This document shows, in pieces, positions 1-32,000 of a DNA stretch of 32,000 nucleotides. Both the position numbers and the translations under genes were made by a program. The notes under the pieces are model-generated. The model saw nothing but the letters and a program-made list of their open reading frames with translations, did no database searches and was not told where the DNA came from. The stretch spans positions 1-32,000 of the forward strand of contig NZ_FUWK01000008.1 in assembly GCF_900167395.1 (NCBI RefSeq), given 5' to 3'. Source of the DNA: Nitrosomonas europaea. GTDB lineage: Bacteria; Pseudomonadota; Gammaproteobacteria; Burkholderiales; Nitrosomonadaceae. How positions within the stretch are numbered: position 1 is the first letter of the stretch; the number at the start of each line of letters is the position of its first letter.

Positions 1-2
1 CA

Positions 3-182
3 TTCCGGCGCAAGATTTACCAGTCCATTGAAGAGTTACAACACGATCTGGATGATTGGATGGCGTACTACAACAGTGTGCGGACTCACCAGGGAAAAAT
101 GTGCTGTGGACGCACCCCGATGCAAACTTTAATTGACGCAAAGGAGATATGGGACGATAAAATTACCGAATTGAATAACTGA
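3..182 (+). CDS. C-terminal 59 codons of a DDE (rve / integrase-core) transposase. The 5' part lies outside the window.
   Basis: Frame 3 is open from the window edge. It reads FRRKIYQSIEELQHDLDDWMAYYNSVRTHQGKMCCGRTPMQTLIDAKEIWDDKITELNN followed by TGA at 180-182. The YN..R.HQG...TP tail is typical of rve-domain (IS481/IS3-type) transposases. Confidence 0.7.
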   Translation, partial: FRRKIYQSIEELQHDLDDWMAYYNSVRTHQGKMCCGRTPMQTLIDAKEIWDDKITELNN

Positions 183-183
183 A

Positions 184-229
184 TCTGATCTAACAGGCAC
201 TCGTCAAATCGGGTAACTGTCAGATCAGA
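184..229. repeat. Imperfect hairpin directly after the transposase stop codon.
   Basis: TCTGATCTAACAG (184-196) pairs with CTGTCAGATCAGA (217-229). That is 12 of 13 positions complementary, with a 20-nt loop. Confidence 0.6.
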
Positions 230-273
230 TCTCAACTACTACAATTTATTACTGACTTTATTATCCGGCTACA

Positions 274-425
274 TGTGTAATAACCTGCATTCAGCAAGAT
301 TTTGAGCCAGCAATAACTACATCTATCCACCCCTGCAAACCAGCATTAACTGCAAATGAACCTGCACTTATTCCTATCGACCTGCATTTGATCTTCACAA
401 ACCGACAATAACTGCGACTGACAAA
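274..425 (+). repeat. Array of five phased, degenerate direct repeats with a period of about 32 bp and core AATAAC-(C)TGCA. It resembles an iteron array or a set of transposase-binding sites.
   Basis: Cores are at 279-284 AATAAC, 312-317 AATAAC, 345-350 ATTAAC, 376-381 ATCGAC and 407-412 AATAAC. Spacings are 33, 33, 31 and 31 bp. Each core is followed by CTGCATT, TACATCT, TGCAAAT, CTGCATT or TGCGACT. The array begins with TGTGTAATAACCTGCATT. Confidence 0.6.
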
Positions 426-454
426 ACATTCATTACCTACCTATATAATTAACA

Positions 455-580
455 GAATGTCATTCTGTGCTATACCCTAACCTGATGTCAGGATACGTCA
501 CGCATAAGCGTCAGAATAGGGTTTGCATGGCAATTAATTGACATTTCTAATCAAAAGTAATAGATTTCACTCTGACACAT
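455..580 (+). promoter_or_regulatory. Tn21/Tn1721-type res (resolution) site upstream of tnpR.
   Basis: Resolvase half-site-like motifs: TGTCA at 458-462 and 486-490, CGTCA at 496-500 and 509-513, TGACA at 539-543 and 573-577. The strings TACCCTAACCTGATGTCAG, GCGTCAGAATAGG and TTAATTGACAT closely match my recollection of Tn21/Tn1721 res. The position immediately 5' of tnpR is canonical. Confidence 0.65.
538..566 (+). promoter_or_regulatory. Putative tnpR promoter embedded in the tnpR-proximal res subsite.
   Basis: TTGACA (538-543), a 17-nt spacer, then TAGATT (561-566). GGAG at 590-593 lies 5 nt before the TTG start at 599. Confidence 0.45.
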
Positions 581-598
581 ATTACTTTTGGAGTTAAC

Positions 599-1159
599 TT
601 GCCAGGTAAGCGCATTGGTTATGTTCGGGTCAGCAGCTTTGACCAAAATCCTGAACGGCAACTGGAAGGCATTCAGGTTGATCGCGTGTTCACTGATAAG
701 GCATCGGGTAAAGATATCCAGCGACCACAACTCGATATGTTGCTGGATTTTGTGCGTGAGGACGATACAGTCGTCGTCCATAGTATGGATCGCCTGGCAC
801 GCAACCTAGATGACCTGCGTCGTCTGGTACAAGATCTTACCGGTCGTGGTATCCGAGTCGAATTTGTCAAAGAAGGATTAATTTTTACCGGTGAAGATTC
901 TCCGATGGCCAACCTGATGCTGTCGGTCATGGGATCTTTTGCGGAGTTTGAGCGTGCTCTGATCCGCGAACGGCAGCGCGAAGGTATTACACTTGCCAAA
1001 CAGCGAGGTGCCTATAGGGGTCGCAAGAAATCGCTGAACAGCGAACAGGTTGCGGAATTAAAGCGAAGGGTCGTAGCAGGCGAACAAAAAGCGCTCATCG
1101 CCCGCAGCTTTGGTATCAGCCGCGAAACGCTTTACCAATATCTGAAAACAGTAGATTGA
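599..1159 (+). CDS. tnpR: Serine recombinase of the Tn3-family resolvase type (Tn21 subgroup-like TnpR), 186 aa, with a TTG start.
   Basis: The translation PGKRIGYVRVSSFDQNPERQLEG...VVVHSMDRLARNLDDLRRLV...SPMANLMLSVMGSFAEFERALIRERQREGI...GRKKSL...FGISRETLYQYL shows the catalytic Ser motif (YVRVSS), the resolvase core and a C-terminal HTH. No tnpA follows, so the gene is an orphan. Confidence 0.9.
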   Translation: MPGKRIGYVRVSSFDQNPERQLEGIQVDRVFTDKASGKDIQRPQLDMLLDFVREDDTVVVHSMDRLARNLDDLRRLVQDLTGRGIRVEFVKEGLIFTGEDSPMANLMLSVMGSFAEFERALIRERQREGITLAKQRGAYRGRKKSLNSEQVAELKRRVVAGEQKALIARSFGISRETLYQYLKTVD

Positions 1160-1197
1160 AAAGCCACGCCATATTGATTGTGCGTCTGAATCTCGTT

Positions 1198-1236
1198 GAA
1201 TGCAGGTCGGATCATTTATAAATGCAGGTTGTTACA
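1198..1236 (+). repeat. Two adjacent copies (22-bp spacing) of the AATGCAGGT site, in the opposite orientation to the 274-425 array. The outer copy forms a 16-bp inverted repeat with 276-291.
   Basis: GAATGCAGGTCGG at 1198-1210 and AAATGCAGGTTGTTACA at 1220-1236. The reverse complement of 276-291 (TGTAATAACCTGCATT) is AATGCAGGTTATTACA, which matches 1221-1236 at 15 of 16 positions. Confidence 0.65.
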
Positions 1237-1333
1237 GGTATGAATCGAGAGATTCACGTACCGTTGCGTGAGAGCCCGAGGATGAAATTCCCTTGGGCTA
1301 CTCGACCAATTATAACTTTATCTGCCACCGGTT

Positions 1334-1993
1334 TTATTTATTTGAAATTATTCCTCTGGCTTTGAGTGAAACTAAAGCCTTTTTAAGTTCTTTCTCGGTT
1401 AACTTGCCATTCAATTCATTGTTTAAGTCATCAATGTTCGGCCATGCATGTCCATATGCGTTGAGGAAATCCTCTTTTTCGTAAGCTCTATAGTCCACAA
1501 TGATTGGCCTTCTCTCCAAAATATATATGGTCTCAAACACCATTTTTTCATCAGGATCTTCTATTCTTTCATATGCTAATACTATTGATTTTATAAATTC
1601 CCACCCTGCGATGCCGGGCGCAATCCACGCCAAGGGTCCTGTAATAGGTGTTAAAGCATAACCTGCGGCGACAATTCCTAGAAATTTAAGTAGGCCGTCT
1701 TTGGAGGCTTTACCAAGTTTATATACACAAAATTGGCGCAGTCGAAAAGCAAGTAGATAATCTTCTCTTGGTTGGGTTATGTAATTTGTTTGAAAAACTC
1801 CTGCTAATGCGCGATGAGTTTCGTTTTCTATTTTGTAATTGCTGCTTAATTCTTTTATAAGATCTAATTCCAACATTACTTTTGACTGCAATGGAATTAT
1901 TTCTGTGAATGAAGACAATGCCGATGGTATGTCAGTATTAAACACCCATTCTTCTGAATTAACGAGGGCATAGGCTTGCATAGTAGAAATCAT
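1334..1993 (-). CDS. Hypothetical protein, 219 aa, AT-rich orphan with a central hydrophobic hairpin (two probable TM helices).
   Basis: It is the only long ORF in a visibly AT-rich block. The hydrophobic stretch is LLKFLGIVAAGYALTPITGPLAWIAPGIAGWEFIKSIVLAY. I recognise no family motif. No clear Shine-Dalgarno precedes the ATG at 1993. Confidence 0.6.
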   Translation of the reverse strand: MISTMQAYALVNSEEWVFNTDIPSALSSFTEIIPLQSKVMLELDLIKELSSNYKIENETHRALAGVFQTNYITQPREDYLLAFRLRQFCVYKLGKASKDGLLKFLGIVAAGYALTPITGPLAWIAPGIAGWEFIKSIVLAYERIEDPDEKMVFETIYILERRPIIVDYRAYEKEDFLNAYGHAWPNIDDLNNELNGKLTEKELKKALVSLKARGIISNK

Positions 1994-2005
1994 TTTTTTG
2001 TTAAC

Positions 2006-2030
2006 TGTCTTTTTCAGAATAGGATTGCAC
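2006..2030 (+). repeat. Tn402-family-like 25-bp terminal inverted repeat (IRi-like, degenerate).
   Basis: TGTCTTTTTCAGAATAGGATTGCAC matches the remembered IRi TGTCGTTTTCAGAAGACGGCTGCAC at 20 of 25 positions. Confidence 0.65.
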
Positions 2031-2073
2031 TAGGGTCTGTTGACATTTCGCTCTAAGTTCTTGCACTAGAAAA

Positions 2074-2121
2074 GAAAACTCGTATTGTAAAAGCTCTCAC
2101 ACCGTCACGATACGAGTTTTC
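2074..2121. repeat. Perfect 12-bp inverted repeat (hairpin) ending 1 nt before the IS5-like ATG.
   Basis: GAAAACTCGTAT (2074-2085) and ATACGAGTTTTC (2110-2121) with a 24-nt loop. Confidence 0.7.
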
Positions 2122-2122
2122 A

Positions 2123-2389
2123 ATGCCCCGTTAACTGCTCAGCGACGAGCATTGGTCGAAGCTGCGTAAGATTTTGCGGCAGATGGCCATCTATGACAAG
2201 CCCGATCTACGTCTGACCGTCGAGGGTATGCTCTACCGTATGCGGGTAGGCTGTCCCTGGCGAGACCTGCCCGAGGCATTCGGCTACTGGAACAGCATCT
2301 ACAAACGCTTCAATGCCTGGTCTGCTGCAGGCAAGTGGGTCAACCTGTTCAAGGCGCTGGTGGTTGAACCTGAAATGCAGGTCGCATAG
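2123..2389 (+). pseudogene. IS5-family (DUF4096-type N-terminal domain) transposase remnant. It has a premature stop at codon 4 and lacks the C-terminal DDE domain.
   Basis: It reads MPR*LLSDEHWSKLRKILRQMAIYDKPDLRLTVEGMLYRMRVGCPWRDLPEAFGYWNSIYKRFNAWSAAGKWVNLFKALVVEPEM..., with TAA at 2132-2134. Family-like sequence stops near 2375, where an AATGCAGGTCG repeat begins. Confidence 0.8.
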
Positions 2390-2411
2390 GCATAATTGCG
2401 ACTGACTGAAG
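2373..2411 (+). repeat. A further copy of the AATGCAGGT / AATAACTGCGACTGAC repeat family, located at the truncation point of the IS5-like ORF.
   Basis: AAATGCAGGTCG (2373-2384) equals the reverse complement of 378-389. CATAATTGCGACTGAC (2391-2406) resembles CAATAACTGCGACTGAC (406-422). Confidence 0.6.
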
Positions 2412-2499
2412 ATTATTTACAGACGCATAAACTAAACTGAATATCATATTCTGAGGCCACCTATACAGCCAATTGAGTGCTATCAAGTTCTGATATTTG

Positions 2500-2524
2500 G
2501 TGCAGTCGTCTTCTGAAAATGACA
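2500..2524 (-). repeat. Tn402/Tn5053-family 25-bp terminal inverted repeat (IRt-type), with its outer end at 2524.
   Basis: The plus strand reads GTGCAGTCGTCTTCTGAAAATGACA. Its complement TGTCATTTTCAGAAGACGACTGCAC is, as far as I recall, identical to the IRt of Tn402 / class 1 integrons. Confidence 0.75.
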
Positions 2525-2924
2525 ATATCTAGCGGGAAGATCATGTCGAGATGGCGCATATTCCCGCTATTGATATTACCCGGTACACCGTCGATCAACA
2601 GCTTGATGCCGTTGATGTAGCCTTCGCCGTTGAAGGCGCGGAAGGAGGGCTTGCCGGATTCGGCGCCGAGACGGAATTCGGTCGACTGTATGCCGGGCAT
2701 CTGGCCGATCAATTCCCAGCTGTTCATCACGTTTTTGTCCTGCACACGCTCGGCACCCATTACGTCGACCGAAGTCAGGATGCTGCGTGTTGGCAAGGAG
2801 CCGGTGTTGCCGGAATTGACCGTCACTTCCCCCAGTACGACCATTGACTCCTGTGCCTGAGCGCTGGACAGCGCCAGGGCAATCAGCCAGACGAGCCGGC
2901 TGGGTTTGAATCCGGATTTTTCAT
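2525..2924 (-). pseudogene. 5' fragment of a second TonB-dependent receptor gene (signal peptide plus part of the plug domain). It is truncated by the Tn402-type end and frameshifted in an A-run near the start.
   Basis: The translation ...SGFKPSRLVWLIALALSSAQAQESMVVLGEVTVNSGNTGSLPTRSILTSVDVMGAERVQDKNVMNSWELIGQMPGIQS...FRAFNGEGYINGIKLLIDGVP...LDMIFPLD is plug-domain-like. It loses similarity at 2524/2525. The ATG at 2924-2922 is one nucleotide out of frame with the body; the A5 run is at 2917-2921 (T5 on the plus strand). Confidence 0.75.
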
Positions 2925-2995
2925 TGAGCCAGCCGATGCGCCATACGTGTGCTGGACTTCTGTCGCCAGTCGAAATATCGTGTGCCGATCTGATT

Positions 2996-3328
2996 TCACT
3001 GCTCCTGTTCTGGTACGTAGATCATCGAACCATCCTTGAGGCGAAAAGCTGTTCCGGCTTTGGTGCCTTCTCCTTCTCCGATCTGTCCCGTGGATTTGTA
3101 ATGTTTCAGTTCCTCACCTTGTTTAATGATCATTTCCATGGATGGTTTGCCGGGATCCTTGATGATCACCGCGTCCTGCAGCGTGAACGGATTGAGCGGG
3201 TTTTCCATCACTGCGATCAGCAATACGGCGATGATCACGAGAAAGACATCGATGATATTGACGACACTGAGGATCGGATCATCTCCATCTTCATCTTCCA
3301 GGATTGAAAGCGATCTGCGCTCAGCCAT
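2996..3328 (-). CDS. ExbD/TolR-topology single-pass membrane protein (DUF2149-like), 110 aa.
   Basis: MAERRSLSILEDEDGDDPILSVVNIIDVFLVIIAVLLIAVMENP... consists of an acidic N-terminus, one TM helix and a soluble C-terminal domain, as in ExbD. Its ATG (3328-3326) overlaps the upstream stop within ATGGCTGA, which suggests translational coupling. An alternative ATG is at 3340. Confidence 0.7.
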   Translation of the reverse strand: MAERRSLSILEDEDGDDPILSVVNIIDVFLVIIAVLLIAVMENPLNPFTLQDAVIIKDPGKPSMEMIIKQGEELKHYKSTGQIGEGEGTKAGTAFRLKDGSMIYVPEQEQ

Positions 3329-3830
3329 GAACGACTCCATCCAGGTGAGTGGGTACTTCATGTGAACCGAGGATATGCTCGAGTTCCTCCAGCAACCAGC
3401 GCCGACGGATAGTGAGCACGAAATACGATAGAGAAGCCGTGAGCAGGGCAATGATTACTGCAGAAAAGGCGACGATCAGGCTTTCGGCCATTCCTTGCGC
3501 ATTCCCTGCAGATACCGCAACAAGTGCGGGACCCATTGGAATCATGGTAGCCACCAGCCCGAGCATCGGAGCAACCCGGCTGGTGATGCGCAAAGGCTCG
3601 ATCAGACGGAGCAGTTGCAGCTCCAGCATTTCCTGGGTGGCGGCCGGATGAGCATGCATAAAGAGGACGAGTGGCTGTCTCTGCCTGCTGCCGACAGTAC
3701 GCAGCAATGTATCCATCAGCAGAGTGCCTGCAGTAAACAGGGCATAGATAAACATCAGGCCAAGCACGATCAGGACGGGTGTCAGAAACAGCCGGGAGAT
3801 TTCATAAAATAATGATTCAAGCGCATTCAT
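3321..3830 (-). CDS. MotA/TolQ/ExbB-family proton-channel protein (short form), 169 aa.
   Basis: It has three hydrophobic helices. The segment RITSRVAPMLGLVATMIPMGPALVAV...ESLIVAFSAVIIALLTASLSYFV is typical of the ExbB/TolQ C-terminal core. It sits between the CobN-like and ExbD-like genes. Confidence 0.75.
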   Translation of the reverse strand: MNALESLFYEISRLFLTPVLIVLGLMFIYALFTAGTLLMDTLLRTVGSRQRQPLVLFMHAHPAATQEMLELQLLRLIEPLRITSRVAPMLGLVATMIPMGPALVAVSAGNAQGMAESLIVAFSAVIIALLTASLSYFVLTIRRRWLLEELEHILGSHEVPTHLDGVVHG

Positions 3831-3866
3831 GGTTTTTTAAGTCAGGTCAGTCAGGAATTTTTGTGT

Positions 3867-6800
3867 TTAAGAAAGTTTCAAGCCGGAGAATGCCTGCCGT
3901 TCCCGGTAGGTGCGCCAGGACTGGTAGACAGCGCCTGCAGCGATGATGCCGATGAGCAGCCAGGCATAATTCCACAGGATTTCTTCGATCATTGGCTGAA
4001 CAGGGGTCTCGACCATTTGCTGGCCGCGTACGATGTCCGCAGTCTGTTGTGGTTCAGGTTGTGGATTGGCTTGGCTTTCAACAGGGGTATCGGGGGTATT
4101 CAGACCATAGCCGGCTGCCAGTTCAGCGACATATGCTTTGAAAGTGGCGTTGTCGGTCTGGATATCATGGCGATTTGCGATGTCGGTATAGACCTCGACC
4201 AGTTCGCGTCTGGTCTGTTCGCTTGCTTCCCAGTAATCCTTGCGGATAGCTTCCAGCATGCGTTCAGCGATCTGGGCCAGCGCGGCAGGATTCGATTTCT
4301 CGAACCAGTCACGCATGTCGAGGTTATAACGGTCGGCAATATAGCTCTGGTGAAATTCCTCCCATTGATCATCCCGGGTGATATTACGATCCATGACCTG
4401 CCATCCCCAGAAGTTGTTGATCGTATCGAGCATCTGCAATGTTCCGGAATAGCCTTCTTTCTGCATTTCCCTGATCCAGTTCGGGTGCTGGTAAACCGCA
4501 CGCAATTCCCTGGCCATGAATTTTTCTGCCGACTCAAGCCTGGCGCGTGCCGGATCGCGCAGATTGGAAATATAGAGTTGCGGGCTCGTCCCATCCAGAT
4601 GCCGTACTGCCATCGATATTCCTCCCAGATATTCGAATGGATGATCCGTATCGAGCAGGCCGCGCAGGTTGGATGAACGTGAAAACACTGCAGCACTCGT
4701 GCCGCGCAGATGTTCCGCGTAGGCGTTTATTTCGTTTCCTTTGCCATCGGTAAGTTTCTGGCTCCAGTGTGCCGGGTTCGGCCCGTAAGCCCAGGACATG
4801 CGTGACAGATAGAGGTTCTCGAGCTTGCCGTCCTTCTCGTCCCATTTATCCGAAGCCAGAGTGGCTTGGGTCAGGCGTGTGCTGTAGTCACCACTTTCAT
4901 TGCCAAAAATACGTGTCAAGGCAAATTCCCTGGCCGTTTCAGGTGTTACTCCCAGCTTCTTCAGTTGTGCCCGGATACGCCGGGTATTGGCACGTATGGG
5001 GTTGTCACTGTCGGGTTCGTCCTGTTCAGCCAATAGTGTGATTGCCTGGTTGAATCGTTCCATTACATTTGGAAACTGGTCACGATACAGTCCGGTCAGT
5101 GAAATGACCGTATCGATACGGGGACGCCCCAGCTCGCTCAGGGGAATGACTTCCATACCGGTTACCCGCCCGCCCTCATCCCATACAGGTCGCACACCCA
5201 TGGCATAGAATATCTGTGCCTCGAGCATGCCGAGATGGCGCATGGTTTCAGTGCTCCACATCGAGAAGGCGAGTTTTTCCGGAAATTTGTCGTGCGTGAG
5301 TTTGTAGCTGGCAATCAATTGTTCGACTGCCTGCCCGCCCGCTTCATAAGCCGCACGAGTGGGGACTCTTCCAGGGTCGAATCCGTACATGTTGCGGCCG
5401 GTCGGCAGTGCATCCGGGTTGCGGATCGGGTCTCCACCATACGAAGGATCGATCCAGCGCGATGATAATCCTTTTACGATTGAATCGATTTCCGGGGCTG
5501 CGTGCAGATTCATGCGAAATGTGCGGCCGCGTTCAGCCATCGCTCGCAATCCGGGATCGTTGATATCGTTCAGTGGCTGATCGGAGAAGACATACGTCTC
5601 AACGAAACGATAGGGTTCGGATTGCTGAATTTTGCGGTAATCTTCGCGCAGCAGAGTGCGGGCATCTTCGATACCCAGCAGATCGTAGAGGGGTTGCCCG
5701 AGCATCTGCATGACGTTGCTGATCTGATGAGCCTGTTCCGCATCGCGTCCGAGAGTATGCAAACCCAGTGGCTGCTGGGCTGTCCCGAGATCTTCGAGAT
5801 AATCTTCGATGTCCCGCAAAAAATTGTCGAAATTTCGTTCCAGATCAGCGACTTTCCATTGCATATCCTGATGGATATTCATTCTGACTGCCTGCTCGAT
5901 GATCAGCTTGCGGTTATTGTCGCGCACCAGGCCTTGATCCAGTGACTGGTATTCCCGGATCAGGTCATTGAGCCGGACGAAATCATCGGAGAGACCAGCC
6001 GGAGAAAAGGCAGGCGTCTGATGGCTGATGATGACCCCGCGTCCCCGGCGTTTGACGTGAATGGCCTCGCCGATGTTATCCACGATATAGGGATAGATCA
6101 CCGGCAGGTTGCCAACCAGAATGTTGGGATAGTCATACGCCCACAGACCGCGCTCTTTCCCCGGTGTCCATTCCTGGGTACCGTGTGTGCCAAAATGTAC
6201 GATGGCATCGGCGCTGAATTGTTCGCGTATCCATAAATAGCTGGCGAGATAGGCGTGCCCGGGAGGTTGCCGGGTATCGTGGAACAGTTTCTTTTCTTCT
6301 TCCATACCCGCCATTTCGCCGCGTGAAGGCTGCGGCATCACGACCAGATTGCCCAGTTGCATACGCGGAATCACGAATCCATTTACGCTATCCTTGTGCG
6401 CAAGCCACACGCTTTCTTCCGGATTTCCCCAGCGAGCTTCGATGTCATTTCGCACCGATTCCGGCAAGGTTGCATACCACGCGCGATAGCGGGCAAGCGG
6501 GAGGAAATCCCAATGCGGGGTGCGCATCAGTTCCGGAATACCGCCAGCACGATAGGCTGGTCGCAGCATCTGTCCGACCGTATCGATCATTTGTTGTTCG
6601 GTTACGGCTTCAAAGGCATAGCCTTCCGAACGCAGATGTTCTACCAGATATTCAAGTGACCTGGGTACGTTCAGATTGGAGGCTCCCTGGTTTTTCTCAC
6701 CAGGGGGATGATTCCAGAACAGCAAAGCGACACGTTTATCGGCATTGGCCCTGAGGCTGAGACGTGCCAGATTGATAGCTTTGCCGACCAATAGATCCAG

Positions 6801-8009
6801 CTGTTCCGGCAGAGGAACGAATTCTCCACCTTCGTTGGTAGTGAGTACGACCGGGTCCTGCAATCCGATGTATTCGGCGGTAGTCAGCGTAAAGGGAACG
6901 AAGTAGCTGCCGATCCCGGCGCTGTCCTTCAGATAGTCGGTGCGTGTACCGCCGCGGTAGGAAAGGACATTGATAGCCGGTATACCGAGTGCCTGATGCC
7001 ATGCCTTGCGGTTTTCCGGAGCGCTGCCAAGGAAAGTATTGACGAGTATGACCTGCGGGATGATTTTTCCCTGATAGGTGATGAGCGGCTCATCGATTGT
7101 GATATTCCGACGTTCGGCAGGATTCGGGAAATCGGCACTTCCGCGTGGCTGAACGATATCAACGGGATTTTCCCGGGAGTTGTCTGCTCCGGCGCCGGCG
7201 GATCCTCTTTCGCCAAAACCTCGGTTGCCAGTTGCCCCGGGTCGCCTGTTAGATTCATTGGAACCCGATACCTGCACGGTTGACCCGCGTGATATGCGCG
7301 TGCTGCGGTAAAACACGAGCGGCAATGCGCCTGCCTGCTCCAATGCCGACACGACTTCGTCCAGCATGCGTGTCTGTCCGTCGGCGATATAGGTGGAAGG
7401 GATTTCCATGGCGATCACCGGTCTTTCCAGTGCAGGGTCTGCCATCTGTTTTTCCCACCAGTTCAGATACTCGGGCAGTGTCGGAAAAATACTGTCGGCA
7501 TGCCCCGGGTGATAAATGCCACCATCAGGAAGATCTGCCGGGGGTGGTACTTCGCTCAGATCACCTCCCTGCATCCAGATGCGCAGATAATGAAAAAGCC
7601 TTTCCCGGTTCACTTTCTGGCCGGCTACATAATAGCCGTAGAGTCGTTCGGCAATTTCCGGTGCCAATCGTATCGGGCTGATCTGGCCGCCGAAGGTTTG
7701 AAAGGTGACGACAGGTACAGCAGTTTCGCGCAGCAGCTTGCCGGCGATATGTTCGATTTGTGCCTGATCTTCGGCACGGGGAGCATCGATGATGACCAGC
7801 CGTGCTTCTGCCAGTGCCTTGCGCACTCCCTCTTCACCTTCCCGGTCTGCTTGTACCCAGTGCAGATCGATCCCCGAGCCCTCCGAAGCAGCTTGCATCA
7901 GACGGAACTTGTGTTCCAGGACGAACTGGGTCGACAACAGGGCGACCTTGTGTGCAAAAGCGGCAGGGGCTAGCAGTATCAGTGTGATCAGGAGAAATAT
8001 TCGTTTCAT
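3867..8009 (-). CDS. CobN/ChlH (Mg/Co chelatase large subunit) family protein, 1380 aa, with an N-terminal signal peptide and a C-terminal TM anchor.
   Basis: Family motifs VHFGTHGTQEWTPGKE and DALPTGRNMYGFDPGRVPT are present. The N-terminus MKRIFLLITLILLAPAAFA-HK looks like a Sec signal. The C-terminus WLLIGIIAAGAVYQSW-RTYRERQ looks like a membrane anchor. The ORF is open back to 8066, but the ATG at 8009 gives the signal peptide. Confidence 0.85.
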   Translation of the reverse strand: MKRIFLLITLILLAPAAFAHKVALLSTQFVLEHKFRLMQAASEGSGIDLHWVQADREGEEGVRKALAEARLVIIDAPRAEDQAQIEHIAGKLLRETAVPVVTFQTFGGQISPIRLAPEIAERLYGYYVAGQKVNRERLFHYLRIWMQGGDLSEVPPPADLPDGGIYHPGHADSIFPTLPEYLNWWEKQMADPALERPVIAMEIPSTYIADGQTRMLDEVVSALEQAGALPLVFYRSTRISRGSTVQVSGSNESNRRPGATGNRGFGERGSAGAGADNSRENPVDIVQPRGSADFPNPAERRNITIDEPLITYQGKIIPQVILVNTFLGSAPENRKAWHQALGIPAINVLSYRGGTRTDYLKDSAGIGSYFVPFTLTTAEYIGLQDPVVLTTNEGGEFVPLPEQLDLLVGKAINLARLSLRANADKRVALLFWNHPPGEKNQGASNLNVPRSLEYLVEHLRSEGYAFEAVTEQQMIDTVGQMLRPAYRAGGIPELMRTPHWDFLPLARYRAWYATLPESVRNDIEARWGNPEESVWLAHKDSVNGFVIPRMQLGNLVVMPQPSRGEMAGMEEEKKLFHDTRQPPGHAYLASYLWIREQFSADAIVHFGTHGTQEWTPGKERGLWAYDYPNILVGNLPVIYPYIVDNIGEAIHVKRRGRGVIISHQTPAFSPAGLSDDFVRLNDLIREYQSLDQGLVRDNNRKLIIEQAVRMNIHQDMQWKVADLERNFDNFLRDIEDYLEDLGTAQQPLGLHTLGRDAEQAHQISNVMQMLGQPLYDLLGIEDARTLLREDYRKIQQSEPYRFVETYVFSDQPLNDINDPGLRAMAERGRTFRMNLHAAPEIDSIVKGLSSRWIDPSYGGDPIRNPDALPTGRNMYGFDPGRVPTRAAYEAGGQAVEQLIASYKLTHDKFPEKLAFSMWSTETMRHLGMLEAQIFYAMGVRPVWDEGGRVTGMEVIPLSELGRPRIDTVISLTGLYRDQFPNVMERFNQAITLLAEQDEPDSDNPIRANTRRIRAQLKKLGVTPETAREFALTRIFGNESGDYSTRLTQATLASDKWDEKDGKLENLYLSRMSWAYGPNPAHWSQKLTDGKGNEINAYAEHLRGTSAAVFSRSSNLRGLLDTDHPFEYLGGISMAVRHLDGTSPQLYISNLRDPARARLESAEKFMARELRAVYQHPNWIREMQKEGYSGTLQMLDTINNFWGWQVMDRNITRDDQWEEFHQSYIADRYNLDMRDWFEKSNPAALAQIAERMLEAIRKDYWEASEQTRRELVEVYTDIANRHDIQTDNATFKAYVAELAAGYGLNTPDTPVESQANPQPEPQQTADIVRGQQMVETPVQPMIEEILWNYAWLLIGIIAAGAVYQSWRTYRERQAFSGLKLS

Positions 8010-8145
8010 GTATCTGTTGTCATGTACAAAGAATGTAAATCGGTTACCGCCATCAGATTGATACATTCCATGCCGTCCCGGACCAATTGGCTGTAAGTGG
8101 TTTCTGCTGATAGGAACGTGTCGTCATTTGGCTGGATGCCGTGTG

Positions 8146-10419
8146 TCAGAATCGCAAATTGACTTGCGCGACATAGTTGCGGCCAGTACTGATCAGCGAT
8201 TGGAAATAGCGCTCATTCAGCAGGTTGTTTGCGGCAAAGCTGAGCTCGGCCATTTTGTTCCAGGTATAAATGAGTTTGGTATCGAGCAGCCAGAAAGCCT
8301 GATTTCCCCCGTAAACATTGTGAAAGACATCGATGTTTTCTGCGGTATTGAAGGATTTTGATACATGACGGCCGGTCAGGCTGCCTGACCAGTCGTGCCA
8401 GTTGGTTTCCAGCCCGGCAGTCAGGATATGTTTAGGGCTGTTTGGCATCCGTTTGCCTTCGGAATCGGGGCTGGCGCTGTTTTTCAGTGTTCTGGCGGTT
8501 GGCGTCCAGGTATAGTTGGCGTGGAGCTTGAGCCAGCCGGTCAGTACCTGATCGACCGAGAGCTCGATTCCGCGTGTGATCCCTGTCCCTGCATTGACAT
8601 CGGTCGCTTCCCGCAGGGTAGTGGTAAATGTCAGATTTTTTGAAGTAATGAGATCGAACAGGCGGTTTTCAAAGAAAGTGGCCTTGAGCCGGGTGCCGGT
8701 TGCAGCCAGGTGTTGTTCGATGCCTGCTTCCCAGGAGAGTGCGGTTTCAGGTTTCAAACTGGCATTGGCATAATTTATGACAACTCCTCGTCTGGAATCG
8801 GCAAACATATCCTGCAGTGTCGGCGGGCGGAATGCGCGTCCGGCCGAGGCACGCAGTACTCCGCCTTGCCAGGGTGCCTGATACACCAGTGCAAGTTTCG
8901 GGCTGATTTCAACGACTGACTGTTTTTCGGTAGGTTTGACCACGCCAGTCTGCAGATTCCTGCTTTTCCCTTCAGCCGTCCACCAGTCCAGTCGTGTGCC
9001 AAAGTAGGCGGTCAGACGATCGGTCAGAAAGATTTCATCCTGAACAAAAAATGATGTAGTCAGGCTTTCCGAGTCGCCGGTGAGGTTGAGGGCGGTGCGA
9101 GAATCGATGTCCTGCCAGTTGCTGAGTGTGTATTCACGCCGTTTTAACGTGCCATGTTCAACTTGGAATCCGGTGGTGAGAAAGTGACGGTCGCCGAGAT
9201 GAAACGAATACATTCCCTGGCCGTTGATCAATTGCTGGGGGCGGTGTGCGGAGGTGCCCGGGCCACCATCGAATGTGGAATTCTGTCCGACCAGGGTTGA
9301 CCAGTAACCGCGCGACAGGTGATTGAAGCTCAGTGAAAATTTGGAATGATTGGCAAATTCATGTTCGAAATCCAGAAAGCTGCGCAGATCATCTTCGTGG
9401 GTTTCGGCATTCAGAAAAAGTGAAGGAGTGATTCGGCCCAAGATTGTTCCACCAACATTGACTGTGCCGCTGATAACCGTATTGCCGCCGGGATCACGCA
9501 GATATGAGGTCGGATTTTCCGATCTGACATCAGAAAAAAGGTAGCGCAATCCGCCCGAGATGCGGGTAGTCGGACTGAAATCATAATAAGCTTTGATTTG
9601 TCCGACATGGTAATTCCACGGCACGTTGCCACGATCTCCGATCTGGAAAGTGGGTGTACCATTGGTAGTGTGCGTCGGGATTGCACCGGTGACGCGAGTG
9701 CCTTGCGGACCTGCCTGATTGGTAGCCGGATCGCTGAAAGACCAGCTGTCCCTGTAGCCACTGCTCGTTTCATAGCGATAGCCGATGCTGATGGCTAGCC
9801 CGTTATCGAAAACATCACGATAAACTGCGCTGCCGTAGCCACTTTCAGGTGAATTGAACTGGTAGCCGCCAGTCAGCGAAATTTCTTTTTCGGTTGGCTT
9901 CTTTGAAACCACCCGGATGACACCGGCAAAAGCATTGCCGCCATAAAGCGCAGAAGCAGCACCCGGAATGACTTCGATGCGTTCGATATCTTCCGGAAAC
10001 AGGGTAGCCCAGTTGAAGGTTCCGAATGCGGGGTCGTTCATTTTCTGGTTGTCCAGCAAAACCAGCGTTCTTGAGACACCTGAGACTCCGCGGATCGAAA
10101 TACGGTTGCCGCGATTTGCCGAGGGCGCCTGGCTGCCCTGACTGGCTCCCCAGATATAGACGCCTGGTGTTTCCTGCAGGATGTCACCGGCACGGCGTAC
10201 GTTGCGTAACCGGATTTTTTCTTTGTCGAACAGGTGCAATGTGCCGGGAATTTCTTCGATGGATTTATCAGAGAGTGTGGCTGAGATGACCATGGGATTG
10301 AATACGACAGGTTCATCTTTCTTTTTGGAGATACCTGCTTCGTGTGCAGCGTACAGAGCGTTGGGAGATAACGGCAGTGTGAGGTTTGAAACGAGGAAAA
10401 TACAGGCGGTTTTCTTCAT
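8146..10419 (-). CDS. TonB-dependent outer-membrane receptor, 757 aa.
   Basis: Evidence: a signal peptide MKKTACIFLVSNLTL...ALYA; a TonB-box-like NPMVISAT; plug motifs (IPGTL..., ISIRGVSG.RTLVLLDN, IERIEVIPGAASALYGGNAFAGVI); and a beta-barrel ending in ...YVAQVNLRF with the terminal Phe. The ORF also allows a TTG start at 10428. Confidence 0.9.
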   Translation of the reverse strand: MKKTACIFLVSNLTLPLSPNALYAAHEAGISKKKDEPVVFNPMVISATLSDKSIEEIPGTLHLFDKEKIRLRNVRRAGDILQETPGVYIWGASQGSQAPSANRGNRISIRGVSGVSRTLVLLDNQKMNDPAFGTFNWATLFPEDIERIEVIPGAASALYGGNAFAGVIRVVSKKPTEKEISLTGGYQFNSPESGYGSAVYRDVFDNGLAISIGYRYETSSGYRDSWSFSDPATNQAGPQGTRVTGAIPTHTTNGTPTFQIGDRGNVPWNYHVGQIKAYYDFSPTTRISGGLRYLFSDVRSENPTSYLRDPGGNTVISGTVNVGGTILGRITPSLFLNAETHEDDLRSFLDFEHEFANHSKFSLSFNHLSRGYWSTLVGQNSTFDGGPGTSAHRPQQLINGQGMYSFHLGDRHFLTTGFQVEHGTLKRREYTLSNWQDIDSRTALNLTGDSESLTTSFFVQDEIFLTDRLTAYFGTRLDWWTAEGKSRNLQTGVVKPTEKQSVVEISPKLALVYQAPWQGGVLRASAGRAFRPPTLQDMFADSRRGVVINYANASLKPETALSWEAGIEQHLAATGTRLKATFFENRLFDLITSKNLTFTTTLREATDVNAGTGITRGIELSVDQVLTGWLKLHANYTWTPTARTLKNSASPDSEGKRMPNSPKHILTAGLETNWHDWSGSLTGRHVSKSFNTAENIDVFHNVYGGNQAFWLLDTKLIYTWNKMAELSFAANNLLNERYFQSLISTGRNYVAQVNLRF

Positions 10420-10451
10420 GATAAACAAGTCGTTGTTGAATTCTTTTTTTC

Positions 10452-10481
10452 ATTATTGTGTTTAACGCGTTGTTTGATCAA
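10452..10481 (-). promoter_or_regulatory. Putative sigma70 promoter for the TBDR/CobN-like operon.
   Basis: On the minus strand: TTGATC (10481-10476), an 18-nt spacer, then AATAAT (10457-10452), about 30 nt upstream of the ATG at 10419. The -35 overlaps the outer end of the 21-bp repeat. Confidence 0.35.
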
Positions 10482-10498
10482 TGTGACAAATTGTCGCA
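10478..10498. promoter_or_regulatory. Left copy of a perfect 21-bp inverted repeat that contains a 17-bp near-palindrome (operator-like).
   Basis: TCAATGTGACAAATTGTCGCA is the exact reverse complement of 10622-10642. The internal palindrome is TGTGACAA-A-TTGTCGCA, with 7 of 8 symmetric pairs. Confidence 0.7.
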
Positions 10499-10621
10499 GC
10501 CAGGGCGTCTGCAGCATTTCCTGAGGCAAATTTCAAGGTCATCGACGGATGAACGGGGAGTCTTTACGGGTCGATAATTGCCTTGCAGCTGTGGGGAATG
10601 TATGAGGGTTCGATATGCCAA

Positions 10622-10642
10622 TGCGACAATTTGTCACATTGA
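10622..10642. promoter_or_regulatory. Right copy of the perfect 21-bp inverted repeat (operator-like).
   Basis: TGCGACAATTTGTCACATTGA. It lies 123 bp from the left copy, and its outer TTGA runs into a TTGACC -35-like hexamer. Confidence 0.7.
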
Positions 10643-10666
10643 CCCTGAATCGGAAAAAAATAGAAT
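10639..10666 (+). promoter_or_regulatory. Putative sigma70 promoter facing rimP.
   Basis: TTGACC (10639-10644), a 16-nt spacer, then TAGAAT (10661-10666). Confidence 0.35.
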
Positions 10667-10894
10667 ATTTATGATCGATTTCGAGGCAGTACAGGAGTTG
10701 CGATATTGCTGTTTCGATTTCGTTGTCTGAAATTTTGAAAATAAATGACTTTATCCGTTTGTGTAAGGATATTGGTGCATCTGTTTATGTTGATGGGATA
10801 AACTGTATATCAGTGGATTTTTGAAGAGAGGTTTTGATAACCTATTGGAAACATTGGTGTAATATAAATTTCTGTTTTTATGAGTTGCAATTCT

Positions 10895-10903
10895 TGCTAT
10901 AAT
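10895..10903 (+). promoter_or_regulatory. Extended -10 promoter element upstream of rimP.
   Basis: TGCTATAAT fits the TGnTATAAT pattern. It lies 58 nt before the rimP ATG, and AT-rich DNA lies upstream. Confidence 0.45.
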
Positions 10904-10923
10904 GGCAAGCATGGTTTTGAGGG

Positions 10924-10949
10924 TGGGCTGGTTAGCCCATTTTTTATTT
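10924..10949 (+). terminator. Intrinsic-terminator-like hairpin plus T-tract in the rimP leader (possible attenuator).
   Basis: TGGGCT-GGTT-AGCCCA (6-bp stem, 4-nt loop) is followed by TTTTTTATTT. It ends 11 nt before the rimP ATG. Confidence 0.5.
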
Positions 10950-10960
10950 GTGGTGAGACT

Positions 10961-11392
10961 ATGTCATTGTTTGAGCTGCTCGAACCAACGATTGCGGGCA
11001 TGGGATACGAGCTGGTCGATATCGAGCAGTCTGCTCCTGGCAGGTTGTTGCGGGTATTTATCGATAAAAAAGAGGGATCGATAACGCTCGACGACTGTGT
11101 TGCTATCAGTAATCATTTGAGCCAGTTGCTGGCAGTCGAGAATATCGATTATAACCGGCTTGAGGTTTCTTCTCCGGGTCTGGATCGGCCATTGAAGAAA
11201 AAGGCTGATTTTGTTCGTTATATGGGGGAATCGGCGCGGATCAGGCTGCGAATCGCCTTGCAGGGGCAAAGAAATTTTGTGGGAACACTGGTCGAAGTGA
11301 ATGATGATGTCCTGACATTGAATGCTGATGGAAAATTGTTGCAGATTGAATTGAGAAACCTGGAAAAGGCTCGGCTGATTCCAAAATTGTGA
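10961..11392 (+). CDS. rimP: Ribosome maturation factor RimP, 143 aa.
   Basis: [22 protein letters not shown]...[14 protein letters not shown]... matches RimP, and the gene lies immediately upstream of nusA. The internal ATG was chosen over the ORF-track start at 10880. Confidence 0.9.
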
Positions 11393-11444
11393 TTCTGGTA
11401 GATCTGACGATGGGTTTGGGGTTGAAAAATAGGGCTGGAGGAAT

Positions 11445-12917
11445 ATGAGCCGCGAGATTTTACTGTTGGTCAATGCTTTGGCGCATGAGAAGAATGTGGA
11501 TAAAAATATCGTTTTTACCGCACTCGAAATGGCGCTGGCTTCTGCTGCCAAGAAGCATACCCGGGATGATATTGACGTGCGTGTCTCGATCGATCGTGAT
11601 ACCGGTGGATTTCACTGTTTTCGCAGATGGCTGATCGTTGCAGATGATCCGGTAGAGCACCCGGAGCGGCAAATTACGGTGAGTGAGGCTGTAGGGCGCA
11701 ATCCACAGGCTGTTCCTGGGGAATATATAGAGGATCTGATGGAGGATGTCACTTTTGACCGGATCGGTGCACAGGCTGCCAAACAGGTCATTTTCCAGAA
11801 GATACGTGATGCCGAGCGCGAACAGAATCTGAATGATTTTCTTGATCGCGGGGAATATCTGGTGTACGGCGTGATCAAGCGTATGGACCGTGGAAATGCA
11901 ATCATTGAGTTTGGCAAGATCGAAGCAGTTCTGCCACGCGACCAGATGATTTCACATGAAAATCTGCGCATGGGCGACCGTGTCCGTGCCTATCTTCTGA
12001 GAATCGATCGGTCGGTGAGAGGGCCACAGCTGGTATTGTCCAGGACTTCACCGGCGTTTCTGGCCAAACTGTTCGAGCTTGAAGTGCCCGAGATAGAAGA
12101 GGGGATTCTGGAAATCAAAGCAGCAGCGAGAGATCCTGGTTCCAGAGCAAAAATCGCTGTCAAATCGAATGACAGTCGCGTGGATCCGATCGGTACCTGC
12201 GTGGGTATGCGCGGTTCGAGAGTACAGGCAGTTACCAGTGAGCTTGCCGGTGAGCGGGTGGATATCATTCAGTGGTCGGATGATCAGGCCACATTCGTCG
12301 TAAATGCTTTGGCACCCGCTGTGATCAGCAGCATCGTGGTGGATGAGGAGAAGCATTGTATGGATATCGTGGTGGATGAGGAGAATCTGGCTCAGGCCAT
12401 CGGCCGGGGCGGGCAGAATGTCCGGCTGGCATCTGAATTGACGGGCTGGCAGCTCAATATCATGACAGAGGAAGAGTCACAGGAAAAAACTGAAGAAGAA
12501 GCTGCTTCCATTTGTGAGCTGTTCATGGAGAAACTTGATGTCGATGAAGACGTCGGGCGTATCCTGGTGGAAGAGGGATTCTCCACTCTGGAAGAGGTCG
12601 CCTATATTCCAATTGAAGAAATGTTGGAAATACAGGAGTTTGATCGTGAGACAATTGAGGAGTTACGTAACCGTGCCCGTAACGCCTTGTTGACGGATGC
12701 CATTGCGACTGAAGAAAAAATTGGCCATGCGTCCGAAGCGCTGCTTGCCCTGGAAGGAATGGATATCGAGCTGGTGCGTGAATTGGCGGAAAAAGGGATC
12801 AGTACTCAGGAAGAGCTTGCTGATCTGGCGGCAGATGATCTGGTCGAATTGACGGGCATAGACTTTGAACGTGCAAGTAAAATTATCATCAAGGCACGTG
12901 AACCCTGGTTCGCATGA
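11445..12917 (+). CDS. nusA: Transcription termination/antitermination factor NusA, 490 aa.
   Basis: N-terminus [18 protein letters not shown]..., S1 and KH regions (GDRVRAYL..., [35 protein letters not shown]) and C-terminal acidic repeats. GGAGG precedes the ATG. Confidence 0.95.
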
Positions 12918-13017
12918 TTCCCGGTCAGGGCCGGATAGTCTCGTACATGCGGGCAGGGAAAAGGGAATGTTTGTTGTGTTTTCGGATTTTTGTTGGATTT
13001 GAAGTAAAAGGTTGCTG

Positions 13018-15681
13018 ATGACTCAAATGACTGTAGAGCAATTTGCGCATGATCTGGGTATGTTACCCGGCTTGTTGCTGGAACAGCTTCAGGCTGCCGG
13101 GGTAGATAAACGTTCTGCAGCAGATTTTGTCACGGAGCAGGATAAGACCCGGCTTCTCGATTATCTGCGTAAATCGCATGGAAGTAGCGGACCAAGAACC
13201 AGGATCACTCTGGCGCGTAAACAAACGACAGAGATAAAACAGTCAGACAGCACAGGCAGGCCGAGGACCATTGAGGTCAAAGTCAAGAAAACGCGGGTGC
13301 TGACCAGACAGAATGAACCTGAGGTGATTGAAAAAAGTGTGAGTGAAGAACCCGCACCTTTGAAAATGGTCGAAACGCCGGAACCGACGATTGTAAAGTC
13401 GGTTGTCGATGCTGAGCAGATGGCCTTGCGTGCTGAAGAAGCCAGGAAAAGATCAGAGTTGATTGCCCGTCAGGCTGCTGAGCTGAAAGAAAAGCAGGAA
13501 AAAAGGAGACAACAGGCAGCTGCTCAGGCGAACGTGAAAAAAGAACCGGCCCCGGCTGAGCAGGAATCTGGGCCGGCGACAGCTGTCACGCCGGGATCAG
13601 TGACTGAAATTTCATCCAAATTGCCGGAAACAGGTGCTGCAGCCACGCCTGCTACTTCAACTGCTCCAGCGACAACCTCGACGACTGCAGCGACCAAGGG
13701 ACATGCTCCTCAGAAACCGGTTGTCAAACCGGAAGAGAAGGGTGAAAAGAAAAAGAAGCCAACCAAGCAGGATGCCTGGAAGGATGAGCCGGTCAAACGT
13801 CGTGAACCGAAAGCACGTGGTGATCTGTCTGGCGGGCAGGAATGGCGCATGCGTAAGGATAAGCACGGCAAATATAAGTCAGATGAATTGCAATCCCAGC
13901 ATGCTTTTTCGGTACCTACTGAACCGGTCATTCATGAAGTCTTGATTCCTGAAACTATTTCAGTGGGAGCTTTGGCGCAGAAAATGGCAGTCAAAGCAGC
14001 AGAGGTCATCAAGGTACTGATGAAAATGGGTAGTATGGTGACGATCAATCAGATGCTCGATCAGGAAACTGCCATGGTCGTCGTCGAGGAGATGGGGCAT
14101 ATCGCCAAGATTGCTGCGTCGGATAATCCCGAGTCTTTCCTGGAGGAGGTTGATGTATCTTCCGATGAAGCCAGGATGGAACCACGCGCCCCTGTAGTCA
14201 CGGTGATGGGACACGTCGATCATGGTAAGACCTCGCTGCTCGACTATATTCGCAGAACCCGTGTTGCAGGAGGGGAGGCCGGTGGAATTACCCAGCATAT
14301 TGGTGCCTACCATGTCGAAACTTCACGCGGGGTGATTACATTTCTCGATACGCCAGGACATGAAGCGTTTACTGCGATGCGGGCTCGCGGTGCCAAGATT
14401 ACCGATATCGTCATACTGGTTGTGGCTGCGGATGATGGTGTGATGCCCCAGACGATTGAAGCCATTCACCATGCGAAGGCGGCGAATATCCCTATTGTCG
14501 TGGCGGTCAACAAAATGGATAAGCCGGAAGCCAATTTTGATCGTATCAAACAGGAACTGGTCAATCATGGTGTCGTCCCCGAGGACTGGGGAGGTGATGC
14601 CATGTTCATTGGTGTTTCAGCAAAAACCGGTCTGGGAATCGACGAATTGCTGGAAGCAGTTTTATTGCAGGCAGAAGTGCTGGAACTCAAGGCTGTCCGG
14701 GAGGCGCCAGCCAAAGGCGTGGTGATCGAATCCCGTCTGGACAAGGGGCGTGGTCCGGTTGCGACGGTTCTAGTTCAATCTGGCACTTTGAGACGGGGTG
14801 ATGCGGTTCTGACTGGAGCCGTGTTTGGAAAAATCAGGGCCATGCTGAATGAGCGGGGTAAATCCATCAGTGAAGCGAGTACCTCGATTCCCGTTGAGAT
14901 TCAGGGGTTGTCAGAAGTCGCAGTTGCCGGAGAGGTATTTATTGCGTTGGATGATGAGCGCAAGGCTCGCGAGATTGCTCTTTTTCGCCAGGGTAAATTC
15001 CGTGATGTGCGACTGGATAAGCTTCAGGTGGCAAAAATGGAGGATGTATTCGGTCAGCATGAGGACGTCAGTACACTTAATCTGATCATCAAAGCAGATG
15101 TGCAGGGATCTTGCGAAGCACTGGTCTATGCGTTGAAGAAGCTGGAAACCGATGAAGTGAAAATCAATGTCGTGCACAGTGGAGTGGGAGCGATCATCGA
15201 ATCTGATATCAATCTGGCTCTGGCATCCAAGGCTGTCGTCATCGGGTTCAACTGTCGTGCCGATCTGGGCGCGCGCAAGCTGATCACTTCAACCGGGGTG
15301 GATGTGCGCTACTACAACATCATTTACGAAGCGGTCGATGAAGTCAAAAAAGCATTGTCAGGAATGATGATGCCGGATCGCAAGGAAAAAATCCTGGGTA
15401 TGGTCGATATTCGTGAAATTTACCGGATATCCAAGGTCGGAGTCGTGGCCGGTTGTTATGTGCTCGAAGGATTGATCAAACGTGATGCGCTGGTAAGGTT
15501 ATTGCGCGATGGTCTGGTCATCCATAGTGGTAGTCTGGATTCTCTGAAAAGATTCAAGGAGGATGTTCGGGAGGTGAAATCCGGTTTCGAATGCGGGCTT
15601 TCATTGAAGAATTTCAATGATATTCAGCAGGGTGATCAGATCGAGGTGTATGAGATTGTTGAAACTGCTCGTGTGCTGTGA
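13018..15681 (+). CDS. infB: Translation initiation factor IF-2, 887 aa.
   Basis: GTPase motifs ([26 protein letters not shown]) and a conserved C-terminus ...[17 protein letters not shown] lies 6 nt before the ATG at 13018; a TTG at 13012 is also in frame. Confidence 0.95.
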
Positions 15682-15731
15682 TACTGAGTTCTGTGAAGTG
15701 AGTGGTTCTCCGGATTGAAGAGGAGGTGATC

Positions 15732-16085
15732 ATGTCCAGGGATTTTTCGCGTACTGTACGGGTGGCTGACCAGATTCAGCGTGAGCTGGCTTTGCTGATC
15801 CAGAATGAAATCATGGATCCAAGAGTTGGGATGGTGACACTGACCGGCGTGGAAGTAACACGTGATTATGCCTATGCCAAAGTTTTCTACACTACTTTGG
15901 GAGGGGATGAAAATATTCAGCTTGTTGAAGAGGGATTGAAGCACGCAGCTGGCTTTCTGCGCAGTCAGCTGGCTGGCAAAATCAGGCTGAGAGTCGTTCC
16001 ACAGTTGCAATTCGTTTACGATGAATCGGTCGAACGCGGTATGAAACTCTCTCGGCTGATCGATGAGGCTGTAGGTAAAGCCTGA
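15732..16085 (+). CDS. rbfA: Ribosome-binding factor A, 117 aa.
   Basis: MSRDFSRTVRVADQIQRELALLI...VEVTRDYAYAKVFYT..., with a strong GAGGAGG before the ATG at 15732. Confidence 0.9.
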   Translation: MSRDFSRTVRVADQIQRELALLIQNEIMDPRVGMVTLTGVEVTRDYAYAKVFYTTLGGDENIQLVEEGLKHAAGFLRSQLAGKIRLRVVPQLQFVYDESVERGMKLSRLIDEAVGKA

Positions 16086-16182
16086 CCCGGAAGGTTGATA
16101 TTTGAATCCTGCCGCTTCGATTTTCTGATTCAACTTACTGTAAGGTCTTCCCCTGTCCCAATCTGCCAGCATCAGCGGAGTT

Positions 16183-17112
16183 TTGTTGCTTAACAAGCCT
16201 TCCGGTATTTCATCCAATCGAGCACTTCAGATCAGTAAGCGTTTATTGTCGGCCGCCAAGGCAGGGCATACCGGAACATTGGATCCAATGGCACAGGGGC
16301 TGCTGCCGATCTGCCTCGGTGAGGCTACCAAATTTTCCTCTACTTTGCTAGGTGTGGATAAAACCTATATTGCGTCCCTCAGACTTGGTTATATCAGCAA
16401 CACGGGAGATGCCGAAGGTGAAATCAGACAGGTGGTCGGTTCTGATGTAAACCCACCTGATTTCGGGCAAGTGACCGGGATTCTGCAAACATTTCTCGGT
16501 CGATCCAGTCAGATTCCACCTATGTTCAGCGCATTGAAACAACATGGCAAACCGCTTTACCGGTATGCACGTGAGGGAATTACGGTTGAGCGCAAAGCAC
16601 GGGAAATCGTAATTCATGCTGCGTCACTCGATACTTTGTCAGGTTTTGAGATGACGATTACGGTTCGATGCAGTTCAGGTACATATGTCCGAACACTGGC
16701 TGAGGACATCGGAAAGGCACTTGGTTATGGCGGTGCCTATCTCACAGCGCTTTCCCGTATCAGTGTCGGTCATTTTGAATTATCCCAGGCCTGTGATCTG
16801 GATCAGCTCGAATCCGAGACTCCTGTCAATCGTCAGAAACTTTTGTGTCCGATCGACAGTCTTCTAAACGATATTCCTTCCATAGTACTTGATGATGATG
16901 AGGCATTACGTTTGCGACAGGGACAGAAAATCAGGAAAAACATGTCTCGATATGGATTACCGGTCAACACACAATTGAAGTTGTACGATGATCGCAATGT
17001 TTTTCTTGGCCTCGGTGAACGGATCGATCCTGAAGTCATCGTGCCTAGAAGAATGATTTCATTACATGAAGTTGTTACGGGTGCGATAGCCGGTTCGGTG
17101 GATTTACAGTAA
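16183..17112 (+). CDS. truB: tRNA pseudouridine-55 synthase TruB, 309 aa as drawn, with a TTG start.
   Basis: LLNKPSGISSN...AGHTGTLDPMAQGLLPICLGEATKF contains the catalytic Asp motif. No in-frame ATG or GTG exists between the upstream stop (16141-16143) and 16183. Confidence 0.85.
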   Translation: MLLNKPSGISSNRALQISKRLLSAAKAGHTGTLDPMAQGLLPICLGEATKFSSTLLGVDKTYIASLRLGYISNTGDAEGEIRQVVGSDVNPPDFGQVTGILQTFLGRSSQIPPMFSALKQHGKPLYRYAREGITVERKAREIVIHAASLDTLSGFEMTITVRCSSGTYVRTLAEDIGKALGYGGAYLTALSRISVGHFELSQACDLDQLESETPVNRQKLLCPIDSLLNDIPSIVLDDDEALRLRQGQKIRKNMSRYGLPVNTQLKLYDDRNVFLGLGERIDPEVIVPRRMISLHEVVTGAIAGSVDLQ

Positions 17113-17179
17113 GTTTTTATTGCCTGATGAGCGGCAACGACACCAGGCGGACAGCAATACGCTATAATCTCCGACTTTT

Positions 17180-17821
17180 ATGACCACAGGCCCATCACCG
17201 ATTGAGATGCTGACAGCCAGGAACCTGGAGTGTATACGAGGGGAGCACAGACTCTTCAGTAATCTCTCTTTTTCCGTAAATCCCGGTGAGCTGATGTTTG
17301 TGGGTGGCCCCAACGGCAGTGGCAAAACCAGCCTGCTCAGATTGTTGTGCGGATTATCTTTGCCTGATGATGGGGAAATTTACTGGAATGGAACTGATAT
17401 CCGGAAGCTGGGAGTGGATTATCGCGACGTGATGACTTACCTGGGGCATCTGGGAGGCATCAAGGATGATCTGACAGCTATCGAGAATCTGCGGATATCT
17501 TGCGCACTGGCAGGTTGTGAGATCGATGAGGATCAGGCGGCAGATGCATTGGGGCAGATCGGGCTGGCTGGACGTGAAATGCTGCCCGCCAGAGTGTTGT
17601 CGCAAGGGCAGCGCAGGAGAGTGGCTCTGGCTCGTTTGCTGGTGACTCGAACCAAGTTATGGATCCTGGATGAGCCCTTGACTGCTCTTGACGTTGCAGC
17701 GGTGGAGCTGATCAAAGGCATACTGGAGCATAATCTGGCAAAAGGAGGTATGGTCATTATGACTACTCACCAGGAGCTCGTGATGAGCACTGTGACGGTG
17801 CATCATTTGGTCTTGTCCTGA
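17180..17821 (+). CDS. ccmA: Haem exporter ATP-binding protein CcmA.
   Basis: Walker A GPNGSGKTSLLR, ABC signature LSQGQRRRVALA and Walker B LWILDEP. It is the first gene of the ccm cluster. Confidence 0.9.
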   Translation: MTTGPSPIEMLTARNLECIRGEHRLFSNLSFSVNPGELMFVGGPNGSGKTSLLRLLCGLSLPDDGEIYWNGTDIRKLGVDYRDVMTYLGHLGGIKDDLTAIENLRISCALAGCEIDEDQAADALGQIGLAGREMLPARVLSQGQRRRVALARLLVTRTKLWILDEPLTALDVAAVELIKGILEHNLAKGGMVIMTTHQELVMSTVTVHHLVLS

Positions 17822-17827
17822 TTCGAT

Positions 17828-18487
17828 ATGATCTGGTGGATAATCAAGCGGGATTTGTTGCTGGCAATGCGTCGACGTTCCGACGTGCTGACGACCCTGT
17901 TCTTTTTTGTCATCGTTGTCAGCCTGTTCCCGCTGGGTGTGGGGCCTGAGGCTAGTATATTACGGATAATGGCATCGGGTGTGGTATGGGTGGCTGCTTT
18001 GCTGGCTTCGATGTTGTCGCTGGGCCGTATGTTTTCCAGTGATTATGCGGATGGAACTCTGGAACAGATGCTGCTTTCCCCGGTTTCTCTGTCTGCGTTG
18101 GTCATGGGTAAAGCAATATCACACTGGCTGGTGACCGGGGTTCCGCTGGTGCTGATGGCACCGGTATTGGGGATCCAGTACGATTTGCCGGTAGAGGCAT
18201 TGATTGTGCTAACGCTCTCACTGTTGTTGGGGACGCCTGTGCTGAGTCTGATTGGTGCGATCGGTGCTGCGTTGACATTGGGGTTGAGGGGAGGGGGTGT
18301 ACTGGTATCGATACTGGTTCTGCCGCTCTATATTCCTGTGCTGATTTTTGGAACAGGCGCAGTCGAGGCAAGTACTGCCGGAATGGGGTTCGGGGCGCAT
18401 TTTTCGATATTGGGTGCATTTTTATTGGTTTCCATCGTTTTTTCACCTTGGGCGACTGCTGCATCTCTCCGGATTTCCATGGGCTGA
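17828..18487 (+). CDS. ccmB: Haem exporter membrane protein CcmB.
   Basis: A 219-aa polytopic protein starting MIWWIIKRDLLLAMRRRSD..., positioned between ccmA and ccmC. Confidence 0.9.
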   Translation: MIWWIIKRDLLLAMRRRSDVLTTLFFFVIVVSLFPLGVGPEASILRIMASGVVWVAALLASMLSLGRMFSSDYADGTLEQMLLSPVSLSALVMGKAISHWLVTGVPLVLMAPVLGIQYDLPVEALIVLTLSLLLGTPVLSLIGAIGAALTLGLRGGGVLVSILVLPLYIPVLIFGTGAVEASTAGMGFGAHFSILGAFLLVSIVFSPWATAASLRISMG

Positions 18488-18591
18488 TCTCAGCAATCAG
18501 GGCTGCAAGTAGCGGATGGTGAGGTATTTGGTAAGGTAAAAGCAAGTAATTTCGTTTTCTGCCGGATTAATTAAGAGAGAATATTCAGGAC

Positions 18592-19335
18592 ATGACAATC
18601 AATTGGTTTAAATATGCCTCTCCCGCGAGTTTTTATTTTCTGGCGGGGCGGATGATTCCCTATTTTTCCATTGCGGCAATCATTTTTCTGATCGTGGGCC
18701 TGTATATCGCCTTTTTTTCTGCCCCGACCGATTTTCAGCAGGGTGAGGCCTACCGGATTATTTTTATCCATGTTCCAGCTGCCTGGATGTCGATGTTTTT
18801 GTACGTAGTCATGGCATTCTGGGCCGGGATAGGACTGGCGTTCAATACCCGTCTTTCATCCATGGTGGCAAGTGCCATAGCACCGACGGGTGCCATGTTT
18901 ACTTTCCTTGCTTTGTGGACGGGGGCATGGTGGGGTAAGCCGATGTGGGGAACATGGTGGGTCTGGGATGCCCGTTTGACTTCCGAATTGATTTTATTTT
19001 TTCTGTATATCGGTTTTATGTCATTACAGGCCGCAATCGATGACCCAAGGCGTGCGGACAAAGCCGGAGCCATTATTGCTCTGGTTGGGGTGGTCAATAT
19101 TCCGATCATTTATTTTTCGGTTCAGTGGTGGAATACCTTACATCAGGGTGCCTCAGTCAGCCTGATTCAATCACCCAAAATGGCAACTGCCATGCTGTCG
19201 GGCATGTTGATCATGGCGCTGGCGGTATGGATGTACTCGATTGTAATGATTCTGATTCGGGCCCGTCTCATCATTCTGGAGCGTGAACGCCACACGGCAT
19301 GGGTGTCAGAATTGAAAGAAGGAGTGTTGGAATGA
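18592..19335 (+). CDS. ccmC: Haem exporter / haem lyase component CcmC.
   Basis: Trp-rich motif WGKPMWGTWWVWDARLTS and conserved His residues. Confidence 0.9.
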   Translation: MTINWFKYASPASFYFLAGRMIPYFSIAAIIFLIVGLYIAFFSAPTDFQQGEAYRIIFIHVPAAWMSMFLYVVMAFWAGIGLAFNTRLSSMVASAIAPTGAMFTFLALWTGAWWGKPMWGTWWVWDARLTSELILFFLYIGFMSLQAAIDDPRRADKAGAIIALVGVVNIPIIYFSVQWWNTLHQGASVSLIQSPKMATAMLSGMLIMALAVWMYSIVMILIRARLIILERERHTAWVSELKEGVLE

Positions 19336-19514
19336 AATGGGAGAGCGTATCTGATTTCTTTGCCATGGGGGGGTATGGCCTTTATGTATGGGGATCTTAC
19401 CTGGTTGCAGTATTGTGTGTAATTGGCGAGATTATCGCGATTCGTATTCGTAGGCGAACTTTATACAAGCATCTCGGTCTGAGAAAAAGATCAATTCTGC
19501 GAGGAGAGAAATGA
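19332..19514 (+). CDS. ccmD: Cytochrome c maturation protein CcmD, 60 aa.
   Basis: [30 protein letters not shown]... is a single-TM protein. ATGA overlaps occur with the ccmC stop and with the ccmE start. Confidence 0.8.
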
Positions 19515-19960
19515 AGCCACGTCATAAAAAAATGGCTGTCATTGCATTGAGTGTCAGTGCTTTGACAGTTGCAGTCGTATTGGTACTGAACGCATTTCAG
19601 AGTAATCTGGTTTTTTTCTTCAGCCCCAGTCAGGTGGCTGCCAAAGAAGCTCCTATCGGAAAAAGTTTCAGAATAGGTGGGCTGGTGGAAGAAGGCTCAC
19701 TCAAGAGGGAGGGAGATGGTACAACTCTGAATTTTGCCATAACCGACACTGCTGAAGTCATTCGAGTGGTTTATACAGGGATTCTTCCCGATCTGTTTAA
19801 AGAAGGGAAAGGTGTCGTGGCACAAGGAAAAATGGCAGATGACGGTATTTTTTATGCTGATGAAGTGCTTGCCAAACACGATGAAAATTATATGCCGCCC
19901 GAAGCTGCCAGTGCACTGGAGCAGGCGGCCAAAGCACAGAAAACCTCACTTGCGCAGTGA
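19511..19960 (+). CDS. ccmE: Haem chaperone CcmE.
   Basis: An N-terminal anchor, an OB-fold body and the haem-binding [12 protein letters not shown] motif. Confidence 0.9.
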
Positions 19961-20001
19961 GTTTGTTCATTTCGTAATTTAACAAGGGATAACTTCAAAC
20001 C

Positions 20002-22053
20002 ATGATTCCGGAACTTGGTAACTTTGCCCTCATCCTCGCAATGCTGCTGGCCCTGGTCCAGGGAACACTACCCATCATTGGCGCGGCACGTGGTATACCC
20101 TCGTGGATTGCTTTGGCGCGTCCGGTCACACAGGGACATTTTGTATTTATCGCGATTGCTTTCGGGTGCCTTGCCTATTCGTTCGTAAATAATGATTTCT
20201 CTGTATTGAACGTGGCATCCAACTCGAATTCTGATCTTCCTGTGCATTTTCGTTTTGCTGCAACATGGGGATCTCATGAGGGTTCATTATTGCTATGGGT
20301 GACCATGCTTGCCGGCTGGTCTGTGGCTGTAAGTGTTTTCAGTCGTCAGTTGCCGGACGATATGGTAGCTCGTGTCTTGGGTGTGCTGGGGCTGGTCAGT
20401 GCTGGTTTTCTGCTGTTTCTTTTGTTTACCTCCAACCCTTTCGACAGGTTGTTGCCGGCAGCAATCGAAGGGAATGACCTCAATCCACTACTGCAGGATC
20501 CGGGAATGGTTATGCATCCACCCATGTTGTATATGGGGTATGTAGGTTTTTCAGTGGCATTTGCATTTGCAATTGCAGCACTGCTTAACGGCCAGCTGGA
20601 TGCAGCCTGGGCGAGATGGTCACGTCCATGGACCGTTGTTGCCTGGATTTTCCTGACTATTGGCATCATGGGCGGCAGCTGGTGGGCATATTATGAGCTG
20701 GGGTGGGGTGGCTGGTGGTTCTGGGATCCGGTTGAAAATGCATCATTCATGCCTTGGCTGGTAGGTACCGCACTGATACATTCACTGGCCGTGACTGAAA
20801 AACGCGGAAGTTTCAAGAGCTGGACGGTGTTACTGGCAATTACTGCTTTTTCACTGAGTCTGTTGGGGACTTTCCTGGTTCGTTCTGGGGTTCTGACTTC
20901 CGTACATGCTTTTGCAACAGATCCGGCACGCGGGATATTTATTCTGGTCTATCTCTCGCTGGTCGTAGGGTGTTCACTGACACTGTTTGCATGGCGAGCA
21001 TCGAAAGTAGGTCTTGGTGGTAATTTTGAAATTGTCTCACGTGAAACTACTTTGCTTGCCAATAATGTATTGCTGCTGGTGGCTGCAGGTAGCGTATTGC
21101 TGGGTACACTTTACCCTCTCCTGATCGATGCATTGGATCTGGGGAAAATTTCTGTAGGCCCTCCTTATTTTGAGGCTGTTTTTGTGCCTCTGATGGCACC
21201 GGCAATCTTTCTGATCGGGTTGGGGCCGATTGCTCGCTGGAAGAAAGCCAGCCTGCCAGCCCTGGCGGTGCTGATGAGATGGGCATTCGTTGTGAGTCTG
21301 GTGGCTGCAGGGATCATGCCGTTCATCATGGGCGAGTGGAAACCTATGGTCAGTTTTGGATTGCTTCTGGCTTTCTGGGTCATCGCCAGTATATTTGTCA
21401 GCATCAGCCATCGACTCCGGAACGGTGGTGAAGGTGGATTGTTTACCAGACTGGCAAAACAGCCAAGGGGTTATTACGGTATGCACTGTGCACATTTGGG
21501 TATTGCAGTGTTCATCATCGGTGTGACGCTGGTCAATGGTTATGAAACCGAGAAAGATGTGCGAATGGAAGTCGGCAGTACCGTGACACTCAAGGAATAT
21601 ACCTTCCAGTTCAATGGAACCAAGTCGGTTACCGGCCCTAATTACAATGCATCTCAGGGACAGGTCGAGGTATTCAGGGAAGGTAAAAAAGTCAGTGAGT
21701 TGCAGCCTGAAAAAAGAACCTATACCGCATCAGGTATGCCTATGACTGAGGCGGCGGTTGACATGGGGCTGTTGCGTGATTTGTATGTTGCACTGGGTGA
21801 GCCGTTGGAAAACGGTGCCTGGATAGTTCGTGTCTATCACAAACCTTTTGTTAACTGGATATGGCTGGGTTGTATGTTGATGGCTTTAGGAGGAGCGCTG
21901 GCTGCCAGTGATCGACGTTATCGTCTCGCAATTGGCAAGAAATCGAGGAATAAGGCAGCTTCAGGACCAGTAGCACCGGAAACTGCAGATATACCGGCCG
22001 GGAGCATGGTTACCAATTCAGTTATCCTCTCGGAGGAAGGTGGTAAGGTATGA
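20002..22053 (+). CDS. ccmF: Cytochrome c-type biogenesis protein CcmF.
   Basis: A 683-aa polytopic protein with the WWFWDPVENASFMPWL Trp-rich motif. Confidence 0.9.
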   Translation: MIPELGNFALILAMLLALVQGTLPIIGAARGIPSWIALARPVTQGHFVFIAIAFGCLAYSFVNNDFSVLNVASNSNSDLPVHFRFAATWGSHEGSLLLWVTMLAGWSVAVSVFSRQLPDDMVARVLGVLGLVSAGFLLFLLFTSNPFDRLLPAAIEGNDLNPLLQDPGMVMHPPMLYMGYVGFSVAFAFAIAALLNGQLDAAWARWSRPWTVVAWIFLTIGIMGGSWWAYYELGWGGWWFWDPVENASFMPWLVGTALIHSLAVTEKRGSFKSWTVLLAITAFSLSLLGTFLVRSGVLTSVHAFATDPARGIFILVYLSLVVGCSLTLFAWRASKVGLGGNFEIVSRETTLLANNVLLLVAAGSVLLGTLYPLLIDALDLGKISVGPPYFEAVFVPLMAPAIFLIGLGPIARWKKASLPALAVLMRWAFVVSLVAAGIMPFIMGEWKPMVSFGLLLAFWVIASIFVSISHRLRNGGEGGLFTRLAKQPRGYYGMHCAHLGIAVFIIGVTLVNGYETEKDVRMEVGSTVTLKEYTFQFNGTKSVTGPNYNASQGQVEVFREGKKVSELQPEKRTYTASGMPMTEAAVDMGLLRDLYVALGEPLENGAWIVRVYHKPFVNWIWLGCMLMALGGALAASDRRYRLAIGKKSRNKAASGPVAPETADIPAGSMVTNSVILSEEGGKV

Positions 22054-22574
22054 TGCGATTTCTGCTGCCTCTCGCGGCATTTGTAGTACTGGTGATATTT
22101 TTGGGGGTTGGCCTGACTTTGAACCCGCGTCAGGTTCCTTCTCCACTGGTGGATAAACCCGCGCCGCCTTTCCGTCTGCAACAGCTCTACGATACTACTA
22201 AGACGCTTTCATCCGAAGAAAATCTTGGAAAGGTATGGATGCTGAATGTCTGGGCATCCTGGTGTGTTGCCTGTCGCGATGAGCATCCTGTGCTGGTTGA
22301 GCTTTCAAAACTGGGTATCGTTCCCATTTATGGTCTGAATTACAAGGATCAGCGCGATACCGCCATGCAATGGCTCAAACAGTTTGGTAACCCTTATGAA
22401 ATCAGTATCGTTGATGCGGATGGGAAAGTTGGTATCAATTATGGTGTTTACGGTGTGCCGGAGACTTATGTGATTGATAAACAAGGAATTATCAGGTACA
22501 AACACATTGGTCCGGTAACAGTCGAATCACTGAAAAACAAAATTCTTCCTTTAATCAAGGAACTGAAGAGTTGA
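22050..22574 (+). CDS. ccmG: Thiol:disulfide interchange protein CcmG/DsbE.
   Basis: An N-terminal anchor, WASWCVACRDEHP (CxxC) and the GVYGVPETY motif. The start overlaps the ccmF stop (ATGA). Confidence 0.9.
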   Translation: MMRFLLPLAAFVVLVIFLGVGLTLNPRQVPSPLVDKPAPPFRLQQLYDTTKTLSSEENLGKVWMLNVWASWCVACRDEHPVLVELSKLGIVPIYGLNYKDQRDTAMQWLKQFGNPYEISIVDADGKVGINYGVYGVPETYVIDKQGIIRYKHIGPVTVESLKNKILPLIKELKS

Positions 22575-22581
22575 GCTGGTC

Positions 22582-23091
22582 ATGATGAAACGATTGATAC
22601 ATAGTTCACTGAAGCGTTATCTGGTAGTACTGATTTTGTCTTTTACGTCTTTGCAGGGCTATGCAGCAACTGAAGCAGTACCTGTTGCAGAAGACCCCGA
22701 ACTTGAGAAACGGTTGGTGAATCTGGCAGAAAATCTTCGTTGTCTCGTGTGCCAGAATGAATCACTGGCTGCATCCCGTGCGGATTTTGCCAATGATATG
22801 AGGCGTGAAATCCGGGAACAGATGCGGATGAATAAAAGCGATGATGAAATCGTAGAATTTCTGGTTGCCCGTTACGGTGATTTTATACTTTTTAACCCTC
22901 CCTTGAAATCAACGACCTGGTTATTGTGGTTTGGCCCGTTTGCCTTGTTTCTGGGTGGTGGTGCCGCTCTCATTTTTTATTTGCGGCGGCGTCGTATTCA
23001 GATAAATGAAAAGGACTTACCGTTGACTGAAAGTCAGCGTCTTCGGGCCGAGTCTCTCATCAAAGAAATGAACAAGGATCAAAGCATATGA
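22582..23091 (+). CDS. ccmH: Cytochrome c maturation protein CcmH.
   Basis: A signal sequence, the LRCLVCQNESL motif and a C-terminal TM helix. Confidence 0.85.
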   Translation: MMKRLIHSSLKRYLVVLILSFTSLQGYAATEAVPVAEDPELEKRLVNLAENLRCLVCQNESLAASRADFANDMRREIREQMRMNKSDDEIVEFLVARYGDFILFNPPLKSTTWLLWFGPFALFLGGGAALIFYLRRRRIQINEKDLPLTESQRLRAESLIKEMNKDQSI

Positions 23092-24419
23092 CCGCATTCT
23101 GGGTGGTGGCCGGTATATTCATCGTAGTGGCGCTATTGTTCGTGATTCCTGTATTACTGAGAAGTAAAAGAAACGAATCCCAGGAACAGATTGAACGCCA
23201 GGCTGCAAACATCACTATTTATCGTGACCAGCTTGCAGAACTGGAGCGGGATTTACGCAATGATACCCTTTCCAGAGAACAGTACGACTCCAGTAAACAG
23301 GAGTTGCAGAAACGAATGTTGCAGGATGTATCGGAGAATGGTGAATCTGTCACCCATCTGGTTCCAACCAGTCGCCATGGTGTCGTTGCGGGTATCATTG
23401 TTACCCTGGTAATTCCACTTGCCGCTATCTATCTCTACCTGGTAATCGGAGATACGCGCGGGTTGCTGCCTCAGTCACAACTGGCCAATGCTACCCAGTT
23501 TTCTCAGAATGGGGCGGGAGGAGAGGAAGGACATATCGATATCAGTTCAATGGTTGAGAGTCTTGCAGCCCGCCTCAGGGAAAACCCGGAGGATATAGAG
23601 GGCTGGGTGATGCTCGGACGTTCTTATGCAATCATGGAGCGTTTTGATGATGCCAGTGCAACCTATGCCAAACTGGTCCAGATGGTTCCGGATAATCCCC
23701 AGTTTCTGAGTGATTACGCAGATATGCTGGCCATGATAAATAATGGCAGTTTACTGGGTAAACCTGCTGAAATGATTACCAGAGCGCTTGCTATCGATCC
23801 GAATTTTCCCAAGGCACTGGCTCTGGCTGGTACTCTCGAGTTTGAACAGGATAAATTTGATCAGGCAGTTGCTTACTGGGAACGCCTGTTGAGTGCCATA
23901 CCTGCCGATTCGAGACTTCACAAATCGGTGAGTGACAGTATCGTACAGGCTAAATCTCTGGCGATGAGAAGTAAAGGTGAATCTGCTCCCGTACAGCTCG
24001 CTCAGAATTCAAATGTGGGAACTGATGCTACGGCGGGATCTTCTTCTGCGGAAAAACAGGAAATTTCTGCCGGTGTGCCAAGTATCTCGGGTTCGGTGAC
24101 GCTGGATCCCTCTCTGGCTGACAAAGTCTCTCCAGATGATACGCTCTTCGTTTTTGCAAGAGCCAGTCAGGGGCCAAAAATGCCATTGGCAATCTTGAGA
24201 TTGAATGCCAGAGATATTCCTGTTTCATTCAAACTCGATGACAATATGGCCATGACTCCTGCGATGAAACTTTCCAGTTTTCCGGAGGTGGTGGTTGGAG
24301 CGAGAATCAGCAAAACCGGGCAGGCCATTCCTGCCAGTGGAGATCTGGAAGGCCATAGTGACCCTGTAAAAATCGGTGATGGAGAGGTCTCCATTACGAT
24401 CGATCACGTCGTTCCATAA
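23088..24419 (+). CDS. ccmI: Cytochrome c maturation protein CcmI (CycH-like, TPR-containing), 443 aa.
   Basis: Two N-terminal TM helices, then TPR-like repeats (GWVMLGRSYAIMERFDDASATYAKL..., ALALAGTLEFEQDKFDQAVAYWERLL). It is the last gene of the ccm cluster and has a 4-nt overlap with ccmH. Confidence 0.8.
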   Translation: MTAFWVVAGIFIVVALLFVIPVLLRSKRNESQEQIERQAANITIYRDQLAELERDLRNDTLSREQYDSSKQELQKRMLQDVSENGESVTHLVPTSRHGVVAGIIVTLVIPLAAIYLYLVIGDTRGLLPQSQLANATQFSQNGAGGEEGHIDISSMVESLAARLRENPEDIEGWVMLGRSYAIMERFDDASATYAKLVQMVPDNPQFLSDYADMLAMINNGSLLGKPAEMITRALAIDPNFPKALALAGTLEFEQDKFDQAVAYWERLLSAIPADSRLHKSVSDSIVQAKSLAMRSKGESAPVQLAQNSNVGTDATAGSSSAEKQEISAGVPSISGSVTLDPSLADKVSPDDTLFVFARASQGPKMPLAILRLNARDIPVSFKLDDNMAMTPAMKLSSFPEVVVGARISKTGQAIPASGDLEGHSDPVKIGDGEVSITIDHVVP

Positions 24420-24449
24420 ATTTTAACTATTGATAGAACCCGTATTCTT

Positions 24450-24911
24450 ATGTCTGATGATCTGATTCCGGATTTTGAGCTGGCTTCTACAGGTAACAAG
24501 CAATTTCGTCTGTCAGACGTAAAGAGCAGATACCTGGTTATTTTCTTTTACCCTAAAGATGATACGCCTGGCTGTACCAGTGAAAGCCAGCAATTCAGGG
24601 ATTTATATCCGGAATTTGTGCAGATAGGGTGTGAGATTGTTGGTATTTCTCGCGATAACCTGAAATCCCACGATAAATTCAGAGGAAAGTACGATTTACC
24701 TTATGATTTGCTGAGTGACAGTGATGAAGTGGTATGCGAGCTGTTTGGTGTCATGAAGATGAAAAACATGTATGGTAAACAGGTACGCGGAATAGAACGC
24801 AGCACCTTTGTATTGGATCGGGATGGCAAAGTGTATAAGGCATGGCGAGGTGTCAAGGTTCCAGGGCATGCAGAGGAAGTTCTGGCGTTTATCAAATCAG
24901 TCACAGCCTGA
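24450..24911 (+). CDS. bcp: Thiol peroxidase of the Bcp/PrxQ-type peroxiredoxin family.
   Basis: FFYPKDDTPGCTSESQQFRD contains the peroxidatic Cys motif. The protein is 153 aa. Confidence 0.85.
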   Translation: MSDDLIPDFELASTGNKQFRLSDVKSRYLVIFFYPKDDTPGCTSESQQFRDLYPEFVQIGCEIVGISRDNLKSHDKFRGKYDLPYDLLSDSDEVVCELFGVMKMKNMYGKQVRGIERSTFVLDRDGKVYKAWRGVKVPGHAEEVLAFIKSVTA

Positions 24912-24959
24912 GAACGGCTGATCTGTCATTCGGAGCTGGCGAAAGCTGGCTTTGTCATC

Positions 24960-25946
24960 TCAGAGTAACAAATGCTTGATTGAATCCAGTTCCTGGGTCA
25001 GCTCATCATAAGCGATATCCAGTCTGGTACGAGAGAATGGGCTGATTTCAAGCCCTTGCACAATCTTCCTTCCGCCATTTTTACAAACTACCGGGAATCC
25101 GTAAATTACACCTTTCGGTATTTTATAGCTGCCATCAGACAAAATTCCCATTGTGATCCAGTCATCGTCTCTGGTTCCAAAAATCCAGTCACGCATATGA
25201 TCAATAATGGCGTTTGCTGCGCTGGCTGCGCTGGATAGGCCGCGAGCCTCGATCACCACAGCACCTCGGTTTTGGACAGTAGGAATGAAACTGTTTTCAA
25301 CCCAGGTCTGATCTTTGATGAGATCGATCACTTTTTGATGATCGATTTCTGCATGAGATAAATCAGGAAATTGGGTAGATGAATGGTTGCCCCATACGAT
25401 CATTTTTCTGATATGGCTGACCGGCTGGTTCAGCTTCATGGCAACTTGTGATAGCGCCCGGTTATGATCAAGCCTGAGCATTCCTGAAAAATTCTCTGGC
25501 GACAAGTCTGGTGCATTCTTCATGGTAATGAGGGTATTGGTATTAGCAGGATTTCCTACTACCAGAATTTTCGCATCTCGTTTTACCACCTGGTTCAAGG
25601 CTCTGCCTTGTTCCCTGAAAATTTCGCCGTTGGTCTGCAGTAAATCCTTGCGTTCCATACCTTTACCGCGTGGGCGTGCTCCAACCAGTATTGCAATATC
25701 GGCCTGATCAAATGCTATCATCGGATCATGCGTTACGATAATGTCCGTCAACAACGGAAAAGCACAATCCTGAAGCTCCATGAGAACACCATCCAGTACC
25801 TTTCCGGATTCCGGAATATCGAGGAGCTGAAGAATTACGGGTTGGCTACTGCCCAGCATATCTCCGGCGGCAATTCTGAATAACAGGCTGTAGCTGATTT
25901 GTCCTGCTGCGCCGGTGACGGCAATACGAATGGGTGAAGACACCAA
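24960..25946 (-). CDS. mdh: Malate dehydrogenase, 328 aa, with a GTG start.
   Basis: [27 protein letters not shown] (Rossmann fold) and the ...GNPANTN..., ...LRLDHNRA..., ...WGNHSSTQ motifs. AAGGAG lies 8 nt before the GTG. Confidence 0.9.
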
Positions 25947-26168
25947 ATCCTGCTCCTTGAGTATTTGATATATTTCCCAGTGGGAAAAGAGATCGGGTGG
26001 AAAAAACAGTTAGGAATTATACCGGCAAATTTCAACATCAAGAAAGGTAAGCGTCACCTGGACTGTAACTTTGTTGGTTGAGAGTGAAAAATAATAGAAA
26101 TGATCTGAATACAGAAATCACAATGTACTTTCCTTATATGCTAAACAAATTATCCGGATCAGAGCTTT

Positions 26169-27587
26169 ATGCATAAATTTGATGTGGTAATCATTGGTGC
26201 AGGCAGCGCTGGTTTATCTGCTCTGCGTGAGGTAAAAAAACACACTGACAACTTCATATTGATCAATGAAGGTCCATGGGGAACTACTTGTGCCCGGGTG
26301 GGGTGCATGCCCTCCAAATTATTGATTGAGGCTGCCAATGCTTTTTACCGGCGAGTCAGTTTTAATGAATTCGGCATTACGGGTGCAGATCAGTTGGGAG
26401 TGGATCATAAACGGGTTCTGCAGCGTGTGCGCAGACTACGGGATGATTTTGTCACCAGTACACTTGGGGCAACCAGGGAATTGGGTGAACGGGCCATATC
26501 AGGCCGTGCTCATATTCTTTCTCCACATCAGGTGATGGTCAATGGTGAAAAATTTCATACTCGTAAAATCATCATTGCAACTGGTTCCCGGCCTGTCGTA
26601 CCGGAGCCCTGGCAAAGTCTTGGCAAACGTTTGTTTACGACAGATACGCTGTTTGAACAGGAAGCTTTGCCAGAACGCATCGCTGTTATCGGTATGGGGC
26701 CGGTAGGTCTGGAAATGGCGCAGGCACTATCCAGGCTGGGTGTGCGTGTTACCGGCTTTGGTTCCGGCAGGATGATCGGCGGTATTACTGATCCTCTCAT
26801 CAATCAGGCAGCAGTGACACTGTTATCCAAAGAATTTTCTTTGCATCTTGGAACCAGAGCGGATATTACGGTAAATGTCGATAGTGACGTGATTACGGTC
26901 AATTCGGGTGACATTAGAATCGAGGTCGACAGTGTACTGGCTGCTTTGGGGAGGCGGCCAAACATCGATGATATCAATCTGGAAGCATTGGGTGTGCCGC
27001 TTGATGAAAGAGGTTTGCCACCCGTAAATCCTGATACTTTACAGATTGCTGATCTGCCGGTATTCCTGGCGGGTGATGTCAATCAACGTTCTCCTGTATT
27101 GCATGAAGCTGCGGATGACGGACATATTGCCGGCTTGAATGCAACCAGAGAAAAATTGGTTTGTTTCAAACGGCGCGTGCCACTGACTATTGTATTTTCT
27201 GATCCTAATATCGCCGTGGTTGGAAAATCCTTTCGATCGCTCGAACATGAAGATATCCGGGCGGGTGAGGTAGATTTCAGCCGTCAGGGGCGGGCACGTT
27301 CGGCCCAGTCTAATCGTGGTGTGCTGCGTGTGTATGCTGCTGCAAACAGTGGCCGGCTGCTGGGTGCAGAAATGTGTGCACCGGCTGGAGAACATTTTGC
27401 GCATTTGCTGGCACTGGCAATCGATCAGTCCTTGAGTGTATGGGATTTATTGCGATTGCCGTTTTATCATCCGGTGCTGGAAGAAGGATTGCGTACTGCG
27501 TTACGTAACCTGGCTTCGAAACTACCTGCATGCAGCGAATCGGATCTGGCTGTTTGCGGCCCCTTTAATGCCGAAGCGCTTGACTGA
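26169..27587 (+). CDS. FAD-dependent pyridine nucleotide-disulfide oxidoreductase of the dihydrolipoyl dehydrogenase family, 472 aa.
   Basis: FDVVIIGAGSAGLSA (FAD binding), the redox-active GTTCARVGCMPSK, a second Rossmann IAVIGMGPVGLEMA, and a C-terminal dimerisation region with FYHPVLEE. Confidence 0.8.
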   Translation: MHKFDVVIIGAGSAGLSALREVKKHTDNFILINEGPWGTTCARVGCMPSKLLIEAANAFYRRVSFNEFGITGADQLGVDHKRVLQRVRRLRDDFVTSTLGATRELGERAISGRAHILSPHQVMVNGEKFHTRKIIIATGSRPVVPEPWQSLGKRLFTTDTLFEQEALPERIAVIGMGPVGLEMAQALSRLGVRVTGFGSGRMIGGITDPLINQAAVTLLSKEFSLHLGTRADITVNVDSDVITVNSGDIRIEVDSVLAALGRRPNIDDINLEALGVPLDERGLPPVNPDTLQIADLPVFLAGDVNQRSPVLHEAADDGHIAGLNATREKLVCFKRRVPLTIVFSDPNIAVVGKSFRSLEHEDIRAGEVDFSRQGRARSAQSNRGVLRVYAAANSGRLLGAEMCAPAGEHFAHLLALAIDQSLSVWDLLRLPFYHPVLEEGLRTALRNLASKLPACSESDLAVCGPFNAEALD

Positions 27588-27701
27588 AAGCCATATTCGA
27601 GCCGTGATGGTGAGCCAAACTAAAATATGGCTGACTACAACAGGGCTATGGATTGGCTGTACGGGTCTATATTGCGGTGTGAGCTGCTGAATGATGATGA
27701 G

Positions 27702-27777
27702 TGGTGGCGAATCAGGGATTTGAACCCCGGACCAACGGATTATGATTCCGCTGCTCTAACCACTGAGCTAATTCGCC
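27702..27777 (-). tRNA. tRNA with a CAT anticodon (Met, or Ile2 after lysidine modification), 76 nt with an encoded CCA.
   Basis: The minus strand reads GGCGAAT-TA-GCTC-AGTGGTTA-GAGC-A-GCGGA-ATCATAA-TCCGT-TGGTC-CGGGG-TTCAAAT-CCCTG-ATTCGCC-ACCA, a clean cloverleaf. A G1:C72 pair rules out an initiator tRNA. Confidence 0.9.
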
Positions 27778-27801
27778 ATGTATCTGAACGACAGAGCGCG
27801 T

Positions 27802-27830
27802 ATTCTGCCTTCTGCAGGAAAGGTAGTCAA
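27802..27830 (-). promoter_or_regulatory. Putative promoter of the tRNA gene.
   Basis: On the minus strand: TTGACT (27830-27825), a 17-nt spacer, then CAGAAT (27807-27802), about 25 nt upstream of the tRNA 5' end. Confidence 0.35.
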
Positions 27831-28017
27831 GACCGTTGCTTTCCATCGACCTTGAAATAACGAGATAAATGCAATTTGCTGACCTCGGCATTGCTATTTC
27901 CCGGTATCGCAATCATGTGAGTTTGATCTGGATCAGTATTTCGATGTCCTCTTTCCTCTACTCTCTTGATGCAGTTCCGGGAAACATTTCGTAAATCTCA
28001 AGGATAAGAGGATAAGT

Positions 28018-28188
28018 ATGAAGATCAAATTGATGGTCATCGTATCGATGGTAATGGCTGTGGCCGCTTGCAAACCATCTGTACCCAATTCGCCTGACTC
28101 GTCATCGTATGGAAAAACTGTTCAGCCATTTCACCAGATTCCTGCTGAAGATCAGGAAGGAGGGGGAAAACCCAGATCAATCGAATAG
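28018..28188 (+). CDS. Small putative lipoprotein, 56 aa (below the ORF-track cutoff).
   Basis: MKIKLMVIVSMVMAVAAC|KPSVPNSPDSSSYGK... has a signal sequence and a lipobox (AVAAC). AGGATAAG-type purine-rich sequence precedes the ATG, and the stop is TAG at 28186-28188. Confidence 0.55.
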   Translation: MKIKLMVIVSMVMAVAACKPSVPNSPDSSSYGKTVQPFHQIPAEDQEGGGKPRSIE

Positions 28189-28365
28189 GAAATTGCAGGT
28201 TTCTACTGGTTGCCATTGTGATAACCAGGCTTTGGTATAGCTTCGCAGGTTACATAAGCAATGTCTGATTGGCTGTTGTAGCCTGCTTTCAAACAGGGAT
28301 ATTTTTCCCTTCACAGTATTCCTGATAGTATGCCGTCATTCAAGTAATCTACAGATTGCAGCGGC

Positions 28366-29199
28366 GTGCGCCATATTACTTCTCGCGAACATCCCTTATT
28401 CAAGAAGCTGTTTAAGCTGCAACACTCGGCACGTCAGCGTCATGATGAAGGCATGACGCTGCTCGATGGCATCCATTTACTGCAGTCCTGCCTGGCATCC
28501 GGCAAGACCCCGGTGTTGCTGATTGTCAGTGAATCCGGTAGCCAGCATCCTGAAATCAGTCAGTTACTGATTCATATTGATAAAGATCCTCAGAAAACAG
28601 ATTGTCTGATGCTGAGTGATACATTATTCAATCAGATATCGCCTGTTAAAACGCCGGTTGGCATACTGGCGCTCATTGATATTCCTCAACATACACTACC
28701 TGCAGACACATACCAGAATTCTTTTAGTATCTTACTGGAAGGTATTCAGGATCCCGGTAACCTGGGTTCGATGCTGCGCTCTGCCGCTGCTGCCGGCGTA
28801 GAAGGTGTTTTCCTTTCCTCCGATTGTGCCGACGCCTGGTCGCCCAAAACACTGAGAGCAGGCATGGGAGCGCATTTTTCATTGAAAATTCATGAGAATG
28901 TCGACCTGATCCAAGTTGCCCGCCAGTTTGCCGGCAATGTCGTGGCAACGACATTGCATGATGCCAGCAATCTTTTTCACACAGATTTACGAGGGGCGGT
29001 CGTGTTTGTTTTCGGGAATGAAGGGGGCGGGATTTCAGAAGAACTTCTGGAAACCGTACATCAGCGAGTGATGATACCTATGCCAGGGTGTACCGAATCA
29101 CTCAATGTCGCTACGGCAGCAGCCATCTGTTTATTTGAGAAAGTCCGGCAGGATACCTGTGCTGGTGATTCTCACGAGAACAGCATGGGCAGCAGATGA
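28366..29199 (+). CDS. TrmH/SpoU-family RNA 2'-O-methyltransferase, 277 aa, with a GTG start.
   Basis: SpoU motifs: LEGIQDPGNLGSMLRSAAAAGV, VVFVFGNEGGGISEE and IPMPGCTESLNVATAAAICLFE. Confidence 0.85.
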   Translation: MRHITSREHPLFKKLFKLQHSARQRHDEGMTLLDGIHLLQSCLASGKTPVLLIVSESGSQHPEISQLLIHIDKDPQKTDCLMLSDTLFNQISPVKTPVGILALIDIPQHTLPADTYQNSFSILLEGIQDPGNLGSMLRSAAAAGVEGVFLSSDCADAWSPKTLRAGMGAHFSLKIHENVDLIQVARQFAGNVVATTLHDASNLFHTDLRGAVVFVFGNEGGGISEELLETVHQRVMIPMPGCTESLNVATAAAICLFEKVRQDTCAGDSHENSMGSR

Positions 29200-29224
29200 A
29201 ATCTGCCTTTCCATGAGTCGATCA

Positions 29225-30583
29225 TCAGGATTTATTTGAAATTGTTTCTTGATCAGCAGCACTGTTTTCATCACGCATGGAATGAGGTATGTCAGTGGCC
29301 AAATCGCGGGGATCTGCCAGATATCTGAGAATGCGGATTTTGTCATCGAGATCATGTTTTTCGTTCTTGAGACTGGCGATGATCAGTTCAATCGGGTCTG
29401 CAGCGCTATTCTGTAATTTAACCGTGCGGTAGAAATGAACGAAATCATCCAATGAAACAATGCCGGTGCAATTGACGAACGCGTGATAATCGTTCCGGAG
29501 ATGACCGTGTAAACGTGCCTGACTGATCCACTGCACGAGTTGCTGGTAACTGAAACCGGTTCGCAGGGCGATATCCAGCGCATTGGCATTAGCCAGATTT
29601 TCAATATTGTCGTATCCCTCCCGTTTCAGAAGAATTTCCTGGTTATAGTTGATACCCGGTAAATCCGAGAGTGGTGAGGCAAATTCGTGAATCCGGACTA
29701 AACCAAGTGCCTTGGTTGCGATATTTTCGAGAAATACCAGACCACGATCGGGAAAATGGCCGATGAAGAAACTCCATACAGGCAGACTTCTGATCAGGAT
29801 TGCATCGGGTTCTGAAAATTTGTCGGGATCGATCAGGAAATAACTCAGAACCATCGCCAGTAAAGATCCCGTAATCATGCGCACACTGCTGTTGATAAAG
29901 ATGTTGGGCGTCATATCCAGTGTGAAATAGCTCCGGACCATTAACCCGATAAAGTAGACATACCCGCCCAGGAAGCCAAACTGAAACGCAGTCAGAGTAT
30001 AGACGAGGACGTTGATATAGTCTCTGTTTCCTACCATGTAAGACTTCATGTACGTGCCAAGCATCAGAAAGTTGGCTCCTTTGCTGTAATCGACTCCGTT
30101 AGCGTATGCCAGATCCGGAAGTGCCAACGGGGCCGGTTTCAGCAGCAAGATGATCATGCAGCCAAACATCACCACGAACATCAGGCTCATCATGCTGCCA
30201 AGATAACTGCGTATGCTGGAAATCTTGCTCAGGTAATTCTGAATATAGTTGCTGTTGGCGGAATAGATCGCGGGCGGAAGTTCCCGTTGCAGGCGGCGCT
30301 TCTTTTCCTCGCGCATCGAGCTGGTATAACAAAGTGTGATCAGTGGAATAATCCCGACAGCGAAAACCAGCAATACCAGGTTATATTGAAAAAATATGGG
30401 ATCAAACCATGACGCGATCTGCCTGTAGGGCGAGGTATTTACCGTATCTTCCAGCAGGTGGGGTGGCTGCATGCTGGCATAGAATAAAAACAGTACCATG
30501 CCGATAAAAAGCGCATTCGCCGCAATGAACAAGCTTGGGTAAAAGTAAAAGATAAAGTTTCTTCCAGATTTCTCGCCAGACAT
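29225..30583 (-). CDS. Polytopic membrane protein of unknown function, 452 aa, with a soluble C-terminal domain that has a helix-hairpin-helix-like segment.
   Basis: It has about 6-7 hydrophobic helices in residues 1-280. The C-terminal region includes LSDLPGINYNQEILLKREGYDNIENLANANALDIALRTGFSYQQLVQWISQARL. GGGAGG precedes the ATG. It lies 34 nt downstream of the hydrolase gene on the same strand. Confidence 0.7.
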   Translation of the reverse strand: MSGEKSGRNFIFYFYPSLFIAANALFIGMVLFLFYASMQPPHLLEDTVNTSPYRQIASWFDPIFFQYNLVLLVFAVGIIPLITLCYTSSMREEKKRRLQRELPPAIYSANSNYIQNYLSKISSIRSYLGSMMSLMFVVMFGCMIILLLKPAPLALPDLAYANGVDYSKGANFLMLGTYMKSYMVGNRDYINVLVYTLTAFQFGFLGGYVYFIGLMVRSYFTLDMTPNIFINSSVRMITGSLLAMVLSYFLIDPDKFSEPDAILIRSLPVWSFFIGHFPDRGLVFLENIATKALGLVRIHEFASPLSDLPGINYNQEILLKREGYDNIENLANANALDIALRTGFSYQQLVQWISQARLHGHLRNDYHAFVNCTGIVSLDDFVHFYRTVKLQNSAADPIELIIASLKNEKHDLDDKIRILRYLADPRDLATDIPHSMRDENSAADQETISNKS

Positions 30584-30617
30584 TTTTATCCTCCCAAGCT
30601 TGAAGAATGGTTAAACG

Positions 30618-31370
30618 TTATGAGTGATTTTCAGTAAGTTCCCGCACCAGATTGAGATAAAACTGAAGATGATTAAACGGTCGTGCTTTGCGTGCATCCG
30701 GCCAGGCGAAACTCCAGCCGGTCAGTTCAAAATGGTCTGCCTGCAATACATCTCTGAATTCTCCCCATTGTGCCGATGCCACGGGCACCATCCCGTCATT
30801 ATCGCCACTGTTTGCAGCAATCTTGTTTCCCCAGGAACGCAGAATGAATGACATGTCAGTAGGGCAGCGCATACTCGCATACGAGCAATATCTGACATCC
30901 TTCCGATTACTGATTTCTATGTTGAATCGGGCGCATGATTCGGGGGTTAAATCATTGACGGCGGGTGTGGAAATGGAGTGCATCAAACGAAAGCACATAT
31001 CTGATCCTTCGATAGTCCATTTTGCTAAAGGTGATCCATGATGAGGCGTGGCAACCGTGGTTAAACTCCGTACCCGGTGCATCGGGTCCAGATGGTGGAT
31101 CAAATATCGGCAATCCAGACCCCCCATACTATGCGCGATCAGATCGATACGATCCGCGCTGATGTGAGCTAAGAAATTTGCCAGAACACGTGCGCGATCT
31201 TCGATATATCCGGTAGCAGGTAATTCTGGAAAGAGAACCTGCCGAGTGCTGTTCCTCAAACTGGAGCGCAGATTCCGGAAATAATGCACCTTTTTTCCGA
31301 AAATGGAAAAAGATGAAAAGCCCAGCAATCCATGAACAAAAATGATAGCCCCGTTGTTTGGATCACTCAT
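30618..31370 (-). CDS. Alpha/beta-hydrolase (lipase/esterase-like), 250 aa, with no signal peptide.
   Basis: Oxyanion-region IIFVHGLLGF, nucleophile elbow AHSMGG, and probable Asp (GDNDGMV) and His (ADHFELTGW) residues. GGGAGA precedes the ATG at 31370; a GTG at 31373 is also in frame. Confidence 0.75.
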   Translation of the reverse strand: MSDPNNGAIIFVHGLLGFSSFSIFGKKVHYFRNLRSSLRNSTRQVLFPELPATGYIEDRARVLANFLAHISADRIDLIAHSMGGLDCRYLIHHLDPMHRVRSLTTVATPHHGSPLAKWTIEGSDMCFRLMHSISTPAVNDLTPESCARFNIEISNRKDVRYCSYASMRCPTDMSFILRSWGNKIAANSGDNDGMVPVASAQWGEFRDVLQADHFELTGWSFAWPDARKARPFNHLQFYLNLVRELTENHS

Positions 31371-31464
31371 CACATCTCCCTATAAAAAAACAGGTTTCCC
31401 CATTGTTACAAACTACTCATCACCCTTACCGCAAGATATTGACCAGAGCAGTATCTGTGGTTCT

Positions 31465-32000
31465 TCAGATCAATTTGACGAATACCTTGGAACGCCGCTG
31501 GTAGTTGTAAAAATTCTGTTTCAGTCGAGGAAGCTGGTCAGGGGTGGTTTCCGAAAAGCCGCGTTCTACGAACCAGTGAGTGGTACGGGTGGTAAGTGCG
31601 AACAGGCGGCGGTAACCTTGTTCCCTGGCCTGATCTTCAAGATGATCGATCAGTATCCGGCCGATACCTGCCTTGCGATATTCGGGGTGTACTGCGAGGC
31701 AGGCCAGTTCGCATGCTTTGTCATCCGGGAAAGGGTAGAGTGCCGCACAAGCGATGATCATGTTGTCGTGTTCGATCACTGTGAAGCGCTCAATTTCCAT
31801 TTCCAGCAATTCCCGGTTGCGCCGTACCAGGATACCTGCATTCTCTAATGGTTCGATCAATTGGAGAATAGCACCGATGTCTTCGATTTCAGCTTGGCGG
31901 ATGATTTGCAACGGGTCACGTGTGATCATGCTGCCAATACCGCTATGAGTGAACAGTTCGAGCAGCAGTGCGCCATCGATATGGCGGCTGACGAGATGAA
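31465..32000 (-). CDS. argA: Amino-acid N-acetyltransferase (N-acetylglutamate synthase), 3' part. The 5' part lies outside the window.
   Basis: The frame is open to the window edge. The sequence ...HLVSRHIDGALLLELFTHSGIGSMITRD... continues into a GNAT domain (ACELACLAVHPEYRKAGIGRILIDHLE) and the ArgA-like tail FYNYQRRSKVFVKLI. Confidence 0.8.
   Translation of the reverse strand, partial: HLVSRHIDGALLLELFTHSGIGSMITRDPLQIIRQAEIEDIGAILQLIEPLENAGILVRRNRELLEMEIERFTVIEHDNMIIACAALYPFPDDKACELACLAVHPEYRKAGIGRILIDHLEDQAREQGYRRLFALTTRTTHWFVERGFSETTPDQLPRLKQNFYNYQRRSKVFVKLI

Follow-up and report, generated by a model that had tools for sequence, protein, structure and literature searches.

Recurrent 9-mer sites around a resolvase gene

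The 32,000-nucleotide stretch of Nitrosomonas europaea DNA analysed here (the window) carries near its start a serine resolvase gene surrounded by copies of the 9-mer AATGCAGGT in both orientations, which raises the question of what these sites are and what kind of element they delimit. All five copies that the initial annotation placed within 276–2411 were found again, two on the minus strand (283–291 and 380–388) and three on the plus strand (1199–1207, 1221–1229 and 2374–2382). The accompanying statement that the window holds no further exact copy was wrong, as a sixth is located at 31834–31842 on the minus strand. The total of six compares with 0.31 ± 0.53 expected copies, and none of 100 shuffles reached this number. 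Because the sixth copy lies inside a 154-aa ORF (31465–31929, minus strand) and no repeat-like sequence is visible around it, it is probably a chance match outside the repeat family. A single chance match is compatible with the expected 0.31.

The imperfect inverted repeat described earlier (15/16 positions, 276–291 against 1221–1236) is real (16 nt, 94% complementary), and a second inverted pairing joins 283–301 to 1189–1207 (19 nt, 89%). The segment that these repeats enclose, 276–1236, is indeed 961 bp long and contains only repeats, a res region and a 186-aa resolvase ORF (599–1159), with the two right-hand sites (cores 1199–1207 and 1221–1229) spaced 22 bp apart, as had been reported.

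A transposon family with seven-site ends

The 9-mer AATGCAGGT is the reverse complement of a core, (G/A)ACC(T/A)GnATT, that occurs as seven direct copies about 21 bp (approximately two helical turns) apart in a terminal inverted repeat of about 169 bp. In a consensus of 60 unique repeats, the cores are found at positions 7, 29, 52, 85, 106, 126 and 147, and the conserved stretch extends to about 169. We consider it highly probable that the sites in the window are core repeats of such ends, which belong to a transposon family of presumably replicative type, and that the segment 276–1236 is a decayed non-autonomous derivative of this family.

The TGT...ACA tips anticipated in the initial annotation are conserved, with the tip motif located in 75 of 83 end instances. 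The 71 distinct flanks of these ends conform to an nnTAnn pattern, in which T occupies position −4 in 70 of 71 ends and A position −3 in 68 of 71, with further preferences for C at −5 and G at −2. Complete members display 6-bp target duplications centred on TA. The Massilia element (locus L012, 9972–19205) is flanked by a perfect duplication, CGTACT, and the autonomous Pseudomonas fragariae element (L078, 1903–6846) by another, GATAGC. The 5-bp duplications that had been expected of these ends did not materialise: three complete relatives have 6 bp with a central TA. The same seven-site repeat of about 169 bp is present at both ends of complete elements (the 174-bp arms of the Massilia element are 91% complementary).

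Full-length relatives with a DDE transposase exist, and the linkage of their genes can be read directly from the loci. In autonomous members the genes are arranged as a serine resolvase, with res between its gene and the repeat, then a 552-aa DDE transposase and then an ExeA-like AAA ATPase of about 323 aa (AAA_22); in L078 the full order is repeat–res–resolvase–DDE–ATPase. The three-gene module adjoins the repeat in L008, L012, L039, L042, L055, L077, L078 and L083, and at least 776 plasmid records contain it, Salmonella virulence plasmids among them. Homologous repeat arrays were found at 72 loci in species-representative genomes of Beta- and Gammaproteobacteria and on 136 plasmids, with 97 of the plasmid matches in Pseudomonas. 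MITEPsy2 of Pseudomonas syringae was considered as a relative for these 97 matches and proved unrelated, as its ends are of the Tn3 type (GGGG...); ISPa40 is a Tn3-family element and likewise irrelevant. Family cargo comprises toxin-antitoxin, STAND-NTPase and metal-related genes on plasmids from bacteria of plant, clinical and environmental origin.

The two ends of the segment 276–1236

The left terminal repeat (276–422, plus strand) retains six of the seven family cores: AACCTGCATT at 282–291, in which sites 1 and 2 are fused by the loss of 22 bp, followed by AGCCAGCAAT (305–314), AACCAGCATT (338–347), AACCTGCACT (359–368), GACCTGCATT (379–388) and AACCGACAAT (400–409). Over 153 nt it shares 84% identity with the ATPase-side repeat of a transposon on a Nitrosomonas stercoris plasmid, and its identity to the Massilia element is 76%. 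The distance from the tip to the site pattern is 75 at this end, versus 97 in 63 of 83 end instances. The outward tip is the TGT at 276–278, relative to which the TA of the flank is found at −6/−5, versus −4/−3 in other ends; a tip at 274 (TGTGTAAT) would therefore fit. Two unrelated members, L010 and L058, have a 22-bp-short tip as well, and the shortfall may therefore be a tolerated variant and not damage.

The right repeat (1186–1236, minus strand) is a two-site tip that matches positions 1–38 of the family consensus and ends in ACA at 1234–1236. Reading inward from the tip, the first 16 nt are TGTAACAACCTGCATT, a sequence that the N. stercoris plasmid tip shares without mismatch, and a compact N. 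eutropha end (L038, 4770–4809) matches the repeat at 97.5% identity over 40 nt. Homology to full repeats stops near 1186, so that about 50 bp and two of the seven sites are kept. The architecture of asymmetric left and right ends proposed earlier does not extend to complete members, which are symmetric; the asymmetry in the window arises because the right end is truncated and 22 bp are lost at the left tip.

The view that the segment is a non-autonomous element or the remains of a larger one gains from two fuller versions of the same arrangement. A 4.0-kb version (L089) shares orf518 and the left repeat, encodes a TnpR that is 93.5% identical, and carries cargo and a complete right repeat. A 1.87-kb version (L069) combines a 95% identical TnpR with a toxin-antitoxin-like pair and, again, a complete right repeat. 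Both loci are other Nitrosomonas-type DNA. A tblastn search with the Massilia proteins detected no homologue of the DDE transposase or the ATPase in the 32-kb window, and the segment is therefore non-autonomous at best.

The strongest competitor to decay is that the 961-bp unit is a functional mini-transposon, which the family transposase would move in trans and which would carry the resolvase and res between replicons. The TGT and ACA of the outward tips are intact, a short tip of the one-site form is seen again in other lineages, and the genus includes autonomous relatives, which reside on plasmids of N. stercoris and N. eutropha. Furthermore, mini-elements that lack a transposase have moved elsewhere: a 1.1-kb element (L063, 2769–3887) is flanked by a perfect 6-bp duplication, GGTATG, and a 350-bp miniature element in the same island as the segment, 1.85 kb upstream of it (L001, 7474–7823), has flanks GCTATC/CCTATC that agree at 5/6 positions. 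Each flank of the segment taken singly fits nnTAnn, but the two flanks do not match each other. The earlier observation that 276 and 1236 share no target duplication was borne out: the flanks, TACATG on the left (GCTACA with the tip at 274) and GGTATG on the right, are identical at 3/6 positions. Pairing the 276 end with other right ends yielded no target duplication anywhere in the island, except in the separate 350-bp miniature element. Considering also (i) the two of seven sites kept at the right end, (ii) the absence of a transposase from the window, and (iii) the occurrence of the exact resolvase protein in one genomic context only among the contigs read, we regard a functional mini-transposon as improbable. 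The segment shows no sign of having moved as a unit, contrary to what had been suggested, and, because its two ends have different target-like flanks, it is not a simple insertion. Decay of a larger element remains our preferred reading.

A resolvase module of the Tn21 lineage

The left repeat is followed by a linker and a res region of the Tn21/Tn501 subgroup type (423–598, plus strand), which includes the palindrome ACAGAATGTCATTCTGT at 449–465 and inverted repeats at 527–544 and 552–569/573–590. The tnpR gene that follows (599–1159, plus strand) encodes a serine resolvase of the Tn21-subgroup type (Pfam Resolvase, E = 2e-36, and HTH_7) and is about 75% identical at the nucleotide level to a tnpR that adjoins a Tn3-family tnpA. 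By blastn, window positions 457–1144 are 74–75% identical to res-tnpR of mer-res-tnpR-tnpA transposons. Elements of the Tn21/Tn501 subgroup of the Tn3 family, the proposed source type of the module, share its order of res and then tnpR at this level of identity. They also carry a Tn3-family tnpA of about 990 aa after tnpR, which the window does not. No long ORF follows 1159: the right repeat comes next, then an intron remnant and a 219-aa ORF, which is unrelated. No 38-bp GGGG-type repeat was noticed in passing in 1–3000. Unlike in Tn21/Tn501 elements, res-tnpR here is bracketed by the repeats of an IS481-related family.

The placement of res and a resolvase gene directly inside one repeat is as in L078 and N. 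eutropha p2, but with a resolvase of the Tn21 lineage, and the window TnpR is only 36–41% identical in amino acid sequence to the resolvases of autonomous family members. The linker and res also follow the repeat in L069 (90% identity over 192 nt) and L089. No autonomous family member with a Tn21-type resolvase was found. In a metagenome scan, L089 was the only contig with the repeat-linker-res junction, and again no autonomous element with such a resolvase emerged. Because of its Tn21-type lineage and the lack of such a member among the sequences found, res-tnpR may have been captured as cargo and not be native to the repeat family.

The IS5 junction and a second repeat fragment

The fifth copy of the 9-mer (2374–2382, plus strand) is a hybrid at the truncation point of an IS5 element. 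Its AATGCAG part is IS5 coding sequence, because homology to an intact ISPa67-like IS5 runs through 2380; it translates as E-M-Q versus D-M-E in this relative. The copy possibly represents a microhomology junction with a repeat site. The sequence GTCGCATAGG that follows it resembles the reverse complement of 373–382, in an alignment that does not rise above chance. The head-to-head pair of sites that had been described at 2373–2411 dissolves on closer reading: its inverted alignment, 2381–2399, scores 21, inside the shuffle range (maximum 28). The pair is a junction artefact next to a diverged direct copy. This copy, at 2392–2454 (plus strand), is a truncated second version of the stretch that runs from the innermost site through the linker into the res palindrome, with its counterpart at 408–468. 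The local alignment scores 38, compared to 18.2 ± 2.3 (maximum 28) for shuffles, none of 500 of which reached this value, and the direct repeat is 73% identical over 56 nt.

Relationship to IS481, Tn402 and Tn7

The best NCBIfam model for the family DDE transposase is IS481 (E = 4.5e-20; 72 bits versus a cut-off of 224), and the gene is an 'IS481 family transposase' in RefSeq. The only Pfam match is a weak one to rve (E = 9e-5). A sequence search of the PDB with the DDE protein returned only retroviral integrase cores with E > 0.03, and the ATPase matches were marginal and uninformative. IS481 elements and IS481-driven unit transposons such as TnRErm46/ISRe46 likewise have TGT-starting terminal repeats, and the 6-bp IS481 target duplication is of the NCTAGN type, compared to nnTAnn in the repeat family. 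Unlike IS481, the family always links an ExeA-like AAA ATPase and a resolvase with res to its transposase, which is about 200 aa longer than the IS481 type, and its seven-site repeats of about 169 bp compare to a 20-bp inverted repeat in TnRErm46 (PMC6794481). In annotations the resolvase-DDE-ATPase module is called ISAzs36-like, after the ISfinder entry that pipelines assign to it as best hit.

The initial annotation had compared the sites to TnsB/TniA/MuA-type ends, and the multiple direct sites, TGT tips and AAA ATPase partner do resemble those of Tn7, Mu and Tn402; genuine Tn402-type repeats are also found nearby. Both Tn7 and Mu have, inside each end, direct site arrays about 20–22 bp apart, and both have an ATPase partner. 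It is nevertheless very unlikely that the sites are the ends of a Tn7-like or Tn5053/Mu-like element, asymmetric by design as those of Tn7 and Mu are. The model that the transposase matches is IS481, not TnsB/TniA, and neither Pfam nor NCBIfam shows a Mu-transposase C-terminal domain in it. Complete members have symmetric ends and 6-bp, not 5-bp, duplications, and two of them, L012 and L078, encode neither TnsA nor TniQ. Next to the N. stercoris element a TnsA fragment is annotated, which sits outside the repeat of that element. In contrast to Tn7 and Mu, a resolvase is present in the family, and cointegrate resolution is therefore implied. A further parallel is to Tn402/Tn5053 (TniA-TniB-TniQ-TniR; 25-bp repeats with extra 19-bp TniA sites), which also unites a DDE transposase, an AAA ATPase and a resolvase with res, has several transposase-type repeats per end and TGT tips, and commonly gives rise to derivatives without transposition genes. 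The repeat family differs from it by another transposase clade, the lack of TniQ, the length of the duplication, the gene order resolvase-DDE-ATPase and an unrelated repeat sequence.

That the repeats are resolvase accessory sites, plasmid iterons or partition sites is scarcely credible, even though the largest array lies directly upstream of res and tnpR and many homologues are plasmid-borne, because the array also adjoins the ATPase gene with no res nearby, is paired with at least four unrelated resolvase lineages, bounds resolvase-less elements as inverted pairs (L063, L079), and ends in TGT at an nnTAnn flank with 6-bp duplications.

A Tn402-bounded island in a TonB-receptor gene

An exact Tn402 IRt (GTGCAGTCGTCTTCTGAAAATGACA) at 2500–2524 on the minus strand, identical at 25/25 positions to the reference sequence (PMC9952335) and followed by the 5-bp duplication ATATC at 2525–2529, forms the right boundary of an island. 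Its exact inverse is present in L001, the IS-free version of the island, at 5360–5384, with ATATC just before it. Without the 6567-bp insert and one of the two ATATC copies, the flanking sequences join into a 716-aa ORF for a TonB-dependent receptor. The whole region is thus within a 6.6-kb island in N. europaea that is bounded by Tn402 repeats and splits a TonB-receptor gene, and this true Tn402-type repeat pair is the outer shell of the island. As to tniA-tniB-tniQ-tniR, no rve or TniB-type product is called between the repeats in L001. A 374-aa ORF (L001, 5693–6817) has no PADLOC match and carries the Pfam domains HEPN_RES_NTD1 and RES, and PADLOC and Pfam matched no family to the 219-aa ORF (1334–1993), the 518-aa ORF or the 234-aa ORF of the family. 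Among the 72 repeat-family loci, seven have a Tn402-type repeat within 8 kb.

Proposed mechanism and implications

If other multi-site ends are a guide, the arrayed cores would serve as binding sites of the DDE transposase, which would build a transpososome and cut at the TG/CA tips, and the ExeA-like ATPase would help in target capture. Insertion duplicates 6 bp centred on TA, and the resolvase would resolve cointegrates at res. We infer that the likeliest history of the segment 276–1236 is derivation from a larger element, similar to the 4.0-kb version, by internal deletion and an end-adjacent rearrangement; 2392–2454 is a further fragment of such a repeat end.

As a broken remnant that lacks a transposase and retains only a resolvase gene, the segment is ordinary mobile-DNA debris. 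The family from which it derives is widespread, little studied and apparently uncharacterised: a literature search for its name or mechanism (IS481+ExeA, rlgA, y4lS, ISAzs36) returned only automatic annotations. A bolder proposal, which we put forward tentatively and with less than even confidence, is that the family constitutes a formally undescribed class of replicative transposons, defined by an enlarged IS481-type DDE transposase, an ExeA-like ATPase, a serine resolvase and Tn7/Mu-style seven-site ends of 169 bp, whose res-proximal ends are recurrent landing sites of the Tn402 'res hunter', and that the window records the interplay of both systems. If so, this class would spawn miniature and cargo-only derivatives and exchange resolvase modules, and a piece of transposon debris of plasmid origin would have been carried into a chromosomal gene by a pair of Tn402 repeats that lacks the tni genes.

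The odd repeat cluster is explained as nested mobile-element debris in N. europaea, and its family assignment is corrected from Tn7-like to IS481-related. Current annotation labels are limited to 'IS481 family transposase', 'ExeA family protein' and 'recombinase'. The 169-bp consensus repeat, the seven-site layout, the TGT tips and the 6-bp nnTAnn duplication provide a usable definition of the family, which lets its elements, their miniature derivatives and their boundaries be annotated, and the family offers a testable case of an IS481-type transposase with multi-site ends and an ATPase partner.

The repeats in the window belong to a family of transposon ends

The 9-mer AATGCAGGT is found six times in the window versus 0.31 copies expected. 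The five copies located by the initial annotation were all recovered, and a sixth, which it had not seen, is present at 31834–31842. This copy lies within an ORF, its surroundings contain no sequence resembling the transposon family described here, and it is best read as a chance occurrence. The pattern itself is real and non-random. Segments 276–291 and 1221–1236 form a 16-nt inverted repeat with 94% complementarity, and the 961 bp enclosed by the pair hold the repeats together with a res-like region and a resolvase of 186 aa. As noted previously, this pair has no target duplication, that is, no flanking direct repeat.

A blastn search with window 262–452 alone identified homologous arrays of ~140–150 nt in 136 plasmids of Pseudomonas, Klebsiella, Nitrosomonas, Massilia, Janthinobacterium, and other hosts, and a degenerate pattern derived from two conserved cores matched 72 loci in species-representative genomes. 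Full-length relatives that carry a transposase, which the initial annotation had proposed to look for, do exist. A 9.2-kb element of a Massilia putida plasmid (comparison locus L012, 9972–19205) is delimited by a 174-bp inverted repeat, the arms of which are 91% complementary; its tips are TGT...ACA, and its 6-bp duplication, CGTACT, is perfect. Beside one arm, a single operon contains genes for a resolvase (191 aa), a DDE protein (552 aa), and an AAA_22 ATPase (323 aa), along with an ORF of 234 aa. The compact autonomous element of Pseudomonas fragariae (L078 1903–6846, duplication GATAGC) has the order repeat-res-resolvase-DDE-ATPase-repeat, and the resolvase-DDE-ATPase module adjoins an array at eight independent loci. 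As homologous arrays bound complete elements with TGT...ACA tips and 6-bp duplications, the earlier reading of the window sites as transposon ends holds.

Family elements that are devoid of a transposase have clearly transposed as well: one of 1.1 kb (L063) is flanked by a perfect duplication, GGTATG, and a 350-bp miniature element is flanked by a near-perfect one of 6 bp (GCTATC/CCTATC). The latter was found in L001, a metagenome contig containing the same region as the window (L001 coordinate = window + 9402), at L001 7474–7823, outside the window and 1.85 kb upstream of window 276. Its left end is short, and its right array of ~150 nt is ~90% identical to window 276–380. Both repeats are also present in a toxin-antitoxin carrier of 1.2 kb (L079), the flanks of which do not match. 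The miniature element is located upstream of an uncharacterized 518-aa ORF, which is 75% identical to a protein of N. eutropha plasmid p2 that there adjoins the same kind of array.

Structure of the ends and target choice

Alignment of sixty unique full-length ends gave a 169-bp consensus, with conservation collapsing beyond position ~169. It contains seven direct cores, (G/A)ACC(T/A)GnATT, at positions 7, 29, 52, 85, 106, 126, and 147 (spacings of 22, 23, 33, 21, 20, and 21 bp), of which AATGCAGGT represents the reverse complement. A sister repeat type shares the overall layout, but its core is GCTCGCATT instead of ACCTGCATT and its tip is TGTAAT(A/G)GCTCGCG (L008 10300–10470, L085 6460–6612, and L069 1620–1710). 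This type is found on the resolvase side in the elements of N. stercoris and N. eutropha p2, the former of which carries one repeat of each type.

The sequence outside the TGT tip is strongly biased: among 71 distinct flanks, 70 have T at position −4 and 68 have A at −3, and there is a preference for C at −5 and for G at −2. Combined with the duplications of 6 bp, the bias amounts to target behavior of the NCTAGN type, as described for IS481-family elements (PMC6794481). Of the TGT termini and 5-bp duplications that had been anticipated, the termini were thus found, but the duplications are of 6 bp (CGTACT, GATAGC, GGTATG).

The transposase is related to IS481

The ends of the segment had been found reminiscent of TnsB/TniA/MuA-type (Tn7-like) transposons. 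No signal of a Mu-transposase C-terminal domain, TnsB, or TniA was detected in the family DDE protein in Pfam, NCBIfam, and PDB sequence searches. Its only family-level matches are a weak one to Pfam rve and one to NCBIfam IS481 (E 4.5e-20, 72 bits, under the 224-bit cut-off), and the accompanying ATPase is AAA_22/ExeA-like. Family transposases include WP_156895477.1 of Massilia and BBL36014.1 of the N. stercoris plasmid. Considering these matches and the 6-bp duplications, the family is IS481-related, and not Tn7/Tn5053-like.

The window unit is a damaged, non-autonomous member

The initial annotation likened the unequal ends of the 276–1236 segment to the asymmetric ends of Tn7-like elements. 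The left array (276–422) is a good copy, 84% identical to an N. stercoris plasmid end, which lacks 22 bp, so that terminal sites 1 and 2 are fused. The distance from tip to pattern is 75 here, whereas 63 of 83 end instances have 97; L010 and L058 also have the short form. Of the right copy, only ~50 bp are left, a two-site tip at 1186–1236 that is identical to the N. stercoris tip over 16 nt and shows 97.5% identity over 40 nt to a compact N. eutropha end. The asymmetry is therefore damage, not design. The flanks differ, GCTACA (or TACATG) on the left and GGTATG on the right, and each is singly target-site-like. For the left one to conform to the nnTAnn rule, the tip has to be placed at 274 (TGTGTAAT). 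Such differing flanks would be expected after rearrangements within one molecule next to the ends of a replicative element, which may be their origin.

Abutting the ACA tip of the right repeat, window 1233–1306 (+) matches group II intron domain V/VI (RF00029, full-length 1–77, 36.5 bits versus a gathering score of 40, E 7e-5). This segment, which has homologous sequence in N. eutropha (L038 2718–2790) and in the activated-sludge contig L089, looks like a 3′ intron remnant.

A third cluster of sites had been described as a head-to-head pair at 2373–2411. In an alignment with an intact ISPa67-like IS5, IS5 homology reaches window 2380, which makes AATGCAG of the 2374 copy IS5 coding sequence, and the supposed inverted site does not rise above chance. 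One of the five sites is thus a junction artifact. Window 2392–2454 is a significant, diverged direct copy of 408–468, a stretch that takes in the innermost core and the linker and reaches into the start of the res palindrome.

The placement of res directly inside the repeat is the normal layout of the family, the window included. The res-tnpR region (457–1144, with res at 457–598) displays 74–75% nucleotide identity to that of Tn21/Tn501-type mercury transposons, in which, however, a Tn3-family tnpA follows res-tnpR, whereas no tnpA follows tnpR in the window. Autonomous family members carry resolvases of at least three lineages, to which the window TnpR is only 36–41% identical.

Fuller versions of the unit were found at two loci. 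In L089, the 518-aa ORF and the left repeat are present in identical form, with a 93.5% identical TnpR and, after the cargo, a complete inverted right repeat, 4.0 kb in total. The cargo (reverse complement of 3975–6416) consists of a gene for a STAND/NACHT-like P-loop NTPase of 472 aa and an ORF of 250 aa, and may be a defense module. In N. eutropha Nm24 (L069), a 1.87-kb unit combines repeat-res-tnpR (95% identical) and a complete right repeat with a toxin-antitoxin-like pair. Flank comparison and homolog searches revealed neither a target duplication nor a transposase in either. The window unit, for which the initial annotation had suggested a non-autonomous element or the remains of a larger one, is thus a non-autonomous remnant, the most eroded member of a small non-autonomous lineage.

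The unit resides in a Tn402-bounded island

By its exact resolvase protein, the window is assigned to N. europaea ATCC 19718 (AL954747), with window position 1 at about 812,632 of that record. To view the uninterrupted surroundings, we used L001, which is free of the insertions of the IS481 and IS3 families ending at window 240. Window 1–240 corresponds to the 3′ end of an insertion sequence of the IS481 family and encodes the transposase C-terminus (ORF 3–182); its absence from L001 shows that it inserted recently, 35 bp to the left of the repeat tip. In ATCC 19718, an IS3-family copy is also present beside it.

A perfect (25/25) Tn402 IRt at window 2500–2524 has its exact inverse at L001 5360–5384, and both are flanked by the 5-bp duplication ATATC (window 2500–2529 and L001 5355–5384 with the duplication included). 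The island between them splits a TonB-dependent receptor gene into a Plug part (window 2530–2844, −) and a barrel (L001 3701–5359, −), and a 716-aa ORF is restored when the 6567-bp insert is excised in silico along with one ATATC. The family repeats of the window and res-tnpR are therefore inside a Tn402-bounded island, which is 6.6 kb in size and larger in ATCC 19718 owing to added IS copies. Gene calls contain no tni genes between the Tn402-type repeats. A 219-aa ORF (window 1334–1993, −) has no Pfam, NCBIfam, or PADLOC match, and the same island encodes a 374-aa, toxin-like protein with HEPN_RES_NTD1 and RES domains (L001 5693–6817, −).

Transposons of the Tn5053/Tn402 family target res sites. 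Tn402-type 25-bp repeats are present within 8 kb of family ends in 7 of the 72 loci (L017, L023, L038, L046, L058, L061, L073). Many of them lie immediately internal to the array, at the location of res, and those of L058 and L073 are right at its inner edge, where res would be expected. This suggests that the res sites of the family are targets of such 'res hunters'.

Distribution and annotation of the family

A tblastn search found the family DDE gene in 776 plasmid records, including Salmonella virulence plasmids, where its neighbors are annotated as rlgA/resolvase and an ExeA-like ATPase. Salmonella accounts for 392 matching plasmid records, with a DDE copy that is 70% identical (e.g. NC_006855.1 46274–47920 and LN794247.1 45724–47370). 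In RefSeq, the three genes are annotated as 'IS481 family transposase', 'ExeA family protein', and 'recombinase family protein'. In the literature searched, the module is mentioned solely via the automatic ISfinder label ISAzs36, and no description of the ends or mechanism of the family was found. The locus itself is ordinary mobile-DNA debris; the transposon family that it reveals is under-described.

Follow-up and report, generated by a model that had tools for sequence, protein, structure and literature searches.

A predicted exported CobN-like protein with ExbB-like and DUF2149 neighbours in Nitrosomonas europaea, a proteobacterial counterpart of the hmuR-S-(T)-U-V arrangement

CobN and ChlH (BchH) are cytoplasmic, Cys-containing proteins that act with AAA+ and vWA partners and are encoded in biosynthetic operons. 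What, then, would be the role of a protein displaying the same six-domain PF02514 body and superfamily-wide catalytic residues, when it is apparently exported and its gene lies between those of a TonB-dependent receptor (TBDR) and of two small membrane proteins? The question arose from an original prediction made on 32,000 nucleotides of DNA (hereafter the window) from Nitrosomonas europaea, a member of a genus of obligate aerobes. It had described an exported, membrane-anchored CobN-like protein "wired" to a receptor and to an ExbB/ExbD-like pair, with no AAA+ chelatase partner. The four minus-strand ORFs were indeed present (Table 1) and the observation as a whole was confirmed. As for its interpretation, the exported body, the lack of a nearby AAA+ protein, the linkage to the pair and the parallel with hmuR-hmuS stood, and the receptor as a conserved partner did not. 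The proposed supply of proton-motive energy from the pair to the chelatase-like protein keeps the rank of a hypothesis. The gene arrangement itself is already known, since it corresponds, in proteobacteria, to Bacteroidota hmuR-S-(T)-U-V. We consider it somewhat probable, taken jointly with the mechanism proposed below, that the cluster represents, in N. europaea, a proteobacterial module of wide distribution whose sister is the Bacteroidota HmuS-HmuU-HmuV system. As judged from this analysis, its function would most likely be the periplasmic removal of a metal from an imported chelate.

Table 1. Coordinates of the cluster, of its predicted protein segments and of the upstream palindromes, counted from the first nucleotide of the window
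Feature	Coordinates	Strand	Evidence
Distal palindrome copy, 17-19 bp (AATGTGACAAATTGTCGCA; core TGYGACAANTTGTCRCA), candidate operator	10622..10640		motif match
Proximal palindrome copy, directly next to the -35-like hexamer belonging to a promoter-like site of the TBDR gene	10480..10498		motif match
TonB-dependent receptor, 757 aa, intact in this strain	8146..10419	-	Plug E 4e-23, beta-barrel E 8e-49
Exported HmuS-like/CobN-family protein, 1380 aa	3867..8009	-	PF02514 E 2e-295
Predicted Sec-type signal peptide, residues 1-19 (MKRIFLLITLILLAPAAFA, followed by HK)	7953..8009	-	hydrophobicity, homologue comparison
Predicted C-terminal anchor helix, approximately residues 1344-1362, then basic tail WRTYRERQ	3924..3980	-	hydrophobicity, homologues
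Short putative MotA/TolQ/ExbB-family protein of 169 aa, counterpart of HmuU/PA1924, with three long helices	3321..3830	-	Pfam, homologues, AF2 model
DUF2149 protein, 110 aa, one TM helix then small periplasmic domain; HmuV/PA1925 counterpart	2996..3328	-	DUF2149 E 2e-28
Remnant (Plug fragment) of a second TonB-dependent receptor	2525..2844	-	Pfam, sister-strain comparison

In the CobN-like protein, the h-region at the N-terminus and the helix at the C-terminus both scored as hydrophobic and were kept in 109 and 116 of 119 homologues, respectively. An AxA-type (-3,-1) site adjoining the conserved mature N-terminus xKVAxLST was observed in 86 of these 119 proteins, and residues G1359 and Q1363 were invariant in the anchor region. 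A start at 8009 was favoured over one at 8066, since homologue N-termini read MKR... The mature body is devoid of Cys here and in 107/119 homologues, in contrast to the 7-9 Cys encountered in cytoplasmic CobN/BchH. Signal, C-terminal helix, conservation and Cys-free body together support the prediction that the chelatase-like body is extracytoplasmic, with terminal hydrophobic segments attaching it to the inner membrane. HmuS was experimentally found to be membrane-bound and exposed to the periplasm (PMC12583661, PMC13227078); it differs from the window protein, whose N-terminus resembles a cleavable signal and not an anchor.

Both CobN/ChlH family motifs quoted in the original prediction were found in the translation, and the profile search for the CobN/Mg-chelatase family returned PF02514 (Table 1), with NF004644 as NCBIfam match (2128 bits). 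The closest solved relative was HmuS of B. thetaiotaomicron (PDB 9d26, E 3e-132 in a PDB search), a periplasmic haem de-chelatase (Nath et al. 2025, PMC12583661), so that the available precedent is metal removal and not insertion. Family-profile searches gave 8.5e-157 for HmuS versus 7e-126 for CobN. In a neighbour-joining tree, all exported CobN-like proteins were split from cytoplasmic CobN and BchH (87/100), and the proteobacterial clade was set apart from Bacteroides HmuS (99/100). The His/carboxylate dyads of HmuS site 2 (H538/E577 and D1208/H1209, HmuS numbering) were invariant in 41/41 aligned family members. In contrast, the site-1 haem axial ligands Met79/His254 were not conserved, the aligned columns being occupied by Ala/Val/Thr and by mixed residues (Pro77 and Leu327 in a by-eye alignment). 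Before residue 330 of the CobN-like protein, H167 was the single invariant His and no Met was invariant. The Met-rich insertion of HmuS domain IV was also absent, 58 residues with 3% Met standing in place of about 220 residues with 11% Met. Because the site-1 ligands and this insertion are missing, the chemistry of the proteobacterial members may be different from that of HmuS.

The parallel drawn earlier with hmuR-hmuS proved correct and includes the two small genes, hmuU coding for a MotA/ExbB-family protein and hmuV for a DUF2149 protein (PMC11681262). As in hmuYRSTUV, a receptor gene lies upstream of the gene for an exported member of the CobN family bearing membrane segments at its termini, the MotA/ExbB-family and DUF2149 genes lie downstream, and no AAA+ partner is present. 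Differences reside in the content of the window (R, S, U and V equivalents, without HmuT and, as predicted, without a haemophore gene, HmuY not being found at the locus), in its regulatory motif and in its aerobic host. The order TBDR, CobN-like, MotA/ExbB-family ("ExbD") and DUF2149 is also that of PA1922-PA1925 from P. aeruginosa (gene table in PMC9431628), a likeness based on annotation and gene order; Pseudomonadaceae relatives (L043 and L054) fall within the clade of the window protein, at 54-55% identity. A third case is plasmid pSZ77 of Trichlorobacter (Geobacter) lovleyi, whose cobN-exbB-exbD-tonB cluster was noted in 2012 without an assigned role (PMC3403914). There, a CobN homologue without CobS/CobT is flanked by receptor genes, and RefSeq MotA/ExbB and DUF2149 genes are directly beside it. 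It differs by the pair-then-CobN order, an extra DUF2162 gene, a location between cobalamin biosynthesis clusters and an identity of about 33%.

Within the cluster, the CobN-like and ExbB-like genes are 36 nt apart, and the anticipated overlap between the start of the DUF2149 gene and the stop before it amounts to 8 nt (3321-3328). Scans of the 32-kb window confirmed the lack of an AAA+/vWA chelatase partner; no such partner was encoded at a distance of up to 10 kb in any of 80 related loci, and neither the window nor these loci contained CobS/CobT or cob genes. The predicted association with the pair was borne out by gene neighbourhoods, the ExbB-like and DUF2149 genes being next to the CobN-like gene and co-directional with it in 66/69 loci. 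A TBDR gene was located within 3.5 kb of the CobN-like gene in 50 of 55 loci, and the trio of CobN-like, ExbB-like and DUF2149 genes occurred without an adjacent receptor in Azospirillum and Comamonadaceae plasmids and in locus L001. Identity across genera was 70-87% for the DUF2149 family. Receptors beside CobN-like genes were non-orthologous between genera, and that of the window displayed at most 27% identity, over partial lengths, to those beside other CobN-like genes, which does not agree with a "wired", conserved partner. The gene pair is tied tightly to the CobN-like gene and loosely to interchangeable receptors.

The mechanism that we propose would begin with import of a metal chelate into the periplasm by the TBDR, the precedent for such a cargo being a metallated tetrapyrrole. 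Exported by Sec and attached to the inner membrane through its C-terminal helix, the CobN-like protein would strip the metal by means of the His-carboxylate dyads common to it and HmuS, and the freed ion would enter the cell via ordinary inner-membrane importers. The short ExbB-like and DUF2149 proteins would form a TolQR/ExbBD-like channel complex belonging to the CobN-like protein and not to the receptor. Expression of the operon would be set by a repressor binding the conserved upstream palindrome.

In sequence and fold, the resemblance of the pair to ExbB-ExbD and TolQ-TolR was weak. The 169-aa protein scored 22.5 bits against MotA_ExbB, slightly below the Pfam cut-off of 22.9, and PF01618 was found in most of its homologues. 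The top 31 PDB matches of its AF2 model (Foldseek) were TolQ/ExbB chains, with E values of at least 0.09 and TM scores of 0.35-0.5, and hhalign gave E values of 5e-4 and 1e-3 for the pair, the latter for the ExbB-like protein versus ExbB. Both systems combine a three-helix subunit carrying a PxxGLxxT-type TM2 motif with a single-pass partner, encoded by translationally overlapping genes; the TM Asp of the DUF2149 protein was present in 74/74 sequences and aligned on that of ExbD. Yet, the ExbB-like subunit has 169 residues versus 220-240, and the C-terminal domain of the DUF2149 protein, small and all-beta in a low-confidence AF2 model (pLDDT 62), was not recognisable as an ExbD periplasmic domain in that model or by Pfam search, where PF02472 (ExbD/TolR) was not matched. 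Moreover, no gene for a TonB/TolA-type force-transducing partner accompanies the pair, the sole co-conserved membrane-anchored protein being the CobN-like one.

Does the pair serve the enzyme or the receptor? HmuU/V were assigned by Nath et al. to powering HmuR (PMC12583661, Fig. 1 legend), and PA1924 was read as ExbD for PA1922 (PMC4542158). By analogy, the pair would energise the adjacent TBDR and the CobN-like enzyme would draw no energy from it, which fits the apparent membership of the pair in the MotA/TolQ/ExbB superfamily and the lack of a canonical exbBD-tonB set within the window's own cluster. It also fits the observation that truncated HmuS turns over haem in vitro without HmuU/V, a reductant being the sole need (PMC12583661); as this soluble form is active, the pair is unnecessary for catalysis as such. 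However, a TonB-like gene is missing beside the pair, and canonical ExbB, ExbD and TonB were co-encoded in addition to it in 32, 37 and 23 loci, respectively, a set likewise present in T. lovleyi. The pair follows the CobN-like gene even where no receptor is adjacent, the receptors are interchangeable, and the DUF2149 protein offers no recognisable ExbD periplasmic domain. Receptor powering by the pair appears rather unlikely to us. In locus L027, the separated ExbB-like/DUF2149 unit displayed the same candidate operator as the TBDR-CobN-like unit. Given the tight linkage of the pair to the CobN-like gene, the interchangeable receptors and the canonical ExbBD-TonB sets, it becomes testable which of the two, receptor or enzyme, draws its power from HmuU/V-type pairs. 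A bolder proposal, which we make only tentatively, is that the pair is a proton-driven stator with the C-terminal helix of the CobN-like protein as force-transducing partner. It would replace the AAA+ ChlI/ChlD motor, and the proton-motive force would supply the conformational work for metal removal from, or insertion into, an imported macrocycle. Such a stator-chelatase machine would stand under differing metal regulons, run by Fur in some clades, by Zur in P. aeruginosa and by the palindrome here.

PA1922-PA1925 is a Zur-regulated operon (PMC4542158, PMC9431628, PMC10393844, PMC11761036), induced 44- to 147-fold by zinc starvation (PMC4542158). Contrary to this Zur box and zinc response, the window displayed the TGYGACAANTTGTCRCA palindrome and neither consensus: no TGTTATANTATAACA-like site with up to two mismatches was found in the window or in the 80 loci, and no Fur box in the window. 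In the absence of a canonical Zur or Fur box, the zinc link of P. aeruginosa is not transferable to the window. The palindrome occurred as two exact copies plus one overlapping opposite-strand match of the same site with three mismatches (3 matches versus 0.01 expected), and was also found upstream of homologous operons. A promoter scan at the proximal copy was not above chance. Fur-like boxes were encountered upstream of the receptor gene in three loci of a distant clade (L068, L074 and L076).

These Fur-like boxes would suit a straightforward HmuS orthologue, i.e. a haem-iron de-chelatase exploiting external haem as iron source, as would the rank of HmuS as best solved match, the conserved site-2 residues and the top NCBIfam match of the window receptor, TonB-hemin, which remained sub-threshold (165 bits versus a cut-off of 317). 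Such an orthologue is nevertheless improbable, as the HmuS-defining Met79/His254 and Met-rich insertion are missing, HmuY, HmuT and a Fur box are lacking from the window, and the P. aeruginosa counterpart answers to zinc and not to iron (PMC4542158, PMC8531726). In addition, HmuS turnover requires that haem be ferrous and oxygen absent (PMC12583661). Nitrosomonas, by contrast, is an obligate aerobe.

Alternatively, the CobN-like protein might be a non-enzymatic periplasmic shuttle, binding the ligand from the receptor and handing it to the pair for transport to the cytoplasm, as raised for P. gingivalis HmuS/HmuTUV (PMC13227078, discussion). Resemblance to periplasmic binding proteins is described for the head and neck domains (PMC12583661), and a Pfam search of the window found no binding protein or ABC importer dedicated to the cluster. 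We judge this unlikely, as the catalytic dyads are completely invariant and the H538A substitution in HmuS kills turnover but not binding (PMC12583661); furthermore, a permease made of a 169-aa three-helix protein and a single-pass one is improbable, and HmuT, the putative permease, is missing. Lastly, a CobN subunit of aerobic cobaltochelatase for B12 synthesis, the name given by the equivalog NF004644 and by source annotations, is hardly credible, since a cytoplasmic biosynthetic protein is contradicted by the predicted topology (signal peptide, C-terminal anchor, Cys-free body), the sequence branches apart from CobN/BchH, no cobalamin riboswitch was found, and cob genes and CobS/CobT were encountered neither in the window nor in the 80 related loci, in contrast to a true cobU-cobW-cobN-cobO context.

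The reading preferred here, in which an imported chelate loses its metal in the periplasm, has consequences for annotation. The name "cobaltochelatase subunit CobN" is probably wrong for hundreds of proteobacterial proteins, as for an NCBIfam equivalog; these proteins appear to be periplasmic and HmuS-like. The Zur-induced PA1922-PA1925 operon has been without explanation since 2015; when it is viewed, together with related operons of nitrifiers, methanotrophs and sulfur oxidisers, in the light of the 2025 HmuS de-chelatase work, a testable hypothesis is that a metal is extracted from an imported chelate.

Sister strains show decay of the locus, which may thus be dispensable. In three of these strains the receptor gene is frameshifted by a 25-nt deletion. 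The second receptor is the last gene of the operon in sister strains and was severed here by mobile DNA.

The four minus-strand genes of the cluster were located as open reading frames whose translations fit the families named in the original prediction (see the table), the ExbB-like and DUF2149 genes overlapping by 8 nt. Elsewhere in the window lie rimP-nusA-infB-rbfA-truB, ccmABCEFGHI, bcp, mdh and further housekeeping genes, together with a resolvase gene. As had been foreseen, no AAA+/vWA chelatase subunit was found anywhere in the 32-kb window, none appearing among its domain matches. The ccm operon lies 7 kb from the cluster, a proximity that is probably coincidental since ccm was not kept beside the cluster in other genera. 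The sole Rfam match of the window was a lone tRNA gene.

Coordinates of the four cluster genes and of further features in the window
Feature	Position	Strand	Description
TonB-dependent receptor (TBDR)	8146-10419	minus	757 aa; Plug and beta-barrel domains
CobN-like	3867-8009	minus	1380 aa; PF02514, E 2e-295
ExbB-like	3321-3830	minus	169 aa; MotA_ExbB 22.5 bits against a cut-off of 22.9
DUF2149	2996-3328	minus	110 aa; DUF2149 match, E 2e-28
Low-complexity stretch of CobN-like	7050-7277		Residues ~245-320; Gly/Ser/Arg/Asn-rich
Segment deleted in sister strains	9476-9500		25 nt, within the receptor gene
Promoter-like site	10639-10666	plus	Faces rimP
Second receptor, remnant	2461-2844		Plug fragment ORF
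Resolvase gene	599-1159		In low-GC DNA
IS end	1-249		In low-GC DNA
ccmABC-E-F-G-H-I operon	17180-24419	plus	Complete; cytochrome c maturation, haem export
tRNA gene	27705-27777	minus	

The cluster is thus real, and it is one more member of an operon type that is already known, though still unexplained, and not a system of a new kind. In P. gingivalis and Bacteroides, hmuU belongs to the MotA/TolQ/ExbB family and hmuV to DUF2149 (PMC11681262), and both are annotated likewise in the RefSeq entry of B. finegoldii. PA1922-PA1925 of P. aeruginosa code for a TBDR, a CobN-like protein, an 'ExbD'/MotA-ExbB-family protein and a DUF2149 protein; they are associated with a Zur box, with Zur binding in vitro and with a 44- to 147-fold increase in a znuA mutant, and zinc or cobalt import was offered for them as guesses only (PMC4542158, PMC8531726, PMC9431628, PMC10393844, PMC11761036, PMC13083405). 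The occurrence of CobN without CobS/CobT next to TonB genes was already remarked in 2012 for Geobacter lovleyi (PMC3403914). No link between the proteobacterial operon and the HmuS de-chelatase result was found in the literature examined on either.

At the protein level, the best solved relative of the CobN-like protein was the haem de-chelatase HmuS (PDB 9d26, E 3e-132 in a single-sequence search), and in a family-profile search HmuS (8.5e-157) came ahead of CobN (7e-126) and ChlH (9e-120). Two Bacteroides HmuS, one bona fide CobN (cobU-cobW-cobN-cobO context) and one bona fide BchH served as references in a neighbour-joining tree. All exported CobN-like proteins fell on one side of a split from CobN/BchH (support 87/100), a deeper node that is only indicative because outgroup sampling was thin; the proteobacterial, Nitrospirales and Trichlorobacter sequences stood apart from HmuS (99/100). 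In an alignment of 41 family members with the HmuS sequence from Appendix Fig. S6 of PMC12583661, no variation was seen at the site-2 residues to which a catalytic role is attributed (His538, equivalent to H609 of the window protein; Glu577; Asp1208; and His1209, equivalent to H1123). In contrast, Met79 and His254, the ligands of a non-substrate haem that define the HmuS family, occupied columns that were not conserved in these members, from which the Met-rich insertion of HmuS was also missing. An NCBIfam equivalog is dedicated to the window clade (NF004644, 2128 bits); its title, 'cobaltochelatase subunit CobN', is in functional terms very probably a misnomer.

The export and membrane anchoring that had been proposed for the chelatase body were supported by several sequence features. 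The protein starts with MKRIFLLITLILLAPAAFA, directly followed by HKV, and ends with a hydrophobic helix and then WRTYRERQ. Among 119 full-length homologues (58-99% identity), the hydrophobic segment was present at the N-terminus in 109 and at the C-terminus in 116, and a small-x-small (-3,-1) site immediately preceded the conserved mature N-terminus xKVAxLST in 86. A true start at 8066, raised at the outset as a possible objection to export, was not upheld, homologue N-termini favouring the ATG at 8009. The mature body of ~1300 residues (residues 30-1330) contains no Cys in the window protein or in 107/119 homologues, compared with seven in S. meliloti CobN and nine in Thiodictyon BchH, both cytoplasmic; this would be a signature of extracytoplasmic location independent of the hydrophobic end segments. 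For HmuS proteins of the same architecture from B. thetaiotaomicron and P. gingivalis, there is experimental evidence of association with the membrane fraction and of exposure in the periplasm (PMC12583661; PMC13227078). In the region of the C-terminal helix, G1359, Q1363 and a VRGQ motif ~30 residues upstream are invariant, a conservation that would fit a specific intramembrane contact. The low-complexity stretch that separates the head region from the neck region probably forms a disordered linker; neither its length nor its sequence is constant among homologues, and a conserved GFPNP motif closes it. In some homologues (proteins P0110, P0114 and P0117), a DUF3325 domain is fused to the N-terminus.

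Gene neighbourhoods were scanned in one genome per species, which provided 80 loci (38-82% identity) from Beta-, Gamma- and Alphaproteobacteria and Nitrospirales. The original prediction linked the CobN-like gene to both ExbB/ExbD-like and TBDR genes. Domain-coordinate scoring in the loci with enough flank (n=69) placed adjacent ExbB-like and DUF2149 genes on the same strand in 66 of them, 62 downstream and four upstream. A TBDR gene was present on the same strand within 3.5 kb of the CobN-like gene in 50/55 loci, but not as an orthologous partner: the window receptor shared at most 27% identity, over partial lengths, with receptors of other loci. A conserved receptor partner was rejected, both the upstream receptor and the downstream receptor of sister strains being non-orthologous to those of the other loci. 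The gap between receptor and CobN-like genes measured 0.6-2.7 kb, mostly ~1.5 kb, in ~25 loci and, where examined, was filled by canonical short ExbB, ExbD and TonB genes. These three were recorded in 32, 37 and 23 loci, respectively (examples confirmed by Pfam), and in T. lovleyi the canonical set and the ExbB-like/DUF2149 pair occur within one operon. Conversely, the CobN-like gene and the pair form a trio without adjacent receptor in locus L001 and on Azospirillum and Comamonadaceae plasmids. Taken together, the linkage, the receptor non-orthology, the co-encoded canonical sets and the receptor-less trios indicate that the conserved unit is the CobN-like protein with the pair, the receptor being an exchangeable front end; that the pair is merely the receptor's energiser is unlikely.

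No recurrent AAA+ chelatase-type gene was found within 10 kb of the CobN-like gene in the 80 loci, where the only P-loop families seen repeatedly were ABC ATPases and a COG0523 GTPase, the latter in two loci. In two Burkholderiales loci (L011, 16466-17599; L013), the cluster is followed after ~2.3 kb by a gene for a COG0523-type G3E GTPase (CobW-like); such genes are typical of zinc-starvation regulons.

By resemblance, the pair would form a TolQR/ExbBD-like complex. The DUF2149 protein is unusually conserved (70-87% identity across genera) and its family is small, with 385 of 1.84 billion representatives matching at E up to 1e-3. An Asp in the protein's single TM helix is found without exception (74/74 sequences) and falls on the essential TM Asp of ExbD in profile-profile alignment (E 5e-4, 21 columns); the rest gave a poor model with a small beta domain (pLDDT 62). 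The ExbB-like protein aligned with ExbB across TM2-TM3 (E 1e-3) and its model was good (pLDDT 82.7, pTM 0.71); TolQ and ExbB chains accounted for all of its 31 best PDB matches, although the statistics were weak (E at least 0.09, TM 0.35-0.5).

The best-supported reading is that of a periplasmic, inner-membrane-tethered module of the HmuS type, which would take the metal out of a chelate imported by the receptor when metal is limiting, the ExbB-like/DUF2149 complex acting as dedicated membrane partner of the CobN-like protein. The originally proposed use of the proton-motive force in place of the missing AAA+ motor has circumstantial support from the linkage data; against such coupling, HmuS catalysis in vitro requires reductant only (PMC12583661).

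The 450 nt upstream of the receptor contain two inverted copies of AATGTGACAAATTGTCGCA, versus 0.01 expected by chance. A search of the upstream region for riboswitches or other known RNAs gave no Rfam match, either at the gathering threshold or at E up to 5. The 21-nt inverted pair folds into a long hairpin (z = -3.7), but an RNA was rejected and an operator is the better reading because in other genera a single copy occupies the corresponding promoter-proximal position. A 17-bp core, TGYGACAANTTGTCRCA, was found 50-110 nt upstream of the first gene of homologous units in another Nitrosomonas, N. eutropha, Methylotenera, two Thiomicrorhabdus species and a Francisella-like MAG. Such sites precede both the receptor and the CobN-like gene in N. 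eutropha. T. marina displays a perfect palindrome copy at each of three separate units, namely receptor with CobN-like, second receptor with PepSY_TM and DUF3325, and ExbB-like with DUF2149; the PepSY_TM and DUF3325 genes (locus L027, 11246-13356) are in a co-regulated unit adjoining the cluster. The candidate operator has the 7-1-7 architecture of Fur-family boxes, but its sequence is neither the Fur nor the Zur consensus. Zur-like sites were found nowhere in the window and compared loci, and Fur-like boxes only in some loci of distant clades. The only dyads that a de novo search found enriched upstream of the operons were conserved coding palindromes of high-GC relatives. A promoter-like site overlaps the distal palindrome copy in the window, the promoter scan being not above chance.

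In metagenomes, 108 of 127 exact palindrome sites were intergenic and were flanked by genes for receptors, PepSY_TM, PCuAC copper chaperones and many unknown or phage-like ORFs, a copper hint that is weak because a collection this large should yield ~100 matches by chance (a rough estimate). A PCuAC gene lies beside the same palindrome, divergent from the receptor, in Thiomicrorhabdus heinhorstiae (locus L025, 6478-7377), and another directly downstream of it on a metagenome contig (L139, 2076-2576), which hints at a copper-related regulon. The half-site may resemble the CusR/CopR box, but with a 1-nt rather than a 2-nt spacer. In 15 loci, a DUF2946 gene precedes the receptor; in Bordetella, this is reported as the context of the copper transporter CrtA (PMC9426467, PMC12914433). 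Depending on the lineage, some indirect evidence points to iron, to zinc or cobalt, or to copper as the metal of the system.

Three sister genomes or MAGs of N. europaea (L207, L208 and L209) were 99% identical to window positions 2525-11500. All three carry a frameshifting deletion in the receptor gene that splits it into Plug and barrel ORFs; furthermore, the CobN-like gene is also split in L208 and an IS element lies between the CobN-like and ExbB-like genes in L207. The locus was evidently dispensable under conditions met by these strains. All four genes are intact in the window copy, receptor included. A second receptor (657 aa) follows DUF2149 intact in two of the three sister genomes; that of the window is cut after ~107 codons, at ~2525. 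Beyond this break lies foreign low-GC DNA with the resolvase gene and an IS end; the IS is the one inserted in the locus of strain CP157069.1.

Follow-up and report, generated by a model that had tools for sequence, protein, structure and literature searches.

The question raised by this locus of Nitrosomonas europaea is what function is served by a long, perfect inverted repeat standing between a TonB-dependent receptor gene and rimP, for which a paired regulatory site, a small mobile element and a structured leader RNA can each be proposed. The window analysed here is the whole stretch of DNA, 32,000 nucleotides in length, and the proteins flanking the repeat are exact matches to those of N. 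europaea ATCC 19718 (AL954747.1). The two arms, TCAATGTGACAAATTGTCGCA (10478–10498) and TGCGACAATTTGTCACATTGA (10622–10642), are perfect inverted repeats, 21 nt long and 123 nt apart, and are bounded on the left by ...TTGTTTGA and on the right by CCCTGAAT.... This is the longest perfect inverted repeat in the window (loop up to 300 nt), compared with 10–14 nt in shuffled sequences (n = 100), and each arm includes the 17-mer TGYGACAAWTTGTCRCA, within which seven of eight symmetric pairs are present; the perfect 21-bp repeat and the near-palindrome recorded in a preliminary description of this DNA are both borne out. A third match to the 17-mer was sought across the 32-kb window, with up to three mismatches allowed, and none was found; the two matches present compare with 0.33 expected from shuffles.

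The repeat is located between NE0758 and NE0759 (rimP), at distances of 58 bp to the ATG of the receptor gene and 318 bp to that of rimP, with the following genes and leader features on its two sides:

2996–3451, minus strand: DUF2149 gene (DUF2149, 98 bits)
3321–3830, minus strand: MotA/ExbB-like gene (MotA_ExbB, 22.5 bits, just under the cut-off)
3867–8066, minus strand: NE0757, CobN-type chelatase subunit (Pfam CobN-Mg_chel), second gene of the operon
8146–10419, minus strand: NE0758, TonB-dependent receptor (Pfam Plug and TonB_dep_Rec barrel), first gene of the operon
10893–10950, plus strand: hairpin pair of the rimP leader; a T-run follows the second hairpin (10919–10944)
10961–11392, plus strand: rimP (NE0759), heading rimP-nusA-infB, downstream of the rightward unit

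The best NCBIfam match of NE0758 is a haem/haemoglobin receptor subfamily, under its cut-off, and NE0757 scores 2128 bits against NCBIfam NF004644 (cut-off 1248). The second rimP-leader hairpin looks like a terminator or attenuator; the hairpins match the Rfam rimP leader weakly, at 18.5 bits (gathering score 47), and are nearly invariant in the related loci L139 and L161. A resolvase gene is found at 599–1159 of the window, and IS and RES-toxin genes lie further left in a sister strain.

Each arm can be divided into a 17-bp box and TTGA, the first four bases of a -35-like hexamer, and since the two arms are divergent, their perfect complementarity is explained without duplication or transposition. 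The elements of the two units are as follows:

10452–10457, minus strand: -10-like AATAAT, 18 nt past the leftward -35
10476–10481, minus strand: -35-like TTGATC, abutting box L, its first four bases being the outer end of the arm
10482–10498, minus strand: box L, reading TGCGACAATTTGTCACA on the minus strand, near-palindromic over 17 bp and a putative site for a RegA-type dimer at the receptor promoter
10499–10621, no strand: spacer between the boxes, 123 bp, in which no conserved feature was found
10622–10638, plus strand: box R, TGCGACAATTTGTCACA, a putative RegA-type dimer site at the rightward promoter
10639–10644, plus strand: -35-like TTGACC, abutting box R
10661–10666, plus strand: -10-like TAGAAT, 16 nt past the rightward -35

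The leftward -35/-10 pair matches 9/12 positions, and the rightward pair 10/12 against the sigma-70 consensus, with predicted starts near 10445, ∼26 nt before the NE0758 ATG at 10419, and near 10673, ∼288 nt upstream of the rimP ATG. Two outward promoters with -10 elements 16–18 nt away had been proposed beforehand, and both were recovered by a promoter scan, in which the rightward promoter is the only plus-strand sigma-70-like promoter in 10300–11100. The unit that emerges is a 17-bp box, TGCGACAATTTGTC(G/A)CA, with an abutting -35, 16–18 nt and a -10, present in two copies facing outward.

The relation of box to promoter was evaluated over 50 sites with no more than one mismatch from the box, taken from related loci together with the window, a sigma-70-like module being scored from the base directly beyond each box end. 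With the box read as TGCGACAA-T-TTGTCGCA, with central T, the module starts at offset 0 in 44 of the 50 sites, compared with none of 50 for the central-A reading and a background rate of 1.6% at random positions of the same DNA; typical modules are TTGACA-17-TAGACT, TTTGCA-17-TACAAT and TTGTTA-17-GATAAT. From this comparison it follows that each box is a directional unit fused to a predicted promoter, with the dyad centre ∼44 bp upstream of the predicted start. A comparable geometry is known for phage lambda cI at OR2, a 17-bp dyad touching the -35 and centred at -42 to -44, from which an activator can contact sigma region 4; the present box resembles OR2 as a 17-bp dyad abutting the -35, and the lambda protein belongs to an unrelated family. 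The CRP consensus is TGTGA-N6-TCACA and that of FNR is TTGAT-N4-ATCAA. A CRP/FNR-type site was considered and ruled out, the box being TG(C/T)GA-N7-TC(G/A)CA, with N7 spacing where CRP needs N6, and with GCG, not GTG, in its commonest form; the earlier statement that the motif is not that of Fur, Zur, NikR, LexA or CRP/FNR was right.

Conservation of the box pair was examined by a pattern scan of one genome per species across 185,579 species, with boxes 108–138 nt apart, the two-box pattern having been chosen over the single 17-mer, which was too frequent in the viral collection. The scan gave 19 stretches, one per genome with the exception of one metagenome-assembled genome (MAG) with two, and the N. 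europaea genome itself, presumably masked, is not among the matches; represented are Nitrosomonas species and MAGs, four Methylococcales/Methylothermaceae genomes, a Cycloclasticus, several gammaproteobacterial MAGs and one betaproteobacterial MAG. Across these loci the boxes are near-perfect TGCGACAAWTTGTCGCA and the sequence between them is unrelated from lineage to lineage, the spacer of the window being unrelated to that of 18 other loci; in close relatives, the arms are identical at 41/42 positions compared with 96/123 (78%) for the interior. Box L is conserved in L139, L159, L161 and L160, with a consensus equal to that of the 50 sites in related loci. The last of these, L160, carries a receptor ortholog (78% identical) recovered by a metagenome search with the receptor protein, and retains both units: the receptor-side arm is exact, TTGATC is identical, the -10 is GATAAT at the spacing seen in the window, and the second box stands 65 bp away across an unrelated 48-bp spacer, with a PepSY_TM membrane protein gene as the divergent gene where the window has rimP. 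A PepSY_TM remnant was looked for in the window and none was found, and distant receptor homologs from metagenomes (27–35% identity) have no boxes.

Distances within box pairs are 65, 126–131 (11 loci), 133, 135, 137–140, 148, 155 and 167 bp, so that the pairs have a preferred spacing of 126–131 bp and no strict helical phasing; given the lack of strict phasing, no claim is made on DNA looping between the two sites, which is speculation. Taken with the recurring box pairs and the abutting modules at 44 of 50 sites, the persistence of both units upstream of the orthologous operon in L160, a test that the preliminary description had proposed for the palindrome, gives support to its suggestion of one regulator acting from operators at two divergent promoters. 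The repeat is a genuine conserved regulatory element, made up of two putative regulator boxes fused to predicted divergent promoters.

Two alternatives had been put forward beforehand, and neither is supported. According to one, the repeat is a 165-bp MITE-like element with 21-bp terminal inverted repeats, whose outward promoters were brought by chance; the terminal repeats are indeed perfect, the size is MITE-like and mobile-element remnants lie nearby (the resolvase, and the IS and RES-toxin genes of the sister strain), but no direct repeat or target-site duplication is found beside the arms (flanks ...GTTTGA vs CCCTGA...), as had already been remarked, and no multicopy family is apparent: the two-box scan gave a single locus per genome, or two in the case of one MAG, and ∼52 kb of N. 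europaea DNA contains the element just once. The retention of both units in L160 at 65 bp, around a different spacer, argues against a transposed element and against a structured RNA alike; moreover, different lineages have unrelated interiors, boxes also occur singly at other genes, together with the same promoter module, and the ‘terminal repeat’ is fully explained as a box and the first four bases of a -35, which together make a MITE very improbable. According to the other alternative, which is no more credible, the arms would pair to close a structured leader RNA or riboswitch belonging to the receptor/CobN operon or to rimP. Operons of TonB-dependent receptor and cobN genes are often under cobalamin riboswitches, and a 181-nt segment folds with a z-score of ∼-4 on either strand, yet this low folding energy is due to the 21-bp stem itself. 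Searches with Rfam over the whole window at gathering score, and over 10380–11000 at E ≤10, gave only tRNA and noise-level matches, with no match over 10478–10642. The interior lacks conservation and has given way to another sequence in L160; each arm taken singly has the dyad symmetry that a protein site would have; and both predicted promoters fire outward, placing the segment outside both predicted transcripts.

The genes beside the boxes in other loci share a common theme, their products being envelope proteins that handle metals or cofactors. Elsewhere in Nitrosomonas, and also in MAGs of Gamma- and Betaproteobacteria, the box pair stands between a conserved operon and a gene for a fused MFS/spermidine-synthase protein; the operon encodes a secreted protein of ∼260 amino acids, a 150-amino-acid protein, a TlpA-like redoxin, a DUF4266 protein and a His/Met-rich DUF3570 protein. 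The secreted ∼260-amino-acid protein has histidine as its first mature residue and gave no sequence match in Pfam, NCBIfam or PDB, profile search included; that it is MopE/CorA-like is a guess. Upstream of an unrelated receptor gene of N. halophila, and of redoxin genes of two MAGs, a box stands singly, followed by the same promoter module; the Cycloclasticus pair lies ahead of a receptor gene for which the best-scoring model is that of a TonB-dependent copper receptor, under the cut-off. Among the box-linked genes of other loci are thus those of two further, unrelated TonB-dependent receptors.

As to the protein that reads the boxes, co-regulation of the two outward units by a dimeric regulator of the RegA/PrrA/ActR family is the most likely reading and, on the strength of sequence comparisons, a probable one. 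Under this model, the regulator, comprising a receiver and a Fis-type helix-turn-helix (HTH) and phosphorylated by the quinone/redox-sensing kinase RegB, would bind each box as a dimer ∼44 bp upstream of each start, touching the -35 region; the leftward promoter would serve an uptake operon of NE0758, NE0757, the ExbB-like gene and the DUF2149 gene, and the rightward promoter would now read into the long rimP-nusA leader. Activation is suggested by the placement of the site directly ahead of the -35, which it abuts. The sequence, its conservation and the geometry of box and promoter are shown; who binds, whether control is positive or negative, where transcription starts and whether the two dimers cooperate or loop are inferred.

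Half-sites and spacing of the RegA type are present in the boxes, as compared by hand with consensus strings published for two members of the family (PMC5506826). The PrrA consensus of Rhodobacter sphaeroides, YSCGGC-N5-GWCRMA (Eraso and Kaplan 2009, quoted in PMC5506826), has the identical N5 and is matched at 11/12 positions by the window arms and by the consensus box, TGCGAC-AATTT-GTC(G/A)CA. The RegR box of Bradyrhizobium japonicum, GNGRCRTTNNGNCGC, a 15-bp imperfect inverted repeat (Emmerich et al. 2000, quoted in PMC5506826), is matched at 10/11 positions by the consensus box, GCGACAATTTGTCGC, and at 9/11 by the window arms; GCG(A/G)C half-sites are common to both, putative RegR boxes show the half-site TGCGAC, and RegR sites, like the present boxes, are often paired upstream of target promoters (examples in PMC4064962). 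Published RegA-family sites are degenerate, so that a good match is weaker evidence than it would be for a sharp motif. In contrast to PrrA sites, the present box is nearly invariant in sequence and spacing, and ChIP-seq in R. sphaeroides gave no strong PrrA motif, with earlier proposals of variable-length spacers cited (PMC4263372); unlike the RegR box, the present dyad is almost perfect, with T/A added at each end, and occupies a fixed position abutting the -35, in Beta- and Gammaproteobacteria and as a putative site, where RegR is alphaproteobacterial. A position upstream of the RNA polymerase site, as for RegA sites, is found in 44/50 sites, both window arms included, with respect to predicted promoters. 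In Acidithiobacillus ferrooxidans, RegA binds upstream of the -35 at the majority of its targets, does not compete there with RNA polymerase, and passes from dimer to tetramer on DNA, the tetramers being compatible with two boxes acting together, although no motif was located in the targets by those authors (PMC5506826).

Genomic neighbourhood points in the same direction, the boxes being found directly beside regB-regA-like genes in 4 of the 19 scan loci, all in methanotrophs. The pair there encodes a kinase with a PilS-like six-transmembrane domain and a 180-amino-acid regulator with a receiver and a Fis-type HTH; two more regBA loci, on a Methylococcus-type contig and in Methylomarinovum, have two boxes just upstream of regB, bringing the total to six methanotroph loci, with the Methylococcus-type copies (locus L157) carrying 2–3 mismatches and standing 135 bp apart. 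The best NCBIfam models of the pair are ActS/PrrB/RegB and ActR/PrrA/RegA, and the name RegA is given by JGI and NCBI to close relatives of the regulator; regulator and kinase thus occur together in the box-bearing methanotroph loci at scores under the curated cut-offs (for the regulator genes, 196 vs 250 bits and 204 vs 350), which counts against the RegA assignment. The regulator shares the recognition helix MHRRTLQRKL with PDB 3RQI (160 bits), a 184-residue response regulator of solved structure and the same receiver and Fis-type HTH layout. Both units point away from regB in the methanotroph loci, and the boxes are for this reason neighbours of regB and not proven autoregulatory sites. No regBA-like genes are found in the 10 kb that flank the window on each side. 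A search for homologs of the methanotroph RegA brought up methanotroph-like proteins only, and a search with the HTH domain only returned only fragments. The names regA, prrA and actR are absent from the supplementary gene tables of PMC6967387, literature searches for an N. europaea RegA found nothing, and a text-string literature search with the box sequence found no paper.

A physiological parallel is available from Methylomonas sp. DH-1, a methanotroph of the Methylococcales, the order to which some of the methanotroph box loci also belong. Here a regulator of the RegA family acts positively on a TonB-dependent receptor gene, a tonB-exbBD operon and feo: upon regA deletion, their expression falls to 3–23% of wild type, and ChIP located RegA at the feo promoter (PMC13274454). 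RegA was undetected at the receptor or tonB promoters (PMC13274454), which counts against the RegA assignment, and that study, unlike the present analysis, defined no DNA motif (PMC13274454).

An unlikely but weightier alternative than a mobile element or leader RNA keeps the same paired operator-promoter unit and assigns its reading to a different factor, such as a metal-responsive regulator, Fis, or another Fis- or phage-type HTH protein, with RegA simply a neighbour or target in methanotrophs. The box is abundant in IMG/VR viral contigs, with at least 138 sites in at least 120 stretches, and follows the same orientation rule there, TTGA following the box at 26/115 sites in one orientation and at 0/111 in the other among the matches listed, for which there is no clear -10. 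An HMM search of the fetched viral stretches found no RegA-like HTH, so another protein family may read the box; in the GenBank phage collection, a 33-nt query gave one weak 24-nt match (92% identity, E = 4, Ochrobactrum phage), from which the viral occurrences are taken to lie in uncultured contigs only. The orientation of the methanotroph units, away from regB, and the metal-related look of the target genes likewise favour another factor. Against it, two independently published RegA-family consensus strings are matched with the same half-site spacing, regBA adjacency is kept in six diverged methanotroph loci, the degenerate Methylococcus copies included, and no other regulator gene recurs beside the boxes in the 19 loci; for Fis in particular, the strongly conserved GCGAC half-sites are not Fis-like.

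Published expression data are available for the genes on both sides of the repeat. In chemostats limited by ammonia or by oxygen, NE0758/NE0757 are weakly expressed and unchanged (21.5 vs 13.1 TPM, not significant; PMC6967387), a constancy between limitations that counts against control by RegA. Oxygen limitation raises rimP 2.6-fold and nusA 2.1-fold, infB not being raised (PMC6967387); the rise in rimP and nusA is compatible with a redox-activated rightward promoter combined with attenuation, and is far from proof of it.

By kind, the element is an ordinary transcription-factor site, and its interest lies in an unusually sharp candidate motif and in a regulon that ammonia and methane oxidisers would share. 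RegA, PrrA and ActR are global redox regulators whose DNA target has been hard to define (PMC4263372, PMC5506826, PMC13274454). A wider and more tentative reading, possible though doubtful as a whole, is that ammonia oxidisers, methanotrophs and related Gammaproteobacteria have a regulon in common, governed by a sharply defined RegB/RegA box-plus-promoter cassette. Its members would be genes for outer-membrane and periplasmic acquisition of metals or tetrapyrroles, including TonB-dependent receptors, the CobN-like chelatase, the PepSY_TM reductase, DUF3570, DUF4266 and TlpA-like proteins, and the secreted protein with N-terminal histidine; beside regBA in methanotrophs, a small RNA bearing an anti-Shine-Dalgarno motif would be expressed from the same cassette, which uncultured phages would borrow as a promoter sensing the state of the host. 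If this is true, the supply of cofactors to AMO/pMMO and to the respiratory oxidases would be tied to the redox state of the quinone pool. If the 17-bp dyad is the RegA site in Beta- and Gammaproteobacteria, the uncharacterised uptake operon with its receptor and CobN-like genes would come under redox control in N. europaea, as might the rimP-nusA leader. Genetics is difficult in ammonia oxidisers and methanotrophs, and on the same condition RegA regulons would become readable directly from the genomes of both groups.

In five methanotroph loci, the regBA genes are accompanied by a box-promoter unit, comprising the 17-bp near-palindromic box (a putative RegA-type site), an abutting -35 and a -10, together with a candidate RNA:

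L142:3340-3478, minus strand, regBA-adjacent box-promoter unit with candidate RNA
L143:4285-4423, the same arrangement
L147:2275-2435, the same arrangement
L158:2470-2641, the same arrangement
L157:2325-2469, the same arrangement

The unit concerned, which is the regB-proximal one in four of the five loci and the distal one in L157, is directed away from regB. It is predicted to yield an RNA of 70-100 nt that carries an invariant anti-Shine-Dalgarno-like stretch (UCCUCCUC); a U-rich tail comes after its hairpin (GCAGGGAG...CUCCCUGC). The predicted transcript, which has no match in Rfam, is a candidate small RNA.

At the receptor ortholog locus of a related organism (L160:1001-2500), a PepSY_TM gene lies divergent from the receptor/CobN operon under the second box of the pair, and PepSY_TM proteins adjoining TonB-dependent transporters have recently been linked to the copper supply of haem-copper oxidases in Bordetella (PMC13038864, PMC12914433). 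The Nitrosomonas receptor itself, NE0758, has no close relative among solved receptor structures. Overlapping the -10 of its promoter, AATAATGAAAAAAAGAATT (window 10439-10457, minus strand) agrees by eye with the classical Fur box at ∼12 of 19 positions, a sequence likeness that hints at possible additional iron control. In many loci the box-controlled operon opens with a gene for a conserved secreted protein of ∼260 amino acids; in the alignment of the L140, L145, L146, L151 and L152 proteins with those of gammaproteobacterial MAG loci (alignment A1), the predicted mature form starts with His, and four Cys and two Trp residues are invariant. Searches of Pfam, NCBIfam and PDB returned no match to this protein.

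The inverted repeat is not perfect in all strains, since the receptor-side box of a 95%-identical strain (L161) carries one mismatch (TTTGCCACA); this strain also lacks ∼35 bp immediately 3' of the rightward promoter (L161:2100-2200 against window 10672-10710). Left of the receptor/CobN operon, window positions 1-3000 form a low-GC stretch (0.40-0.44) containing:

599-1159, resolvase gene
2461-2844, isolated TonB-receptor plug fragment

In a sister strain, the corresponding region (L197:1-10000) encodes a RES toxin as well as IS transposases, and the whole looks like a decayed mobile region. Separately, N. halophila has an IS605 OrfB/TnpB-type gene between the box pair and a third box (L155:2082-2828).

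The 17-mer is also frequent in uncultured viral contigs, where an IMG/VR scan matched it in at least 120 stretches (loci L018-L137), for example:

L032:8789, viral box
L095:6150, viral box
L100:1726, viral box
L125:2118, viral box

Among the matches listed, TTGA comes next in 26 of 115 cases in the reading direction that the promoter module follows (central-T orientation) versus 0 of 111 in the opposite one, often in the form TTGACACAAGATGTAG, and some boxes stand in tandem; in these same matches no clear -10 is seen at 16-18 nt, and no RegA-like HTH was found in the fetched DNA. Among cultured phages in GenBank, the only match to the box was weak and partial (E = 4).

Directly before rimP lies a further conserved element:

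window 10893-10950, two hairpins, the second followed by a T-run

Nearly invariant among relatives, the hairpins bear a weak likeness to the gammaproteobacterial rimP leader (18.5 bits, where the gathering score is 47) and probably constitute a NusA-type attenuator; in published data, oxygen limitation raises rimP and nusA, not infB.
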